Assembly (NCBI GenBank): GCA_001796935.1
Contig: MGNX01000108.1
Location: 1 to 43,816, forward strand
DNA length: 43,816 bases
Direction: 5' to 3'
From: Chloroflexi bacterium RBG_16_60_22
Lineage (GTDB): Bacteria; Chloroflexota; Dehalococcoidia; Dehalococcoidales; RBG-16-60-22
Shown: in pieces, positions 1-43,816 of the stretch
How the letters are laid out: each line of letters starts with the position of its first letter
How positions within the stretch are numbered: the first letter of the stretch is position 1
Notes under the pieces: generated by a model
The model's input: the letters and a program-made list of their open reading frames with translations, nothing else
What the model was told of the DNA's origin: nothing
The model's database searches: none
Translations under genes and position numbers: made by a program

Positions 1-356
1 CTGGCGGTATTTCTTTCACTTCCCCCGGCCAGGACGATGTCAAAGACTCCCGAACCCACCATGAAGAAGGCAACAATGATAGCTATCGAGCTTGAGGCAC
101 AGGCGCCCTCAGTCCTGGTTGCCATGACATGGTCCAATCCGATTTCACTGGCGGCGTGGGCCGCCAGCACGGTTTGTCCTTCATCCAGGTCGCTAACGGA
201 GTTGCCCAGGAAGAGCGCCTGGATGTCTTTGGGTTTCAGGTTGGATTCGTTTATCGCATCCATGGCCGCCTCGCCGAACAGCTCCAGCTGTCCCCTTTCT
301 AGACGTCCGAACCTGGTCATGCCTACTCCGGCGATATATACCTCTCTCAAATTCAT
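1..356 (-). CDS. thiolase-family protein (SCP-x/archaeal-type acyl-CoA acetyltransferase), N-terminal part; the rest lies beyond the window edge
   Basis: Absent from the ORF track because it runs off the edge. Hand translation of the reverse complement from ATG 356-354 gives MNLREVYIAGVGMTRFGRLERGQLELFGEAAMDAINESNLKPKDIQALFLGNSVSDLDEGQTVLAAHAASEIGLDHVMATRTEGACASSSIAI. This is a thiolase N-terminus with the nucleophile-Cys context GACASS. Same strand as the hyuB-like gene and 50 nt downstream of it. Confidence 0.8.
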   Translation of the reverse strand, partial: MNLREVYIAGVGMTRFGRLERGQLELFGEAAMDAINESNLKPKDIQALFLGNSVSDLDEGQTVLAAHAASEIGLDHVMATRTEGACASSSIAIIVAFFMVGSGVFDIVLAGGSERNTA

Positions 357-406
357 CCCCCTTCTTAAAGTTGCCCTGTTCCTCCGAACGGCTCCCGGCG
401 CGGCGG

Positions 407-2362
407 CTAGTGCGGGCGCAATTTCTCGGTGGCCTTGTAGTCGATGACCCGGCGTCCGTCGTCTTCCTTGATAACGACGGCGTACTTGTCCCGGGCCTCC
501 TGGACCGATATCTTACCGGCCCGGACGTCGTCCCGCACGAGGTCGGGGTGGCGTGTCCGGGGGTCTTTCTTCAGTTTTTCCCTTAGCTCCCTGGTCGCCT
601 TGTAATCGATGGCGACGTCCTCCGGGTTGTCGGTCAGGGACTTGGGGTCGATGACCACCCCGTAGACGTTCCTCGCCCTCTCGGCGGTTATCAGCTCGTC
701 ACGGACGTCCAGCCTTATCTTCTCGGGGTCGCGGTCAAGCGGATTGCCCCACCCCCCGGCGCCCATGCACTCCGTATAGAGAATATCACCCGCGTACATG
801 GGGGCCATGGACATGGTGGGGAAGAACTCCTTCTCCTTCTTGCCCGCCCGCTTCAGGTACAAGTCCCCGGTGGGGGCATAAGGCGCGCCCCCCGCCCCGG
901 CCGGCGGGAAGAAGGTGCCGCTGGCATCGCCGGCCATGAGAATGGTCCGGGCCCCTTCCATGGCGGTGCACCACCGGGAAGCGGTGCAGCCCCGGGCGCC
1001 GATAAACTCGCCCGGTCCCTCCATGTCTTTAGCCATGTTGAGCCACTCCCAGTAGAAGGGCATGAGCAGCTCGCACACCTCCACCGAGCCCCGCAGCACC
1101 ACCCCGGTCAGCACGGTGCCGCAGACGCCGTCCCAGCCGTCGTGGCCCTTGACGGCGCCGCTCCCGCCTTCTTCGAGGAAGGGCGCGGCAAAGTACTCGA
1201 TGTCCTGCCCGGACCGGGGGTCTTTGATGGGCACGCGGCCGGTAACGTCAATGGAGTAATGCCGCGAGGAGACGCCCTGGGCCTTTTCCGTGGCCTTGGA
1301 GAGGGCCTGGGTGACGGCATCGGTTATCTCGGTAGCGGTGCTGCACCCGCAGGCGCCGTAGGTGGCGGGGCGGGTGGGATTAACTATCTTGCCCGCCGGC
1401 GCGATGATTTTAATCGGAATCAGCGCGCCGTGGTTGTGGGGCAAATCCGGGTCAGTGGCGTAGAAGATGGGGAAATAGGTAAAACAATAAGTATTGCCCA
1501 GCGGGCTGTTGACGAAATCCACCTGGTCCATCGAGTCGGAGAAGTCGAAGGTCATCTCGTCGCCTTTGACGGTCAGCTTGACCCTGACCCAGGCGGGGCG
1601 GTCCATCACCGTCCCGTCCGAGTCCACGGCGCATTCGCCGGTGTACTCGCCTTCGGGAATCTGGCTGATTTCCGCCCGCATGGCCTGCTCGCCACGGACC
1701 ATCATCTCATCGCAGCAGGCTTTGACCGTATCCAGCCCGTACTTGTCTATCAGGGCGCGGATGTCCTCCTGGGCCCGCTGGATGGAGCCGTAGATAACCA
1801 TGCAGTCGCTCCAGACGGCGGCCGAGGTGCGGATATTGTCGAAGATGATTTCTCTAGCCTTCTCGTCGATTTTCCCCTTTTCGATGAGCTTTATCGGCGG
1901 GATATTGATGCCCTCGGAGATGCAGTCGTAGGCCTGGGGGAAGTAGCTGCCGGAAAAGGCGCCGCCGCTATCGGCCATATGCCCGCGGAAATGGTAGTAG
2001 AATACCAGCTCGTCCCCGTAATAGACCGGCACCAGGAACGTCCAGTCCGGCAGGTGGCCGCTCTGCAAGATATGGCCGTCATTGCCGAGGACCATGTCAC
2101 CCTTTTCCAGCTTGCCGAACTTTTTCAATATGGCCCGGGTGGGGATTTCCGCCACGAGGCAGTGACAGGGCAGGTATTCCACCTGGCAGACGATGTGCCC
2201 GTTCTTATCGAGCAGCACCGGCCCCAGGTCACGGGCGTTGGCCATGACATAGCTCTGGGCGCCGTGCACCACCCGTTCCCCGACCTCGCGGGTGATATTC
2301 ATCAGTTTATTCCAGACTACCGATACGGTAACCTCGTCAACCTGGCATTTCTGCTGGACCAT
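407..2362 (-). CDS. hydantoinase B / oxoprolinase family protein (HyuB-like subunit)
   Basis: 651-aa ORF. The N-terminal block VSVVWNKLMNITREVGERVVHGAQSYVMANARDLGPVLLDKNGHIVCQ and the overall length are typical of the family. SD GGAGG lies 8 nt upstream of ATG 2362. Sits directly downstream of the HyuA-like gene. Confidence 0.85.
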   Translation of the reverse strand: MVQQKCQVDEVTVSVVWNKLMNITREVGERVVHGAQSYVMANARDLGPVLLDKNGHIVCQVEYLPCHCLVAEIPTRAILKKFGKLEKGDMVLGNDGHILQSGHLPDWTFLVPVYYGDELVFYYHFRGHMADSGGAFSGSYFPQAYDCISEGINIPPIKLIEKGKIDEKAREIIFDNIRTSAAVWSDCMVIYGSIQRAQEDIRALIDKYGLDTVKACCDEMMVRGEQAMRAEISQIPEGEYTGECAVDSDGTVMDRPAWVRVKLTVKGDEMTFDFSDSMDQVDFVNSPLGNTYCFTYFPIFYATDPDLPHNHGALIPIKIIAPAGKIVNPTRPATYGACGCSTATEITDAVTQALSKATEKAQGVSSRHYSIDVTGRVPIKDPRSGQDIEYFAAPFLEEGGSGAVKGHDGWDGVCGTVLTGVVLRGSVEVCELLMPFYWEWLNMAKDMEGPGEFIGARGCTASRWCTAMEGARTILMAGDASGTFFPPAGAGGAPYAPTGDLYLKRAGKKEKEFFPTMSMAPMYAGDILYTECMGAGGWGNPLDRDPEKIRLDVRDELITAERARNVYGVVIDPKSLTDNPEDVAIDYKATRELREKLKKDPRTRHPDLVRDDVRAGKISVQEARDKYAVVIKEDDGRRVIDYKATEKLRPH

Positions 2363-2405
2363 TGCCTTTACCTCCGATACTGATTAATTATTATCCCGGC
2401 GTGCT

Positions 2406-4466
2406 TCAGGTCAGCGTGACATAATTGCCATACTCATCGACCTGCATCCGGTATCCCGGCGGGATGACCACGTTGGTCATCCTCTCTTCGACCACGCACG
2501 GCCCTTCCAGGATATTGCCCGCCAGCATTTTGTCTCCGTCATAAATCCTGGTCTCCGTGTAGCCGCCGCTTTCATCGAAATAGGCGTCCCGGACACCCTT
2601 GAGCGCCTGCCCGGCGTCCCGGCTGCCCGTTTTAATCTTCTTCAGAGTGATGGGAGGCAGCTTGCCGATGGCCGTCAGGCCGAAGCCCATAATCTCCAGG
2701 GGGTATTTTTCATCGGCGTAGCCGTACAGGTCCTTGTGCTTGCGGTGGAAGGCCGCCAGCCCCTCGCTGATGGTTTCCATGGTAATCGTCCGGCTGGGCC
2801 ACTCCACGTCAATGCCGCGGTACTGGCCGTAATACTTCACCGTCATCATGCCCACCAGCTCGCGCTGCTCCTCCGGTATCTCCTCTTTGGACAGGACGGT
2901 CAGGCCCTCCCGCGCCATATCCTGGTAAAGCTGCTTGACCCGTTCCAGGTCCAGAGCCTGGACCGGCGCGCTGTAAAAGCGCGAGTAGTCATGCTTCAGG
3001 TTGACGCCGAGCATGCCGAAGGCGCAGTAAATGGGGGCGTACTTGGGGATAAACACCCGGTCGATGCATAGCTCCCGGGCTATCTGTACGGCGTGTACCG
3101 CCCCGGCGGCGCCGCCGATGCAGAGATAGAAGTCCCGGGGGTCCAGGCCCCGGCGGGTGATGGTATAGGATACCGTATTGGCCATGACCGAGTTGATAAC
3201 CTTGTAAACGGCGGCCGCCGCCTCCAGAACGCTGACGCCCAGGCGGTCGGCGACCCTTTCTTTCAGGGCTTTTTCGGCCAGGTTCCTTTGAAGCTTCATC
3301 TCGCCGCCGAGGAAGTAGTCCGGCGAGATGTAACCCAGGATGACATCGGCATCGGTTACCGTGGCCTCCTCGCCGCCGGTACCGTAACACGCCGGGCCGG
3401 GGTCGGCACCGGCGCTCCTGGGCCCCACCCGGAGGGTATTGGTAACATCGAACCAGGCGACGCTGCCCCCGCCGGCCCCGATGCTGGTGACGTCAATGAC
3501 CGGCAGGGAGAACCGGTGTTCTTCAATCAGGCTCTCGGTCTTAATGAGCGAGGTCCCTTTATCGATAATGCCCAGGTCGAGGCTGGTGCCGCCCATATCT
3601 ATCGATAGCAGGTTCTCCACCCCGTGCAGCTTCCCGATGGTGATGGCCGCGGAAGGCCCGGCGGCCGGTCCGGACATGGCCAGGGTGGCCGGTTTCTCCA
3701 TGGCGATTTCGGCCGTTTCCACGCCGCCGTTATTCTGGATATAGAGGAACTGCCCCTTGAAACCTTCCTGTTCCAGCAGGCCGGTTATTTTCTTGGTGTA
3801 CTTGTGGATGGCCGGGGCGATGAAAGCGTTGATGATAGCGGTGCTGGTCCTTTCGTATTCGCCCACGGCGGGCAGGACATCGGACGATATGGTGACATCG
3901 GCCTCGGGATATTCCTGCCGGACTATCTCGGCAGCCCTTCGCTCGTGCGAGGGGTACAGGAAGGAAAAGAGCAGCGCCACGATGATGCTTTCCACCTTGA
4001 GCTTTTTAAGATAAGCGACGGCCTTGCGGACGCTTGCCTCGTCCAGCGGCACCCGGACATTGCCCCGCGCGTCTATCCTCTCCCCGATTTCCACCCGCAG
4101 GTAGCGCGGCACCAGGACCTCGGGAAAATCGACCCGCCAGTCGTACATATTGTCTTTGGCCACGCGCCGGAACTGGATAACGTCACGGTGGCCCCTGGTG
4201 CAGAGCAGGCCCATCTTGGGGCCAACCCGGGTGGCGATGATATTCGTCCCGGTGGTGGTCCCGTGCACGATGGTGGAGACCTTGCTTAAAAATTGCCGGC
4301 GGTCCAGGTTATTCCGCCCGGCAAGAATATCAATCACGTTCATGGTGCCCACCGTCAGGTCACGCGGGGTGGTGGGTGCCTTACCCGTCTGGGTGAAACC
4401 TTTGTCATCCACGGCGATGGCATCGGTGAACGTCCCGCCGACATCAATACCTACTCGAAACGCCAT
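2406..4466 (-). CDS. hydantoinase A / oxoprolinase family protein (HyuA-like, ATP-binding subunit)
   Basis: 686-aa ORF. N-terminal MAFRVGIDVGGTFTDAI (ASKHA-type phosphate-1 motif of hydantoinase A) plus a second DMGGTS block. G-rich SD upstream of ATG 4466. Confidence 0.85.
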   Translation of the reverse strand: MAFRVGIDVGGTFTDAIAVDDKGFTQTGKAPTTPRDLTVGTMNVIDILAGRNNLDRRQFLSKVSTIVHGTTTGTNIIATRVGPKMGLLCTRGHRDVIQFRRVAKDNMYDWRVDFPEVLVPRYLRVEIGERIDARGNVRVPLDEASVRKAVAYLKKLKVESIIVALLFSFLYPSHERRAAEIVRQEYPEADVTISSDVLPAVGEYERTSTAIINAFIAPAIHKYTKKITGLLEQEGFKGQFLYIQNNGGVETAEIAMEKPATLAMSGPAAGPSAAITIGKLHGVENLLSIDMGGTSLDLGIIDKGTSLIKTESLIEEHRFSLPVIDVTSIGAGGGSVAWFDVTNTLRVGPRSAGADPGPACYGTGGEEATVTDADVILGYISPDYFLGGEMKLQRNLAEKALKERVADRLGVSVLEAAAAVYKVINSVMANTVSYTITRRGLDPRDFYLCIGGAAGAVHAVQIARELCIDRVFIPKYAPIYCAFGMLGVNLKHDYSRFYSAPVQALDLERVKQLYQDMAREGLTVLSKEEIPEEQRELVGMMTVKYYGQYRGIDVEWPSRTITMETISEGLAAFHRKHKDLYGYADEKYPLEIMGFGLTAIGKLPPITLKKIKTGSRDAGQALKGVRDAYFDESGGYTETRIYDGDKMLAGNILEGPCVVEERMTNVVIPPGYRMQVDEYGNYVTLT

Positions 4467-4710
4467 ATAATTCCCCCCCTTCGTACTTAGTGTCTTTAAG
4501 CGTGCAGTTTACCGCCGATACGCTGTATTAACGACTTCTTACACAGTTTTGGACATAAGACAGGGTGTAAATTTAACAACAGTCAGGCTGGTGAGGTAAC
4601 CGGCGCCGGGGTACAGATACAGGGGAGTCAGCATTCAATACACTCAATCTTTAAAGACCCCGGATGCTTGACCGGGTGGCGTCTTCCGCTCCCGGCGGGC
4701 TGGCCAACCC

Positions 4711-4740
4711 ATTATATTTTATCTACCCCTCAATGCGCAA
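4711..4740 (-). promoter_or_regulatory. candidate sigma70-type promoter for the hyuA-hyuB-thiolase genes
   Basis: Minus strand reads TTGCGC (4740-4735), an 18-nt spacer, then TATAAT (4716-4711). This would give a leader of about 240 nt. Confidence 0.35.
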
Positions 4741-4793
4741 ACTGGGCACGGGTGCAACAATCTCCCCGCTCGTTACCACCCTCTCCCCCGCTT

Positions 4794-5192
4794 TCAGATG
4801 CCGAAGATACCTTCAACCTCTATCAGCTGGCCTTCATTAGCCAGGCAAGCCACCCCGATAAGCGATTCACATGGGGTGGGAAAGGACGTCAGATATTCCT
4901 CGCAGGCATCGGACCCGACGTAGTCTTTCATGGCGTCGGCGGTAATAAAGGTCGTCAACTTGATGACGTCGTCGAAGGTCGCCCCGGCCGCCTCGACCGT
5001 AACCTTCAAGTTGTGCAGGACCTGCCGCACCTGTCCCGCGATATCACCCTGGCAGACGATATGGCCGTCCACGTCGTTAGGGACGACGCCGGAGATGAAA
5101 ATCAGGCTGCCGAACTTTTTCACGATGCAGCCGGGAGAGTAAGGCGCGTAGGCCCTGGCCAGCGTGGGGGTCTGGATAATTTCCTTCTCCAT
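4794..5192 (-). CDS. RidA/YjgF/L-PSP family protein
   Basis: 132-aa ORF. Family-typical size and blocks (YSPGCIVKKFGSLIFISGVVP, QVRQVLHNLKVTVEAAGATFDDVIKLTTFI, C-terminal IEVEGI). Its start is 4 nt after the upstream dehydrogenase stop. Confidence 0.8.
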   Translation of the reverse strand: MEKEIIQTPTLARAYAPYSPGCIVKKFGSLIFISGVVPNDVDGHIVCQGDIAGQVRQVLHNLKVTVEAAGATFDDVIKLTTFITADAMKDYVGSDACEEYLTSFPTPCESLIGVACLANEGQLIEVEGIFGI

Positions 5193-5195
5193 CTA

Positions 5196-6149
5196 TCACT
5201 TCTCCCTTTCCCTGAATAAAATCAGCTGCTTCAGCAGGTTCCTCTCTATTTCCTCGGTAATCTGCTCCTGAGACTTTCCCCGGTAATCGTAGTAACCCCG
5301 GCCGGATTTCAGCCCCAGCTCGCCTTTTTTCACCTTATCCGCGATGACCGGAGACGGTTCGGTAGCGTTGCAGAGCGATTTGTAGATATGCGTGTTGCCC
5401 CTGAGGACGGTATCCAGTCCGTTGATGTCCGCCTGGGCCAGCGGGCCGAGACTGGCCAGCCTGAATCCATAGCTGGACCGGGCGGCCATGTCAAAGTCAT
5501 CGGGGGTGACTACCCCCTGTTCCATGAGGTAGTTGGCTTCCCGGGCGATGGCCGCCTGGATGCGGTTGACGATAAAGCCCGGGATTTCTTTCCCGACCAG
5601 GACCGGCTTCTTGCCGATGCGGAGCATGAGCTTCCGGGTCGTCTCGACGACGGCGTTCCCGGTATCCTTGCCGCGGTGGACCTCAACCAGGGGAACGATG
5701 TGGGCGGGCATGAAAAAATGCGTCCCGACGACCCTGCCCGGGGTGCGCATTCCCCGGGATATCTCGGAGACGGTAAAGCTGCTGGTATTGCTGCTGAGAA
5801 TGGTACCGCCGTCGCAATCGTCCAGCCGGGAAAACAATTCCCTCTTGAGTGCCAGTATTTCCGGGATGCATTCCACGATAAAGGTGCAGCCGCGTACGGC
5901 CCTGTCCGGGTCGCTGGAAAGGAAGGTCTTGATGCGGGACCGTACCCGCGCCGGGGTATCTTCGAGGAGCCCGAACTCGGCCAGCAGCTTGAGGTGGGCT
6001 CCCATACGGGTCAAGGAGTTGTTTAGGATGTGCCGGTCCTGGTCGGCCAATCGAACGGATAAGCCGGCCGCGGCAAAGCTCAGGGCGATACCTTCGCCCA
6101 TTATCCCGGCCCCGATTACCGCAACTTCACGGATATCTTCAGCCTTCAC
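5196..6149 (-). CDS. 3-hydroxyacyl-CoA dehydrogenase (3-hydroxybutyryl-CoA dehydrogenase-like)
   Basis: 317-aa ORF. Rossmann motif VAVIGAGIMGEGIA at the N-terminus and a length/C-terminal domain typical of Hbd/FadB-type enzymes. GTG start at 6149 with no SD. A consensus promoter lies immediately upstream. Confidence 0.85.
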   Translation of the reverse strand: MKAEDIREVAVIGAGIMGEGIALSFAAAGLSVRLADQDRHILNNSLTRMGAHLKLLAEFGLLEDTPARVRSRIKTFLSSDPDRAVRGCTFIVECIPEILALKRELFSRLDDCDGGTILSSNTSSFTVSEISRGMRTPGRVVGTHFFMPAHIVPLVEVHRGKDTGNAVVETTRKLMLRIGKKPVLVGKEIPGFIVNRIQAAIAREANYLMEQGVVTPDDFDMAARSSYGFRLASLGPLAQADINGLDTVLRGNTHIYKSLCNATEPSPVIADKVKKGELGLKSGRGYYDYRGKSQEQITEEIERNLLKQLILFREREK

Positions 6150-6164
6150 TATTACGCCGCGGAA

Positions 6165-6193
6165 AGTATAGCATTGACGTTATGGCTTGTCAA
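6165..6193 (-). promoter_or_regulatory. near-consensus sigma70-type promoter for the dehydrogenase/RidA genes
   Basis: Minus strand reads TTGACA (6193-6188), a 17-nt spacer, then TATACT (6170-6165). The -10 ends only 15 nt before the GTG start. Confidence 0.55.
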
Positions 6194-6240
6194 TTGCGGC
6201 TGGTAGCCGTGTCCCCGGAAATTAGTAAACGGGTAGATAT

Positions 6241-6268
6241 TTGCTTTTTTTATCGTATCGTGTATACT
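6241..6268 (+). promoter_or_regulatory. candidate sigma70-type promoter for the Mo-oxidoreductase pair
   Basis: TTGCTT (6241-6246), a 16-nt spacer, then TATACT (6263-6268). About 120 nt upstream of ATG 6387. Confidence 0.45.
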
Positions 6269-6386
6269 AATAAATCGGACTGTAAGTACCCCATGAGACC
6301 AACCGGAAACGGCGAGCGGGTATTTTTCAGAGAGACTGGAATCTCTGGCTCTAACGCGGCAGGTTAATATTGATAAGGAGGCTAAT

Positions 6387-8546
6387 ATGAAAGGGGCCAC
6401 TAAGAACTCGGAAGAGAAAATAGTCAAGACCATCTGCTTTTCTTGTCGGGGTGGGTGCGGCGTATTCCTGCATGTCAAAAATAACGAGATAATAAGGGTC
6501 GAAGGCGATCCGGAGCACCCCGGAAGTAAAGGCACCCTCTGTCCCAAGGGCCTGGCGGTTAAACAGCTGGTTCATCATCCTGACCGGCTCAAGTATCCTT
6601 TAAGGAGGGTCGGGAAGCGTGGAGAAGGAAAGTGGGAGCGAATATCCTGGGACCAGGCTTTTGACGAGATAGCTGCAAGACTGCAAGATATCAAGGAAAA
6701 ATACGGAGCTGAAGCGATTGTTCAGGGCATCGGGACAGGGCGGAATCATAACGACTGGAGCGCCAGATTTTGCAACCATCTCGGGACTCCTAACGCCAAT
6801 GACCCGATGCATTTTTGTATCGGTCCTCGTTGTGTCTCCGGGTACTTTACCTTTGGCATTGCGGCACCTCTCGACCCTCACTATGGCGCCACCAACTGCC
6901 TGGTAGCCTGGGGAAGAAACGAAATACATTCACACCCCAGCAACGGACGGTACATCTTCGACGCCTTTGAACGGGGCAGCAAGCTCATCGTCGTTGACCC
7001 AAGACTTACCAAGCTGGCTTCAAGGGCCGACATCTGGCTCCAGATCAGACCCGGAGGCGACTCCGCCCTGGCCCTGAGCATGATTCATACGATAATCGGC
7101 GAGGAACTTTACGATAAAGAGTTCGTGGCTAAGTGGTGTTACGGATTCGACGAGCTCAAGGAACACGTTGAAAAATATACGCCGGAATGGGCAGAGCCAA
7201 TCACATGGCTCCCGGCCGAAAAGATTCGGGAGACTGCCAGGCTCTACGCCACCACCAAGCCGGCCTGCATTGCCCCGGGAGTGGCCGTGGAACAGCAAAT
7301 GAACTCCTGGCAAACGCAACGCGCGCTGTATATGATGGCGGCCCTTACGGGTAACATCGACGTCCCGGGGGGAAACATACTATGGGTCCCCCCTCTCGGC
7401 GGCTTCTTCCTCAACTGCGATAATGACGCCCTGCCGCCCGAACAGCGCGCCAAAGCTATCGAGGGAGGATGCAAGCTTAACGGTGGCCACGAGTGGGGTC
7501 CTCCAAACTTCGTCCTGGAGGGACCGCCCCTGTGGCAGGCGATACTGACGGGTAAACCGTATCCCGTCAAGGCAATTTTCTGGATGGCTCACAATCCTAT
7601 GGTCGGTCTGCCCAATACCAAAGCGGTGAAAGAAGCTTTAGAGAAGGTTGAGTTCCTCGTCGTCGGGGACTTCTTCATGACGCCGACTACTGAAATGGCG
7701 GACATCGTCCTTCCCAATGCCACCTGGCCGGAAAGAAGCGAGGTCGGCTGGTTCACCACACCCCTGGAACATCCTCAGTTCTGGGACAAGGATGAATTCC
7801 CGGTTTTCGCCTGGGTGAAGGCCGTGCAGGTCGGTGAATCAAAACAGGAGCTTGAGATATACAATGAACTGGCGAAAAGGATGAAGATAGGCGGATTCTG
7901 GGACACCATGGAAGAAGCATTCGATTTCTTATTAAAGCCTGTAGGTGTAACCTGGGAAGAATTCAAAAAGGTCGGAATATTAAGGAAGCCCATGATCTGG
8001 AGAAAGTTTGAACATGGTCTTTTCCACACCCCTTCAGGTAAATTTGAATTTTACTCTGAGAGGCTTAGAGAACTTGGTTACCCGCCCATGCCCGAGTACG
8101 TGGAGGGCCCGGAAAGCCCGATAAGCGCCAGTACCATTGCCAGAGAATACCCTCTGGTTCTCATCACCGGCTCGAGAATTCCGGTATATTATCACACGGA
8201 CCAGAGAAATATCCCGTGGCTGCGTGAAATCTACCCGGTACCCTTGATAGAAATCCATCCGGATACGGCGGCGGAATACGGGATAAAAGAAGGCGACTGG
8301 GTATTCATCGAAACCAGGCGCGGAAGAGTGAAGCAAAAGGCCAAGATTACGTTAAGCATTAATCCGAGAGTCGTTCACGCCGTGCGCTGGTGGTATCCTG
8401 AAAAGCCCGGGCCGGACCATGGAATATGGGAATCGAGCATCAACGTCGTGACACTTGACTCTCCCTACGACCCTGGGATAGGCTCTCCCACGATGCGAGG
8501 GTTGCTCTGTAAGATATACAAAGCCACGGAGGAAGAAAAATGGTAA
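6387..8546 (+). CDS. molybdopterin (bis-PGD) oxidoreductase catalytic subunit, cytoplasmic, unknown substrate
   Basis: 719-aa ORF. N-terminal 4Fe-4S motif C17-x2-C20-x3-C24...C52 (CFSCRGGCG...LCPKG) and no twin-arginine signal. Candidate metal-ligand Cys144 lies in DPMHFCIGPRC. SD AAGGAGG lies 6 nt upstream. Confidence 0.85.
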   Translation: MKGATKNSEEKIVKTICFSCRGGCGVFLHVKNNEIIRVEGDPEHPGSKGTLCPKGLAVKQLVHHPDRLKYPLRRVGKRGEGKWERISWDQAFDEIAARLQDIKEKYGAEAIVQGIGTGRNHNDWSARFCNHLGTPNANDPMHFCIGPRCVSGYFTFGIAAPLDPHYGATNCLVAWGRNEIHSHPSNGRYIFDAFERGSKLIVVDPRLTKLASRADIWLQIRPGGDSALALSMIHTIIGEELYDKEFVAKWCYGFDELKEHVEKYTPEWAEPITWLPAEKIRETARLYATTKPACIAPGVAVEQQMNSWQTQRALYMMAALTGNIDVPGGNILWVPPLGGFFLNCDNDALPPEQRAKAIEGGCKLNGGHEWGPPNFVLEGPPLWQAILTGKPYPVKAIFWMAHNPMVGLPNTKAVKEALEKVEFLVVGDFFMTPTTEMADIVLPNATWPERSEVGWFTTPLEHPQFWDKDEFPVFAWVKAVQVGESKQELEIYNELAKRMKIGGFWDTMEEAFDFLLKPVGVTWEEFKKVGILRKPMIWRKFEHGLFHTPSGKFEFYSERLRELGYPPMPEYVEGPESPISASTIAREYPLVLITGSRIPVYYHTDQRNIPWLREIYPVPLIEIHPDTAAEYGIKEGDWVFIETRRGRVKQKAKITLSINPRVVHAVRWWYPEKPGPDHGIWESSINVVTLDSPYDPGIGSPTMRGLLCKIYKATEEEKW

Positions 8547-9130
8547 AGTATGGTTTACTCATAGACTTCGACCGATGTCAGGGATGTAATGCCTGTGAGG
8601 TGGCGTGTAAGCAGGAGAATGAGCTCCCCGTGGGACCGCGGCTGAAACAAGTGTTGACGATTGGACCGGAGAACGTGGGGCAAAGGCTTATCATGGAGTA
8701 CCTGCCCGTGATGTGTATGCATTGTGAGAACCCTCCCTGTGCGGCCGTATGCCCGGTAGGGGCGATAGTTAAGGATGCACACGGCATAACACTGGTCAAC
8801 GAAAAGAAATGTCACGACACCGATAAGGATTTCTGCAAGAAAGCCTGCATCGCCGCGTGTCCTTACCCGGTTCCACCGCAGTACAACCCTGAGAAAGATA
8901 TTGTTCAAATGTGTAACATGTGCATCCAGCGTGTCGGCAGGGGCGAAGAACCCAGCTGCGTCAAGCACTGCATCAACAAGGTTATAACATTTGGCCCCAT
9001 AAAAGAGCTGTCAAAGATAATACAGGAAAGGGGCAACCGTACTATTACCGTAGGAGGCATTCTCCCGAACGTGGTTTGCCGCCCCTCGGTGGTGCACATT
9101 CCGCCCAAGAGGCCTTATACCCTGGAGTAG
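8540..9130 (+). CDS. 4Fe-4S ferredoxin-type electron-transfer subunit (DmsB/PsrB-like)
   Basis: 196-aa ORF. Cys groups are CQGCNACEVAC, CMHCENPPCAAVCP, CHDTDKDFCKKACIAACP (degenerate) and CNMCIQ...CVKHC. The ATG overlaps the upstream stop by 7 nt. SD GGAGGAAG upstream. Confidence 0.85.
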   Translation: MVKYGLLIDFDRCQGCNACEVACKQENELPVGPRLKQVLTIGPENVGQRLIMEYLPVMCMHCENPPCAAVCPVGAIVKDAHGITLVNEKKCHDTDKDFCKKACIAACPYPVPPQYNPEKDIVQMCNMCIQRVGRGEEPSCVKHCINKVITFGPIKELSKIIQERGNRTITVGGILPNVVCRPSVVHIPPKRPYTLE

Positions 9131-9136
9131 ATAAAG

Positions 9137-11704
9137 CTAGCGTCGTTTTTCCAGGAGGCGTTCCGGGCGCGGCCCGGTGGCCGGGTCGTAGGGCCGGCTG
9201 AAGGCTTCCGGGTACCGCTTCGTGAGTTCATCGAGGTCGGCGCGCGCCACCTCGACGAGGTAGCCGCTGGTGGCGATGCCGGTGGCGTTCCGGGAGGTGG
9301 TCCGGCGGGGGGATATGGTGTTGACGGCGCCGCCGCGGTCCAGCTCCCCGGGGACGATGGGGTCGTAGCTGGCGCCGTGGTCGGAGGATACCACCCCCGG
9401 CATGATGCGCTCGGTAACGTAGGCCCCGCCGAGCACCGCGCCCCGCTCGTTGTAGATTTTGACCACATCCCCGTATTTAATGCCCCTCCGGGCGGCATCG
9501 GAAGGGTGTATCCAGACAGGGTGATAGAGATACCCGTCCGGTCCCCTGACCTTGCACGTCTCGATTTCCCGGAGCCAGGTCACGTCCTGGTGCTCGGAAT
9601 GCACCCCCCACCGGGGGTGGTTGGAGACCAGCAGCAGGGGGTACTTCCCGGCCCTCTTGCCCCCCAGGTTTTCCTGGTGGGAGATACCGTGGGGTATCCA
9701 CCGGGGGTAGGGTGGCCTTTCCTCGTCGTGGGGGAAGTGCTCCGCCAGCCTTTGGGAAAACAGCTCCAGCTTGCCGGAGGGCGTGTTCAGGGGGTTCTTC
9801 CCGGGGTCGGCGTAGAAAGCCCCCATGCCCGGCGGGTCTTTCTTCCAGTCGGGGTCGGTGGGGAGAATGAAGTAACCCTTTTTCTCGAACTCCTCAAAGC
9901 TGATGTAGTCGGCGCAGCCCGAGTGCTCGAACCCGAACTTCTTGTGGTCCCGGACGGTCCTGCCGCCGGTGTACTTCTCCAGCAGCCCCAGCCGCTCGGC
10001 AATCAGGCAGACGATATCGTAGTCACTCCTGGCTTCGCCCAGCGGCTCGATGCATTTCTCCTCGTTGATAATCAGGCTGAACTGGCCGTTATTGACGTCG
10101 GTGGCGATGTCCTCTTCCTCGAACTTGGTGCTGACCGGCAGGATAACGTCGGCGAAGAGGCAGTCGTTCTCCAGCCAGATGTGCTGGGACAGGATGAACT
10201 CTATCTTGGGGCTCCTCAGGGCTTTGACATAGCTGTTGCCGTCATTCCAGCAGGTTATCCAGGAAGGGGTATCCGACCATATCATATGTATCTCGGGGAA
10301 GCCTTCGACCGGGTAGGTGTATTTCTCGAACTGCTTCTCGACCGGCTCGAAGAAGAGGTAACCGCCGTACCAGCTGATGGGCGGATTGAGGATGGCGTCG
10401 TGCACCATGTCCTTGGGGATAATCTGCTGCGGCACCAGCGCCAGGAAATCGGCATCGTGGGAGGCGGGCATGGCGGTGATGATTTTCTCCGCCTTGGGCA
10501 GGGACAGCTGCTGCCGACTCCCGAAGAAGGCCCACTCCGTCATCTTGAAGATATGCGCGCCCGGTTTCCCCAGCCCCTGCATGGCCATCAGCACGATTTC
10601 CATCCGGGCCGGCTCCGTGGCGTAAGGCCCCCGGATATATGAGCCGCCGACCCCGTGCACGATGGTGGTGGGTCTGGCCGCCCATTCCCGCGCCAGCGTC
10701 TTGATGATGCGGGACGGGACGCCGCAGAGCTTCGAGGCCCAGGCCGGCGTCTTGGGGACGCCGTCTTCCCTGCCCAGGAGGTAGTCTTTAATCTTGTCGA
10801 AACCGACGGTATGGGTGGCGAGGTAGTCGCGGTCGTAAGTGTCCTCGGTGAGCCAGGTATAGGCCACGGCCAATTGCAGGGCGACATCGGTGTTGGGCAG
10901 TATCGGAATCCACTTATCGGCGTGGATGGCGGCGGTAAAGTTGAGGTCCGGGCAGATGAAGACCGCCCTGATGCCGAGCTCTTTGAACCAGTACCGCACC
11001 CGCGTCCCCACCTGTCCCGCCCAGCCGTACTGGGTGCTTTCGGCGTCGCACCCCCAGTAGAGGAGCTGCTCCGTGTGTTCGGCGATATCGGCCACGAGGT
11101 TGGTCTGCGGGGGCAGTCCCACCGGCTCGTACCCCCAGACGTGCTTGGCCCCCCAGTTCCACCCCTCCCAGCTGTCCGGGTTCCTCGCCTGCAGCGTGTA
11201 GCCGCCCAGCAGGGTGAGGAGCTTTTTCTGCTGGCCGTGGGGGAAATGCACCATCTTGGTCTCCCCGTGTCCGTCCGCCTGGGCGAAGATGGCGTAGGGC
11301 CCGTACCTGGCGATAATCCTCTTTATCTCGCCGACGATAATATCCAGGGCTTCGTCCCAGGAGATGCGGACGTAGCGGCTCCGGCCCCGGTTCTGGACAT
11401 TCCTCTCGCCGCGGGGGTCGAAGTCCACCCTCTTCAGGGGATAAAGAATGCGGTTGGGCGAGTAGATGCGTTTCTTGTAGCTCAGGGCGAGGGGGGATAT
11501 CAGCGTCTTGAGGGTCGGCTCGAAGGTCCGGCCCCGCGCCTCTATCTTCCAGGGCTTGAACTGCTCGGGCTGATACTTCCGGTCGTAGTGCAGCGGCCGG
11601 ATGCGGATGATGCGGCCGTCCTTGATATCGATTTCGGAGGTATGCCCGTCGGAGTCGATAGAGCAAAAACCGATGCCCTTATAGAGCGTCTTTTCTTCTG
11701 CCAT
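9137..11704 (-). CDS. transhydroxylase-type Mo-bisPGD large subunit, paralogue 3 (pyrogallol-phloroglucinol transhydroxylase / resorcinol hydroxylase family)
   Basis: 855-aa ORF with no N-terminal Cys cluster and no Tat motif. Family blocks: KPWKIEARG, YPLKRVDFDP, RISWDEALDII, NPDSWEGWNWGAKHVWG, DKWIPILPNTD and DRGGAVNTISP. No SD before ATG 11704, and no alternative in-frame start back to the TGA. Confidence 0.85.
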   Translation of the reverse strand: MAEEKTLYKGIGFCSIDSDGHTSEIDIKDGRIIRIRPLHYDRKYQPEQFKPWKIEARGRTFEPTLKTLISPLALSYKKRIYSPNRILYPLKRVDFDPRGERNVQNRGRSRYVRISWDEALDIIVGEIKRIIARYGPYAIFAQADGHGETKMVHFPHGQQKKLLTLLGGYTLQARNPDSWEGWNWGAKHVWGYEPVGLPPQTNLVADIAEHTEQLLYWGCDAESTQYGWAGQVGTRVRYWFKELGIRAVFICPDLNFTAAIHADKWIPILPNTDVALQLAVAYTWLTEDTYDRDYLATHTVGFDKIKDYLLGREDGVPKTPAWASKLCGVPSRIIKTLAREWAARPTTIVHGVGGSYIRGPYATEPARMEIVLMAMQGLGKPGAHIFKMTEWAFFGSRQQLSLPKAEKIITAMPASHDADFLALVPQQIIPKDMVHDAILNPPISWYGGYLFFEPVEKQFEKYTYPVEGFPEIHMIWSDTPSWITCWNDGNSYVKALRSPKIEFILSQHIWLENDCLFADVILPVSTKFEEEDIATDVNNGQFSLIINEEKCIEPLGEARSDYDIVCLIAERLGLLEKYTGGRTVRDHKKFGFEHSGCADYISFEEFEKKGYFILPTDPDWKKDPPGMGAFYADPGKNPLNTPSGKLELFSQRLAEHFPHDEERPPYPRWIPHGISHQENLGGKRAGKYPLLLVSNHPRWGVHSEHQDVTWLREIETCKVRGPDGYLYHPVWIHPSDAARRGIKYGDVVKIYNERGAVLGGAYVTERIMPGVVSSDHGASYDPIVPGELDRGGAVNTISPRRTTSRNATGIATSGYLVEVARADLDELTKRYPEAFSRPYDPATGPRPERLLEKRR

Positions 11705-11748
11705 GGCTGTTATCTTGTTGGTTAGGTTTGCGCTTGACCGATTAAACT

Positions 11749-11834
11749 GTCATTGCGAGGAGCTCGCCTGAGGCGGGCGACGAAGCAATCTAAAAACATT
11801 CATAGAGATTGCTTTGCCTTCGGCTCGCAATGAC
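11749..11834. repeat. compound palindromic intergenic element (REP-like hairpin)
   Basis: Outer arms are GTCATTGCGAG (11749-11759) and CTCGCAATGAC (11824-11834). Inner arms are AAGCAATCT (11782-11790) and AGATTGCTT (11806-11814). Small sub-hairpins sit in the internal loops. Lies between the small-subunit gene and paralogue 3. Confidence 0.6.
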
Positions 11835-11895
11835 ATTACCAACCCAAACCAAATCATATCACCCTGGTGATGAGTTGCGGGCTGACGGTAATGCC

Positions 11896-12714
11896 CTACC
11901 TTTTTACAAGTTCGATGTCTCCCAGGTTGACGTCTTTCTCCGTGCTTATCCCCTCTAACTTCTTTGCCTTGTAGCCGGGCTTCTCAATCACCAGCGAGTA
12001 CTTGCCCACCTCCAGGCTCTCGAACCAGAAGTCGCCGAAGCGGTCGGTCCTGGCCACCAGCTTCTTCGCCTTGCCCGGCTCCGTCAGGGTGACCGTTGCC
12101 CCCTCGGTGCACTCGTCCTCCCCGGGGTCCCAGACGGCCCCGGCGATAAATCTCTTTGGTATCCCGATGTAATACACCCTTGGTTTGGCTTTAAACTCGG
12201 GGTGCAGCACCTCGGACTGCTTGATGTATTCCTTCAGCTCGGCCTCCTCGCCGAACCGCAGCGCCTCCGTCGGGCAGGCGTCGACGCACCGCGGCTCTTT
12301 CCACCCCCGGTCCAGCAGGTGCGCGCAAAAAGTGCACTTCTGTGATATATTCAGGTCGCCGTTGAAGTAAATCACCCCGTAGGGACAGGCATCGACACAG
12401 TTGCGGTTGCCCACGCACTTCTCGGGGTCGATGATAACGATTCCGTCTGCCCGCTTGTATATCGCCTGCTGGCGGCAGGCCTTCATACATGGGGCATCAT
12501 CGCAGTGCTGGCAGATGTCGTGCCAGTAGGCTACCTTGACCTTGGGCAGGGTCCCCCTCACGATATCCGTCACCTTCATCCAGAACTGGCCGGTGTCCGG
12601 CTGCGGCTTGGCGATAGGAGTCCAGTCGTTGCCCACGTGCTCGTCCTTGCAGGCTATCTGGCAGTTGTAGCAGCCGTTGCATTTGGTAATGTCGATAATT
12701 AAAGCCTTACCCAT
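11896..12714 (-). CDS. transhydroxylase-type small subunit (FeS ferredoxin domain + C-terminal beta-barrel/carboxypeptidase-regulatory-like domain)
   Basis: 272-aa ORF. Cys groups are CNGCYNCQIAC, CQHCDDAPCMKAC, CVGNRNCVDACP and CTFCAHL...CVDACP. The C-terminal ~80 aa are beta-rich (ATVTLTEPGKAKKLVARTDRFGDFWFESLEVGKYSLVIEKPGYKAKK). Starts 3 nt after the paralogue-2 stop. Confidence 0.85.
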   Translation of the reverse strand: MGKALIIDITKCNGCYNCQIACKDEHVGNDWTPIAKPQPDTGQFWMKVTDIVRGTLPKVKVAYWHDICQHCDDAPCMKACRQQAIYKRADGIVIIDPEKCVGNRNCVDACPYGVIYFNGDLNISQKCTFCAHLLDRGWKEPRCVDACPTEALRFGEEAELKEYIKQSEVLHPEFKAKPRVYYIGIPKRFIAGAVWDPGEDECTEGATVTLTEPGKAKKLVARTDRFGDFWFESLEVGKYSLVIEKPGYKAKKLEGISTEKDVNLGDIELVKR

Positions 12715-12716
12715 TT

Positions 12717-15329
12717 TTACTTCTTACCTCCGTAGAGAAATGATGCTACGCCCGGACCGGCCGCATGGTGGTATGGCCGGCTGAACGCCTCGGGGTATTT
12801 CCGCCGCATCTCGTCAAGGTTGACGCGCTCCACCTCCACCAGGAAGCCGCTGGTGGCCATGCCCGTGGCATTGGCCGAGGTCACCTTGCCCGGAGTTATG
12901 GTATTGATGGCCCCGCCGCGGTCGAGCTCCCCGGCGACGATGGGGTCATACTTGGCCCCGTGGTCGATGGAGATTACCCCGGGGATAATCCTCTCGGTCA
13001 CCATGGCGCCGGCGAGGACGCCGCCCCTCTCGTTATAGATTTTTACCACGTCGCCGTCGGCGATGCCCCGGGCGGCGGCGTCTTCGGGGTTGACCCAGAC
13101 GGTATGGTAGAGGTACCCGTCCGCGCCACGTGTCTTACAGGTCCTGATTTCCCGGAACCAGGTGATATCGTCGTGGTTGGCGTGAACGCCCCACCGGGGG
13201 TGGTTGGAGCAGACCAGGATGGGATATTTCCTGGCGCGGTCGCACAGCCGGCTTTCCTGGTGGGTCTTGCCGTAGGGAATCCACCTGGGATGGGGAGGCC
13301 GCTCCTCGTCATCCGGGAAATGCTCGGCCAGTCTCTGGGAATAGATTTCCAGCTTGCCCGTAGGTGTGCTCAGCGGGTTCTTTTTAGGGTCTTGGTAGAA
13401 CGCATTCAGGCCCCGGGGGTTTTTCTTCCATTCGGGGTGAGTGGGGATAACGTAGTACTCGTTCTCCTTGAACTTCTCCCAGCTAATCAGGTCGGCCAGG
13501 CCGGAATGGTCGAAGCCGACCTTCATCCACTCTTCGGTGGACTTGCCCTGGGTGAGCTTTTCCTTGAGGCCGAACCGCTCGGCAATCATGAGGGCTATTT
13601 CCCAGTCCCCCTTGGACTCTCCCAGTGGCTCGATGCACTGGCCTTCGTAGTTGATGGTGCGGTACTGCCCGCTGAGTCCGTCAACGCTGATATCTAGCTC
13701 CTCGAACTTGGTGCGGACCGGCAGGACGACGTCGGCGAAGAGGCAGTCGTTTTCCAGCCAGATGTGCTGGGCCATCATGAACTCAATATTGGGGCTCCTC
13801 AGGGCATCGATGAATTCGTTGCCGCCGTTCCAGCAGGTTATCCAGCAGGGGGAATCCGTCCATATCATGTGGACCTTGGAGCACCCTTCCACCGGGTACC
13901 GGTACTTGACGAACTGGTTTTCCGTCATTTCCGCCAGCAGGGTGGTGCCGTACCATTCGATGGGCGGGCCGCCCTTGAGGTCGTTGAGGATGGCCTTGGC
14001 CACCATGTCCTTGGCGATAATCTGCTTGGGGTACTTGGTGACGTCAAATCCCTTGTAGCAGGCGAAGACCTGCGGCATCACCACCGGAATGGGGACCGGC
14101 ATCTCGTACGTCCGGCCGAAGAAGCCCCACTCCATCATCTTGACCTGGTTGGCCCCGGGTTTGCCCAGGGCCTGCATGGCGAGCAGGGTCACCTCGAGCC
14201 GGGCCGGCTCGGTGGCGTAGGGGCCGCGGATATAGGAGCCCCCGTTGCCGTGCACCACGGACGTCGTCCGGGAAGCCCACTCCCGGGCCAGGGCCTTGAT
14301 GATGCGCGATGGCACGCCGCAGAGCTCCGAGGCCCATTTCGGCGTCTTGGGGACGCCGTCTTCCTTGCCCAGGACGTAGTCCTTGAATTTATCAAAGCCG
14401 ACGGTGTGCGTGGCGATATAGTCTTTATCATAGGTGTCTTCGGTAAGCCAGACATAGGCGATGGCCAGCTGCATGGCGGCGTCAGTATTGGGCAGTATCG
14501 GTATCCACTTGTCGCCGTGAATGGCCGCGGAGAAATTGAGGTCCGGGCAGATAAATATTTGCTTTATCCCGAGTTCGGTAAACCAGTAAATAAAGCGGCT
14601 GGCCGATTGCCCCGCCCAGCCCCAGGGCGTGACCTCGGCATCACATCCCCAGTGCAGGAGGACATCCGTGTGCTCGGCGACGTCCAGCATGAGGTTGCCC
14701 TGCGGCGCCATGCCGACCGGCTCGCAGCCCCAGACGTGCTTGGCACCCCAGTACCACCCTTCCCAGCTATCGGGATTCCGGGCCTGCTGGGTGTAACCGC
14801 CCAGGAGGTCGAGCAGCTCGCGGTGGGCGCCGTGACCCCCGTTGACGATTTTGGTTTCGCCGTGGCCGTCCGACTGTGAAAATATGGCGTAGGGGCCGTA
14901 CTTTTTAATGATTCTCTTCATCTCGCCGACAATGATGTCGAGGGCCTCGTCCCAGGAAATCCGGACATAACCGCTCTTGCCGCGGTTCTGGATGTTCCTC
15001 TCGCCGTTGGGGTCGAAATCCACCCTCTTCAACGGGTACAGCAGACGGTTAGATGAATAGACGCGCTTTTTATATCCCAGGGCCAGGGGTGGCGGCAGTG
15101 TCTTGAGAGGCGGTTCGTAAACCTTACCACGGGCTTCCAGCTTCCATGGCTTGAACTCCTCGGCCTTGTATTTGCGGGTATAGCGGAAAGGTTTTATCCG
15201 GATAATTTTACCGTCTTTGACATCTACTTCGGTGAGGTTTCCGTCAATACCGTTACCGCAAAAGCCAAGCCCCTTGATATAGGTCCTTTCCTGTCCGTTG
15301 TCTTTGCCGGTTTTTTTCTTTTCAGCCAT
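12717..15329 (-). CDS. transhydroxylase-type Mo-bisPGD large subunit, paralogue 2
   Basis: 870-aa ORF with the same blocks as paralogue 3 (KPWKLEARG, YPLKRVDFDP, RISWDEALDII, NPDSWEGWYWGAKHVWG, DRGGAINTITP). SD GGAGGAGG lies 4 nt upstream of ATG 15329. Confidence 0.85.
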   Translation of the reverse strand: MAEKKKTGKDNGQERTYIKGLGFCGNGIDGNLTEVDVKDGKIIRIKPFRYTRKYKAEEFKPWKLEARGKVYEPPLKTLPPPLALGYKKRVYSSNRLLYPLKRVDFDPNGERNIQNRGKSGYVRISWDEALDIIVGEMKRIIKKYGPYAIFSQSDGHGETKIVNGGHGAHRELLDLLGGYTQQARNPDSWEGWYWGAKHVWGCEPVGMAPQGNLMLDVAEHTDVLLHWGCDAEVTPWGWAGQSASRFIYWFTELGIKQIFICPDLNFSAAIHGDKWIPILPNTDAAMQLAIAYVWLTEDTYDKDYIATHTVGFDKFKDYVLGKEDGVPKTPKWASELCGVPSRIIKALAREWASRTTSVVHGNGGSYIRGPYATEPARLEVTLLAMQALGKPGANQVKMMEWGFFGRTYEMPVPIPVVMPQVFACYKGFDVTKYPKQIIAKDMVAKAILNDLKGGPPIEWYGTTLLAEMTENQFVKYRYPVEGCSKVHMIWTDSPCWITCWNGGNEFIDALRSPNIEFMMAQHIWLENDCLFADVVLPVRTKFEELDISVDGLSGQYRTINYEGQCIEPLGESKGDWEIALMIAERFGLKEKLTQGKSTEEWMKVGFDHSGLADLISWEKFKENEYYVIPTHPEWKKNPRGLNAFYQDPKKNPLSTPTGKLEIYSQRLAEHFPDDEERPPHPRWIPYGKTHQESRLCDRARKYPILVCSNHPRWGVHANHDDITWFREIRTCKTRGADGYLYHTVWVNPEDAAARGIADGDVVKIYNERGGVLAGAMVTERIIPGVISIDHGAKYDPIVAGELDRGGAINTITPGKVTSANATGMATSGFLVEVERVNLDEMRRKYPEAFSRPYHHAAGPGVASFLYGGKK

Positions 15330-15447
15330 TTGCCTCCTCCGTATCTATTTCAGGATTATCGAACGTAAGCATGGCGAAAATGTGTCCGCGCCCCGGTACT
15401 CTGCTTTATCGGCCACCTCCTTAAAAAAATGCCGGAGAATCAGCCCA

Positions 15448-15476
15448 ATATTACTGAAATGACACCGGTATGTCAA
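15448..15476 (-). promoter_or_regulatory. candidate internal sigma70-type promoter for paralogue 2 / small subunit / paralogue 3
   Basis: Minus strand reads TTGACA (15476-15471), a 17-nt spacer, then TAATAT (15453-15448). Located in the 163-nt gap after paralogue 1. Confidence 0.5.
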
Positions 15477-15492
15477 TCCTTAAAATCGCCGG

Positions 15493-18207
15493 CTAAATTT
15501 TCTCCCCCCGGTGAAGGACTCTCTCCCGGGTCAGGCCGGCACCCGGGTCATAAGGCCGGTTAAAAGCTTGATGATACTTCCGCTTCAGCTCGTCAAGATT
15601 GGCTCGCTCCACCGCCACCAGGAACCCGGCGCAGACCATGCCCGTGGCATTCTTGGAGATGGTCTTGCGCGGCGTGATGGTGTTAATCGCCCCGCCCCGG
15701 TCGAGCTCCCCGGGGACGATGGGGTCGTACCGCGCCCCGTGGTCGATGGAGACCACCCCCGGCATGATTCTCTCGGTCACGTAGGCACCGGCGAGGACCG
15801 CCCCCCGCTCGTTGTATATCTTTACCACGTCTCCCCGCTGGATACCCCGCGCCGCCGCGTCCTGCTGGTTCATCCAGAGGGGCTCATAAAGATAGCCGTC
15901 CTGGCCCTTGACCTTGCAGGTCTCGATTTCCCTTATCCAGGTGATGTCATCGAGGTTGGCATGTACCCGCCACCGGCCGTGATTGGAAACCACCAGCAGG
16001 GGGTATTTTTTGGCCCGGGGGTGCAGCCGGCTTTCCTGGTGGGTCTCCCCGTAAGGAATCCAGTGCGGGACCGGCGGCCTCTCCTTATCGCCGGGGAAGT
16101 GCCTGGCCAGGTTCTGGGAATAGAACTCAACCTTGCCGGACGGCGTCTTCAGGGGGTGTCCCTCCGGGTCTTCGTAAAAGTCCTGCAGGGGCGTCCGCCG
16201 CTTGACGTACTGCCTCGCTTCCGGCAGGGTGGGGGAAATGTAATATCCCTTTTCCCTCCATTCTTTATAGGTTATAAACTCTTCAGCGCCGGAGTTATCG
16301 AAGGCGTATTTAATCCATTGCTCCTCCGTCTTGCCCCCAGTCACCTTGTCCCGCAGTCCCAGCCGGTCGGCTATGAGGCAGACTATCTCGTAGTCGCTCT
16401 TTGACTCGCCGACGGGTTCGATGCACTTACCTTCGTGGAAAATAACGTCGAACTGCTCGGACATGGCATCCACCTGAATATCTTCTTCTTCGAACTTGGT
16501 GCTGACCGGCAGGATTACGTCCGCGAACTGGCAATCGTTCTCCAGCCACGGCTGCTGGGCCAGGATGAACTCTATCTTGGGGCTCCTGATGGCCTTGATG
16601 AAGTAGTTGCTGTCATTCCAGCAGGTTATCCAGCAGGGGGTATCCGTCCATATCATGTGTACTTCCGAGCAGCCCCTGGCGGGGTAGGTATATTTGACGA
16701 ACTGGTCTTCCAGCGGTTCGCTCCAGAAGGTGGTGCCGTACCAGCTGACGGGCGGGTTGAGAATGGCCTCGTGGATGAGGTCTTTGGCGATAATCTGGGA
16801 CGGCCTTTGCGCGGGCGGGGTCACCAGCCCGAATTCCGGCTTATGGAGCGGCGGCGGCGTCCAGCCGGCCGGGTCCCACCGCTTGATAAAATCGTTGCGG
16901 GATATGCCGTGAATCTCCGCCGCCTGAAAGGGGACCTCCGTGCCGCGGTAAGCGACCTGCGGCGAAAACATCGCCTGCGATTTAAAAGGCTCGGCGAGGA
17001 ATATCTGGTTGAAACAGAACTGGTGCACCCCCGGTTTCCCCAGCCCCTGCATGGCCAGCAGCAGGACCTCCAGCCGGGCGGGCTCGGTGGAATAAGGCCC
17101 CCGGATGGCACCACCTCCCAGGTAGTGCGATATCGATGTCCGCCGGGAAGCCCACTCTCTGGCCAGGGCCTTGATTATCCTGGAGGGCACGCCGCAAAGC
17201 TCGGCGGCCCACCCGGGCGTCTTGGCAATACCATCCTCTTTACCGAGGACGTAGTCCGCGAACTTATCGAACCCGTAGGTGTGCGTGGCCACGTAGTCTT
17301 TATCATAGGTACCTTCGGTAATCCAGACGTAAGCGATGGCCAGACGCATGGCCGCGTCCGTGTTGGGCAAAATCGGTATCCACTTGTCGGCGTGCACCGC
17401 GGCGCCGTAGTTCAGGTCCGGGCAGATGAAGATGCCCTTTATCCCCAGCTCCCCGAGCCAGTAGCATACCCGACTCTGCGCCTGGCCGTGAAACGCCCAT
17501 GACGTAGTCTCGGGGTCGCAGCCCCAGTACAGGATAAGCTCGCAGTTTTCGGCGATATCCGGGACCATGTTGGTCTGGGACTCGATGCCCACCGGGTCCA
17601 TGCCCCAGGCGTGCTTGGCCCCCCAGTAAAACCCCTCCCAGCTATCCGGGTTCCGGGTCTGGAGGGTATAGCCGCCCATGTGCTTGAGAAGCAGGGCGGG
17701 ACAGGCATGGGACGGGTGCACCACACCCGTTTCCCCGTGGCCGTCCCCCTGTAACAGCACGGCCGATGGCCCGTATTTCTTCTGGACCCTCTTCAGCTCG
17801 CTGGTGATGATGTCCAGGGCCTCGTCCCAGGATATCCTGACGTACTTGCTTTCCCCCCGCTTCTCCGGATTTCTCTGGCCGCCGGGGTCCCAGTCGACCC
17901 TTTTCAGCGGGTGGAGCACCCGGTTGCGTGAGTAAACTCGCTTTTTATAACCCAGGCTGTGCGGCGAAGGTAACGACTGCAGGCGGGGCCGGAAGACCTT
18001 GCCGCGGGCGTGAATCTCCCAGATGCCGAACTCCTCGGAGCGGTATTTCCAGTCGTAGTGGAACGGCCTCAGCCTGACGATTTTTCCATCCCGGACGTCC
18101 ACGGCCACGGTGGAGCCGCCGGTACCGGTCTCCCCGATGAGACCCATGGCCTTGATAAAGGTTTTTTCTGCCCCGTTTTTCTTCCCTGTTCCGCGTTTAT
18201 CGGCCAT
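15493..18207 (-). CDS. transhydroxylase-type Mo-bisPGD large subunit, paralogue 1 (carries an extra ~33-aa segment)
   Basis: The track ORF is 931 aa, trimmed here to Met28 (MADKRGTGKKNG). That start aligns with the MAEKKKTGKDNG start of paralogue 2 and has SD GGGAGG 5 nt upstream. The longer ATG (18288) lies upstream of the predicted -10. Result is 904 aa with the same family blocks. Confidence 0.85.
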   Translation of the reverse strand: MADKRGTGKKNGAEKTFIKAMGLIGETGTGGSTVAVDVRDGKIVRLRPFHYDWKYRSEEFGIWEIHARGKVFRPRLQSLPSPHSLGYKKRVYSRNRVLHPLKRVDWDPGGQRNPEKRGESKYVRISWDEALDIITSELKRVQKKYGPSAVLLQGDGHGETGVVHPSHACPALLLKHMGGYTLQTRNPDSWEGFYWGAKHAWGMDPVGIESQTNMVPDIAENCELILYWGCDPETTSWAFHGQAQSRVCYWLGELGIKGIFICPDLNYGAAVHADKWIPILPNTDAAMRLAIAYVWITEGTYDKDYVATHTYGFDKFADYVLGKEDGIAKTPGWAAELCGVPSRIIKALAREWASRRTSISHYLGGGAIRGPYSTEPARLEVLLLAMQGLGKPGVHQFCFNQIFLAEPFKSQAMFSPQVAYRGTEVPFQAAEIHGISRNDFIKRWDPAGWTPPPLHKPEFGLVTPPAQRPSQIIAKDLIHEAILNPPVSWYGTTFWSEPLEDQFVKYTYPARGCSEVHMIWTDTPCWITCWNDSNYFIKAIRSPKIEFILAQQPWLENDCQFADVILPVSTKFEEEDIQVDAMSEQFDVIFHEGKCIEPVGESKSDYEIVCLIADRLGLRDKVTGGKTEEQWIKYAFDNSGAEEFITYKEWREKGYYISPTLPEARQYVKRRTPLQDFYEDPEGHPLKTPSGKVEFYSQNLARHFPGDKERPPVPHWIPYGETHQESRLHPRAKKYPLLVVSNHGRWRVHANLDDITWIREIETCKVKGQDGYLYEPLWMNQQDAAARGIQRGDVVKIYNERGAVLAGAYVTERIMPGVVSIDHGARYDPIVPGELDRGGAINTITPRKTISKNATGMVCAGFLVAVERANLDELKRKYHQAFNRPYDPGAGLTRERVLHRGEKI

Positions 18208-18277
18208 GTTGCCTCCCAATGGTGAACTTATAGCCAGACTCGGGGCCCGGGACAATTGAAAAAACCGATTGCGGCAT

Positions 18278-18307
18278 AGTATATTCATATTTCAGGCGGC
18301 AAGTCAA
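18278..18307 (-). promoter_or_regulatory. candidate sigma70-type promoter for paralogue 1
   Basis: Minus strand reads TTGACT (18307-18302), an 18-nt spacer, then TATACT (18283-18278). Confidence 0.5.
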
Positions 18308-18340
18308 CCCGAATTGAACTTAACCCTGATAATTGCATTG

Positions 18341-18369
18341 TTGACAAAAAGGTATTGCCCATCTATAAT
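18341..18369 (+). promoter_or_regulatory. consensus sigma70-type promoter for the TRAP operon
   Basis: TTGACA (18341-18346), a 17-nt spacer, then TATAAT (18364-18369). Both hexamers are perfect. Predicted leader is about 120 nt. Confidence 0.65.
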
Positions 18370-18494
18370 CTCCATGACCCTGTACAATCTGGATAAACGC
18401 AGGATTCATCTAAGGGAGGTGTGACATGTAATCGAATCTTGACGGTTTTTTCCACATCCGTCGAAAACCAAAGTCTGGGAAGGAGACCATGTAA

Positions 18495-19685
18495 ATGAGA
18501 AAAATTTTACTTCTGTTGGTTATTGTTATTCTGACCAGCGCCGTTATCTTTGGTTGTACTCAACAAGCCCCGGCCCCGGCACCAGCTCCGGCCCCGGCTC
18601 CAGCCCCGGCCCCGGCACCAGCTCCGGCCCCAGCCCCGGCCCCGGCGCCAGCCCCGGCGCCAAAACCGGCTCCGGCTCCGGCGATGAAACCGATGAAACT
18701 CCAGTTCAACAATGGTCAGTTTGGTCCTGCAGACGTCCCCAGCCAGACGTTCAGGTGGTTTACCGATATGGTCACCGAACGGACCAACGGCTTACTGACG
18801 TTTTCACACATCTATTCCTTCGCGCTGACCAAGGCAGGAGAGGAGATAGCCGCCCTCCAGGCCGGGTTAGTTGACGTGGGAAATACCTGTGTGGTATATC
18901 ACCCCACCACGCTGTACATTAACTCCGGTTTCCCCCGCGCCGTGCCCTTCGCTATCAGTGACGTGCGCCCCGCCGCCGAGGTGATGTACAAGATGTACTA
19001 CGAAGGTGAGACAGCCAAAATCCTGGCCGGCGAGTACGCCAAGCAGGGCCTGACCTTCCTGTTCGTCACCGTCGATGACAGTTATGTCCTGGAATCGAAG
19101 ACGCCCATTACCACGCTGATGGACCTCAAAGGTAAAAAGGTAGCCTGTCTCGGTTCCCAGGCCGGGTGGCTCGCCGCCGCTGGCGCGGCGCCGGTGGGGA
19201 TGCCCGTCGGGCCCCGGCCGACCGCACTGCAGACCGGTGTTGTCGAGGTATCCGCGACGCCCTTCGAGATAAGCTACCCGTTCAAGCTCTATGAATTTGC
19301 CCCCCACATGATTCAGACGGGGTGGGGCGCCGTCACCGGTAACCCGATTTCCTGGAACACGGAGAAATTTAACCAGTTGCCCGCGGACGTTCAGAAGATT
19401 CTCATGGATACCGGCAAGGAAGCCTTCAAGAAGAACGTCGACTTCACGGAGAAGTGGTACGAGACTTCGCTATCCCTCGCCAAAGCGGCCGGACAGATTG
19501 TCCATCCCGCGTTCTCCGCGGCGGACCAGGCCGCCTGGTCGGCCCTCCTCGGCGAGCCGGTGGTGGACTGGGTGAAAGCCGCCGAGTCCAAGGGCATCCA
19601 GGGGTCGGATAAAGTGGTGGCGAGGTATATTGAGCTAACCGCGGCAACCGGACACAAGTTCCCCAAGCAGTGGGCGGTTAAATAG
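18495..19685 (+). CDS. TRAP transporter solute receptor (DctP-type), lipoprotein with Ala-Pro tether
   Basis: 396-aa ORF with lipoprotein signal LTSAVIFGC, an (AP)16 linker and DctP-like blocks (DLKGKKVA, ALQTGVVE). SD GGAAGGAG lies 8 nt upstream. Followed by the small and large permease genes. Confidence 0.85.
   Translation: MRKILLLLVIVILTSAVIFGCTQQAPAPAPAPAPAPAPAPAPAPAPAPAPAPAPAPKPAPAPAMKPMKLQFNNGQFGPADVPSQTFRWFTDMVTERTNGLLTFSHIYSFALTKAGEEIAALQAGLVDVGNTCVVYHPTTLYINSGFPRAVPFAISDVRPAAEVMYKMYYEGETAKILAGEYAKQGLTFLFVTVDDSYVLESKTPITTLMDLKGKKVACLGSQAGWLAAAGAAPVGMPVGPRPTALQTGVVEVSATPFEISYPFKLYEFAPHMIQTGWGAVTGNPISWNTEKFNQLPADVQKILMDTGKEAFKKNVDFTEKWYETSLSLAKAAGQIVHPAFSAADQAAWSALLGEPVVDWVKAAESKGIQGSDKVVARYIELTAATGHKFPKQWAVK
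18567..18683. repeat. hexanucleotide (GCN CCN)n coding repeat with a 36-bp tandem duplication
   Basis: Sixteen consecutive Ala-Pro codon pairs (18567-18662), then KPAPAPA. Units 1-6 and 7-12 are identical for their first 29 nt (GCCCCGGCCCCGGCACCAGCTCCGGCCCC). Confidence 0.9.
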
Positions 19686-19721
19686 CCCGCGGCGACCTAC
19701 TGAAACCAGAGCTTAAAAGTA

Positions 19722-20252
19722 ATGCAGTCTCCGAAAGGGATTAACCGGGTAGCCGATATAAGCTTATATATCAACAGGTGGCTGGCGGTAGTGAGCGGCA
19801 TCATCATCATGGTACTGTGCCTCTACACCACCGGCGATGTCATCGGGCGTTATGTCTTTAACAAGCCGTTATGGGCTGCCTATGAGCTGTCCTTAATCTT
19901 CTTGATATATATCACCTTTTGGGGAATTGCCTACGTTCAGTCCCGCGGGGGCCATATGCGGCTGGGGTTCCTCTGGGCGCAGTTCGGCCCCCGCGGTAAG
20001 GCTACTCTCGACCTGCTTACCGTGCTCATCGGGCTTTTCCTCTTCGCTATCATTACCTGGCAGGGCTGGTCCTGGGCCATCGAGTCCTGGACGATAAAAG
20101 AGAGCACCATGGGCGCCTGGACCGTCCCGCTGTTCCCCGCCAGAATCGGGCTCGCCATCGGTTCGGTTACACTTCTTTTACAATACGTCATTGACCTCTT
20201 CCGGCACGTCAGTCAGCTCTTTACTGGCCGTCAGGTTGGTGTGGAACCATGA
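19722..20252 (+). CDS. dctQ: TRAP transporter small permease (DctQ-type)
   Basis: 176-aa hydrophobic ORF with the DctQ-like block GDVIGRYVFNKPLWAAYELS...GGHMRLGFL. Located between the receptor and the large permease. Weak SD. Confidence 0.75.
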   Translation: MQSPKGINRVADISLYINRWLAVVSGIIIMVLCLYTTGDVIGRYVFNKPLWAAYELSLIFLIYITFWGIAYVQSRGGHMRLGFLWAQFGPRGKATLDLLTVLIGLFLFAIITWQGWSWAIESWTIKESTMGAWTVPLFPARIGLAIGSVTLLLQYVIDLFRHVSQLFTGRQVGVEP

Positions 20253-21562
20253 GCCCCGAGATTATTGCCGTCGGTTTCTTTGCCCTGGCGATTGTCCTGC
20301 TCGTCCTGGGGGTGCACATCGGCCTGGCCCTGGCGCTGGCCGGTGCCATCGGCTCGTTCGCCATCATCGGCAACTTCAGCACGGTCTTCGGTTTGCTGAA
20401 ATCCACCCCGTATTATTCCATCTCGATATACGAGCTTTCCGTGGTCCCCCTGTTTATCCTTATGGGGATGTTCAGCCTTTACGGCGGCATCAGCGAATCG
20501 GCTTACCGGGCCATCAACAGCTGGGTGGGGAGGTTCCGGGGAGGCCTGGGCATCGCCACCGTGTGGGCGTGTACCGCCTTCGGGGCTACCTCCGGCTCCT
20601 CGGTGGCCGCCTCCTCCGTTTTCACCAAGGTGAGCTACCCGGAGATGAAGAAAGAGGGGTACGACCCCAATTTTGCCTGCGCCAGTATCGCGGTGTCGGC
20701 CGGTATCGCCATGCTCATTCCTCCGAGCCTGTACGCGGTAATATACGGTATGCTGGCCCAGGCGTCTATCGCCAAGATGCTCATGGCCGGGGTGTTGCCC
20801 GGTATTCTCCAGGCAGCCACCCTTTCCCTGGGTATTTTCATCATGGCGTTGAGGAACCCCGGACTGGCCCCGCGGTCACTCACCGTTTACAACTGGAAGG
20901 AACGGGTAGTCTCCAGCCTGAATGCCTGGCCGATGCTCGTGCTGGCGGCTATCATCATCGGCGGTATCTATTCCGGCGTGTTCACACCGACCGAAGCGGC
21001 GGCCGTGGGCGCCTTCGCCGCCCTGGTGATATGCATCGCCCGCCGGAAACTCAATGGAGGTCAGCTGAAAGACTCGCTGATAGATACGGCCTTCACCACG
21101 GCCATGCTGAACCTGGTCATCATCGGGGCTACCGTCTTCTCCCGCCTGCTGACCGTCAGCGGCCTGCCCATATGGCTGGGGGGAATCGTCGTCAACTCGG
21201 GGCTGTCACCTACCATGGTGGTCATTGCAATCCTGGTCATCTTCATCGTGCTGGGCTGCTTTATCGACGCCATGTCCATCATGTTCATCACCGTCCCCAT
21301 CTTTGCCCCGATTATCGCCGCGGCCGGTGTTGACCTTATCTGGTTCGGGGTGCTGACTACGGTGGCGCTCAACATGGGTACCATCACCCCGCCCTTCGGC
21401 CTGTGCGTCTATACAGTAAAAGCCGTGGCCGGCGCGGAGGTTACGGTGGAGGGTGTCTTCAGGGCAGCCCTCCCGATGTACTTCCCGGTGCTGGTAACCC
21501 TGGCCCTGTTAATCGCCGTACCCATCATTGTCACCATACTGCCCAACACCATGCTGGGCTAG
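20249..21562 (+). CDS. dctM: TRAP transporter large permease (DctM-type)
   Basis: 437-aa polytopic ORF with DctM blocks PLFILMGMF, GGLGIATVWACTAFGATSGSS and MLIPPS. ATGA overlap with dctQ. Confidence 0.9.
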   Translation: MSPEIIAVGFFALAIVLLVLGVHIGLALALAGAIGSFAIIGNFSTVFGLLKSTPYYSISIYELSVVPLFILMGMFSLYGGISESAYRAINSWVGRFRGGLGIATVWACTAFGATSGSSVAASSVFTKVSYPEMKKEGYDPNFACASIAVSAGIAMLIPPSLYAVIYGMLAQASIAKMLMAGVLPGILQAATLSLGIFIMALRNPGLAPRSLTVYNWKERVVSSLNAWPMLVLAAIIIGGIYSGVFTPTEAAAVGAFAALVICIARRKLNGGQLKDSLIDTAFTTAMLNLVIIGATVFSRLLTVSGLPIWLGGIVVNSGLSPTMVVIAILVIFIVLGCFIDAMSIMFITVPIFAPIIAAAGVDLIWFGVLTTVALNMGTITPPFGLCVYTVKAVAGAEVTVEGVFRAALPMYFPVLVTLALLIAVPIIVTILPNTMLG

Positions 21563-22026
21563 TCCGGGAGCGCGGCGATACAGACTATCTCTATCACCAT
21601 GTCCGGGTGGGCCAGGCTCGATACGCCGATTAGCTCCGAGGGCGGCGGGTTGTCATCACTGCACAGGCGGGGGCAGTGCTCCCGGAAAAACTCATCGATG
21701 ACATCGAGGCGCCAGTTTGACGACCGGCCCACTCCGTCCGGAAAAGGCCCTTTGACATAGTAGGTCATCTTAACGATGTTCTCCAGCGACGAGCCCATGT
21801 CCTCCAGGGCGGCCTTAATCTTCTCCATCACCAGCCTGGTCTGGGCCGCGGCGCCCTCCGCCACCGTAGGGGCCTGGTGAAATCCGGGCGACTTGGGGTT
21901 GTAGCCCTCAATCCACCCCGTCATCCCCCCCACGAAAACGAACCCCCCGGCTCCCCTGACCACGGTGCCTTTTCCCCACGGCATCGGGACGCCCCCGGAA
22001 TAACATTTATAGGTCTTCATTTCCAT
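21559..22026 (-). CDS. RidA/YjgF-like family protein (divergent, ~155 aa)
   Basis: The track ORF is 177 aa, trimmed to MEMKTYKC, where AAGGAGGG lies 7 nt upstream of ATG 22026. Has the YjgF-like pattern (GGFVFVGGMTG...QTRLVMEKIKAALEDMGSSLENIVKMTYYV...IEIVCIA). Start is uncertain by a few codons. Confidence 0.65.
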   Translation of the reverse strand: MEMKTYKCYSGGVPMPWGKGTVVRGAGGFVFVGGMTGWIEGYNPKSPGFHQAPTVAEGAAAQTRLVMEKIKAALEDMGSSLENIVKMTYYVKGPFPDGVGRSSNWRLDVIDEFFREHCPRLCSDDNPPPSELIGVSSLAHPDMVIEIVCIAALPD

Positions 22027-22076
22027 TTCAGGTCCCTCCTTATTAGTGACCGTTAATCCCGGGGCAGCCGCGGCAA

Positions 22077-22841
22077 TCAGTAGGCAGCCCATCCACCGTC
22101 AATCAGGAGGGTATCGCCGGTTATCATGCCGGAGTGATGGCTGGCCAGGAAAATGACGGCCGGAACGATGTCTTCAACCTTGGCCCAGCGGTGCAGGGGT
22201 ATCTTGGCCATTTCCGCCTTTTCAAATTCCGGATGGGCCAGGACGAATTTCGCCATATCGGTGAGGGTCCAGGAAGGGCCCACGGCATTAATGCGGATAT
22301 TGTGCTGGGCCCATTCCACCGCCACGGAACGCACCATCTGGACCACGGCGGCCTTGCTGGTATTGTAACCGATGCAATTCGGCGCACCGATGACGCCGAC
22401 CACCGAAGCAATCACCACGATGGTCCCCGACTTACGCGGTATCATGGACTGGCGCCCGGCCGCCTGAATGCAGAAGAAGGTCCCTTTAATATTTACCGAG
22501 TGTAAGGAGTCCCACTGTTCCTCGGTAATGGTATCGGCCGGAGTCGGGCCGAGGTCAACACCGGCGCTGCACACCATGACGTCGATTTCACCCATTTCTT
22601 TCCTGATACGCTCGAAGGTGGGACCGATGGCGGATAAATCCCGGACATCGAGCTGGTAACCCTTGACCAAGCCCTTCTTTTGCAGCTGCTTGGTTGCCTT
22701 GGCCACGGTCTCGGGCTGGCGGCCAATCACCGCCACCTTGGCGCCCCTTTCCAACAGTGCTTCCGCGCATCCCAGACCGATACCCCTCGAGCCTCCGGTT
22801 ACCACGGCTATTTTATTGTGAAAATCGAAATTGATGTCCAT
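22077..22841 (-). CDS. short-chain dehydrogenase/reductase (SDR, FabG-like)
   Basis: 254-aa ORF with the cofactor motif VTGGSRGIGLG, NAG-type block CSAGV, catalytic Y-x3-K (YNTSKAAV) and C-terminal GDTLLIDGG. Confidence 0.9.
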   Translation of the reverse strand: MDINFDFHNKIAVVTGGSRGIGLGCAEALLERGAKVAVIGRQPETVAKATKQLQKKGLVKGYQLDVRDLSAIGPTFERIRKEMGEIDVMVCSAGVDLGPTPADTITEEQWDSLHSVNIKGTFFCIQAAGRQSMIPRKSGTIVVIASVVGVIGAPNCIGYNTSKAAVVQMVRSVAVEWAQHNIRINAVGPSWTLTDMAKFVLAHPEFEKAEMAKIPLHRWAKVEDIVPAVIFLASHHSGMITGDTLLIDGGWAAY

Positions 22842-22897
22842 GAAATAACCCCCCGAATATCATTAGATTTTTAAAGGTCTTGAGGAAATTCCAGTAT

Positions 22898-22926
22898 ATA
22901 GTACCGTAGGGCTTACCGGTTGTCAA
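22898..22926 (-). promoter_or_regulatory. candidate sigma70-type promoter for the SDR/RidA-like genes
   Basis: Minus strand reads TTGACA (22926-22921), a 17-nt spacer, then TACTAT (22903-22898). The -35 sits inside a 12-bp element mirrored at 23008-23019. Confidence 0.4.
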
Positions 22927-23009
22927 CAGAATAGGGAAAGGCCCGGGAACCAGGGATGAATCTCTATTCGGCAGCCTATTTTAACCGGGCCGGTAGGCAG
23001 GGTATTATG

Positions 23010-23038
23010 TTGACAACCGTTTCAAAAAAGGTTATTTT
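23010..23038 (+). promoter_or_regulatory. candidate sigma70-type promoter for the ABC transporter operon
   Basis: TTGACA (23010-23015), a 17-nt spacer, then TATTTT (23033-23038). A second candidate is TTGACA 23150-23155 with TATAAC/ATAACT at 23171-23177. Confidence 0.35.
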
Positions 23039-23240
23039 AAATAAGCTGCAATAATAAAGTTTGCATCAGTAAGGCAACTTTCTGATAAAGCGTTAAAGAG
23101 GGAGGTGATAAAAGAGAGATAAGACAGGATTTTTCGGCAGTACGCAGTCTTGACAGTCAAGGTAAGCAATTATAACTTCATCAAATTTTAAAACCAGGCT
23201 GGTGAGAGCGTATCCAGACAAAGAGAAAGGAGAGAACAAG

Positions 23241-24578
23241 GTGAAAAGACTATGGCACAAAGTGGCAGCGGTGGGGATTATCTTGGTCGTTCTGGTGTTG
23301 TCGTTGGCGGCATTGCCGTCCTGCAAGAGTGGCCCGCAAGCTCCAAGTGAAATTGTTCTGGGTACCACCATGGGGTTAACCGGCGCCGCGGCCGGTTTCA
23401 GTCAGGGCGGTGCCTTCGGCCTGAAGGCAGCCGTCGAGGACATTAACAAACTTGGCGGGGTCTACGTCAAGGAATACGATAAAAGGATACCTGTCAAGCT
23501 GGTAATCCTCGATAACGAGAGCGACCCGGCCAAGGCGGGAACGCTGGCGGAAGACTTATTGACCACCCAGAAGTCAGACTTCCTGGTTTCTCCCCCGCAA
23601 TGGCCTCAGATGATTGCCGCCATCGCCACCGCGGCCGAAAGACATAAGACGCCGTTCGTCGGCTTTGCCGGTCCCTTCGAGCCGAACCAGGCCCTGAGGG
23701 AATCGGCCGGACCCTGGAATTACACCTGGGAAAGCGGCTTCCATATCGGCGCTCCATTCACCCCGGGCGATTTCAGGAATGTACCCGGATATACCATGAT
23801 GGACGTGTGGTGGGGCTTCCTTGATAAGTACGGCGGCCAGACCAACAAGAAAGTGGGCGCCTTCGCCTCGGATGACCCGGATGGACGCGGCTGGTACGGT
23901 GCCTTCACGCCGGCACTGCAGGGCAAGGGCTACACGGTTCTGGGTGCCGATAAGGAACTGGGTATCGCCCCCCTGGATACCACCGACTTCACGCCCATGA
24001 TAAAACAGTGGAAAGATAATAACGCTGAATTGCTTGTTGGCAACGCCCCTGCCCCCTGGTTCGGGACGTTGTGGCGGCAGGCCCAGACACAGGGCTACCG
24101 GCCCAAGGTTGTCATCGCGGAAAAAGCCGCCATGCTGTATTCCGATGTCACCGCCTGGGGCGGCGACCTCCCCTGGGGTATCGCGGCCCTGGTCGAGTGG
24201 GTTCCCACCATTAAAGCCCCGGGCATCGGCGATACGACCCCCGTATCGCTCGACGAGCGATGGAAGGCCGCGACCGGCCTGCCGACGCATCAGCTTGTTG
24301 GTTCTGGCTACTGTCAGGTTCAAATCATAATTGACGCCATTGAAAAAGCCGGCACTCTCAACAAGGATGCGGTTAATGCCGCTCTAGCCCAGGTTGACCT
24401 CATGACCATTCGCGGCCGGGCCAAGTATGACCAGTTCCAGTTCAGCGGGTTCCCCATCGCCCTCGGCCAGTGGTTCAAGGTGGACACTGCGGCGAAATGG
24501 GACTTCAAGGTTATTTCCTCCTCGCACGACTTCTATCCCGCGACGGCTGAACCGATGTACCCCATGCCTTATAAGTAA
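23241..24578 (+). CDS. ABC transporter substrate-binding lipoprotein (HAAT / LivJ-like, Peripla_BP_6-type)
   Basis: The track ORF is trimmed to GTG 23241, where AAGGAGAG lies 6 nt upstream. Result is 445 aa. Signal peptide with lipobox LAALPSC. Family block GLTGAAAGFSQGGAFGLKAAVEDINKLGGV...VILDNESDPAKA. Confidence 0.8.
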   Translation: MKRLWHKVAAVGIILVVLVLSLAALPSCKSGPQAPSEIVLGTTMGLTGAAAGFSQGGAFGLKAAVEDINKLGGVYVKEYDKRIPVKLVILDNESDPAKAGTLAEDLLTTQKSDFLVSPPQWPQMIAAIATAAERHKTPFVGFAGPFEPNQALRESAGPWNYTWESGFHIGAPFTPGDFRNVPGYTMMDVWWGFLDKYGGQTNKKVGAFASDDPDGRGWYGAFTPALQGKGYTVLGADKELGIAPLDTTDFTPMIKQWKDNNAELLVGNAPAPWFGTLWRQAQTQGYRPKVVIAEKAAMLYSDVTAWGGDLPWGIAALVEWVPTIKAPGIGDTTPVSLDERWKAATGLPTHQLVGSGYCQVQIIIDAIEKAGTLNKDAVNAALAQVDLMTIRGRAKYDQFQFSGFPIALGQWFKVDTAAKWDFKVISSSHDFYPATAEPMYPMPYK

Positions 24579-24598
24579 TGTCCAGGTAGCACAGAATA

Positions 24599-24633
24599 GG
24601 GTGGGGCTCGGGCCCCGGTTCCGAGCCCTACCC
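24599..24633 (+). terminator. strong intra-operon stem-loop after the receptor gene (attenuator / mRNA-stabilising hairpin)
   Basis: GGGTGGGGCTCGG (24599-24611) pairs with CCGAGCCCTACCC (24621-24633). This is a 13-bp stem with one G-U and a 9-nt loop. There is no clear U-tract, so it is probably a partial terminator or processing site. Confidence 0.5.
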
Positions 24634-24775
24634 TGTAATTCTAAAACTGAAAGCTCGCTGCAAGTAATCAGGCGGCAATACGCGTTAACCTTAACTGAAG
24701 TTGTTGCTTAATTATTCATAGAAGGCACGGAATTTCCCGGGGCTTTTATTGTCCTGGCCAGCAAGAGGCAAGAGA

Positions 24776-25501
<726 letters not shown>

Positions 25502-25552
25502 ACCGGCCACGCGGCACAGGTTAAAACTATCAGGGAAAGGCAGAGCCACAAG

Positions 25553-26272
25553 ATGCCGGAAGAACCGCTGTTGAAGGTAAGCGATATCAACGTTTTTTAC
25601 GGGGGACTGCAGGCCCTCTGGGAAATATCCCTGACCGTTAATACCGGGGAAATCGTCGCCATTATCGGTGCCAACGGGGCCGGCAAGTCCACCCTGCTCA
25701 ATACTATCGCCGGTGTCATCCACCCGGCCAGGGGCAGCATCGAATTTGAGGGTAGAAGGATTAATACCCTGGAGCCTTTTCATATCGTGTCGCGGGGTGT
25801 CTGCCTCGTCCCTGAGGCGGGAAGGACTTTCCCCAACATGACGGTACGGGAAAACCTGAACATCGGCTCCTATAACAGCCAGGCCCGTGGTAAAAAAATG
25901 CAAAACCTGGAGCTGGTCTACGAGCACCTTCCCGTTCTGAAAGAACGACAAAACCAGCTGGCCAAGACCCTGAGCGGGGGGGAAAGGCAGATGCTGGCGA
26001 TTGGCCGCGGCCTGATGTCCGACCCGAAGCTCATGCTCTTTGACGAGCTGTCCCTCGGGCTCAGCCCGATAATCATCAACGAGCTTTACCGGGTCCTGAG
26101 GGAAATCCGGGCCCGGGGTATTACCGTCATTCTGGTCGAGCAAAACGTGAGGCGAAGTCTCAAGGAAGCCGACCGGGCCTATATCCTGGAATGCGGGCGG
26201 GTGGTATTGAGCGGCAACGTGGCCGAGCTGCGCGAGGAAGAGAAGGTGCAAAAAGCCTACTTTGGCACCTGA
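25553..26272 (+). CDS. ABC transporter ATP-binding protein (LivF-like)
   Basis: 239-aa ORF with Walker A GANGAGKST, signature LSGGERQML and Walker B LMLFDE. Confidence 0.9.
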   Translation: MPEEPLLKVSDINVFYGGLQALWEISLTVNTGEIVAIIGANGAGKSTLLNTIAGVIHPARGSIEFEGRRINTLEPFHIVSRGVCLVPEAGRTFPNMTVRENLNIGSYNSQARGKKMQNLELVYEHLPVLKERQNQLAKTLSGGERQMLAIGRGLMSDPKLMLFDELSLGLSPIIINELYRVLREIRARGITVILVEQNVRRSLKEADRAYILECGRVVLSGNVAELREEEKVQKAYFGT

Positions 26273-26295
26273 AGTCGATGAGAATGGGTATATAG

Positions 26296-27162
26296 ATGAA
26301 TCTTTTACTTGACTTATCCACTCCCATCGTCATGGGTATATTGCTGGGCGGCCTGTACTCCCTGGTGGCCCTGGGTCTCTCCCTGGTCTTCGGGGTCATG
26401 AAGCTGATAAACGTGGCCCACGGCGACCTGGTCCTGATGAGCACCTACCTGGCCTTTAGCATGATGACCTCCTTCGGACTGGACCCCATTCTCAGCCTGG
26501 TCATCGGGATGCCGGTAATGTTCGTCATCGGGTTCGCCATTCAGAGGTACCTGCTCAACCGCGCTTTTAAAATATCCATGGAAGCTCCCCTGATTATCGC
26601 CTTCGGGATTTCCATTATCCTCCAGAATTTCTACCAGATAGTCTGGACGCCGCTGTCCCGTGGCTTGACCCCCTCTTACGCGATGCTCAGTTTCAGCATC
26701 GGCGGACTTAACGTCCCGCTGGTATACGGGCTTGATTTTGCGGTCTCCCTGATAGTGATGCTGGCCCTCCGCGAATTCATGAAGAGGACTTACGTGGGCC
26801 AGGCCATTAACGCCGCCTCCCAGGACCGCGGCGCGGCCCAGCTGATGGGCATCAACGCCAACCGCGTTTACGCGTTCGCCTTTGCCATTGCCATGGTCCT
26901 GGCTGCCATCGCCGGTGTCTTTCTCGGGCTAACTTTCCCGTTTACGCCGCAGTCGGGCGTCTCTTTCCTCATCATCGCCTTCGGCGTCGTAGTGCTGGGC
27001 GGCCTGGGCAGCATCGCGGGGACATTCATCGGCGGCCTGGTCATGGGGCTGGCCCAGACTCTCGGCGGCTATTTCATCGGTACCGGCGCCCAGATGTTCG
27101 TCGCCTATCTTATCGTCTTTATCGTATTAGGAGTACGGCCGCAGGGCATCTTCGGCCGTTAG
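26296..27162 (+). CDS. branched-chain-amino-acid-type ABC permease (LivH-like)
   Basis: 288-aa polytopic ORF. LivH-like N-terminus (GGLYSLVALGLSLVFGVMKLINVAHGD) and C-terminus (GGLGSIAGTFIGG). Confidence 0.85.
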   Translation: MNLLLDLSTPIVMGILLGGLYSLVALGLSLVFGVMKLINVAHGDLVLMSTYLAFSMMTSFGLDPILSLVIGMPVMFVIGFAIQRYLLNRAFKISMEAPLIIAFGISIILQNFYQIVWTPLSRGLTPSYAMLSFSIGGLNVPLVYGLDFAVSLIVMLALREFMKRTYVGQAINAASQDRGAAQLMGINANRVYAFAFAIAMVLAAIAGVFLGLTFPFTPQSGVSFLIIAFGVVVLGGLGSIAGTFIGGLVMGLAQTLGGYFIGTGAQMFVAYLIVFIVLGVRPQGIFGR

Positions 27163-27169
27163 GAGGCAA

Positions 27170-28153
27170 GTGAAGGTAAATCCGTTCCGGTTAAGAGGGG
27201 GCCTGGCACCGCTGCTGATAGCCACCGTGCTGCTGGCGCTGTTCCCGCTCATCGGGGTGCCTCAAAACTGGCTGCTTTACCTCTTCCTCTTTTTTATCTA
27301 CCTGGCCCTGGCCAACATGTGGAACTGGCTGGCCGGCTACTGCGGCCTGATATCCCTGTGCCAGCCGGCTTTTATCGGGATTGGCGGGTACACCCTGGCC
27401 TTGATGACCTGGGTCGGGCTGCCTATCTGGCAGGGACTGATTGCCGGGGCCATCATCGCCGCCCTGTTTGCCGTAATCATATCGATACCCGTCTTCCGGC
27501 TCAGCGGTATCTACTTCGCGGTGGGCACTTTAATCGTACCGGAACTGCTGAGGCTTTTCTTTCTCAACTGGCGACCGGTCGGAGGATTGCTGTACGGCAA
27601 GGGCGCCGGCTATGCGGTGAAGGGGGCCACGACGATTCCCGCCACGGATATCTACTGGCTGACGCTTATTATCTGCATCGGCTCGGTGCTGATGATGCGC
27701 TTTATCCTGCGCTCCAACCTGGGACTGGGGCTGGCGGCCATCCGGGATAATGCCAGCAGCGCGGCCAGTTCCGGGATAAACGTCTTCAAACTGAAATTCT
27801 ACTCCTTCGTCGGCAGCGCCGCCATCACCGGACTGGCCGGGGCCGCCTTCTATATCCAGCAGGGGTTCATTGAGCCGACCAGCGCCTTCAACGTCAGGTG
27901 GACCATGGTCTTGATGCTGGCTACCGTCATCGGGGGGGTACGCCTGGAAGAGGGCCCGGCGGTCGGTGCCATTATCGTCGTTTTTCTGCACTTCCTGCTG
28001 GCCAGGTACGGCGGAGTCAGTCTCCTCATTCAGGGCGTCATCCTGGTCTTCATCATGCTGATAGCACCGCAGGGTATCATGGGCTCGGTGCGCCGCGCTC
28101 TGTCCCACCGGACTCCCCACCTCCGGCGACAGCCTGCCCGGACCAGGGGGTGA
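27170..28153 (+). CDS. branched-chain-amino-acid-type ABC permease (LivM-like)
   Basis: 327-aa polytopic ORF with the block GYCGLISLCQPAFIGIGGYT. The GTG start is only 3 nt after AGGAGG, so the start is uncertain. Confidence 0.8.
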   Translation: MKVNPFRLRGGLAPLLIATVLLALFPLIGVPQNWLLYLFLFFIYLALANMWNWLAGYCGLISLCQPAFIGIGGYTLALMTWVGLPIWQGLIAGAIIAALFAVIISIPVFRLSGIYFAVGTLIVPELLRLFFLNWRPVGGLLYGKGAGYAVKGATTIPATDIYWLTLIICIGSVLMMRFILRSNLGLGLAAIRDNASSAASSGINVFKLKFYSFVGSAAITGLAGAAFYIQQGFIEPTSAFNVRWTMVLMLATVIGGVRLEEGPAVGAIIVVFLHFLLARYGGVSLLIQGVILVFIMLIAPQGIMGSVRRALSHRTPHLRRQPARTRG

Positions 28154-28184
28154 GCCAGCCGCCCGGCTTCCCCGGCTCGTTTCC

Positions 28185-28850
28185 TTAGTGGAAGCCGTAC
28201 CAGGTGACGACGGAATCCATCGAATCCCGTGTGGAGCGGCGCTCGTTACGGGGGGCCTTCCAGTCCGGATAGCCGATGGCGATGCCCATCGCGATGAGCT
28301 TGGACTCGGGGATTCCCGTTGCCTTGCGGACAATATCCGGGTAGGTGACCGCCTGTGCCTGGACCACCGTGGCCAGTCCTTCGTTGACGGCCGCCAGCAT
28401 GAGGTTCTCACAGGCCAGACCGCAGTCGTAAATCGACCATACGTTAATCCCTTTGCTCTGGTAGAAGAAGTCCCTCCCGACGAGGAGATAAATCACGGCC
28501 GGGGCGCCGTAGTGTGTAAAGTTCACCAGGATGCGTTGCTCCCGCTCTTCCTGGGTCAGCTCCGGCCGGCCAGGGTTAAGGGCGCTGATACGGTTGATGT
28601 AGGGCTCCGGGAACTCGTAGGGTCGGGCGATGTCCGGGGTGGGGTTTTTCACCCCCCGGGCCATGAACCCGTCCTGTATCGCCTTGAGGGGCTTTCCGGT
28701 GACTACGGCGAATTCCCAGGGCTGGGTGTTGGCCCAGGACGGGGCTTTCAACGCCTGCTCTATTACCTTCTTCAGTACCGCATTGGGGATGGGGTCGGGC
28801 TTGAAGGCCCGGCACGCCCGGCGCTCCCGGATGGCATCAAGAATGTCCAT
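28185..28850 (-). CDS. nitroreductase-family flavoprotein
   Basis: 221-aa ORF with RRACRAFKPDPIP and APSWANTQPWEF motifs. SD AAGGAGGAG lies 6 nt upstream of ATG 28850. Confidence 0.85.
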   Translation of the reverse strand: MDILDAIRERRACRAFKPDPIPNAVLKKVIEQALKAPSWANTQPWEFAVVTGKPLKAIQDGFMARGVKNPTPDIARPYEFPEPYINRISALNPGRPELTQEEREQRILVNFTHYGAPAVIYLLVGRDFFYQSKGINVWSIYDCGLACENLMLAAVNEGLATVVQAQAVTYPDIVRKATGIPESKLIAMGIAIGYPDWKAPRNERRSTRDSMDSVVTWYGFH

Positions 28851-28902
28851 TAACTGCTCCTCCTTAAGTCTTTCACGGCTGTCAGCGTACCGTTCTGGTT
28901 AA

Positions 28903-28932
28903 ATTATCCCTGCTGCCGCCAGGGCAAGTCAA
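28903..28932 (-). promoter_or_regulatory. candidate sigma70-type promoter for the nitroreductase gene
   Basis: Minus strand reads TTGACT (28932-28927), an 18-nt spacer, then GATAAT (28908-28903). Confidence 0.45.
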
Positions 28933-28934
28933 GT

Positions 28935-28964
28935 TTGCCAATGACGTTCGTTAGCGTGTAAAAT
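28935..28964 (+). promoter_or_regulatory. candidate sigma70-type promoter for the IorA-fusion/IorB genes
   Basis: TTGCCA (28935-28940), an 18-nt spacer, then TAAAAT (28959-28964). Sits back-to-back with the nitroreductase promoter. Confidence 0.5.
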
Positions 28965-29064
28965 AAAAATGAAAGTCAGCTTCCCGCCATCGTTAGAGAG
29001 ACCGTCCGCCGCGTTACCTGTAAATCAATCGCCTTCAGGGTGGCGTGACGTCAGGAGGAGCGTA

Positions 29065-32000
29065 TTGAGCAAAGTCGCTGAAATAACGATTACCTCCGAT
29101 GCCCCCGGCGCCCGACTCTTCATGCTGGGCAATGAGGCCATCGCCCGGGGGGCCATCGAGGCCGGTGTCCAGGTGGTGGCTTCCTACCCCGGCACGCCTT
29201 CCAGTGAAATCACCGAGGCCCTGGTGGGCATGGCCGACAGGATGGGCTTCTACGCCGAGTGGTCGGTAAACGAGAAGGTGGCCATGGAGGTGGCCATGGC
29301 CGCTTCTATCTCCGGGCTGAAGTCCCTGGCGATAATGAAGCACGTGGGCGTCAACGTGGCCCACGACCCGTTGATGTCGGCCAGCTACATGGGTGCCCGC
29401 GGAGGCCTGGTGCTGATTTCCGCCGACGACCCCGGCCAGTGGAGCTCCCAGAATGAGCAGGACAACCGCTACATCGCCCGGCAGGCCTATATACCGGTGC
29501 TGGAGCCGTCCTCCGCCCAGGAGGCCAAGGACATGATGGCCAACGCCTTCCGCCTCTCCGAGGAGTTCAACCAGATGTTCATGTTGCGCTCGGTGACCCG
29601 CCTGGGCCACGGCCGCAGCGATATCGTTTTCGGGGAGATTGAGCGGGAGAAACGGGCGGGGAAGTTCGTCAAGGACCCCGGCCGGCTCGTCTGCCTGCCG
29701 GCGAATTTCCGCAACAACCGCCGCCTGGTGGTGGCGCGGATGGAAAAAATCCGGCAGGCGGTGGATGCCTGGCCCTATAACCGCCTGACGCTGAAGAAAA
29801 ACGCGAAGCTGGGCATCATCGCCACCGGCATTGCTTACGGCTACGCCATCGAGGCTGTCCAGTGGCTCGGGCTCGAGGACAAGGTATCGGTGCTGAAGGT
29901 CGGCACACCGTACCCGCTGCCCGCGGAGCTGACGAAGCAGATGCTTAAGGCGGTGCCGGAGGTCCTGGTGGTGGAGGAGCTGGAGCCCTTCGTGGAGGAA
30001 GCCGTCAAGGTAGTCGCCAAGGACGCCGGCCTCACCACGAAAGTCCACGGCAAGGATATGCTGTCAGTGGTCGGGGAGCTTTCCACCCGGCAGGTCTCCG
30101 AGGCGCTTTCAAAGCTGACCGGGGCCTTGCCGCCGGTGGACTTCGCTATGCTGGACAGGATAAAGGCGGAGACGCAGTCCCTGCTGCCCCTGCGTCCCCC
30201 CACCATGTGCGCCGGGTGTCCCCACCGGGCCACCGCCTATGCTATCAACATCGCCTGCCGGCGCTACCAGCAGGAGACCGGCCGGGAGCCGGTCAAGACG
30301 GGTGACATCGGCTGCTACGCCCTGGCGGCTAACCCGCCGCTCAACTCGGACGACGTCGCCGTCTGCATGGGTGGCGCTTTCGGGCTGGCCAACGGCTTTG
30401 CCCACGTGGTGGATGCCCCGGTGGTGGCCCATCTCGGCGACTCCACCTTTTTCCACTCCGGCATCCCCCCGATGATTAACGCCGTTTACAACAAGTCCCG
30501 GGTGACGATGGTGGTGATGGATAACGCCACCACCGGCATGACCGGATTTCAGCCCCACCCCGGCGCCTCGGGGGATGTCTCCGTGGACATCAAGATTGAG
30601 GACATCGCCCGGGCCAGCGGCGTGAAGTTCGTCGAGGTGGTGGACTCCTTCGACCTGCCGAAGCTTATCGAGACGCTGGATAAAGCCCTGAGGTTCGACG
30701 GGCCTTCGGTCATCGTCGCCCGCCGGCTTTGCGGTATCCTGGACCAGCGGGAGAAGCGGAAGCAGGGCGTTAAGACTGTCCCCTGGGAGGTAGAGGAAGA
30801 GAAATGCCTGGCCGGCGCTCCGCCGTACTGCCAGGCCACCTGCCCCCTGCACATCGATATCCGCGGCTATACCCGCCTGATTAAGGAGGGCAAATTCAAC
30901 GAGGCGCTGGCCATCATCAAGCAGACTTTGCCCTTCCCCGCCATCATCGGGCGCATCTGCACCCGCCCCTGCGAGGCCAGGTGCCAGCGGGCGGAGGTGG
31001 AGGAGGCCATCGCCATCAATGCCCTCAAGCGGGCGGCGTCCGACTTCGGTAAATATAAAGAAGGCTACTCCGTCAAGGCGGAGAAGAAGGAAAAAGTAGC
31101 CATCGTGGGCGGCGGTCCGGCCGGCATCATGGCCGCCTACGATTTGCGCAAGGCCGGCTATAAAGTGACCATCTTCGAAGCCCTCCCCAGGCTGGGTGGC
31201 ATGATGGCGGTGGGCATACCCGAGTTCCGCCTCCCCCGGGACATCCTGGACAAAGAGACGGCCATCATCAAGAAGCTGGGCGTGGAGATAAAGCTGAATA
31301 CCAGGGTGGGGAAGGACGTCAAAATGTCCGACCTCAAGAAAGACTACCACGCCGTGTTCATCGCCGTGGGCGCCCATAGAGGCCGGAACCTCGGCATCGA
31401 GAACGAGAAAGCCCCGGGCGTCATCGACGGCACCGAGTTCCTCCTCAAGGTGAACACCGGCCAGAAGGTAGCCGTACCGGACAGGGTGGCGGTGGTGGGG
31501 GGCGGCAACGTGGCCATCGACTGCGCCCGGACCGGCGTGCGGCTGGGCTGCCCTGATGTCACCATCGTTTACCGGCGCTCCCGGGCGGAGATGCCGGCCA
31601 TCGCCGAGGAGATAGCCGGGGCCGAGAGCGAGGGCGTGAAAATAAGGCTGCTGGCCGGCCCGAACAAGGTTGTTCTTAAAGGTAACAAAGTGTCCGGGCT
31701 GGAGTGTATCAAGATGAAGCTGGGCGAGCCGGACAAGAGCGGGCGGCGCCGCCCGGTGCCGGTAGCCGGCTCGGAGTTCACCGTGGCGGCCGACCTGATA
31801 ATCGCCGCCGTCGGCGAAGAGCCGGACCTGGCTTTGATGACCGGGGACATGACCAAAGCGGTCAAGGACGGACTGGTCAAGGCCGACCCCCTGACGCTGG
31901 AGACCGGCATCCCCGGCGTGTTCGCCGGCGGCGACGCCGTGACCGGACCGGCCACGGTCATCCAGGCGATGGCGGCGGGACGGAAAGCGGCCGTGTCCAT

Positions 32001-32388
32001 CGACCGTTTCCTCAAGGGCGAGCAACTGGACACCGGCCGGGAAGGGGAGGCCGTCTTCGAGAGCAAGCTTATCGTCGATACGTTCGGCATTACCCCGGAG
32101 TCCCGGCTGGACATGCCCCTGCTGCCGGTGGCGCAGCGGCGCGGCAACTTCCGGGAGGTGGAGCTGGGGTTAAGCCAGGAGGAAGCGGTGCGGGAGGCAA
32201 AGCGCTGCCTTTCCTGCGACTGCCATATCTGCATCGATTTGACGGGCTGTCCCGCCCTGATTACGGAGGACGACAGGGTAAAGATAGACCAGGAGAGCTG
32301 TCCCGGCTGCGGGGTCTGCGCCCAGGTCTGCCCGCACGACGCAATCTTTTTACCGGGAGCGAAAGATGGCCGCGACGAAAGAGCTTAA
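29065..32388 (+). CDS. fusion protein: indolepyruvate/2-oxoacid:ferredoxin oxidoreductase alpha (IorA-like, TPP) + GltD-like FAD/NAD(P)H oxidoreductase module + C-terminal 2x[4Fe-4S] domain
   Basis: The track ORF is trimmed to TTG 29065, where AGGAGG lies 6 nt upstream; the ATG at 28969 lies 5 nt after the predicted -10. Result is 1107 aa. The IorA-like N-terminus is MLGNEAIARGAIEAGVQVVASYPGTPSSEI. The TPP block is GDIGCY...GDSTFFHSG. The GltD-like module (about 30790-32020) contains CLAGAPPYCQATCPLHIDIRGY...GRICTRPCEARC, VAIVGGGPAGIMAAYDL, VAVVGGGNVAIDCA and GVFAGGDAV. It ends with CLSCDCHICIDLTGCP...CPGCGVCAQVCP. Confidence 0.8.
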   Translation: MSKVAEITITSDAPGARLFMLGNEAIARGAIEAGVQVVASYPGTPSSEITEALVGMADRMGFYAEWSVNEKVAMEVAMAASISGLKSLAIMKHVGVNVAHDPLMSASYMGARGGLVLISADDPGQWSSQNEQDNRYIARQAYIPVLEPSSAQEAKDMMANAFRLSEEFNQMFMLRSVTRLGHGRSDIVFGEIEREKRAGKFVKDPGRLVCLPANFRNNRRLVVARMEKIRQAVDAWPYNRLTLKKNAKLGIIATGIAYGYAIEAVQWLGLEDKVSVLKVGTPYPLPAELTKQMLKAVPEVLVVEELEPFVEEAVKVVAKDAGLTTKVHGKDMLSVVGELSTRQVSEALSKLTGALPPVDFAMLDRIKAETQSLLPLRPPTMCAGCPHRATAYAINIACRRYQQETGREPVKTGDIGCYALAANPPLNSDDVAVCMGGAFGLANGFAHVVDAPVVAHLGDSTFFHSGIPPMINAVYNKSRVTMVVMDNATTGMTGFQPHPGASGDVSVDIKIEDIARASGVKFVEVVDSFDLPKLIETLDKALRFDGPSVIVARRLCGILDQREKRKQGVKTVPWEVEEEKCLAGAPPYCQATCPLHIDIRGYTRLIKEGKFNEALAIIKQTLPFPAIIGRICTRPCEARCQRAEVEEAIAINALKRAASDFGKYKEGYSVKAEKKEKVAIVGGGPAGIMAAYDLRKAGYKVTIFEALPRLGGMMAVGIPEFRLPRDILDKETAIIKKLGVEIKLNTRVGKDVKMSDLKKDYHAVFIAVGAHRGRNLGIENEKAPGVIDGTEFLLKVNTGQKVAVPDRVAVVGGGNVAIDCARTGVRLGCPDVTIVYRRSRAEMPAIAEEIAGAESEGVKIRLLAGPNKVVLKGNKVSGLECIKMKLGEPDKSGRRRPVPVAGSEFTVAADLIIAAVGEEPDLALMTGDMTKAVKDGLVKADPLTLETGIPGVFAGGDAVTGPATVIQAMAAGRKAAVSIDRFLKGEQLDTGREGEAVFESKLIVDTFGITPESRLDMPLLPVAQRRGNFREVELGLSQEEAVREAKRCLSCDCHICIDLTGCPALITEDDRVKIDQESCPGCGVCAQVCPHDAIFLPGAKDGRDERA

Positions 32389-33001
32389 CATAATAATAGG
32401 CGGGGTCGGGGGTCAGGGCGTGGTACTGATGTCCGAGCTGCTCGGCAACGCCGCCGTCCGGAGTGGTATTCAGGTGAGGGGCTCCGAGGTCCTGGGGATG
32501 GCGCAGCGGGGAGGCTCCGTTTTCAGCAATATCCGCCTGGGACACGGTGTGGCCTCGGCGCTGACGCCGGAAGGCAGGTGCGATGTCCTCATCGCCGTGG
32601 AGCCGTCGGAGGCACTCCGTAATATTCAGTACCTGGGGAAGTCCAGCGTGGTGGTAGTCAACACCCGGACGGTATTGCCCTTTACCGTGTTCCTGGGCAA
32701 GAGCGGCTATCCCACCCTGAAGCAGATACTGGCCGGACTAAAAAAAGTTACCGACCGTGTTATCACGGTGGACGCCGCCGGGCTGGCCGAGAAGGCCGGC
32801 AGCCTGCAATCGATGAACGTGGTCATGCTGGGGGCTTTATACGGGACCGGCCTGGTGCCGGTGGACACCGATACCGCCAGGGAGGTCATCCGGGGGCGCT
32901 TTCCGGCCCGGGCGGCCGACACCAACCTCAAGGCTTTCGAGCTGGGCTATAAGGAAGTCCTGAAGGCGCTGCAAAAGACGGCGGCCGGTCGCGACTCCTG
33001 A
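32366..33001 (+). CDS. iorB: indolepyruvate/2-oxoacid oxidoreductase beta subunit (IorB-like)
   Basis: 211-aa ORF with NIIIGGVGGQGVVLMSELLGNAA...GSEVLGMAQRGGSV, typical of IorB/POR-gamma domains. Overlaps the fusion gene by 23 nt. SD GGGAG lies 6 nt upstream. Confidence 0.85.
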   Translation: MAATKELNIIIGGVGGQGVVLMSELLGNAAVRSGIQVRGSEVLGMAQRGGSVFSNIRLGHGVASALTPEGRCDVLIAVEPSEALRNIQYLGKSSVVVVNTRTVLPFTVFLGKSGYPTLKQILAGLKKVTDRVITVDAAGLAEKAGSLQSMNVVMLGALYGTGLVPVDTDTAREVIRGRFPARAADTNLKAFELGYKEVLKALQKTAAGRDS

Positions 33002-33009
33002 GGAACGGT

Positions 33010-34407
33010 CTAGGCCACCATCAGCCTGACGATGCGGCTGACGTCGTCAATGTCTTCCAGGTCCTGGAGCATCTCCAGCAATCTGGCGGCATTTTTACGC
33101 GAGACCGTCTGCGAGAAGTCCACCTGGTGCCAGAACTTGTCCGTGACCTGCTTCAGGGGAGCGGGCTTTTGGGTCCAGTCGCGGTTGAGCAAGCCTGACT
33201 CGGTGAACTCCCGCCCGTCCTTCATCTTTACCTGGAGGGTGATGGCCCAGCGTTCCGAGGCGCTGGCTGGCTCAATCATCTTCGTCCTGGCGGTCAGCTC
33301 GCTGGCTCGGGGGTCGAGGATGGCTTCCTCGGTAAAGTTGGGCAGCCCCACGCTCTTCCTGAGCAGGGCGGTGGCCACGGTATAGGGGTAGCTGAAAATG
33401 GCGTCCCCGTGGGGGAACTCCCGGATAACGAACGGCTTGGCGTAGTAGCTGCGCTGGAGGGTTCCCGGGGGCACGGTGAGGATAACCTCGGCGATGTCGT
33501 CGGTGCTGATATCGTGTTTGCGGACGAGCTCCAGGGCGCAGTTGATGGCGATGTGGTTGGGCATGCCGCAGGGGTAGGGCTTGAAATAGGCCTCGCCGTA
33601 GTATTTCTTCCCCAGGTCACGGGTGAGGATGGACGGGTCCTTGCAGCCCTTGGCGTAGAGGAAAAAGTAGCCGAACCGACTCTGCAAGGCGTCTTCCACC
33701 CCCGTCCACCCTCTGGCGGCCAGCTCGGCGGCGAAGATGCCGTGGCGGGCGGCCGTGCCCTGGCCGAGCTTGAAGGTGGTAGCCCCGTCCCAGATGCTCT
33801 GGATGGCGGCGGCTATCAGGTTGAGCACGATGCCGAAGGCGTGCCGCATCCGGTGCGCGTCCAGCTTGAGCAGCCGGCCCGCCGTGGCCGCGGCCCCGAG
33901 GTGGCTCAGCGTGCCGCAGCCGTCCCAGCCCAGCCCGATGGGGTGCTCGGCGGAGGCGGCCTGGACCCTGGCGGCAACGTCATCGCCCACCAGCATCGCG
34001 GTCAGCAGCTCCCTGCCGCTGACTTTTTGCGCCTCGCCCAGCGCCAGGGCGGTGGGCACCAGCGTGGCGGCGTGGTGGGAAGGAAACACCTGGCCGTCGA
34101 TAACGTAGGACATCACCTCGAAATCGTAAGAGCGGGCCATGATGGCGTTGAGCATGGCCACGTTCTGGGCGGGCGCCTTGCCGCCGCGGACGAAGATGGT
34201 GGACTCGGTTTTGCCGCCCCATTCCCGGAGGAGGTCGAGCAGGGCGGCGTTGCCGGGGGCATCGGCTCCGCCGATGACACAGCCGAGGACGTCGATGATG
34301 CGCTTTTTGGCCAGGTCCAGCGTGTCGTCGTCGAAGTCCTCAAAGCGCGTCTCGACGACGTTTTCCGATATGGCCTCGATGGCGGTCTTGCCTTCAGTAT
34401 CGCTCAT
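33010..34407 (-). CDS. MmgE/PrpD-family protein, paralogue b
   Basis: 465-aa ORF. PrpD-like N-terminus (ISENVVETRFEDFDDDTLDLAKKRIIDVLGCVIGG) and the FKPYPCG block. The ATG is 1 nt after the upstream paralogue's TAA. Confidence 0.85.
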   Translation of the reverse strand: MSDTEGKTAIEAISENVVETRFEDFDDDTLDLAKKRIIDVLGCVIGGADAPGNAALLDLLREWGGKTESTIFVRGGKAPAQNVAMLNAIMARSYDFEVMSYVIDGQVFPSHHAATLVPTALALGEAQKVSGRELLTAMLVGDDVAARVQAASAEHPIGLGWDGCGTLSHLGAAATAGRLLKLDAHRMRHAFGIVLNLIAAAIQSIWDGATTFKLGQGTAARHGIFAAELAARGWTGVEDALQSRFGYFFLYAKGCKDPSILTRDLGKKYYGEAYFKPYPCGMPNHIAINCALELVRKHDISTDDIAEVILTVPPGTLQRSYYAKPFVIREFPHGDAIFSYPYTVATALLRKSVGLPNFTEEAILDPRASELTARTKMIEPASASERWAITLQVKMKDGREFTESGLLNRDWTQKPAPLKQVTDKFWHQVDFSQTVSRKNAARLLEMLQDLEDIDDVSRIVRLMVA

Positions 34408-34408
34408 T

Positions 34409-35788
34409 TTACAGCGTAATCTCCCGGATAAGCTCCGGGACGCTCGCTTTCTCCAGGTTGAGGAGTATCTCCACTGCCCCGTTTATTTTATCGATGGTCA
34501 GCGCCCGCTGGGCGTTGTGGCGGAACTTGGCCACCAGCTCGTCTACGGTCAGGGGGGACTCGGTGGAGCCGTGGGGCATCTTCCGGTCTTCCTTGAAGGT
34601 CTTGCCTTTGGCCCTGACCTCCAGAGTGGTGAGCTGGGGCTCCGTCTCCGTTTGAGGATGGACTATCACGCTGACTTTTTTAGCAAACGACTGGATTTCC
34701 GGCGAGCGCAGGGTGTCCATGTCCTGCCACTCCACGCCCGGCCGGATGCCGTGGGCGACCACCGCCAGGACGTAGGGCAGCCCGAACTGGAAATCGACGG
34801 TGTTGGTCAGCTCCCGGTTCTGGAAGAGGGGGGCCTCGACGGTGCGGGGGAGATAGCCCTTGACGCTCTGGATGTCCTCCGGCCCGAGGTTGTTCTGCTT
34901 CATGATGTTTTGCAGAATCTCGAGGGCGGGGTGGAGCACCCGGCAGCAGGGGTAGGGCTTATAGTTAACCCGGGTGACGAAGAGCCAGCTCTTGCCGAGG
35001 TCGGTGGTGACGTTCTCCGGGCTCCAGCTGCCGTAGCCGGCGAACTTCCAGAAGCCCTTGTCCGGGGGGTCGAAGACGGTGGTATCGCCCATGTAACCCA
35101 TCTCTGCCCAGAGCGCCGCCATGATGCCGCCGGTGTTCTGCCACCCCGGCACGCCGTACTTGGTCATGGGGCGGTGCTCGCTGAAGGAAGAGCGCACCCA
35201 GGTCAGCACCTGGCTCAGGTGGGCGGCGAGGCCCAGCGCGTGGGTCATTTTACCTTTATCGAGCTTGAGGAGCCGTCCCGCGCCGGCGGCTACCCCGAGG
35301 TTGCAGTTGGCGTAGCCCGTCCGCTCCGGCCAGCGGAAGGGTTTGGTGCCTATCGGCGAGGCGTCCAGCATGCCGCTCAAGACCCTGGCCCCGACCTCGA
35401 AGCCGAGCGCCGTGGCCAGTATCAGGTCCTTGCCGGAGGCCCCGGTACTCTCCGCCACGGCCAGCACGGAGGGGACGATGTAGGCCGGGGCGTGGCCGCC
35501 CGGCATGAGGGCGTCAAAGTCCGGGGTGTTGACCAGCTGGGCGTTGGCGAAGGCGGCGCTGGTGCAGGAGACCTTGTCCCCCAGGCCGATGATGGAAGAT
35601 TCCGGCGGCCCGCCGAGACGTTTGGCCAGGGCGACGGCCATCTTACCCGGGTCGAGGGTCAGCCCGGCCAGCGCATTGCCGATGGAGTCCATCAGCAGCA
35701 GCCTGGACTCGCGCACCACGGGCTCGGGTAAGTCGGCGTACTTCGTTTTAACGGAAAATCCGGCCAGTTCCTCGGTGATATTGCTCAT
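34409..35788 (-). CDS. MmgE/PrpD-family protein, paralogue a
   Basis: 459-aa ORF with ELAGFSVKTKYADLPEPVVRESRLLLMDSIGNALAG and YKPYPCC blocks. SD GGGAGGGG lies 8 nt upstream. Confidence 0.85.
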   Translation of the reverse strand: MSNITEELAGFSVKTKYADLPEPVVRESRLLLMDSIGNALAGLTLDPGKMAVALAKRLGGPPESSIIGLGDKVSCTSAAFANAQLVNTPDFDALMPGGHAPAYIVPSVLAVAESTGASGKDLILATALGFEVGARVLSGMLDASPIGTKPFRWPERTGYANCNLGVAAGAGRLLKLDKGKMTHALGLAAHLSQVLTWVRSSFSEHRPMTKYGVPGWQNTGGIMAALWAEMGYMGDTTVFDPPDKGFWKFAGYGSWSPENVTTDLGKSWLFVTRVNYKPYPCCRVLHPALEILQNIMKQNNLGPEDIQSVKGYLPRTVEAPLFQNRELTNTVDFQFGLPYVLAVVAHGIRPGVEWQDMDTLRSPEIQSFAKKVSVIVHPQTETEPQLTTLEVRAKGKTFKEDRKMPHGSTESPLTVDELVAKFRHNAQRALTIDKINGAVEILLNLEKASVPELIREITL

Positions 35789-35810
35789 TGTCTTGACCCC
35801 TCCCGTAACG

Positions 35811-37217
35811 TTACTTGATTTTCGGCAGGTTCACGCCCTGCTTCCCCAGGTTCTCCCGCAGGGCTGTATAGTCCACTTTTCTCGGCTGGATGCCGTCCCT
35901 GGCCGCCATGGCCGCCGCCGTGCCGGCCGCCTGGCCGTAGGCGATGCAGTGCGGGATGATGTTGAAGGTCTCGTTGACGGTATCGGCGGAGGAGAAGGCG
36001 CGGCCGGCCACCAGCAGGCCGTCCACCCGCTTCGGCACCAGGCAGCGGTAGGGGATGCAGAGGGCGGGGTGGTTCGAGGAAATCTCCCCGAAGTCGTTAT
36101 TGGCCAGCACGGCGATGGTATCCGGGAAGACCTCGTCCGTTTCCAGGTCCTTCTCGCTGAGGGTGTACTCCCCGACGATGCGCCGGCCCCCCTGGGTGCC
36201 CAGCTGGGGTGCGGTGAGCATGATGTAGGCATTCTCGAAACCGGGGACATGCTTCTTCATGAAGTCGTAGGTGACGAGGGCGCGCTTGCGGGACTTGATG
36301 TCTATCCGGGTCAGCTGCTCCACGTCCATGGCGTCGGTGCGCTCCGGCTGGGGCTGCATGCAGTGGTACCAGAGGACTCCGGGCTGGTTGCGGAGGATGC
36401 CCTTGAAGAAGTTGGGGTAGCCGCCGAGCCTGGACAGCTCCTGCAAAAGCTCGCCCCATTTATCCGGCTGGGACGCCCGGAAGTGGTCGAGCTTCCTGAT
36501 ATCGACGTTGGCCATCCAGAAGACCAGGGCCAGCCAGGCGGTGCGGCGCTTGTTATCGCAGTCGTTATCCATCTCCGCCCCGGCGGAGACGAAGATATCG
36601 CCATCGCCGGTGGCATCGATGATAACCTTGCCGAGGATGGCCTGCCGCCCGGACTTGCTCTCGAAGTAGACGCCCCGGACGGTGTTCCCGTCGGTTATCG
36701 TGCGGGTACCCCAGGAGTGCAGCAGCAAATCGACCCCCGCCTCCAGCACCATGTCGTTGAGCTCGTCCTTGAGTATCTCGGGGTCGACGACGGCCGTGTA
36801 GTGCACCCGCTGCTTATCGGTCTTGTAGTCGTGGCGGACATGGAACCACCCGAGGTTGGCGTCCAGGTAGTAATCGACCACCTTCCTGTCGGTGGTGCCC
36901 CAGTCCTCCTTCTTCGGGTAGGAAGTGCCGCCCCTCCGGTCCAGCCGGTCGATGAGCTCCTGGTTGAGGCCGTAGAGGTGCTGCTTCCCGTAGATATCGC
37001 TGAGGTTGGGGATGATGTTGACCAGCCCCCCGGTGGCCATGCCGCCGAGGTGGCCGTAGCGCTCGATGAGGACGGTTTTCGCCCCGCTACGCGCCGCGGC
37101 AATCGCCGAGCCGATGCCGCCGGGACCGCCGCCCACCACCACCACGTCCGCCTCCCGGCAGACCTTGATTTCCCGGGCGGGTTCCGTAATCGTTCTGACT
37201 GAAGGTCGCTTTGCCAT
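35811..37217 (-). CDS. FAD-dependent oxidoreductase (GIDA-like/FAD_oxidored-type), paralogue 2
   Basis: The track ORF is trimmed to MAKRPSV, where GGAGG lies 6 nt upstream of ATG 37217. Result is 468 aa. Has the dinucleotide motif VVVVGGGPGGIGSAIAAARSG...IERYGHLGGMATGG and IDATGDGD. Confidence 0.8.
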   Translation of the reverse strand: MAKRPSVRTITEPAREIKVCREADVVVVGGGPGGIGSAIAAARSGAKTVLIERYGHLGGMATGGLVNIIPNLSDIYGKQHLYGLNQELIDRLDRRGGTSYPKKEDWGTTDRKVVDYYLDANLGWFHVRHDYKTDKQRVHYTAVVDPEILKDELNDMVLEAGVDLLLHSWGTRTITDGNTVRGVYFESKSGRQAILGKVIIDATGDGDIFVSAGAEMDNDCDNKRRTAWLALVFWMANVDIRKLDHFRASQPDKWGELLQELSRLGGYPNFFKGILRNQPGVLWYHCMQPQPERTDAMDVEQLTRIDIKSRKRALVTYDFMKKHVPGFENAYIMLTAPQLGTQGGRRIVGEYTLSEKDLETDEVFPDTIAVLANNDFGEISSNHPALCIPYRCLVPKRVDGLLVAGRAFSSADTVNETFNIIPHCIAYGQAAGTAAAMAARDGIQPRKVDYTALRENLGKQGVNLPKIK

Positions 37218-37298
37218 GGGTAACCTCCATCGCAAGACTAATTACTGCCCCCTGTTGGTGCCCAGGGCGGCGGTTAGGTGCTGGCCGCTATTAGTCTA

Positions 37299-38666
37299 TT
37301 ACCGTACGCCCGCCCTGACATCCGGCAGGGGGACGCCCTGCTTGATGAGCCGGGCGCGCAGGTCGGCGAAGTTCACCTTCTTGGGGCTGACGCCGGCCTG
37401 AAGGGCCAGGGCCGAGGCCGTGCCGGCCGCCTCGCCGAAGGCGATGCAGTGCGGGATGAGGTTGAAAAACTCCTGGACGTGCTCGTCCGACGAGAAGGCG
37501 CGGCAGGCCACCAGCAGGTTGTCCACGTTCCTGGGCTGGAGGCAGCGGAAGGGTATGAACATGTTGGGGTGGTCCACCGATTCCTGACCGCGGTCGAGGT
37601 CCGGGAAGATGGCGATGGTGTCCTCGAACGGCTCGTTGTTGGCCATGTCCGCCTTGGTCAGCTTGTATTCGCCAATCAGGCGCCGACTGCTCCGCGTGCC
37701 CAGCTGCGGGGCGGTCAGGACGATGAAGCTCTTCTCGAAGCCGGGGAAATTTTTCTTCCAGAAGTCATAGGTCTTCAGCATCTTCTTACGTCCCTCGAAC
37801 TCGATGCGGGTCAGCTCTTCGACATCCACCTGGCTCTTGTTCGGGTAGCGGTTGTGAATCCAGACGACGCTCTCCTGGTTATTGAGGCAGCTCTTGAGAT
37901 AGCCGGGGAACCCCCCGAGTTTCAGGCATTCGCGCTGCATGGCGGCAAAAGCATCAGGTTGATTATTCTTGAAGTCCTCGGCTCTGCGGAGGTCGACACC
38001 GGCAATCCAGAAGCACAGTGCCAGGTTGGCAATCCTGAAATTGGCGGGGATATTGTCCTCGAACTCGATACCGGCATAGGGGAGGAGGTCGCCATCGCCG
38101 GTAGCGTCGATGACAACCTTGCCCAGCACCGCCTGCCGGCCCGACTTGCTCTCGAAGATGACGCCCCGACACTCGTTGCCTTCCATGATGGGCTCGGTGC
38201 CCCAGGAGTGCAGGTAGGTCTTGACGCCGGCCTCTTGAACCATGTCATTGAGGACGCATTTGGAAATTTCGGCGTCGATGACGGCGCTGTAGCAGACCCT
38301 GTCCTGGCGTATGTAAAAGAAAATCCGGTTGAAATAGTATTTAACGAGTTCCTTATCGGTAACGCCCCATTCTTCTTTTTTAGGGGCGGCCACGGCATCC
38401 CTGACGCGGAGCCTCTCTATCCATTCCTCGCAGATGCCGGCAATCTGCTGCTTGCCGTTGATATCACTCATATTGGGAATAATAGTAACCAGGCCTCCCG
38501 TGCCCATGCCGCCCAGGACACCGTACCTTTCGATGAGCACCGTGCTGGCGCCGTTCCTGGCGGCGGATACCGCCGCCCCGATTCCCCCGGGACCGCCCCC
38601 CACCACCACGACGTCGGCCTCGCAGGCTACTCTGGTATCTCGGGTCGCTTCCTTAATCGTCTTCAT
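37299..38666 (-). CDS. FAD-dependent oxidoreductase (GIDA-like/FAD_oxidored-type), paralogue 1
   Basis: 455-aa ORF with VVVVGGGPGGIGAAVSAARNG...IERYGVLGGMGTGG and IDATGDGD. SD AAGGAGGT lies 6 nt upstream. Confidence 0.8.
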   Translation of the reverse strand: MKTIKEATRDTRVACEADVVVVGGGPGGIGAAVSAARNGASTVLIERYGVLGGMGTGGLVTIIPNMSDINGKQQIAGICEEWIERLRVRDAVAAPKKEEWGVTDKELVKYYFNRIFFYIRQDRVCYSAVIDAEISKCVLNDMVQEAGVKTYLHSWGTEPIMEGNECRGVIFESKSGRQAVLGKVVIDATGDGDLLPYAGIEFEDNIPANFRIANLALCFWIAGVDLRRAEDFKNNQPDAFAAMQRECLKLGGFPGYLKSCLNNQESVVWIHNRYPNKSQVDVEELTRIEFEGRKKMLKTYDFWKKNFPGFEKSFIVLTAPQLGTRSSRRLIGEYKLTKADMANNEPFEDTIAIFPDLDRGQESVDHPNMFIPFRCLQPRNVDNLLVACRAFSSDEHVQEFFNLIPHCIAFGEAAGTASALALQAGVSPKKVNFADLRARLIKQGVPLPDVRAGVR

Positions 38667-38723
38667 TTATTTACCTCCTTCGCCGGTGATGCGGTGCTTT
38701 TTCAACGTGATATCAGTGAAAAG

Positions 38724-38751
38724 CATATAGGATACCCCGCCGCCGTGTCAA
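38724..38751 (-). promoter_or_regulatory. candidate sigma70-type promoter for the FAD-oxidoreductase/PrpD operon
   Basis: Minus strand reads TTGACA (38751-38746), a 16-nt spacer, then TATATG (38729-38724). Confidence 0.35.
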
Positions 38752-38816
38752 ATTTATCCCCTCCATATTACGAGACTTGAAGTCGGGGGGAAAACCGGTT
38801 CAGTGAGGCATATTCC

Positions 38817-38846
38817 TTGACATTTAAAATCAATGGTGAATATAAT
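38817..38846 (+). promoter_or_regulatory. consensus sigma70-type promoter for orphan TRAP receptor 2
   Basis: TTGACA (38817-38822), an 18-nt spacer, then TATAAT (38841-38846). Predicted leader is about 200 nt. Confidence 0.65.
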
Positions 38847-39049
38847 GAGCCGATAAAAACTGGCGTTCTTCGTAGCTGGTTAGCCGAAAGGCCGGATGGA
38901 CGGTTGAATAATTGCTACTGCCGAATATATTGAGATAAGTCCTGGTTACAGCGGAAGCAGGGAAGGAGGTGCCACAACCCAGAAGATAAGCAGTACGGGT
39001 TTCACAGGCTTAACCGGAAATGATATTGATGATTAAGGAGGAAAAGGTG

Positions 39050-40198
39050 ATGAAGAGACTGGTATTAATCCCGCTGATGGTTGTCCTGGCCGCCGTGCTG
39101 GTCTTCACCGGATGTGCGCAGCAGGCCGCACCAGCCCCCGGCCAGGCCACGGTACTGAATCCGGCCCCCGCCCCCCAGGGTCCCCAGACCATTACCGCCC
39201 AGACCCAGGCCCCGGCGCCCTCCGCACCCGCGGCAAAGCCGGGAAAAATTTACTATCTGAAATTTAACGACTGGGGTCCCTCGGCGATTACCATCGGCAA
39301 GCTGCATATCCAGGCGGCGGAGATGATTGAAGAGAGGACCGGCGGCAAGGTAATCGTTACCAACTACTTCAACCAGTCCCTGTTGAAGTACGGGGATACC
39401 TTCCGGGGCATCTCGGCCGGTATCGCCGACCTGTCGCTTTACGTTATCGGGGCCACCCAGGGTGTCCATGATATTAACCAGGCTATCGCCCTGCCTTTCA
39501 TGGGTCTCCCTGATATGCCCAGCGGCACCAAGATTTATAACGAGCTCCGGCAAAAGTTCCCCGAGCTGGACCGGGAGAACACCAAGGCCAACGCCAAGTG
39601 GCTGACCGTCCGCATGATGCCGCCCACCCAGCTGCATCTCGTCAAGCGGTTTGCGGCCCTCCCCGACGACCTCAAGGGCATGAAGGTTATCGCCGGGGCA
39701 TCCCTGGTGGATATGCTCAGTCAGGTCGGGGCGGCCGGCGTGATGATGGGCCCGCCGGACTGGTACATGTCCCTGGAGAGAGGACTCGTCGAGGGGCAGT
39801 TTGTCCACTGGCCGGCCGTTTACGACTTTCATACCCTGGAGCTGTTCAAGTTCCATACCCTCTACGGTGACGGCGGCATCCAGATGAGTCCCATCGGCTT
39901 CATGGCCAATCTCGATTCCTGGAACCAGATACCCGCGGAGTACCAGAAGATAATCGTGGACGTCTACCAGTGGGTAAATGATGAGTCCACCACGGCTGAT
40001 CTAGACCTTATCGATAAAGCCGTGAAGGCCGCCAGGGACTGGGGCCATATCTCCGACTACCTGACGCCGGAAGAAATCCAGTTGTGGGCTAAACTTGTGG
40101 AACCATATCACCAGAGCTGGATTGCGGATGCCACAGCCAAGGGCTGGCCCGCCCAGCAGGTCTACGACGGACTGAAGCAGATAGTGGCGAAGTATTAA
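39050..40198 (+). CDS. TRAP-type solute receptor (DctP-type) lipoprotein, orphan copy 2
   Basis: The track ORF is trimmed to MKRLVLI, where AAGGAGG lies 8 nt upstream of ATG 39050. Result is 382 aa. Lipobox LVFTGC, a Pro/Ala/Gln-rich tether and the block DDLKGMKVIAG. No adjacent permease genes. Confidence 0.8.
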   Translation: MKRLVLIPLMVVLAAVLVFTGCAQQAAPAPGQATVLNPAPAPQGPQTITAQTQAPAPSAPAAKPGKIYYLKFNDWGPSAITIGKLHIQAAEMIEERTGGKVIVTNYFNQSLLKYGDTFRGISAGIADLSLYVIGATQGVHDINQAIALPFMGLPDMPSGTKIYNELRQKFPELDRENTKANAKWLTVRMMPPTQLHLVKRFAALPDDLKGMKVIAGASLVDMLSQVGAAGVMMGPPDWYMSLERGLVEGQFVHWPAVYDFHTLELFKFHTLYGDGGIQMSPIGFMANLDSWNQIPAEYQKIIVDVYQWVNDESTTADLDLIDKAVKAARDWGHISDYLTPEEIQLWAKLVEPYHQSWIADATAKGWPAQQVYDGLKQIVAKY

Positions 40199-40226
40199 GC
40201 AATCAGCAGCAGAGTCTGTCATGAAA

Positions 40227-40270
40227 GGGGCCGGTCCTGTTTAACCAGCGGGGCCGGCCCTGCCTTTTCC
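40227..40270 (+). terminator. candidate intrinsic terminator for receptor 2
   Basis: GGGGCCGG (40227-40234) pairs with CCGGCCC (40254-40260), followed by TGCCTTTTCC. Confidence 0.5.
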
Positions 40271-40283
40271 CGGGTGAAAAGAT

Positions 40284-40336
40284 GAGGCTGACCCGGCGGG
40301 ATGCGGGCCGTTGCGGCCGCGCGTCGGGCCAGCCTC
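40284..40336 (-). terminator. candidate intrinsic terminator for receptor 3
   Basis: GAGGCTGACCCGGCG (40284-40298) pairs with CGTCGGGCCAGCCTC (40322-40336). This is a 15-bp stem with one wobble and one mismatch. On the minus strand it is followed by ATCTTTTC. Confidence 0.45.
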
Positions 40337-40352
40337 AATAGTTCAGTAGCGG

Positions 40353-41495
40353 TTAGCCGCCAATACCCTGGGTGGCCAGGCCCTGGCGGTAGATGCCAAT
40401 CCAGTTCTTGATGGCATCATAGACCTTCTGTCCCGGTCTGCCCTTAGCTTCGTTGCCCTGTATCCACTTCTGGTGGAACGGGGAGGCAACGTCAATCCAT
40501 GCCTGCTCTTCGGCGGCCGTCAGCGTCTCCAGCTTGCCGCCGGAGTCGATGAAAGCCCGGATGCCCTTGGCAGTTTCGCGGGCGTCAACGGCGACCATTT
40601 GAGCGACGAACTCGGCACGCAGCGCCTTGAAGGCACCCTGCATCTCGATGGGCAGGCTCTTGAATTTCTTTTCGCCCATCACCCAGTTGGTGCCGGTGTA
40701 CCCGAAATCGCCCGAGGGGAAGGACACGGCGTAATCGAGGACCTCAGTCAGTTTGAACATGGGGTACATGCTCATGCCGACGATGAGGGTATCGGCCAGG
40801 CCGCGGTCGAGCGAGGTATACCAGTCGGCCGGGGCCAGCTGCAGCGCCGCACCGCCGAAACTCTGTACAATCTCGCCGATGATACCGGAAGCGATTATCT
40901 TGTGGCCTTTGTAGTCGGTGGGAGTCCTCAGCGCGCCGGCATTGGTGCCGATGTAGCGCTTCAGGCCGTTCCACCGTCCGAGCACCTCGAAACCCTTGTA
41001 CTCGGCAGCCACCTCGGGAATGGTGATGTTCAGGGCTTCCCAGGCCTGGGTGCCAATGCCCGAGCTCTGGAACCCCATGAACGGCAGACTCATCACGTCG
41101 TTAAGGGGCGCCCGTTCAATCTCCCAGGAGTTAACCCAGGTGCAGATATCGGCCAGGCCCTGCTCGACGGCGTTAATCTGGTCCTGATAGGGGAACAGTG
41201 ACGAGGCATGGTACCAGGTGAACTCGACCTTGTTGCCCAGTTCGGGGCCGAGCATCTCTTTCAGCCTCGGCAAGTACCACTCGTGCATCAGCACGTTACC
41301 GCCGGCCGTCGGCGGAGCGTGGTCGGTGTAGATGAACTCATACTTTTGGGGGGCCGGAGCCGGAGCCGGTGCTGCCGGTGCCGCCGGGGCCGCCGGGGCC
41401 GGTCCGGGCGCCGGGGCGGCTTTCTGGCCGCAGCCAACGAGGATGAGGGTGACACCCATCACCAGTGCCAGACAAATCAGTAAAATCTTTTTCAT
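40353..41495 (-). CDS. TRAP-type solute receptor (DctP-type) lipoprotein, orphan copy 3
   Basis: 380-aa ORF with lipobox LILVGC, an Ala/Pro tether (APAPGPAPAAPAAPAAPAPAPAP) and DctP-like blocks WNGLKRYIGT...DYKGHKIIAS. The SD GGAGG is unusually far (15 nt) from the ATG. Confidence 0.8.
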   Translation of the reverse strand: MKKILLICLALVMGVTLILVGCGQKAAPAPGPAPAAPAAPAAPAPAPAPQKYEFIYTDHAPPTAGGNVLMHEWYLPRLKEMLGPELGNKVEFTWYHASSLFPYQDQINAVEQGLADICTWVNSWEIERAPLNDVMSLPFMGFQSSGIGTQAWEALNITIPEVAAEYKGFEVLGRWNGLKRYIGTNAGALRTPTDYKGHKIIASGIIGEIVQSFGGAALQLAPADWYTSLDRGLADTLIVGMSMYPMFKLTEVLDYAVSFPSGDFGYTGTNWVMGEKKFKSLPIEMQGAFKALRAEFVAQMVAVDARETAKGIRAFIDSGGKLETLTAAEEQAWIDVASPFHQKWIQGNEAKGRPGQKVYDAIKNWIGIYRQGLATQGIGG

Positions 41496-41638
41496 CCTTA
41501 TTACTTATAGCCTCCTTTAAGATTCGGAAAATCGCTTCTGGAAAATCGGGAAGGAATCGGTTATAGGCTTATAGTTATCACCTCCCTTCCGGTACAGGTA
41601 TAAGCCGTGAGCCGTCAAGGGACGGGCAGTTTCTGGTT

Positions 41639-41667
41639 ATTATACCACCATACGGAAAAATGGTAAA
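41639..41667 (-). promoter_or_regulatory. candidate sigma70-type promoter for receptor 3
   Basis: Minus strand reads TTTACC (41667-41662), a 17-nt spacer, then TATAAT (41644-41639) with an extended TGn. Confidence 0.4.
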
Positions 41668-41830
41668 GAAAAAACACGATAAAGTCAATAGCGAATCGAT
41701 TTATTAATGATTCTATGGGAGAATTAAAAGTAAGGGCGGCTCATTAGCGACAAAAATCACATACGGCCCAGGTTTGCCTGAGCTAAACTTAGGCGAGCTG
41801 AAAGTGATTTCACACTCAGTTGGGGGAGAC

Positions 41831-42010
41831 ATGCCGATATACGCTTACAAGTGCCGCCGATGCGGCGAAAAGTTCGAGCAATTCCGGGGAATATATGATG
41901 CCGACAGCGAAGTCGAGTGCCCGAGGTGCGGTTCCAGGGACCCGGTGAGAGTGCTGTCGCCCTTTTTCAGCCAGAGCTCGTCAGGGGGTGGCGCCATTTT
42001 TCCCACCTGA
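41831..42010 (+). CDS. FmdB-family zinc-ribbon protein (CxxC_CxxC_SSSS type)
   Basis: Trimmed to MPIYAYKCRRCGEKFEQ...ECPRCGS...SSSGGG (59 aa). This is the family-defining N-terminus with two CxxC pairs. GGGGGAG lies 2 nt upstream, which is a short spacing. Confidence 0.7.
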   Translation: MPIYAYKCRRCGEKFEQFRGIYDADSEVECPRCGSRDPVRVLSPFFSQSSSGGGAIFPT

Positions 42011-42065
42011 GGCAGCTCCTGTTGAGCCAGTTGGCTCACGGGAACCGATTGAGAGAGACGAAGCA

Positions 42066-42287
42066 ATGATGCAAATGGCGAGGAAGATGGCCCTGGTGGA
42101 CTATGACCGCTGTCATCCGGAGGCGTGCGAGGGCGGCGTTTGCCTGGCCGAGCGGGCATGTCCTTCCGGGCTGCTGAGGCAGGAAGCCCCCCACGAGATT
42201 CCGATGCCGGAGCCCTCTTTCTGCCGTGCCTGCGGTGAGTGCGTGAGGGCCTGCCCGCAACAGGCGATACGACTTTACAGTTCTTGA
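42066..42287 (+). CDS. small 4Fe-4S ferredoxin-like protein
   Basis: Cys patterns C-x4-C-x4-C-x5-CP (DRCHPEACEGGVCLAERACP) and C-x2-C-x2-C-x3-CP (CRACGECVRACP). The start is ambiguous (ATG 42066, 42075 or 42087) and the SD is weak. Confidence 0.55.
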   Translation: MMQMARKMALVDYDRCHPEACEGGVCLAERACPSGLLRQEAPHEIPMPEPSFCRACGECVRACPQQAIRLYSS

Positions 42288-42428
42288 TGTTTCAGGCGGA
42301 AGACGGCAGGAAAGGTTGACATGAAACTGGCCCGGCTGGCCACAGCATCAAGGGACGACCTGGAAGCCGAGCCGGGAACAGAGGCGGTCACCCCAATCGT
42401 TCCCGCCGCCGTCCCCTAGCCCCCCGGA

Positions 42429-43475
42429 TTACCGGTACTGCGTCGTCCCCCGGATGAGGTCCACCAGCATTTTCACCAGCCTCACCAGCAGGCTGATGCC
42501 GATGCCCACGGCGATAAGTATCAGGACCACCGTCACGCCCACGTTGGTGGCGGCGGCGGCCGCCGCGCCGGGTATCACGCTGAAGTCGAAGGGGAAAATC
42601 GTCAACAGGCTCAGCACCGTCGCCAGCCCGAAGATGTCGATGATGAAGAGCACCATTTTCCGCAGCAGGTAACGGTCATGGATGATGATAACGACGTGGC
42701 CGGCGATGGATATCGCCAGGGTCGTGTTCAATATCGGCAGCCACTGGGCGATTTCCCGGGTAAAAAAGGTGTACCGCGTCCAGGTGACGATACTGCCCGC
42801 CGTGCTGGCGTTGTAGTAAGCGACGTATTCGTAGAAGAAATTGAAAAAGATGAGCAGGGCAATGCTCCAGGCGATGGCAAACGCCGAGGCCGTTACCCTC
42901 CCGGCATGCTTCCTCTCGAAGAACTCCTCCACCTTACGGCTGATTTTCTCGTCGATGTCCTCCCCGGCGGCGGGGGGCGTTTCCTTCTTTTGGGGAGGGG
43001 CCGCCGACCGCGGCGACTCCGGCGGCCGGCGGTAACCGGTGGTGGCCACGGTGACACCGGCCATCCTCTCGGCGATATCACCCGCCCAGGCCAGCTTGAA
43101 ACGCTCGCCGTTGTAGGCCTTGACCATGAGGACTATCCACAGGATAAAGCCGGTGATGCCGATGATGACGGAGAAGACGGTGCCGATGACGGGTATCCAC
43201 CCCAGGATGATACTGGCCACGGCCAGGGTGCCGAAGGTGACGATGGACTGCGCGGCGTGGAAGCGTATCCAGCCGTTTTTCTGCTCCAGGACAAAGATGA
43301 TGATGCCGCTCACCCAGGCACCCAGGTAGCACAGCCACCCGGCAACGTTCGGCGCGAGGTTCAGCGTGGTCTCCTGGGACATCTGCTGCTTTTCCTGTTC
43401 TATCTGCTGCCGCGCCTCAATCCTGGCCTTCTCTTCTTCGTAGATTCTTCGTCTTTCCTCCGGTGAAAGCTCCAT
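42429..43475 (-). CDS. integral membrane protein (charged N-terminal helix, DUF4870-like TM module, Pro-rich linker, second TM module)
   Basis: The track ORF is trimmed to MELSPEERRRIYEEEK, where GGAGG lies 8 nt upstream of ATG 43475. Result is 348 aa with multiple hydrophobic spans. The family call is by eye only. Confidence 0.7.
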   Translation of the reverse strand: MELSPEERRRIYEEEKARIEARQQIEQEKQQMSQETTLNLAPNVAGWLCYLGAWVSGIIIFVLEQKNGWIRFHAAQSIVTFGTLAVASIILGWIPVIGTVFSVIIGITGFILWIVLMVKAYNGERFKLAWAGDIAERMAGVTVATTGYRRPPESPRSAAPPQKKETPPAAGEDIDEKISRKVEEFFERKHAGRVTASAFAIAWSIALLIFFNFFYEYVAYYNASTAGSIVTWTRYTFFTREIAQWLPILNTTLAISIAGHVVIIIHDRYLLRKMVLFIIDIFGLATVLSLLTIFPFDFSVIPGAAAAAATNVGVTVVLILIAVGIGISLLVRLVKMLVDLIRGTTQYR

Positions 43476-43607
43476 GGCAAACACCTCCGTTACCAGACTT
43501 TAAGCCCCCTTTGAGATGGCGTAGGCGGTATATCCGGCAAACCTCAGTATTCCGGCCTGATTATACACCCGGGCGGGGCGCCGGTAAACATACGGCGAAG
43601 GACGGCC

Positions 43608-43816
43608 TTATTTCCTGGCCCAGAAGAGCACCTCGCAGCCGATAATCCGAACGCCGCTCTCGCGGAAAAGACGGGCCAGGTAATCCCGGAGGACATCGAC
43701 GTCATCGTCACGGTTGGTCATGATGCCCCGCCAGTTATTGAAGGCCAGGGCGGCGGCGGTCAGCGGGTTACGCCGGTCCTTGCGGTAGATAATGGTGCTC
43801 CCGAAGAGCACGCCCC
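43608..43816 (-). CDS. hypothetical protein, C-terminal fragment (continues beyond the window)
   Basis: Open frame running to the window edge and ending ...RDYLARLFRESGVRIIGCEVLFWARK*. No motif recognised. Confidence 0.4.
   Translation of the reverse strand, partial: GVLFGSTIIYRKDRRNPLTAAALAFNNWRGIMTNRDDDVDVLRDYLARLFRESGVRIIGCEVLFWARK

What the first reader, a model, noticed from the sequence alone, without database searches (positions are those of the whole stretch)
9137..18207. Three tandem transhydroxylase-type Mo-enzyme large subunits served by a single small subunit
Seen in the sequence:
- 15493-18207 (904 aa), 12717-15329 (870 aa) and 9137-11704 (855 aa) are co-directional paralogues, roughly two-thirds identical by eye.
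- Shared blocks are KPWK[IL]EARG, YPLKRVD[FW]DP, RISWDEALDII, NPDSWEGW.WGAKH.WG, DKWIPILPNTD, GVPSRIIK.LAREWA and DRGGA[IV]NTI[ST]P.
- None has the N-terminal CX2CX3C FeS motif or a twin-arginine signal.
- Only one partner gene is present (11896-12714, 272 aa). It has four Cys groups of a DmsB-type ferredoxin plus a beta-rich C-terminal module of about 80 aa.

Established knowledge: a cytoplasmic alpha subunit (~870 aa, no FeS) with a beta subunit (~270 aa, FeS + beta-barrel) is the hallmark of pyrogallol-phloroglucinol transhydroxylase of Pelobacter acidigallici. The related resorcinol and 3,5-dihydroxybenzoate hydroxylases of Azoarcus anaerobius and Thauera aromatica AR-1 share it.

Inference: a 3:1 alpha:beta layout suggests either interchangeable catalytic subunits with different polyphenol specificities docking on one electron-transfer subunit, or consecutive hydroxyl-shuffling steps. 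I do not know of a characterised system with this arrangement.
Basis: partly seen in the sequence, partly recalled or inferred. Interest (0 to 1): 0.75.

Follow-up and report, generated by a model that had tools for sequence, protein, structure and literature searches.

The report
Three Mo-enzyme paralogues, one FeS partner
A Chloroflexi contig carries three intact paralogues of the catalytic subunit of the pyrogallol-transhydroxylase/resorcinol-hydroxylase enzyme family next to one iron-sulfur subunit; this layout is common in the phylum, and the enzymes belong to an uncharacterised branch that is probably not a true transhydroxylase.

Summary
Four co-directional minus-strand genes encode three AthL-like molybdopterin subunits (61-68% identical to each other) and one BthL-like FeS subunit. 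[quoted passage not shown] The window is a contig of Chloroflexi bacterium RBG_16_60_22. The same four-gene order recurs in independent assemblies, and all four genes are under purifying selection (dN/dS 0.06-0.09), so this is not an artefact.

- The alphas are 39-40% identical to AthL. They lack Arg153 and Tyr404, which are near-invariant in 120 true AthL-clade clusters.
- The beta keeps a fourth, NarH-FS4-like three-Cys cluster site that BthL lacks. This hints at net electron transfer (hydroxylase or dehydroxylase) rather than redox-neutral transhydroxylation.
- No gallate decarboxylase or phloroglucinol-pathway genes lie in the window.
- The 3:1 layout is not unusual. In 80 related genome loci, 25 of 37 Chloroflexota alphas have no adjacent beta, and arrays such as A-A-B-A-A occur. 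YnfEFGH is a 2:1 precedent in the same superfamily.

The paralogues differ most in the loop aligned to AthL's Tyr404, which fits different substrates. Whether beta serves all three is untested. Interest is moderate to low.

The parts
15493..18207 (-). alpha3: AthL-like Mo-bisMGD catalytic subunit, 904 aa. It carries a 30-40 aa insertion in the variable loop.
   Evidence: The orthologue in L082 is 904 aa and 92.8% identical, with dN/dS 0.063.
12717..15329 (-). alpha2: AthL-like catalytic subunit, 870 aa. It is the canonical partner of beta, with only 2 nt between its stop codon and the beta start.
   Evidence: 4v4c_A E 1.3e-145. dN/dS is 0.065. In the NJ tree it is sister to L002, which is also followed by a beta of the same type.
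11896..12714 (-). beta: BthL-like FeS subunit, 272 aa, made of a DmsB-type polyferredoxin plus a C-terminal seven-stranded domain.
   Evidence: (4v4c_B E 5e-55). dN/dS is 0.087.
9137..11704 (-). alpha1: AthL-like catalytic subunit, 855 aa, identical to database protein P0045 ('dehydrogenase', Chloroflexi bacterium RBG_16_60_22).
   Evidence: dN/dS is 0.088. It is sister to alpha2+L002.
14766..14768 (-). Codon of Ser188 in alpha2, the predicted Mo ligand (equivalent to AthL Ser175) in the NPDSWEG motif. The equivalent codons are 11171-11173 (alpha1 Ser178) and 17641-17643 (alpha3 Ser189).
   Evidence: His/Asp/Ser/Trp are invariant in 103 of 103 and 120 of 120 relatives.
14004..14165 (-). Hypervariable loop of alpha2 (aa 389-442). 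The equivalents are 10406-10570 in alpha1 and 16777-17040 in alpha3. It aligns to AthL 380-451, which holds Tyr404. Three-way identity here is 0-20%.
12382..12477 (-). Beta residues 80-111: Cys80 (fourth Cys of group II) plus C100-x2-N-x2-C106-x3-C110-P. This is a three-Cys site of the NarH FS4 ([3Fe-4S]) type and is absent from BthL.
   Evidence: 118 of 121 closest homologues show C-x2-X-x2-C with a variable X.
11899..12147 (-). Beta C-terminal domain (aa 190-272), CarboxypepD_reg/transthyretin-like, seven strands.
   Evidence: PF13620 E 5.8e-12; pLDDT 83-96; 5aq0 TM 0.73-0.79; 4v4c_B is the top hit.
15448..15476 (-). Promoter-like TTGACA-17-TAATAT inside the 163-nt alpha3-alpha2 spacer, which is almost unchanged in L082.
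   Evidence: This is a consensus match only, and its function is inferred.
18278..18307 (-). Promoter-like TTGACT-18-TATACT upstream of alpha3.
   Evidence: consensus match only.
11748..11835 (.). 88-nt nested palindrome inserted in the beta-alpha1 spacer. The spacer is 191 nt here and 42 nt in L082.
18495..21562 (+). Divergent TRAP transporter (DctP, DctQ, DctM). Its position is conserved in L082 and L083, so it is a possible importer of an anionic substrate.
   Evidence: Only 4 of 18 related Chloroflexota loci have a DctM nearby, so the link is weak.

Best explanation
The cluster encodes a soluble, cytoplasmic Mo-bisMGD enzyme system. It belongs to an uncharacterised, very large subfamily of the AthL/RhL clade (pyrogallol transhydroxylase / resorcinol hydroxylase).

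Shown:
- All three alphas keep the catalytic core: the Ser Mo-ligand with the neighbouring Asp and Trp, and the His.
- All three are under purifying selection.
- They differ most in the loop that carries a catalytic or substrate residue in AthL.
- Alpha2 and beta are arranged as the canonical translationally coupled A-B unit.
- Beta carries Cys ligands for four clusters, the fourth in a three-Cys arrangement.

Inferred:
- Alpha2-beta forms the heterodimer.
- Alpha1 lies directly downstream of beta and is probably co-transcribed. It most likely docks on the same beta as an alternative catalytic subunit. Alpha3 has its own promoter-like site and less certainly does the same. This would parallel YnfE/YnfF with YnfG.
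- Each alpha acts on a different phenolic or hydroxy-aromatic substrate.
- Because beta keeps a complete four-cluster wire, the chemistry is more likely a net two-electron hydroxylation with water, or a reductive dehydroxylation coupled to a soluble redox partner. Redox-neutral pyrogallol-to-phloroglucinol transhydroxylation is less likely.
For: - Family: PF21423 + PF00384 + PF01568 in all three alphas, and Fer4_11 + CarboxypepD_reg in beta. Best solved relatives are 4v4c_A (E 1e-145) and 4v4c_B (E 5e-55). The fold search of the beta model ranks 4v4c_B first.
- Catalytic core: His144, Asp174, Ser175 and Trp176 (AthL numbering) are invariant.
- Function maintained: dN/dS is 0.06-0.09 against the L082 orthologues, with identical synteny in independent assemblies.
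- Divergent pockets: three-way identity is 0-20% over the segment aligned to AthL 380-451, against 60-80% elsewhere.
- Canonical A-B coupling: 2-nt spacing here, and A followed by B in 50 of 89 alphas scored.
- Pairing is labile among close relatives. Alpha2 and L002 are paired, while sister alpha1, L003 and L004_9992 are not. Tight A-A-B and A-A-B-A-A arrays also occur. This fits sharing better than repeated loss of beta dependence.
- Four-cluster beta: all 15 Cys are conserved in 120 of 121 closest homologues, and 118 of 121 have a variable residue at the second position of group III. This matches the [3Fe-4S] FS4 signature of NarH (established knowledge).
- BthL and the Coriobacteriia betas lack these three Cys.
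Against: - No experiment or complex model links alpha1 or alpha3 to beta.
- In related Chloroflexota loci, 25 of 37 alphas have no adjacent beta, and 21 of the 39 beta-less alphas across all loci have none within 10 kb.
- Alpha3's nearest relatives (L032, L018_14590) are beta-less, and L032 lies on a different contig from the alpha2-beta orthologue of the same MAG.
- The nearest outgroup enzymes (BisC, TorA, DorA) work without a beta (and established knowledge).
- The [3Fe-4S] assignment rests on sequence analogy only.
- I could not check whether the known hydroxylases RhS and DbhS keep this site.
- No redox partner or substrate-pathway genes could be assigned in the window.
Confidence: 0.5

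Rival explanations
1. Only alpha2 pairs with beta. Alpha1 and alpha3, like the many beta-less relatives, work as stand-alone Mo enzymes. They would catalyse redox-neutral hydroxyl transfer, or take electrons directly from a small soluble carrier as BisC, TorA and DorA do.
For: - 39 of 89 alphas lack an adjacent beta, and 21 of those have none within 10 kb.
- Several subclades in the tree are entirely beta-less, including alpha3's closest relatives.
- The top NCBIfam similarity of the alphas is to the monomeric bisC/torA families.
- Alpha3 has its own promoter-like site.
Against: - Alpha1 is a 68%-identical sister of the paired alpha2 and sits 42-191 nt downstream of beta in the same orientation.
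- All alphas keep the AhtL-like first domain. This domain occupies the place of the FS0 domain, which faces beta in related enzymes (for the domain; its position is established knowledge).
- Pairing status flips between close relatives.
- MAGs represented by several loci (JBBIPA01, CAVZKR01, JAUWGD01) do carry at least one beta elsewhere.
Confidence: 0.3
2. One reading: three isoenzymes of genuine pyrogallol-phloroglucinol-type transhydroxylase on one beta, shuffling hydroxyl groups among polyphenols with a tetrahydroxybenzene co-substrate.
For: AthL and BthL are the closest solved structures, and the domain architecture is identical. The catalytic His/Asp/Ser core is conserved. Chloroflexi homologues have been annotated this way in the literature (PMC3971608; PMC4959651).
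Against: - Identity to AthL is 39-40%.
- Arg153 is replaced (P, G or S) and Tyr404 is deleted. Both are conserved in at least 117 of 120 clusters of the true AthL clade.
- Beta keeps the fourth cluster site that BthL lost.
- The window has no UbiD-type gallate decarboxylase, and no cyclase-family or BKACE-family phloroglucinol-pathway genes. The true AthL locus L086 has UbiD/LpdD next door (pathway from PMC10470551).
Confidence: 0.12
3. Redundant or decaying duplicates, or an assembly artefact, with only one functional alpha.
For: None beyond the fact that they are paralogues.
Against: - The copies are 61-68% identical, so they are not collapsed or duplicated reads.
- All are full length with an intact catalytic core.
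- dN/dS is 0.06-0.09 for each.
- The same order appears in three or more independent assemblies.
Confidence: 0.02

Closest known systems
Pyrogallol-phloroglucinol transhydroxylase AthL/BthL of Pelobacter acidigallici (PDB 4v4c)
   Same: - Cytoplasmic alpha of about 870 aa with the AhtL-like first domain, no FS0 cluster and no Tat signal.
- A Ser Mo-ligand in the NPDSWEGW context, with His144 and Asp174.
- A beta of about 272 aa made of a polyferredoxin plus a C-terminal seven-stranded domain.
- Alpha followed directly by beta.
   Different: - Only 39-40% (alpha) and 42% (beta) identity.
- Arg153 and Tyr404 are missing, and the Trp354 and Tyr560 positions are changed or uncertain.
- Beta keeps Cys80, Cys100 and Cys106 for a fourth cluster, which BthL lacks.
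- Three alphas per beta here, against 1:1 in the AthL locus.
- No gallate decarboxylase genes nearby.
Resorcinol hydroxylase RhLS (Azoarcus/Aromatoleum anaerobium) and 3,5-dihydroxybenzoate hydroxylase DbhLS (Thauera aromatica AR-1)
   Same: They belong to the same RhL/PgtL clade of Ser-coordinated MopB enzymes (PMC10100899). They are net-redox hydroxylases using water, which is the type of chemistry suggested here by the four-cluster beta (inference). An adjacent TRAP transporter would suit an anionic substrate such as a hydroxybenzoate (inference).
   Different: Their sequences could not be retrieved, so neither identity nor the beta cluster count was compared. They were not among the 80 best genome loci, all of which are at least 51% identical to alpha2. 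No hydroxyhydroquinone-pathway genes were recognised in the window (pathway from memory).
YnfEFGH selenate/DMSO reductase of Salmonella and E. coli
   Same: Two paralogous catalytic subunits (71% identical) are encoded in tandem ahead of a single FeS subunit, YnfG (PMC5203670). This is the nearest characterised precedent for several alphas per beta in this superfamily.
   Different: It is periplasmic and Tat-exported, its alphas carry FS0, and it has a membrane anchor (YnfH) and a chaperone (DmsD). It belongs to a different clade (DmsA). None of these features is present here.
AthLS-like genes reported in sediment Chloroflexi (RBG-2, RBG-1351, DEH-C11)
   Same: They come from the same phylum and, for the RBG genomes, the same aquifer. 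Multiple copies per genome were already noted: 'two operons' and 'three copies' (PMC3971608; PMC4959651).
   Different: Those reports annotated them as pyrogallol transhydroxylases. They did not examine active-site residues, beta cluster content or the alpha:beta imbalance.

Membership tests
AthL/BthL-type Mo-bisMGD enzymes (RhL/PgtL clade; Pfam PF21423-containing) | Alpha has the AhtL-like first domain plus the Molybdopterin and Molydop_binding domains. | tested here: met
   All three alphas hit PF21423 (E 4e-12 to 6e-9, above the gathering score), PF00384 and PF01568.
AthL/BthL-type Mo-bisMGD enzymes (RhL/PgtL clade; Pfam PF21423-containing) | Alpha has no FS0 [4Fe-4S] Cys motif and no twin-arginine signal, so it is cytoplasmic. 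| tested here: met
   None hits PF04879, whereas the neighbouring Ahy-like enzyme does. The N-termini hold 0-1 Cys and no RR motif.
AthL/BthL-type Mo-bisMGD enzymes (RhL/PgtL clade; Pfam PF21423-containing) | Ser Mo-ligand with flanking Asp and Trp, and the conserved His (AthL His144, Asp174, Ser175, Trp176). | tested here: met
   These residues are invariant in the three alphas, in 103 of 103 locus alphas and in 120 of 120 AthL-clade clusters. The only exception among alpha2's 120 homologues is Asp174 at 118 of 120.
AthL/BthL-type Mo-bisMGD enzymes (RhL/PgtL clade; Pfam PF21423-containing) | Beta is a DmsB-type polyferredoxin with an extra C-terminal beta-barrel domain, encoded directly after alpha. 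| tested here: met
   Fer4_11 + CarboxypepD_reg. The alignment to 4v4c_B covers residues 5-268. The AF2 C-terminal domain has pLDDT 83-96 and seven strands. 4v4c_B is the top fold hit. The spacer is 2 nt.
Pyrogallol-phloroglucinol transhydroxylase sensu stricto (AthL orthologues) | Substrate or catalytic residues Arg153 and Tyr404 (also Trp354 and Tyr560). | tested here: not met
   In 120 clusters at least 61% identical to AthL, the counts are R153 117, Y404 120, W354 107 and Y560 118. In the window alphas, position 153 is P, G or S. Tyr404 is deleted in alpha1 and alpha2, and in all 120 alpha2 homologues; alpha3 aligns a gap or a Lys there depending on the alignment. The roles of these residues are recalled from Messerschmidt et al. 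2004. Their identities were verified against the 4v4c_A sequence.
Pyrogallol-phloroglucinol transhydroxylase sensu stricto (AthL orthologues) | Orthologue-level sequence similarity to AthL. | tested here: not met
   Identity is 39-40%, while at least 120 database clusters lie at 61-96%.
Pyrogallol-phloroglucinol transhydroxylase sensu stricto (AthL orthologues) | Beta has three [4Fe-4S] clusters only, with the fourth site lost. | tested here: not met
   The window beta keeps Cys80, Cys100 and Cys106, whereas BthL has G, A and L at those columns.
Pyrogallol-phloroglucinol transhydroxylase sensu stricto (AthL orthologues) | Genomic context of gallate decarboxylation and/or phloroglucinol degradation. 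| tested here: not met
   The true AthL locus L086 has UbiD + LpdD + flavoprotein genes within 10 kb. The 43.8-kb window has no UbiD, cyclase-family or BKACE gene. A generic SDR and a 3-hydroxyacyl-CoA dehydrogenase are present but uninformative.
Pyrogallol-phloroglucinol transhydroxylase sensu stricto (AthL orthologues) | Transhydroxylase activity with 1,2,3,5-tetrahydroxybenzene as co-substrate. | not testable with these tools
   This needs an enzyme assay.
Resorcinol / 3,5-dihydroxybenzoate hydroxylases (RhLS, DbhLS) | Close sequence relationship to RhL/RhS or DbhL/DbhS. | not tested
   The sequences were not retrievable. The AthL-seeded search returned only unnamed AthL-clade clusters, the papers were not held, and no Aromatoleum or Thauera locus was among the best 80.
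Resorcinol / 3,5-dihydroxybenzoate hydroxylases (RhLS, DbhLS) | Net electron transfer to an external acceptor through a complete FeS chain. | tested here: inconclusive
   Ligands for a fourth cluster are present and conserved, which is compatible with this feature. The cluster type, the acceptor and the state of RhS and DbhS are unknown.
Multi-alpha / single-beta operons of the DMSO reductase superfamily (YnfEFGH type) | Two or more paralogous catalytic genes co-oriented with one FeS-subunit gene. | tested here: met
   The order is A3-A2-B-A1 with spacers of 163, 2 and 191 nt. Similar arrays occur in L004, L012, L013, L017 and L044. The precedent is PMC5203670.
Multi-alpha / single-beta operons of the DMSO reductase superfamily (YnfEFGH type) | Tat export, a membrane anchor subunit and a dedicated chaperone. 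| tested here: not met
   There is no Tat motif, and no NrfD/DmsC-like or DmsD/TorD-like gene in the window.

The most novel reading that the evidence does not exclude
A very large, uncharacterised branch of the AthL/RhL family would work as a modular system. The branch has more than 7,000 database clusters, mainly in Chloroflexota, environmental Actinomycetota and Thermodesulfobacteriota. One conserved beta subunit, carrying three [4Fe-4S] clusters plus a [3Fe-4S]-type cluster, would serve as a common electron hub for several interchangeable alphas with different substrate loops. Together they would carry out anaerobic hydroxylation or dehydroxylation of diverse phenolics. These would then be redox enzymes distinct from transhydroxylase, and a major unrecognised route of anoxic polyphenol turnover in sediments.
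Probability: 0.3. Interest if true: 0.6.

Novelty: new variant of a known kind. Interest (0 to 1): 0.35.

Why it matters
AthL-like genes are routinely annotated as 'pyrogallol transhydroxylase' in sediment Chloroflexi and used to infer polyphenol fermentation. This analysis shows that the window's enzymes, and most of their thousands of relatives, lack the residues conserved in genuine AthL orthologues. Their FeS subunit also has a different cluster complement. Those annotations are therefore probably over-specific.

If the alphas do share one beta and act on different phenolics, the cluster would be a compact model for how anaerobes diversify oxygen-independent hydroxylation or dehydroxylation of aromatics. 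That bears on carbon preservation in anoxic sediments. The gene layout itself is common in the phylum and has a precedent, so it is not a surprise on its own.

Tried and rejected
- Rfam scan of 8900-18700 for a Moco or other riboswitch in the conserved spacers found nothing credible.
- Retrieval of RhL/RhS and DbhL/DbhS failed. The AthL-seeded protein search returned only unnamed AthL-clade clusters. Messerschmidt 2004 and Darley 2007 are not held. Literature searches gave no sequence-level information on RhS clusters.
- A search for conserved neighbours across 55 loci of at least 12 kb found no recurrent context, so no pathway could be inferred. Counts were DctM 4, DctP 1, UbiD 3, hydantoinase 3 and LivK 3.
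- NCBIfam has no model that any of the four proteins passes. The best hits (bisC_fam, DmsB, ArrB) are far below their cut-offs.
- The second ferredoxin (8540-9130) was considered as an extra partner for alpha1 and rejected. It overlaps the Ahy-like gene by 7 nt on the opposite strand to alpha1 and lacks the barrel domain.
- The assembly-artefact and pseudogene readings were rejected.
- An alpha-beta complex prediction was not attempted. The structure tool takes single chains, and fused constructs are not admissible.
- The AF2 model of beta is poor over the ferredoxin part (pLDDT 25-60), so global TM-scores are low. Only the C-terminal domain and the ranking were used.
- The locus sample consists of the 80 best matches to alpha2. 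The beta-less fractions therefore describe this sample, not whole genomes.

Full report
**Observation.**
- The region holds four co-directional minus-strand ORFs:
  - alpha3, 15493-18207, 904 aa
  - alpha2, 12717-15329, 870 aa
  - beta, 11896-12714, 272 aa
  - alpha1, 9137-11704, 855 aa
- The three large proteins are 61.2-67.6% identical pairwise.
- Each hits Pfam AhtL-like_1st (PF21423), Molybdopterin and Molydop_binding. None hits the FS0 domain PF04879, which the neighbouring 719-aa Mo enzyme does hit.
- Beta is Fer4_11 plus a CarboxypepD_reg domain.
- A second ferredoxin lies at 8540-9130 on the + strand. It overlaps the 3' end of an acetylene-hydratase-like gene (6387-8546; PDB 2e7z_A E 1e-109) by 7 nt and has no C-terminal domain. 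It is that enzyme's partner, not a second BthL-type subunit.

**Origin and reality.**
- Alpha1 is identical to a database protein named 'dehydrogenase [Chloroflexi bacterium RBG_16_60_22]', whose longest contig is 43,816 bp, the window length.
- A roughly 93%-identical relative was assembled independently (L082 from ENA, L083 from JGI, L084 from Logan). L082 has the same layout: TRAP transporter | A3-A2-B-A1 | ferredoxin + Ahy-like gene. L083 and L084 show the parts of it that their shorter contigs reach.
- Between the window and L082, dN/dS is 0.063, 0.065, 0.087 and 0.088 for A3, A2, B and A1.
- The copies are therefore real, distinct and all maintained by selection.

**Family.**
- The best solved relatives are pyrogallol hydroxytransferase large subunit (4v4c_A, E 1.3e-145, aligned over residues 29-839) and small subunit (4v4c_B, E 5e-55, residues 5-268). 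Both are far ahead of DMSO/TMAO reductases, NarG, EbdA or PsrA.
- An AF2 model of beta is weak in the cluster-binding part. Its C-terminal 83 residues are confident (pLDDT 83-96) and form seven strands. Foldseek ranks 4v4c_B first and matches the C-terminal domain to transthyretin-like carboxypeptidase regulatory domains.
This is the AthL/RhL clade.

**Not an AthL orthologue.**
- I rebuilt the AthL sequence from the PDB alignment. The residues I recalled from the crystal-structure paper (His144, Arg153, Asp174, Ser175, Trp176, Trp354, Tyr404, Tyr560) have exactly those identities at those positions.
- His144, Asp174, Ser175 (the Mo ligand) and Trp176 are invariant in the window alphas and in every relative examined.
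- A search seeded with AthL returned 120 clusters that are 61-96% identical to it. In these, Arg153 (117/120), Trp354 (107/120), Tyr404 (120/120) and Tyr560 (118/120) are conserved.
- The window alphas are only 39-40% identical to AthL. They have Pro, Gly or Ser at position 153, and the Tyr404 position is deleted in all 120 homologues of alpha2.
- A genuine AthL locus (L086, 96% identical to AthL) is 1 alpha: 1 beta. It lies within 10 kb of UbiD/LpdD/flavoprotein genes of the gallate-decarboxylase type.
- The window has no UbiD, no cyclase-family and no BKACE-family gene of the phloroglucinol pathway (pathway from PMC10470551).

**The beta subunit differs from BthL.**
- The window beta has 15 cluster-ligand Cys in four groups. 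These include the fourth Cys of group II (Cys80) and group III as C100-x2-N-x2-C106-x3-C110-P. BthL has Gly, Ala and Leu at the columns of Cys80, Cys100 and Cys106.
- All 15 Cys are conserved in 120 of its 121 closest homologues (at least 69% identical). In 118 of 121 the second position of group III is a variable non-Cys residue (S, H, A, N, T, Q, M and others).
- From established knowledge of NarH and of DmsB Cys102 variants, this is the signature of the distal FS4 [3Fe-4S] cluster. Here it is an inference.
- Across 56 betas from related loci, two types appear:
  - BthL-like three-cluster betas, mostly in Coriobacteriia and Firmicutes.
  - Four-site betas, in Chloroflexota, environmental Actinomycetota and Desulfobacterota.
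- A complete wire to the protein surface suggests net electron exchange with a partner. That points to hydroxylase or dehydroxylase chemistry rather than redox-neutral transhydroxylation.
- I could not test whether the known hydroxylases RhS and DbhS share the site.

**Is 3:1 unusual?** No.
- A scan of one genome per species found at least 593 relatives, and the best 80 loci were fetched.
- The canonical unit is alpha followed within a few nucleotides by beta. Of 89 alphas with enough downstream DNA, 39 lack an adjacent beta.
- By group, that is 25 of 37 in Chloroflexota, 8 of 15 in environmental Actinomycetota and 2 of 23 in Coriobacteriia. Twenty-one have no beta within 10 kb.
- Arrays include A-A-B-A-A plus a sixth opposed alpha (L004, Dehalococcoidales), A-B-A-A-B-B-A (L012), B-A-A-A-B-A-B (L017) and tight A-A-B operons (L013, L044).
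- The literature already noted two AthLS operons in Rifle Chloroflexi and three copies in a Dehalococcoidia single cell.
- YnfEFGH is a characterised 2-alpha:1-beta operon in the same superfamily.

**Do the three alphas share beta?**
- In an NJ tree, alpha2 is sister to L002, which is paired with a beta of the same type. Alpha1 is sister to that pair.
- Alpha3 groups with beta-less L032 and L018_14590. L032 comes from the same MAG as L002 but lies on another contig.
- Pairing status flips repeatedly among close relatives. This fits sharing of beta better than repeated gain and loss of beta dependence. Entirely beta-less subclades keep the stand-alone alternative alive.
- Alpha2 and beta are 2 nt apart.
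- Alpha1 follows beta by 42 nt in L082. In the window the gap is 191 nt, because an 88-nt palindrome is inserted.
- The alpha3-alpha2 spacer (163 nt) is almost unchanged between the two assemblies, although dS is 0.5-0.6 in the flanking genes. It holds a TTGACA-17-TAATAT match, and there is no Rfam hit. A3 and A2-B-A1 may therefore be separate transcripts.

**Different specificities?**
- Three-way identity is 60-80% over most of the length.
- It falls to 0-20% over alpha2 residues 389-442. Alpha3 carries a 30-40 residue insertion there. This is the segment aligned to AthL 380-451, which contains Tyr404.
- This supports divergent substrate pockets but does not identify substrates.
- The divergent TRAP transporter is conserved in L082 and L083 and hints at an anionic substrate. 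TRAP genes accompany only 4 of 18 related Chloroflexota loci.

**Verdict.**
- The finding is real and the family call is right.
- The functional label 'transhydroxylase' is not supported.
- The layout is a common feature of an abundant, uncharacterised subfamily rather than a singular arrangement.
- My best reading (confidence about 0.5) is a modular, cytoplasmic Mo enzyme system. Alpha2-beta is the core, alpha1 probably and alpha3 possibly use the same four-cluster beta, and each alpha acts on a different phenolic substrate by net-redox hydroxylation or dehydroxylation.

Noticed in passing
window 6387-9130 (+): An acetylene-hydratase-like Mo/W enzyme (719 aa, with the FS0 domain; PDB 2e7z_A E 1e-109) is translationally coupled to a 196-aa DmsB-like ferredoxin. 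The pair is convergent on alpha1, and the synteny is kept in L082. According to the literature, this is the clade closest to the gut catechol dehydroxylases. GC is about 0.53 here against about 0.60 around it.
   Followed up: partly
window 11748-11835: An 88-nt nested palindrome (12-nt perfect outer arms TGTCATTGCGAG / CTCGCAATGACA) is inserted in the beta-alpha1 spacer. It is absent from the orthologous 42-nt spacer of L082 and is single-copy in the window. The arm motif also occurs in Dehalococcoidales loci L006, L016 and L020. It may be a small mobile or REP-like element.
   Followed up: partly
window 15330-15492: The 163-nt alpha3-alpha2 spacer is nearly identical in L082, although synonymous divergence of the flanking genes is 0.5-0.6. 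It contains a strong -35/-10-like match and has no Rfam hit. It may be a conserved regulatory region.
   Followed up: partly
window 28969-32388 (+), with 32366-33001 (+): A 1139-aa fusion joins an indolepyruvate:ferredoxin oxidoreductase alpha part (TIGR03336, above cut-off) to a GltD-like NAD(P)-binding flavoprotein and a C-terminal ferredoxin domain. It is followed by a POR gamma-like subunit. This is an unusual single-chain link between a 2-oxoacid oxidoreductase and a pyridine-nucleotide module.
   Followed up: no
window 33010-38666 (-): There are two tandem MmgE/PrpD paralogues and two tandem FAD_oxidored (PF12831) paralogues. The window also has three DctP-type solute-binding proteins (18495, 39020, 40353) and a Liv-type ABC system. 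It looks like a paralogue-rich catabolic island of unknown substrate.
   Followed up: no
window 407-4466 (-): A hydantoinase B/A pair has its best NCBIfam similarity to caprolactamase CapB/CapA and acetophenone carboxylase subunits, below their cut-offs. It sits next to a 3-hydroxyacyl-CoA dehydrogenase (5196-6149). The position is conserved in L082.
   Followed up: no
L082 19020-19262 (-): An 80-aa stand-alone ORF consists only of an AhtL-like first domain and lies just upstream of the Ahy-like gene in the relative. The window has no counterpart ORF at 6150-6387.
   Followed up: partly
L012 (Dehalococcoidaceae MAG) 2340-14944: One array, A-B-A-A-B-B-A, mixes both beta types: two four-site betas and one BthL-like three-cluster beta. 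The two electron-transfer designs can therefore coexist in one locus.
   Followed up: partly
L058, L066, L068, L073 (Ellagibacter, Gordonibacter, Eggerthellaceae): In gut Coriobacteriia the AthL-like A-B pair, with a three-cluster beta, is directly followed by one or two other molybdopterin enzymes of a different clade (23-25% identical). This suggests combined polyphenol-modifying clusters in urolithin-producing genera.
   Followed up: no

Follow-up and report, generated by a model that had tools for sequence, protein, structure and literature searches.

The 43,816-nucleotide window analyzed here, from Chloroflexi bacterium RBG_16_60_22, carries a gene (29065..32388, +) whose 1107-aa product combines an IorA body, an NADPH flavoprotein module, and an IorA-type ferredoxin domain in a single chain. 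As judged from comparisons of its sequence, this fusion is a genuine, conserved form of anaerobic 2-oxoacid oxidoreductase. Together with the adjacent iorB, the fused gene probably encodes a two-subunit arylpyruvate/2-oxoacid:NADP+ oxidoreductase (CoA-acylating) in which the electron exit would be hard-wired to NADP+. We found no publication on a fused IorA-flavoprotein enzyme.

A Pfam scan of the fused open reading frame returned the domains in the order POR_N, TPP_enzyme_C, Fer4_20, Pyr_redox_2, and Fer4. The NCBIfam model TIGR03336 (IOR_alpha) matched with 730.1 bits (cut-off, 650.9), and the match was split: model positions 2 to 565 fell on 29113-30846, while positions 542 to 595 fell on 32176-32346. 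The two parts are separated by a gap of about 1.3 kb, and the ferredoxin domain is not contiguous with the TPP domain. These scans bear out the three-part order proposed in the initial annotation (IorA body, NfnB/GltD-type module, IorA ferredoxin domain), and every motif quoted there was present in the sequence. KCLAGAPPYCQATCP was located at 30802-30846, GRICTRPCEARC at 30949-30984, VAIVGGGPAG at 31096-31125, VAVVGGGNVAIDCAR at 31486-31530, and AGGDAV at 31924-31941; the ferredoxin core motif spans 32206-32334. The IorA body (residues 1 to 572; 29065..30780, +) comprises the POR_N pyrimidine-binding domain, a middle domain, and the TPP-binding domain and corresponds to TIGR03336 positions 2 to 565. 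It contains the TPP motif GDSTFFHSG-x19-DN (residues 458 to 487; 30436-30525), and the ligands of a predicted TPP-proximal [4Fe-4S] cluster (C382, C385, C417, and C556) are invariant across 71 homologues. The IorA body and the canonical IorA of the same genome are 41% identical over residues 19 to 559, where homology ends.

The fused gene is covered by a single open frame (28969..32388, +) in the ORF listing of the window. A Shine-Dalgarno sequence (AGGAGG, 29052-29057) precedes a TTG start codon (29065-29067) by 7 nt (29052..29067, +), and in an alignment the start residue of the fused protein matches the equivalent residue in its orthologues. A promoter-like site further upstream (TTGCCA-18-TAAAAT; 28935..28964, +), which is a consensus match only, agrees with 10 of 12 consensus positions; two sites were found, compared to 0.5 expected from shuffles. 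Its divergent partner, assigned to the nitroreductase gene, lies at 28932-28903 and is likewise a consensus match only. Since the promoter-like site would leave no room for it, the upstream ATG (28969) is disfavored; the site and the AGGAGG-TTG arrangement therefore point to a fused product of 1107 aa. The uninterrupted 1107-aa frame described previously thus holds, from the TTG at 29065 to the stop at 32388. The next gene, iorB (211 aa; 32366..33001, +), has a 23-nt overlap with the fused gene and scored 210 bits with TIGR03334 (cut-off, 205.8), so that both the profile match and the coordinates agree with the normal IorB noted initially at this position. Eight of nine other fused loci, from several phyla (L007-L010, L012, L014, L016, and L018), likewise have iorB after the fused gene; it was not detected in the fused locus L015.

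The flavin module begins with an N-terminal Fe-S domain (Fer4_20, PF14691; 30769..31050, +) recognized by Pfam. The predicted ligands of its proximal cluster, C593, C632, C636, and K655, align with C108, C147, C151, and K170 of Csac NfnA, which form a Lys-type proximal cluster, and K655 is invariant in the homologues of the fused protein. In Csac NfnA, the Lys is a ligand of the FAD-proximal cluster, and in NfnABC the FAD of NfnA is a nonbifurcating NADPH port that feeds the Fe-S chain (PMC11829005). For the distal cluster, mapped with the NfnB cluster ligand list given in PMC7596348, only three Cys ligands instead of four are predicted (C581, C589, and C640); G584 occupies the position of the fourth distal-cluster Cys of NfnB (Cys42). 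The FAD- and NADP(H)-binding domains (Pyr_redox_2; 31093..31980, +), delimited by Pfam, motifs, and model superposition, contain on the same strand the FAD motif GGGPAG (31108-31125), the NADP Rossmann motif GGGNVAIDCAR (31498-31530), the 2′-phosphate motif Y836-R837-R838 (YRR; 31570-31578), and GGDAV (31927-31941). YRR marks a preference for NADP(H) (PMC7596348), and each of its residues is kept in at least 90% of the 71 homologues. The module scored 415.6 bits against the NfnL-like domain of T. sibiricus NfnA (9n5u), 408.8 bits against Csac NfnA (9bov), and 330.3 bits against T. maritima NfnB (4ylf), and the AlphaFold2 (AF2) model superposes on NfnL (5jca_L, root mean square deviation of 2.4 Å; 4ylf_B, TM score of 0.82). 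The complete glutamate-synthase-small-subunit-like module noted initially is hence substantiated as NfnB/GltD type by Pfam, profile scores, and fold match. YRR, together with the NfnL-type Cys3-Lys ligation of the proximal cluster, narrows the predicted pyridine nucleotide to NADP(H).

Comparison with stand-alone tails delimited a linker (residues 985 to 1024) and a lead-in, NFREVELGLSQEEAVREAKR (residues 1028 to 1047), which together occupy 32017..32205 (+). Both are of the type found C-terminal to the flavin domains in stand-alone PRK12771/DsrL-like proteins, and NF009410 scored above its cut-off in one continuous match (residues 594 to 1126 in 1139-aa numbering). Linker and lead-in were modeled by AF2 with a pLDDT of 74 to 94 and showed pN/pS values of 0.26 and 0.17, respectively. 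The ferredoxin core that follows (2x[4Fe-4S], GCPAL signature; 32206..32346, +) contains eight invariant Cys residues (1048, 1051, 1056, 1062, 1079, 1082, 1085, and 1089). It scored 45.5 bits with IOR_alpha positions 542 to 595, compared to at most 25.5 bits for other ferredoxin domains in the genome. An HMM of canonical IorA tails gave 40 to 67 bits on the fused cores (20 of 21 at 52 to 67; 59.1 for the core in the window), and an HMM of stand-alone flavoprotein tails gave 34 to 48 bits (44.7 for the core in the window). The assignment of the C terminus as the usual IorA ferredoxin domain is upheld by this discrimination and by the IOR_alpha score. Because linker and lead-in are DsrL/PRK12771-like, we infer that two ferredoxin-bearing proteins, IorA and a DsrL/PRK12771-like Fe-S flavoprotein, recombined at their homologous ferredoxin domains, rather than that a bare GltD was inserted, and equivalent fusions would have arisen several times.

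As expected from family membership, the IorA body and IorB would bind an arylpyruvate-like 2-oxoacid and CoA, and TPP chemistry would release CO2 and yield the acyl-CoA. The two electrons would leave singly via the TPP-proximal [4Fe-4S] cluster (C382/C385/C417/C556), cross both clusters of the IorA-type ferredoxin domain, and then cross both Fer4_20 clusters, the last of which would be Cys3-Lys coordinated; FAD would gather both electrons and deliver a hydride to NADP+. The predicted cofactor Cys ligands (4+6+8) are invariant in 71 fused homologues, down to 36% identity; the cluster order and the catalysis are what we infer. The net reaction, R-CO-COO- + CoA + NADP+ -> R-CO-SCoA + CO2 + NADPH, would be downhill and effectively irreversible without the need for free ferredoxin. 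Electrons would probably pass straight to NADP+ and not to free ferredoxin, and the self-contained 2-oxoacid:NAD(P)+ oxidoreductase suggested by the initial annotation is the best-supported mechanism, narrowed to NADP(H) by YRR and Cys3-Lys. The following points count against an NADP+ exit. Anaerobes usually conserve energy via ferredoxin, and the transfer of -500 mV electrons to NADP+ wastes it; the electron wire may be altered at the three-Cys distal cluster; and the ferredoxin domain could still be solvent exposed and serve free ferredoxin.

One alternative is a dual-exit enzyme, in which free ferredoxin would remain a physiological acceptor at the IorA ferredoxin domain and the flavin module would be a built-in ferredoxin:NADP+ reductase, allowing the cell to divide electrons over the ferredoxin pool and the NADPH pool or to equilibrate both without substrate. 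The IorA-type ferredoxin core has been kept intact rather than lost, and DsrL-like relatives dock on their partner via the C-terminal ferredoxin domain and a flexible linker (PMC7596348). Here, however, the linker is predicted to be ordered, the alternative domain order IorA-Fd-flavin (P0257, L016) puts the ferredoxin domain buried between both bodies, and no ferredoxin gene linked to the locus was found in the window, which makes this arrangement unlikely. Flavin-based bifurcation or confurcation is decidedly improbable. FAD would then couple NADP(H) to the Fer4_20 clusters and the ferredoxin domain, such that NADPH and a second donor drive the reductive carboxylation of acyl-CoA or that ferredoxin and NADP+ are both reduced. 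Homology of the module to NfnB/NfnL, which in NfnSL holds the bifurcating FAD, speaks for this reading, as do the four clusters flanking the flavin in sequence; however, a Lys is the predicted fourth ligand of the proximal cluster, as in Bfu-type NfnA, in which bifurcation does not take place at this FAD, and NfnSL has a Glu at the position equivalent to K655. In addition, the window contains no gene for an NfnA/NfnS-like high-potential partner subunit ([2Fe-2S] plus FAD). Some methanogens use IOR reductively, and in the window the fused gene comes after an amino-acid-type ABC transporter, as might suit a biosynthetic 2-oxoacid synthase that runs in reverse and uses NADPH to carboxylate arylacetyl-CoA or a branched acyl-CoA for amino acids. 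Nevertheless, NADPH (about -320 mV) cannot drive a couple of about -500 mV without extra energy, and the transporter linkage is not conserved, so that we give this proposal very little credence.

With canonical IorAB (Pyrococcus furiosus type, TIGR03336/TIGR03334), the predicted NADP+-reducing enzyme shares two subunits, the PYR/TPP domains, the TPP motif, the four-Cys proximal cluster, and the C-terminal IorA-type 2x[4Fe-4S] core, both HMMs scoring above their cut-offs. It differs by about 470 residues (Fe-S, FAD, and NADP domains, linker, and lead-in) between the TPP domain and the ferredoxin core, by a chain of 1107 aa instead of an alpha subunit of about 600 aa, and by its predicted acceptor, NADP+ instead of free ferredoxin. 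By sequence and by fold, the flavin module comes closest to the NfnL-like domain of NfnA in Bfu-type NfnABC/StnC (9n5u, 9bov, 8oh5), and the two agree in the YRR NADP(H) site and in the Cys3-Lys coordination of the proximal cluster. There, however, the module is part of a formate-dehydrogenase-like subunit within a bifurcating NuoEF-type complex, whereas here it is joined to a TPP enzyme, with neither a Bfu B nor a Bfu C subunit linked to the fused gene. Residues ~570 to 1097 resemble DsrL/PRK12771 in their succession of N-terminal 2x[4Fe-4S], FAD/NAD(P), linker, and C-terminal 2x[4Fe-4S] and follow the same YRR logic for NADP(H) as DsrL, an NAD(P)H:acceptor oxidoreductase of dissimilatory sulfur metabolism; the study that defined this domain order leaves out, by its criterion 3, homologues linked to OFOR genes (PMC7596348). 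DsrL is a separate protein serving DsrAB, whereas the present module is fused to IorA and ends in an IorA-type ferredoxin core.

The phenylglyoxylate enzyme, put forward initially as a precedent, turned out to be an analogue only. In PadEFGHI of Azoarcus evansii/Aromatoleum, an OFOR core reduces pyridine nucleotide via an added flavoprotein (Hirsch et al. 1998, as cited in PMC5109826). This functional analogue consists of five separate PFOR/VOR-type subunits and uses NAD+, not NADP+; its small subunit PadF is a ferredoxin, whereas PadH is the flavoprotein. NF045765, the HMM for PadH, had no match at E <= 1e-3 on the fused ORF or its contig (C108); because of the missing match on the fused ORF, PadH is considered not to be a GltD-type module and is placed in another flavoprotein family. 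Pyruvate:NADP+ oxidoreductase (PNO) consists of PFOR and a C-terminal cytochrome-P450-reductase-type FMN/FAD module, which is appended rather than inserted. No flavodoxin/FNR (CPR-type) Pfam domains as in PNO were found in the fused ORF. The existence of PNO in Euglena and Cryptosporidium, as an OFOR in one chain with an NADP+-reducing flavoprotein, is cited in PMC6856725.

Tabulating the neighborhoods of four orthologous Dehalococcoidales loci, as had been proposed, revealed that only iorB and two genes, convergent with iorB, for PF12831 FAD-dependent oxidoreductases (35811..38666, -; Pfam) travel with the fused gene, besides a DUF4870 gene (42429-43484). The PF12831 pair occupies the same relative position in L007-L010 (70 to 79% identity), and the DUF4870 gene is kept in the three Dehalococcoidales loci that extend far enough. 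Conservation beside the fused gene in these four loci does not include the Liv transporter, nitroreductase, PrpD pair, Mo enzymes, or hydantoinase. The suggested tie to this island, by way of an aryl- or ring-cleavage-derived 2-oxoacid or a diketone, is consequently not backed by synteny, which is uninformative with regard to substrate identity, and there is no solved IOR structure from which the binding pocket could be read. The genome keeps a separate canonical IorAB, adjoining an aminotransferase gene, to which the fused IorA and its separate IorB are 41% and 39% identical. G6PD, PntB, and RnfD were not seen in the genome, which is only 82% complete. The separate IorAB and these absences lend circumstantial support to an NADP+ exit.

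That two genes were joined by a missed stop or frameshift can practically be dismissed: the public collection records a 977-aa product (P0001) for this very window, but the same unbroken frame recurs in more than 100 protein clusters and in independent MAGs of several phyla, as the proposed database search for the domain order established, and pN/pS is 0.28 at junction 1 (IorA body/flavin module) and, as given above, 0.26 in the linker, with junction residues conserved in the alignment of homologues. The best 120 clusters share the domains, and 96 of them are 1090 to 1110 aa long, most of the shorter ones lying on short contigs. Values of pN/pS from 0.15 to 0.43 in every segment, including the junctions, indicate purifying selection throughout, and the single-chain AF2 model of the fused protein reached a pLDDT of 90.8 and a pTM of 0.72. 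The IorA tree distributes the fused forms over at least six supported groups and the flavin tree over at least three; the trees show at least three to six apparently independent fusions across phyla. Two domain orders occur among them, and one fused form has IorB joined in the same chain as well. This recurrent fusion, in two domain orders and with an IorB-fused form, therefore argues for a direct functional coupling of the 2-oxoacid oxidoreductase and the flavoprotein.

The open reading frame of the fused gene extended without interruption over 28969..32388 on the plus strand. A promoter-like site at 28935-28964 would leave no space for use of the ATG at 28969, whereas a TTG at 29065 lies 7 nt downstream of an AGGAGG sequence and coincides with the residue at which the aligned orthologues begin; the product was therefore taken to comprise 1,107 aa. 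This promoter-like site forms part of a back-to-back pair (28903-28964) for the fused gene (+) and a nitroreductase gene (-), each matching 10 of 12 consensus positions, with overlapping -35 regions. The window's own product is present in the public collection as a 977-aa protein (P0001) from a 36,675-bp contig; this entry is 130 residues shorter than the present frame and probably represents a truncated or otherwise started gene call. Pfam domains were found in the order POR_N, TPP_enzyme_C, Fer4_20, Pyr_redox_2, and Fer4. The frame scored above the NCBIfam cut-offs for both the indolepyruvate oxidoreductase (IOR) alpha subunit (TIGR03336; 730 bits, cut-off 651) and NF009410/PRK12771 (528 bits, cut-off 516). 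In a six-frame search of the genome, the IorA model was broken in two, with positions 2-565 matching 29113-30846 and positions 542-595 matching 32176-32346. The protein thus passes the IOR cut-offs but departs from the contiguous architecture of the family. These data confirmed the one-frame, three-part arrangement of IorA, flavin, and ferredoxin regions proposed in the initial annotation, and every motif quoted there was recovered at its given position. The normal iorB expected downstream was likewise identified (32366..33001; TIGR03334, 210 bits, cut-off 205.8), overlapping the fused gene by 23 nt.

To examine the reality of this frame, a collection of 5.8 billion proteins was searched, with clusters defined at the 90% identity level. 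The best 120 clusters, mostly from Dehalococcoidales/Chloroflexota metagenome-assembled genomes (MAGs) and annotated plainly as "IorA," had the same domains and were 68 to 84% identical across the junction-spanning query region. Proteins of 1,090 to 1,110 aa made up 96 of these clusters, while the shorter ones derived mostly from short contigs. An exhaustive search yielded about 35 representatives at 50% identity with both halves on one chain. When the junction-spanning query was run against 150 other sampled genomes, essentially the flavin part alone was matched (query start at ≥54, once at 30), and this search hence gives no count of fusions. Crude pN/pS ratios, computed against four orthologous Dehalococcoidales loci, were 0.19 for the IorA body, 0.28 for the border between IorA body and flavin module, 0.15 for Fer4_20, 0.19 for the FAD/NADP domains, 0.26 for the linker, 0.17 for the lead-in, and 0.43 for the ferredoxin core. 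Across 71 aligned fused proteins, with identities as low as 36%, all predicted Fe-S cysteine ligands were invariant (C382/C385/C417/C556, C581/C589/C593/C632/C636/C640, and eight in the ferredoxin core); K655 and Y836-R837-R838 were each conserved in at least 90%. AlphaFold2 modeling from this alignment gave a mean pLDDT of 90.8 and a pTM of 0.72. With pLDDT values of 74 to 94, the linker (residues 985-1035) is predicted to form an ordered strap rather than a flexible tether. The comparative evidence for a genuine fused frame is strong.

The closest solved relatives of the flavin module were the NfnL-like domains of NfnA from Bfu-type NfnABC complexes (9n5u, 415.6 bits; 9bov, 408.8 bits), followed by Thermotoga maritima NfnB (4ylf, 330.3 bits) and StnC (8oh5, 327.8 bits). 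The modeled module superposed on NfnL with an rmsd of 2.4 Å; a fold search with the model re-found the flavin module alone and did not address domain docking. In NfnA of C. saccharolyticus, the FAD-proximal cluster A7 is held by Cys108, Cys147, Cys151, and Lys170, and electrons pass from NADPH via FAD and A7 to A6 (PMC11829005). These ligands correspond to C593, C632, C636, and K655 in our alignment, whereas NfnB of the NfnSL type, whose FAD is bifurcating, carries a Glu at the position of K655. The distal cluster of the module has only three cysteines, as G584 replaces Cys42 of NfnB. A YRR motif, which grips the 2′-phosphate of NADPH in NfnB and marks the NADP(H)-preferring DsrL-2 (PMC7596348), is present as Y836-R837-R838. 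With all features combined, the module resembles an NADP(H) port that does not bifurcate electrons. Six Fer4_20 modules were detected in the 1.87-Mb genome, in frames of 538 to 1,147 aa; the five besides the fused gene (contigs C12, C6, C36, C106, and C1) are GltD/NfnB-like and lie in frames of 538 to 907 aa. Judged from these predicted frames, the module is promiscuous, and the organism joins an NAD(P)H port to many partners.

The terminal ferredoxin domain had been described as that of a usual IorA. An end-to-end fusion in which the IorA ferredoxin domain was lost had to be considered, because NF009410 matches continuously from the flavin module through the C-terminal ferredoxin domain and stand-alone relatives of 546 to 566 aa could be aligned through to the C-terminal end. 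Therefore, 21 fused cores were scored with two hidden Markov models (HMMs), one derived from the tails of 27 canonical IorA proteins and the other from those of 8 stand-alone flavoproteins. The IorA-tail HMM gave 40 to 67 bits for the fused cores (52 to 67 for 20 of the 21; 59.1 for the window), compared to 51 to 74 bits for the canonical tails scored on their own HMM. With the stand-alone-tail HMM, the fused cores reached 34 to 48 bits, like canonical IorA tails. This test ruled out the end-to-end scenario for the core. A GCPA[ILF] signature was also seen by eye in the fused cores, and the C terminus of the IorA model scored 45.5 bits on the fused domain, compared to at most 25.5 bits on other ferredoxin domains of the genome. 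The original assignment was thus upheld for the core. The linker and the lead-in NFREVELGLSQEEAVREAKR-C of the fused protein, by contrast, correspond in type to the segments found after the flavin domains of stand-alone PRK12771/DsrL-like proteins, and the end-to-end scenario was retained for these two parts. A "Y-x-V-D-x-E-K-C" motif at the border of IorA body and flavin module was tried as proof of a break within the IorA ferredoxin motif and dropped, since the non-IorA flavin proteins P0329 and P0165 are similar there. DsrL comprises an N-terminal ferredoxin, FAD/NAD(P) domains, a linker, and a C-terminal ferredoxin domain (PMC7596348), which is exactly the order of the flavin-to-ferredoxin part of the fused protein. 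The simplest history would be a recombination of IorA with a DsrL-like flavoprotein within homologous ferredoxin domains.

The fused family was found in MAGs of Dehalococcoidia, Desulfobacterota-type bacteria, Myxococcota, and Gemmatimonadota. Full fusions were present, among others, in four Dehalococcoidales loci (L007-L010), a Deltaproteobacteria MAG (L012), Myxococcota (L014), Longimicrobiales (L016), and two further MAGs (L015 and L018). In the 1,005-aa protein P0257 and in the Longimicrobiales locus L016 (8001-10961), the order was IorA-ferredoxin-flavin, with the second ferredoxin motif directly joining the Fer4_20 motif. In P0243, IorB was fused at the C terminus as well, giving a single chain of 1,384 aa. 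In the maximum-likelihood tree built for the IorA half (from 34 fused and 52 canonical sequences), the fused label had to change 11 times, and well-supported branches forced at least 6 of these changes; the flavin-half tree required 7, at least 3 of them forced. These forced changes in both half-trees indicate a repeated origin of the fusion. The clade comprising the window protein, P0002, P0096, P0120, and P0232 was present in both trees. On the IorA side, its closest unfused relative was an ordinary Dehalococcoidia IorA (P0242; loci L013 and L033, about 60% identical); on the flavin side, P0317 and P0344 were closest, both non-IorA flavoproteins carrying an Fe-S domain of the NuoF type.

A single chain thus brings together a complete, conserved ligand set for five [4Fe-4S] clusters with FAD and NADP(H) sites. 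From family membership, the IorA body and IorB would catalyze the TPP/CoA-dependent oxidative decarboxylation of an arylpyruvate-like 2-oxoacid. Electrons would flow from TPP via the proximal cluster, the ferredoxin-domain clusters, and the Fer4_20 clusters to FAD and NADP+. Direct coupling of ferredoxin domain and flavin module is supported by two independent architectures, the IorA-ferredoxin-flavin order and the IorB-fused chain. The family represents a real IOR variant, widespread and uncharacterized, and we consider it reasonably probable that it acts as a 2-oxoacid:NADP+ oxidoreductase. Whole-genome searches, at 82% genome completeness, gave no match for glucose-6-phosphate dehydrogenase (G6PD_N), PntB (PNTB), or RnfD (RnfD/NqrB), the customary systems for NADPH generation and for coupling ferredoxin to NAD+; given this completeness, their absence is circumstantial evidence, fitting a role in NADPH supply or in ferredoxin-independent electron disposal. 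Alternatively, the protein could be a new energy-coupling type of 2-oxoacid:ferredoxin oxidoreductase (OFOR), in which FAD placed between two [4Fe-4S] pairs gates or bifurcates electrons, so that NADP+ and ferredoxin are reduced together, or which works as a reversible, NADPH-assisted 2-oxoacid synthase. The repeated fusion in strict anaerobes hints at a selective advantage beyond the saving of one diffusible carrier; we regard this alternative as improbable.

The initial annotation had tied the enzyme to the aryl or ring-cleavage chemistry of its surroundings. By its predicted genes, the window is a catabolic island, encoding hydantoinase A/B (407-4466), a 3-hydroxyacyl-CoA dehydrogenase, a molybdopterin oxidoreductase with its own Fe-S subunit, three pyrogallol-transhydroxylase-like Mo subunits with one Fe-S partner, TRAP and Liv transporters, an SDR, a nitroreductase, two PrpD-like proteins, and two PF12831 FAD oxidoreductases. 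However, iorB and the convergent PF12831 genes are the sole neighbors that stay beside the fused gene in the four orthologous loci, joined by a DUF4870 gene in those three that extend far enough to show it. The two PrpD/MmgE-like genes (33010-35788) are a window-specific insertion between iorB and the PF12831 pair, as no such genes occupy this position in L007-L010. Upstream genes vary among the orthologous loci (housekeeping or Zn-ADH), and in distant phyla, where iorB still follows the fused gene, the other neighbors are unrelated save for recurrent hydantoinase A/B. Thus, the tie to the island is unproven, and neighboring genes allowed no conclusion on the substrate. Hydantoinase/oxoprolinase genes adjoin fused IorA in two distant MAGs, as HydA alone at a contig end (L015:5272-7317) and as A plus B (L018:9383-13209); in the window, they lie 25 kb from the fused gene. 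This pairing may reflect a recurrent functional association. In L009 (16798-18759), an E1 alpha gene of a 2-oxoacid dehydrogenase, followed by a 317-aa ORF, lies just past the DUF4870 gene, placing a second 2-oxoacid-oxidizing system close to the fused IOR. The genome also encodes a canonical IorAB pair (contig C76:7259-9040; locus L001, 1486-4780), with an IorA of 606 aa from the first ATG and an IorB of 201 aa, which are 41% and 39% identical to their fused-locus counterparts. The fused enzyme is therefore an extra paralogue and not a replacement. With a class I/II aminotransferase-like gene directly downstream, the canonical pair looks like an ordinary ferredoxin-linked aromatic amino acid route.

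Literature searches on the fusion or on IOR in these organisms yielded no description of an IorA-NfnB/GltD fusion, which is also absent from a November 2026 PFOR review. The flavin part is an NfnL/DsrL-type module, but the protein differs from DsrL in being joined to an OFOR. Homologues with OFOR linkage were excluded by the authors of the DsrL study (PMC7596348), so the association had been noticed, though not studied. The phenylglyoxylate:NAD+ oxidoreductase PadEFGHI, previously invoked as a precedent, is analogous and not homologous: it stands as a functional analogue, but the module type is not the same, since the PadH flavoprotein HMM (416 positions; the PadF ferredoxin HMM has 78) had no match in the fused ORF. 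A PadH-like flavoprotein is encoded elsewhere in the genome (contig C19:338-1552; NF045765, 302 bits, below the 475-bit cut-off). Pyruvate:NADP+ oxidoreductase (PNO) is likewise analogous, with another kind of flavoprotein attached at the C terminus.

OFORs are textbook ferredoxin-dependent enzymes, and few forms linked to pyridine nucleotides are known (PNO of protists and PadEFGHI of denitrifiers). The fusion constitutes a natural experiment in which a flavoprotein was spliced into an Fe-S wire, independently repeated and in two topologies. If the proposed function is correct, it would offer biocatalysis a compact NADPH-regenerating decarboxylase encoded by two genes, or by one in some relatives. 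Direct coupling of 2-oxoacid oxidation to NADPH formation would then be common among uncultured subsurface anaerobes whose proteins are listed in databases plainly as "IorA," and metabolic reconstructions would have to be revised as to how NADPH is supplied and ferredoxin is budgeted in organisms from which the oxidative pentose phosphate pathway, transhydrogenase, and Rnf appear to be missing.
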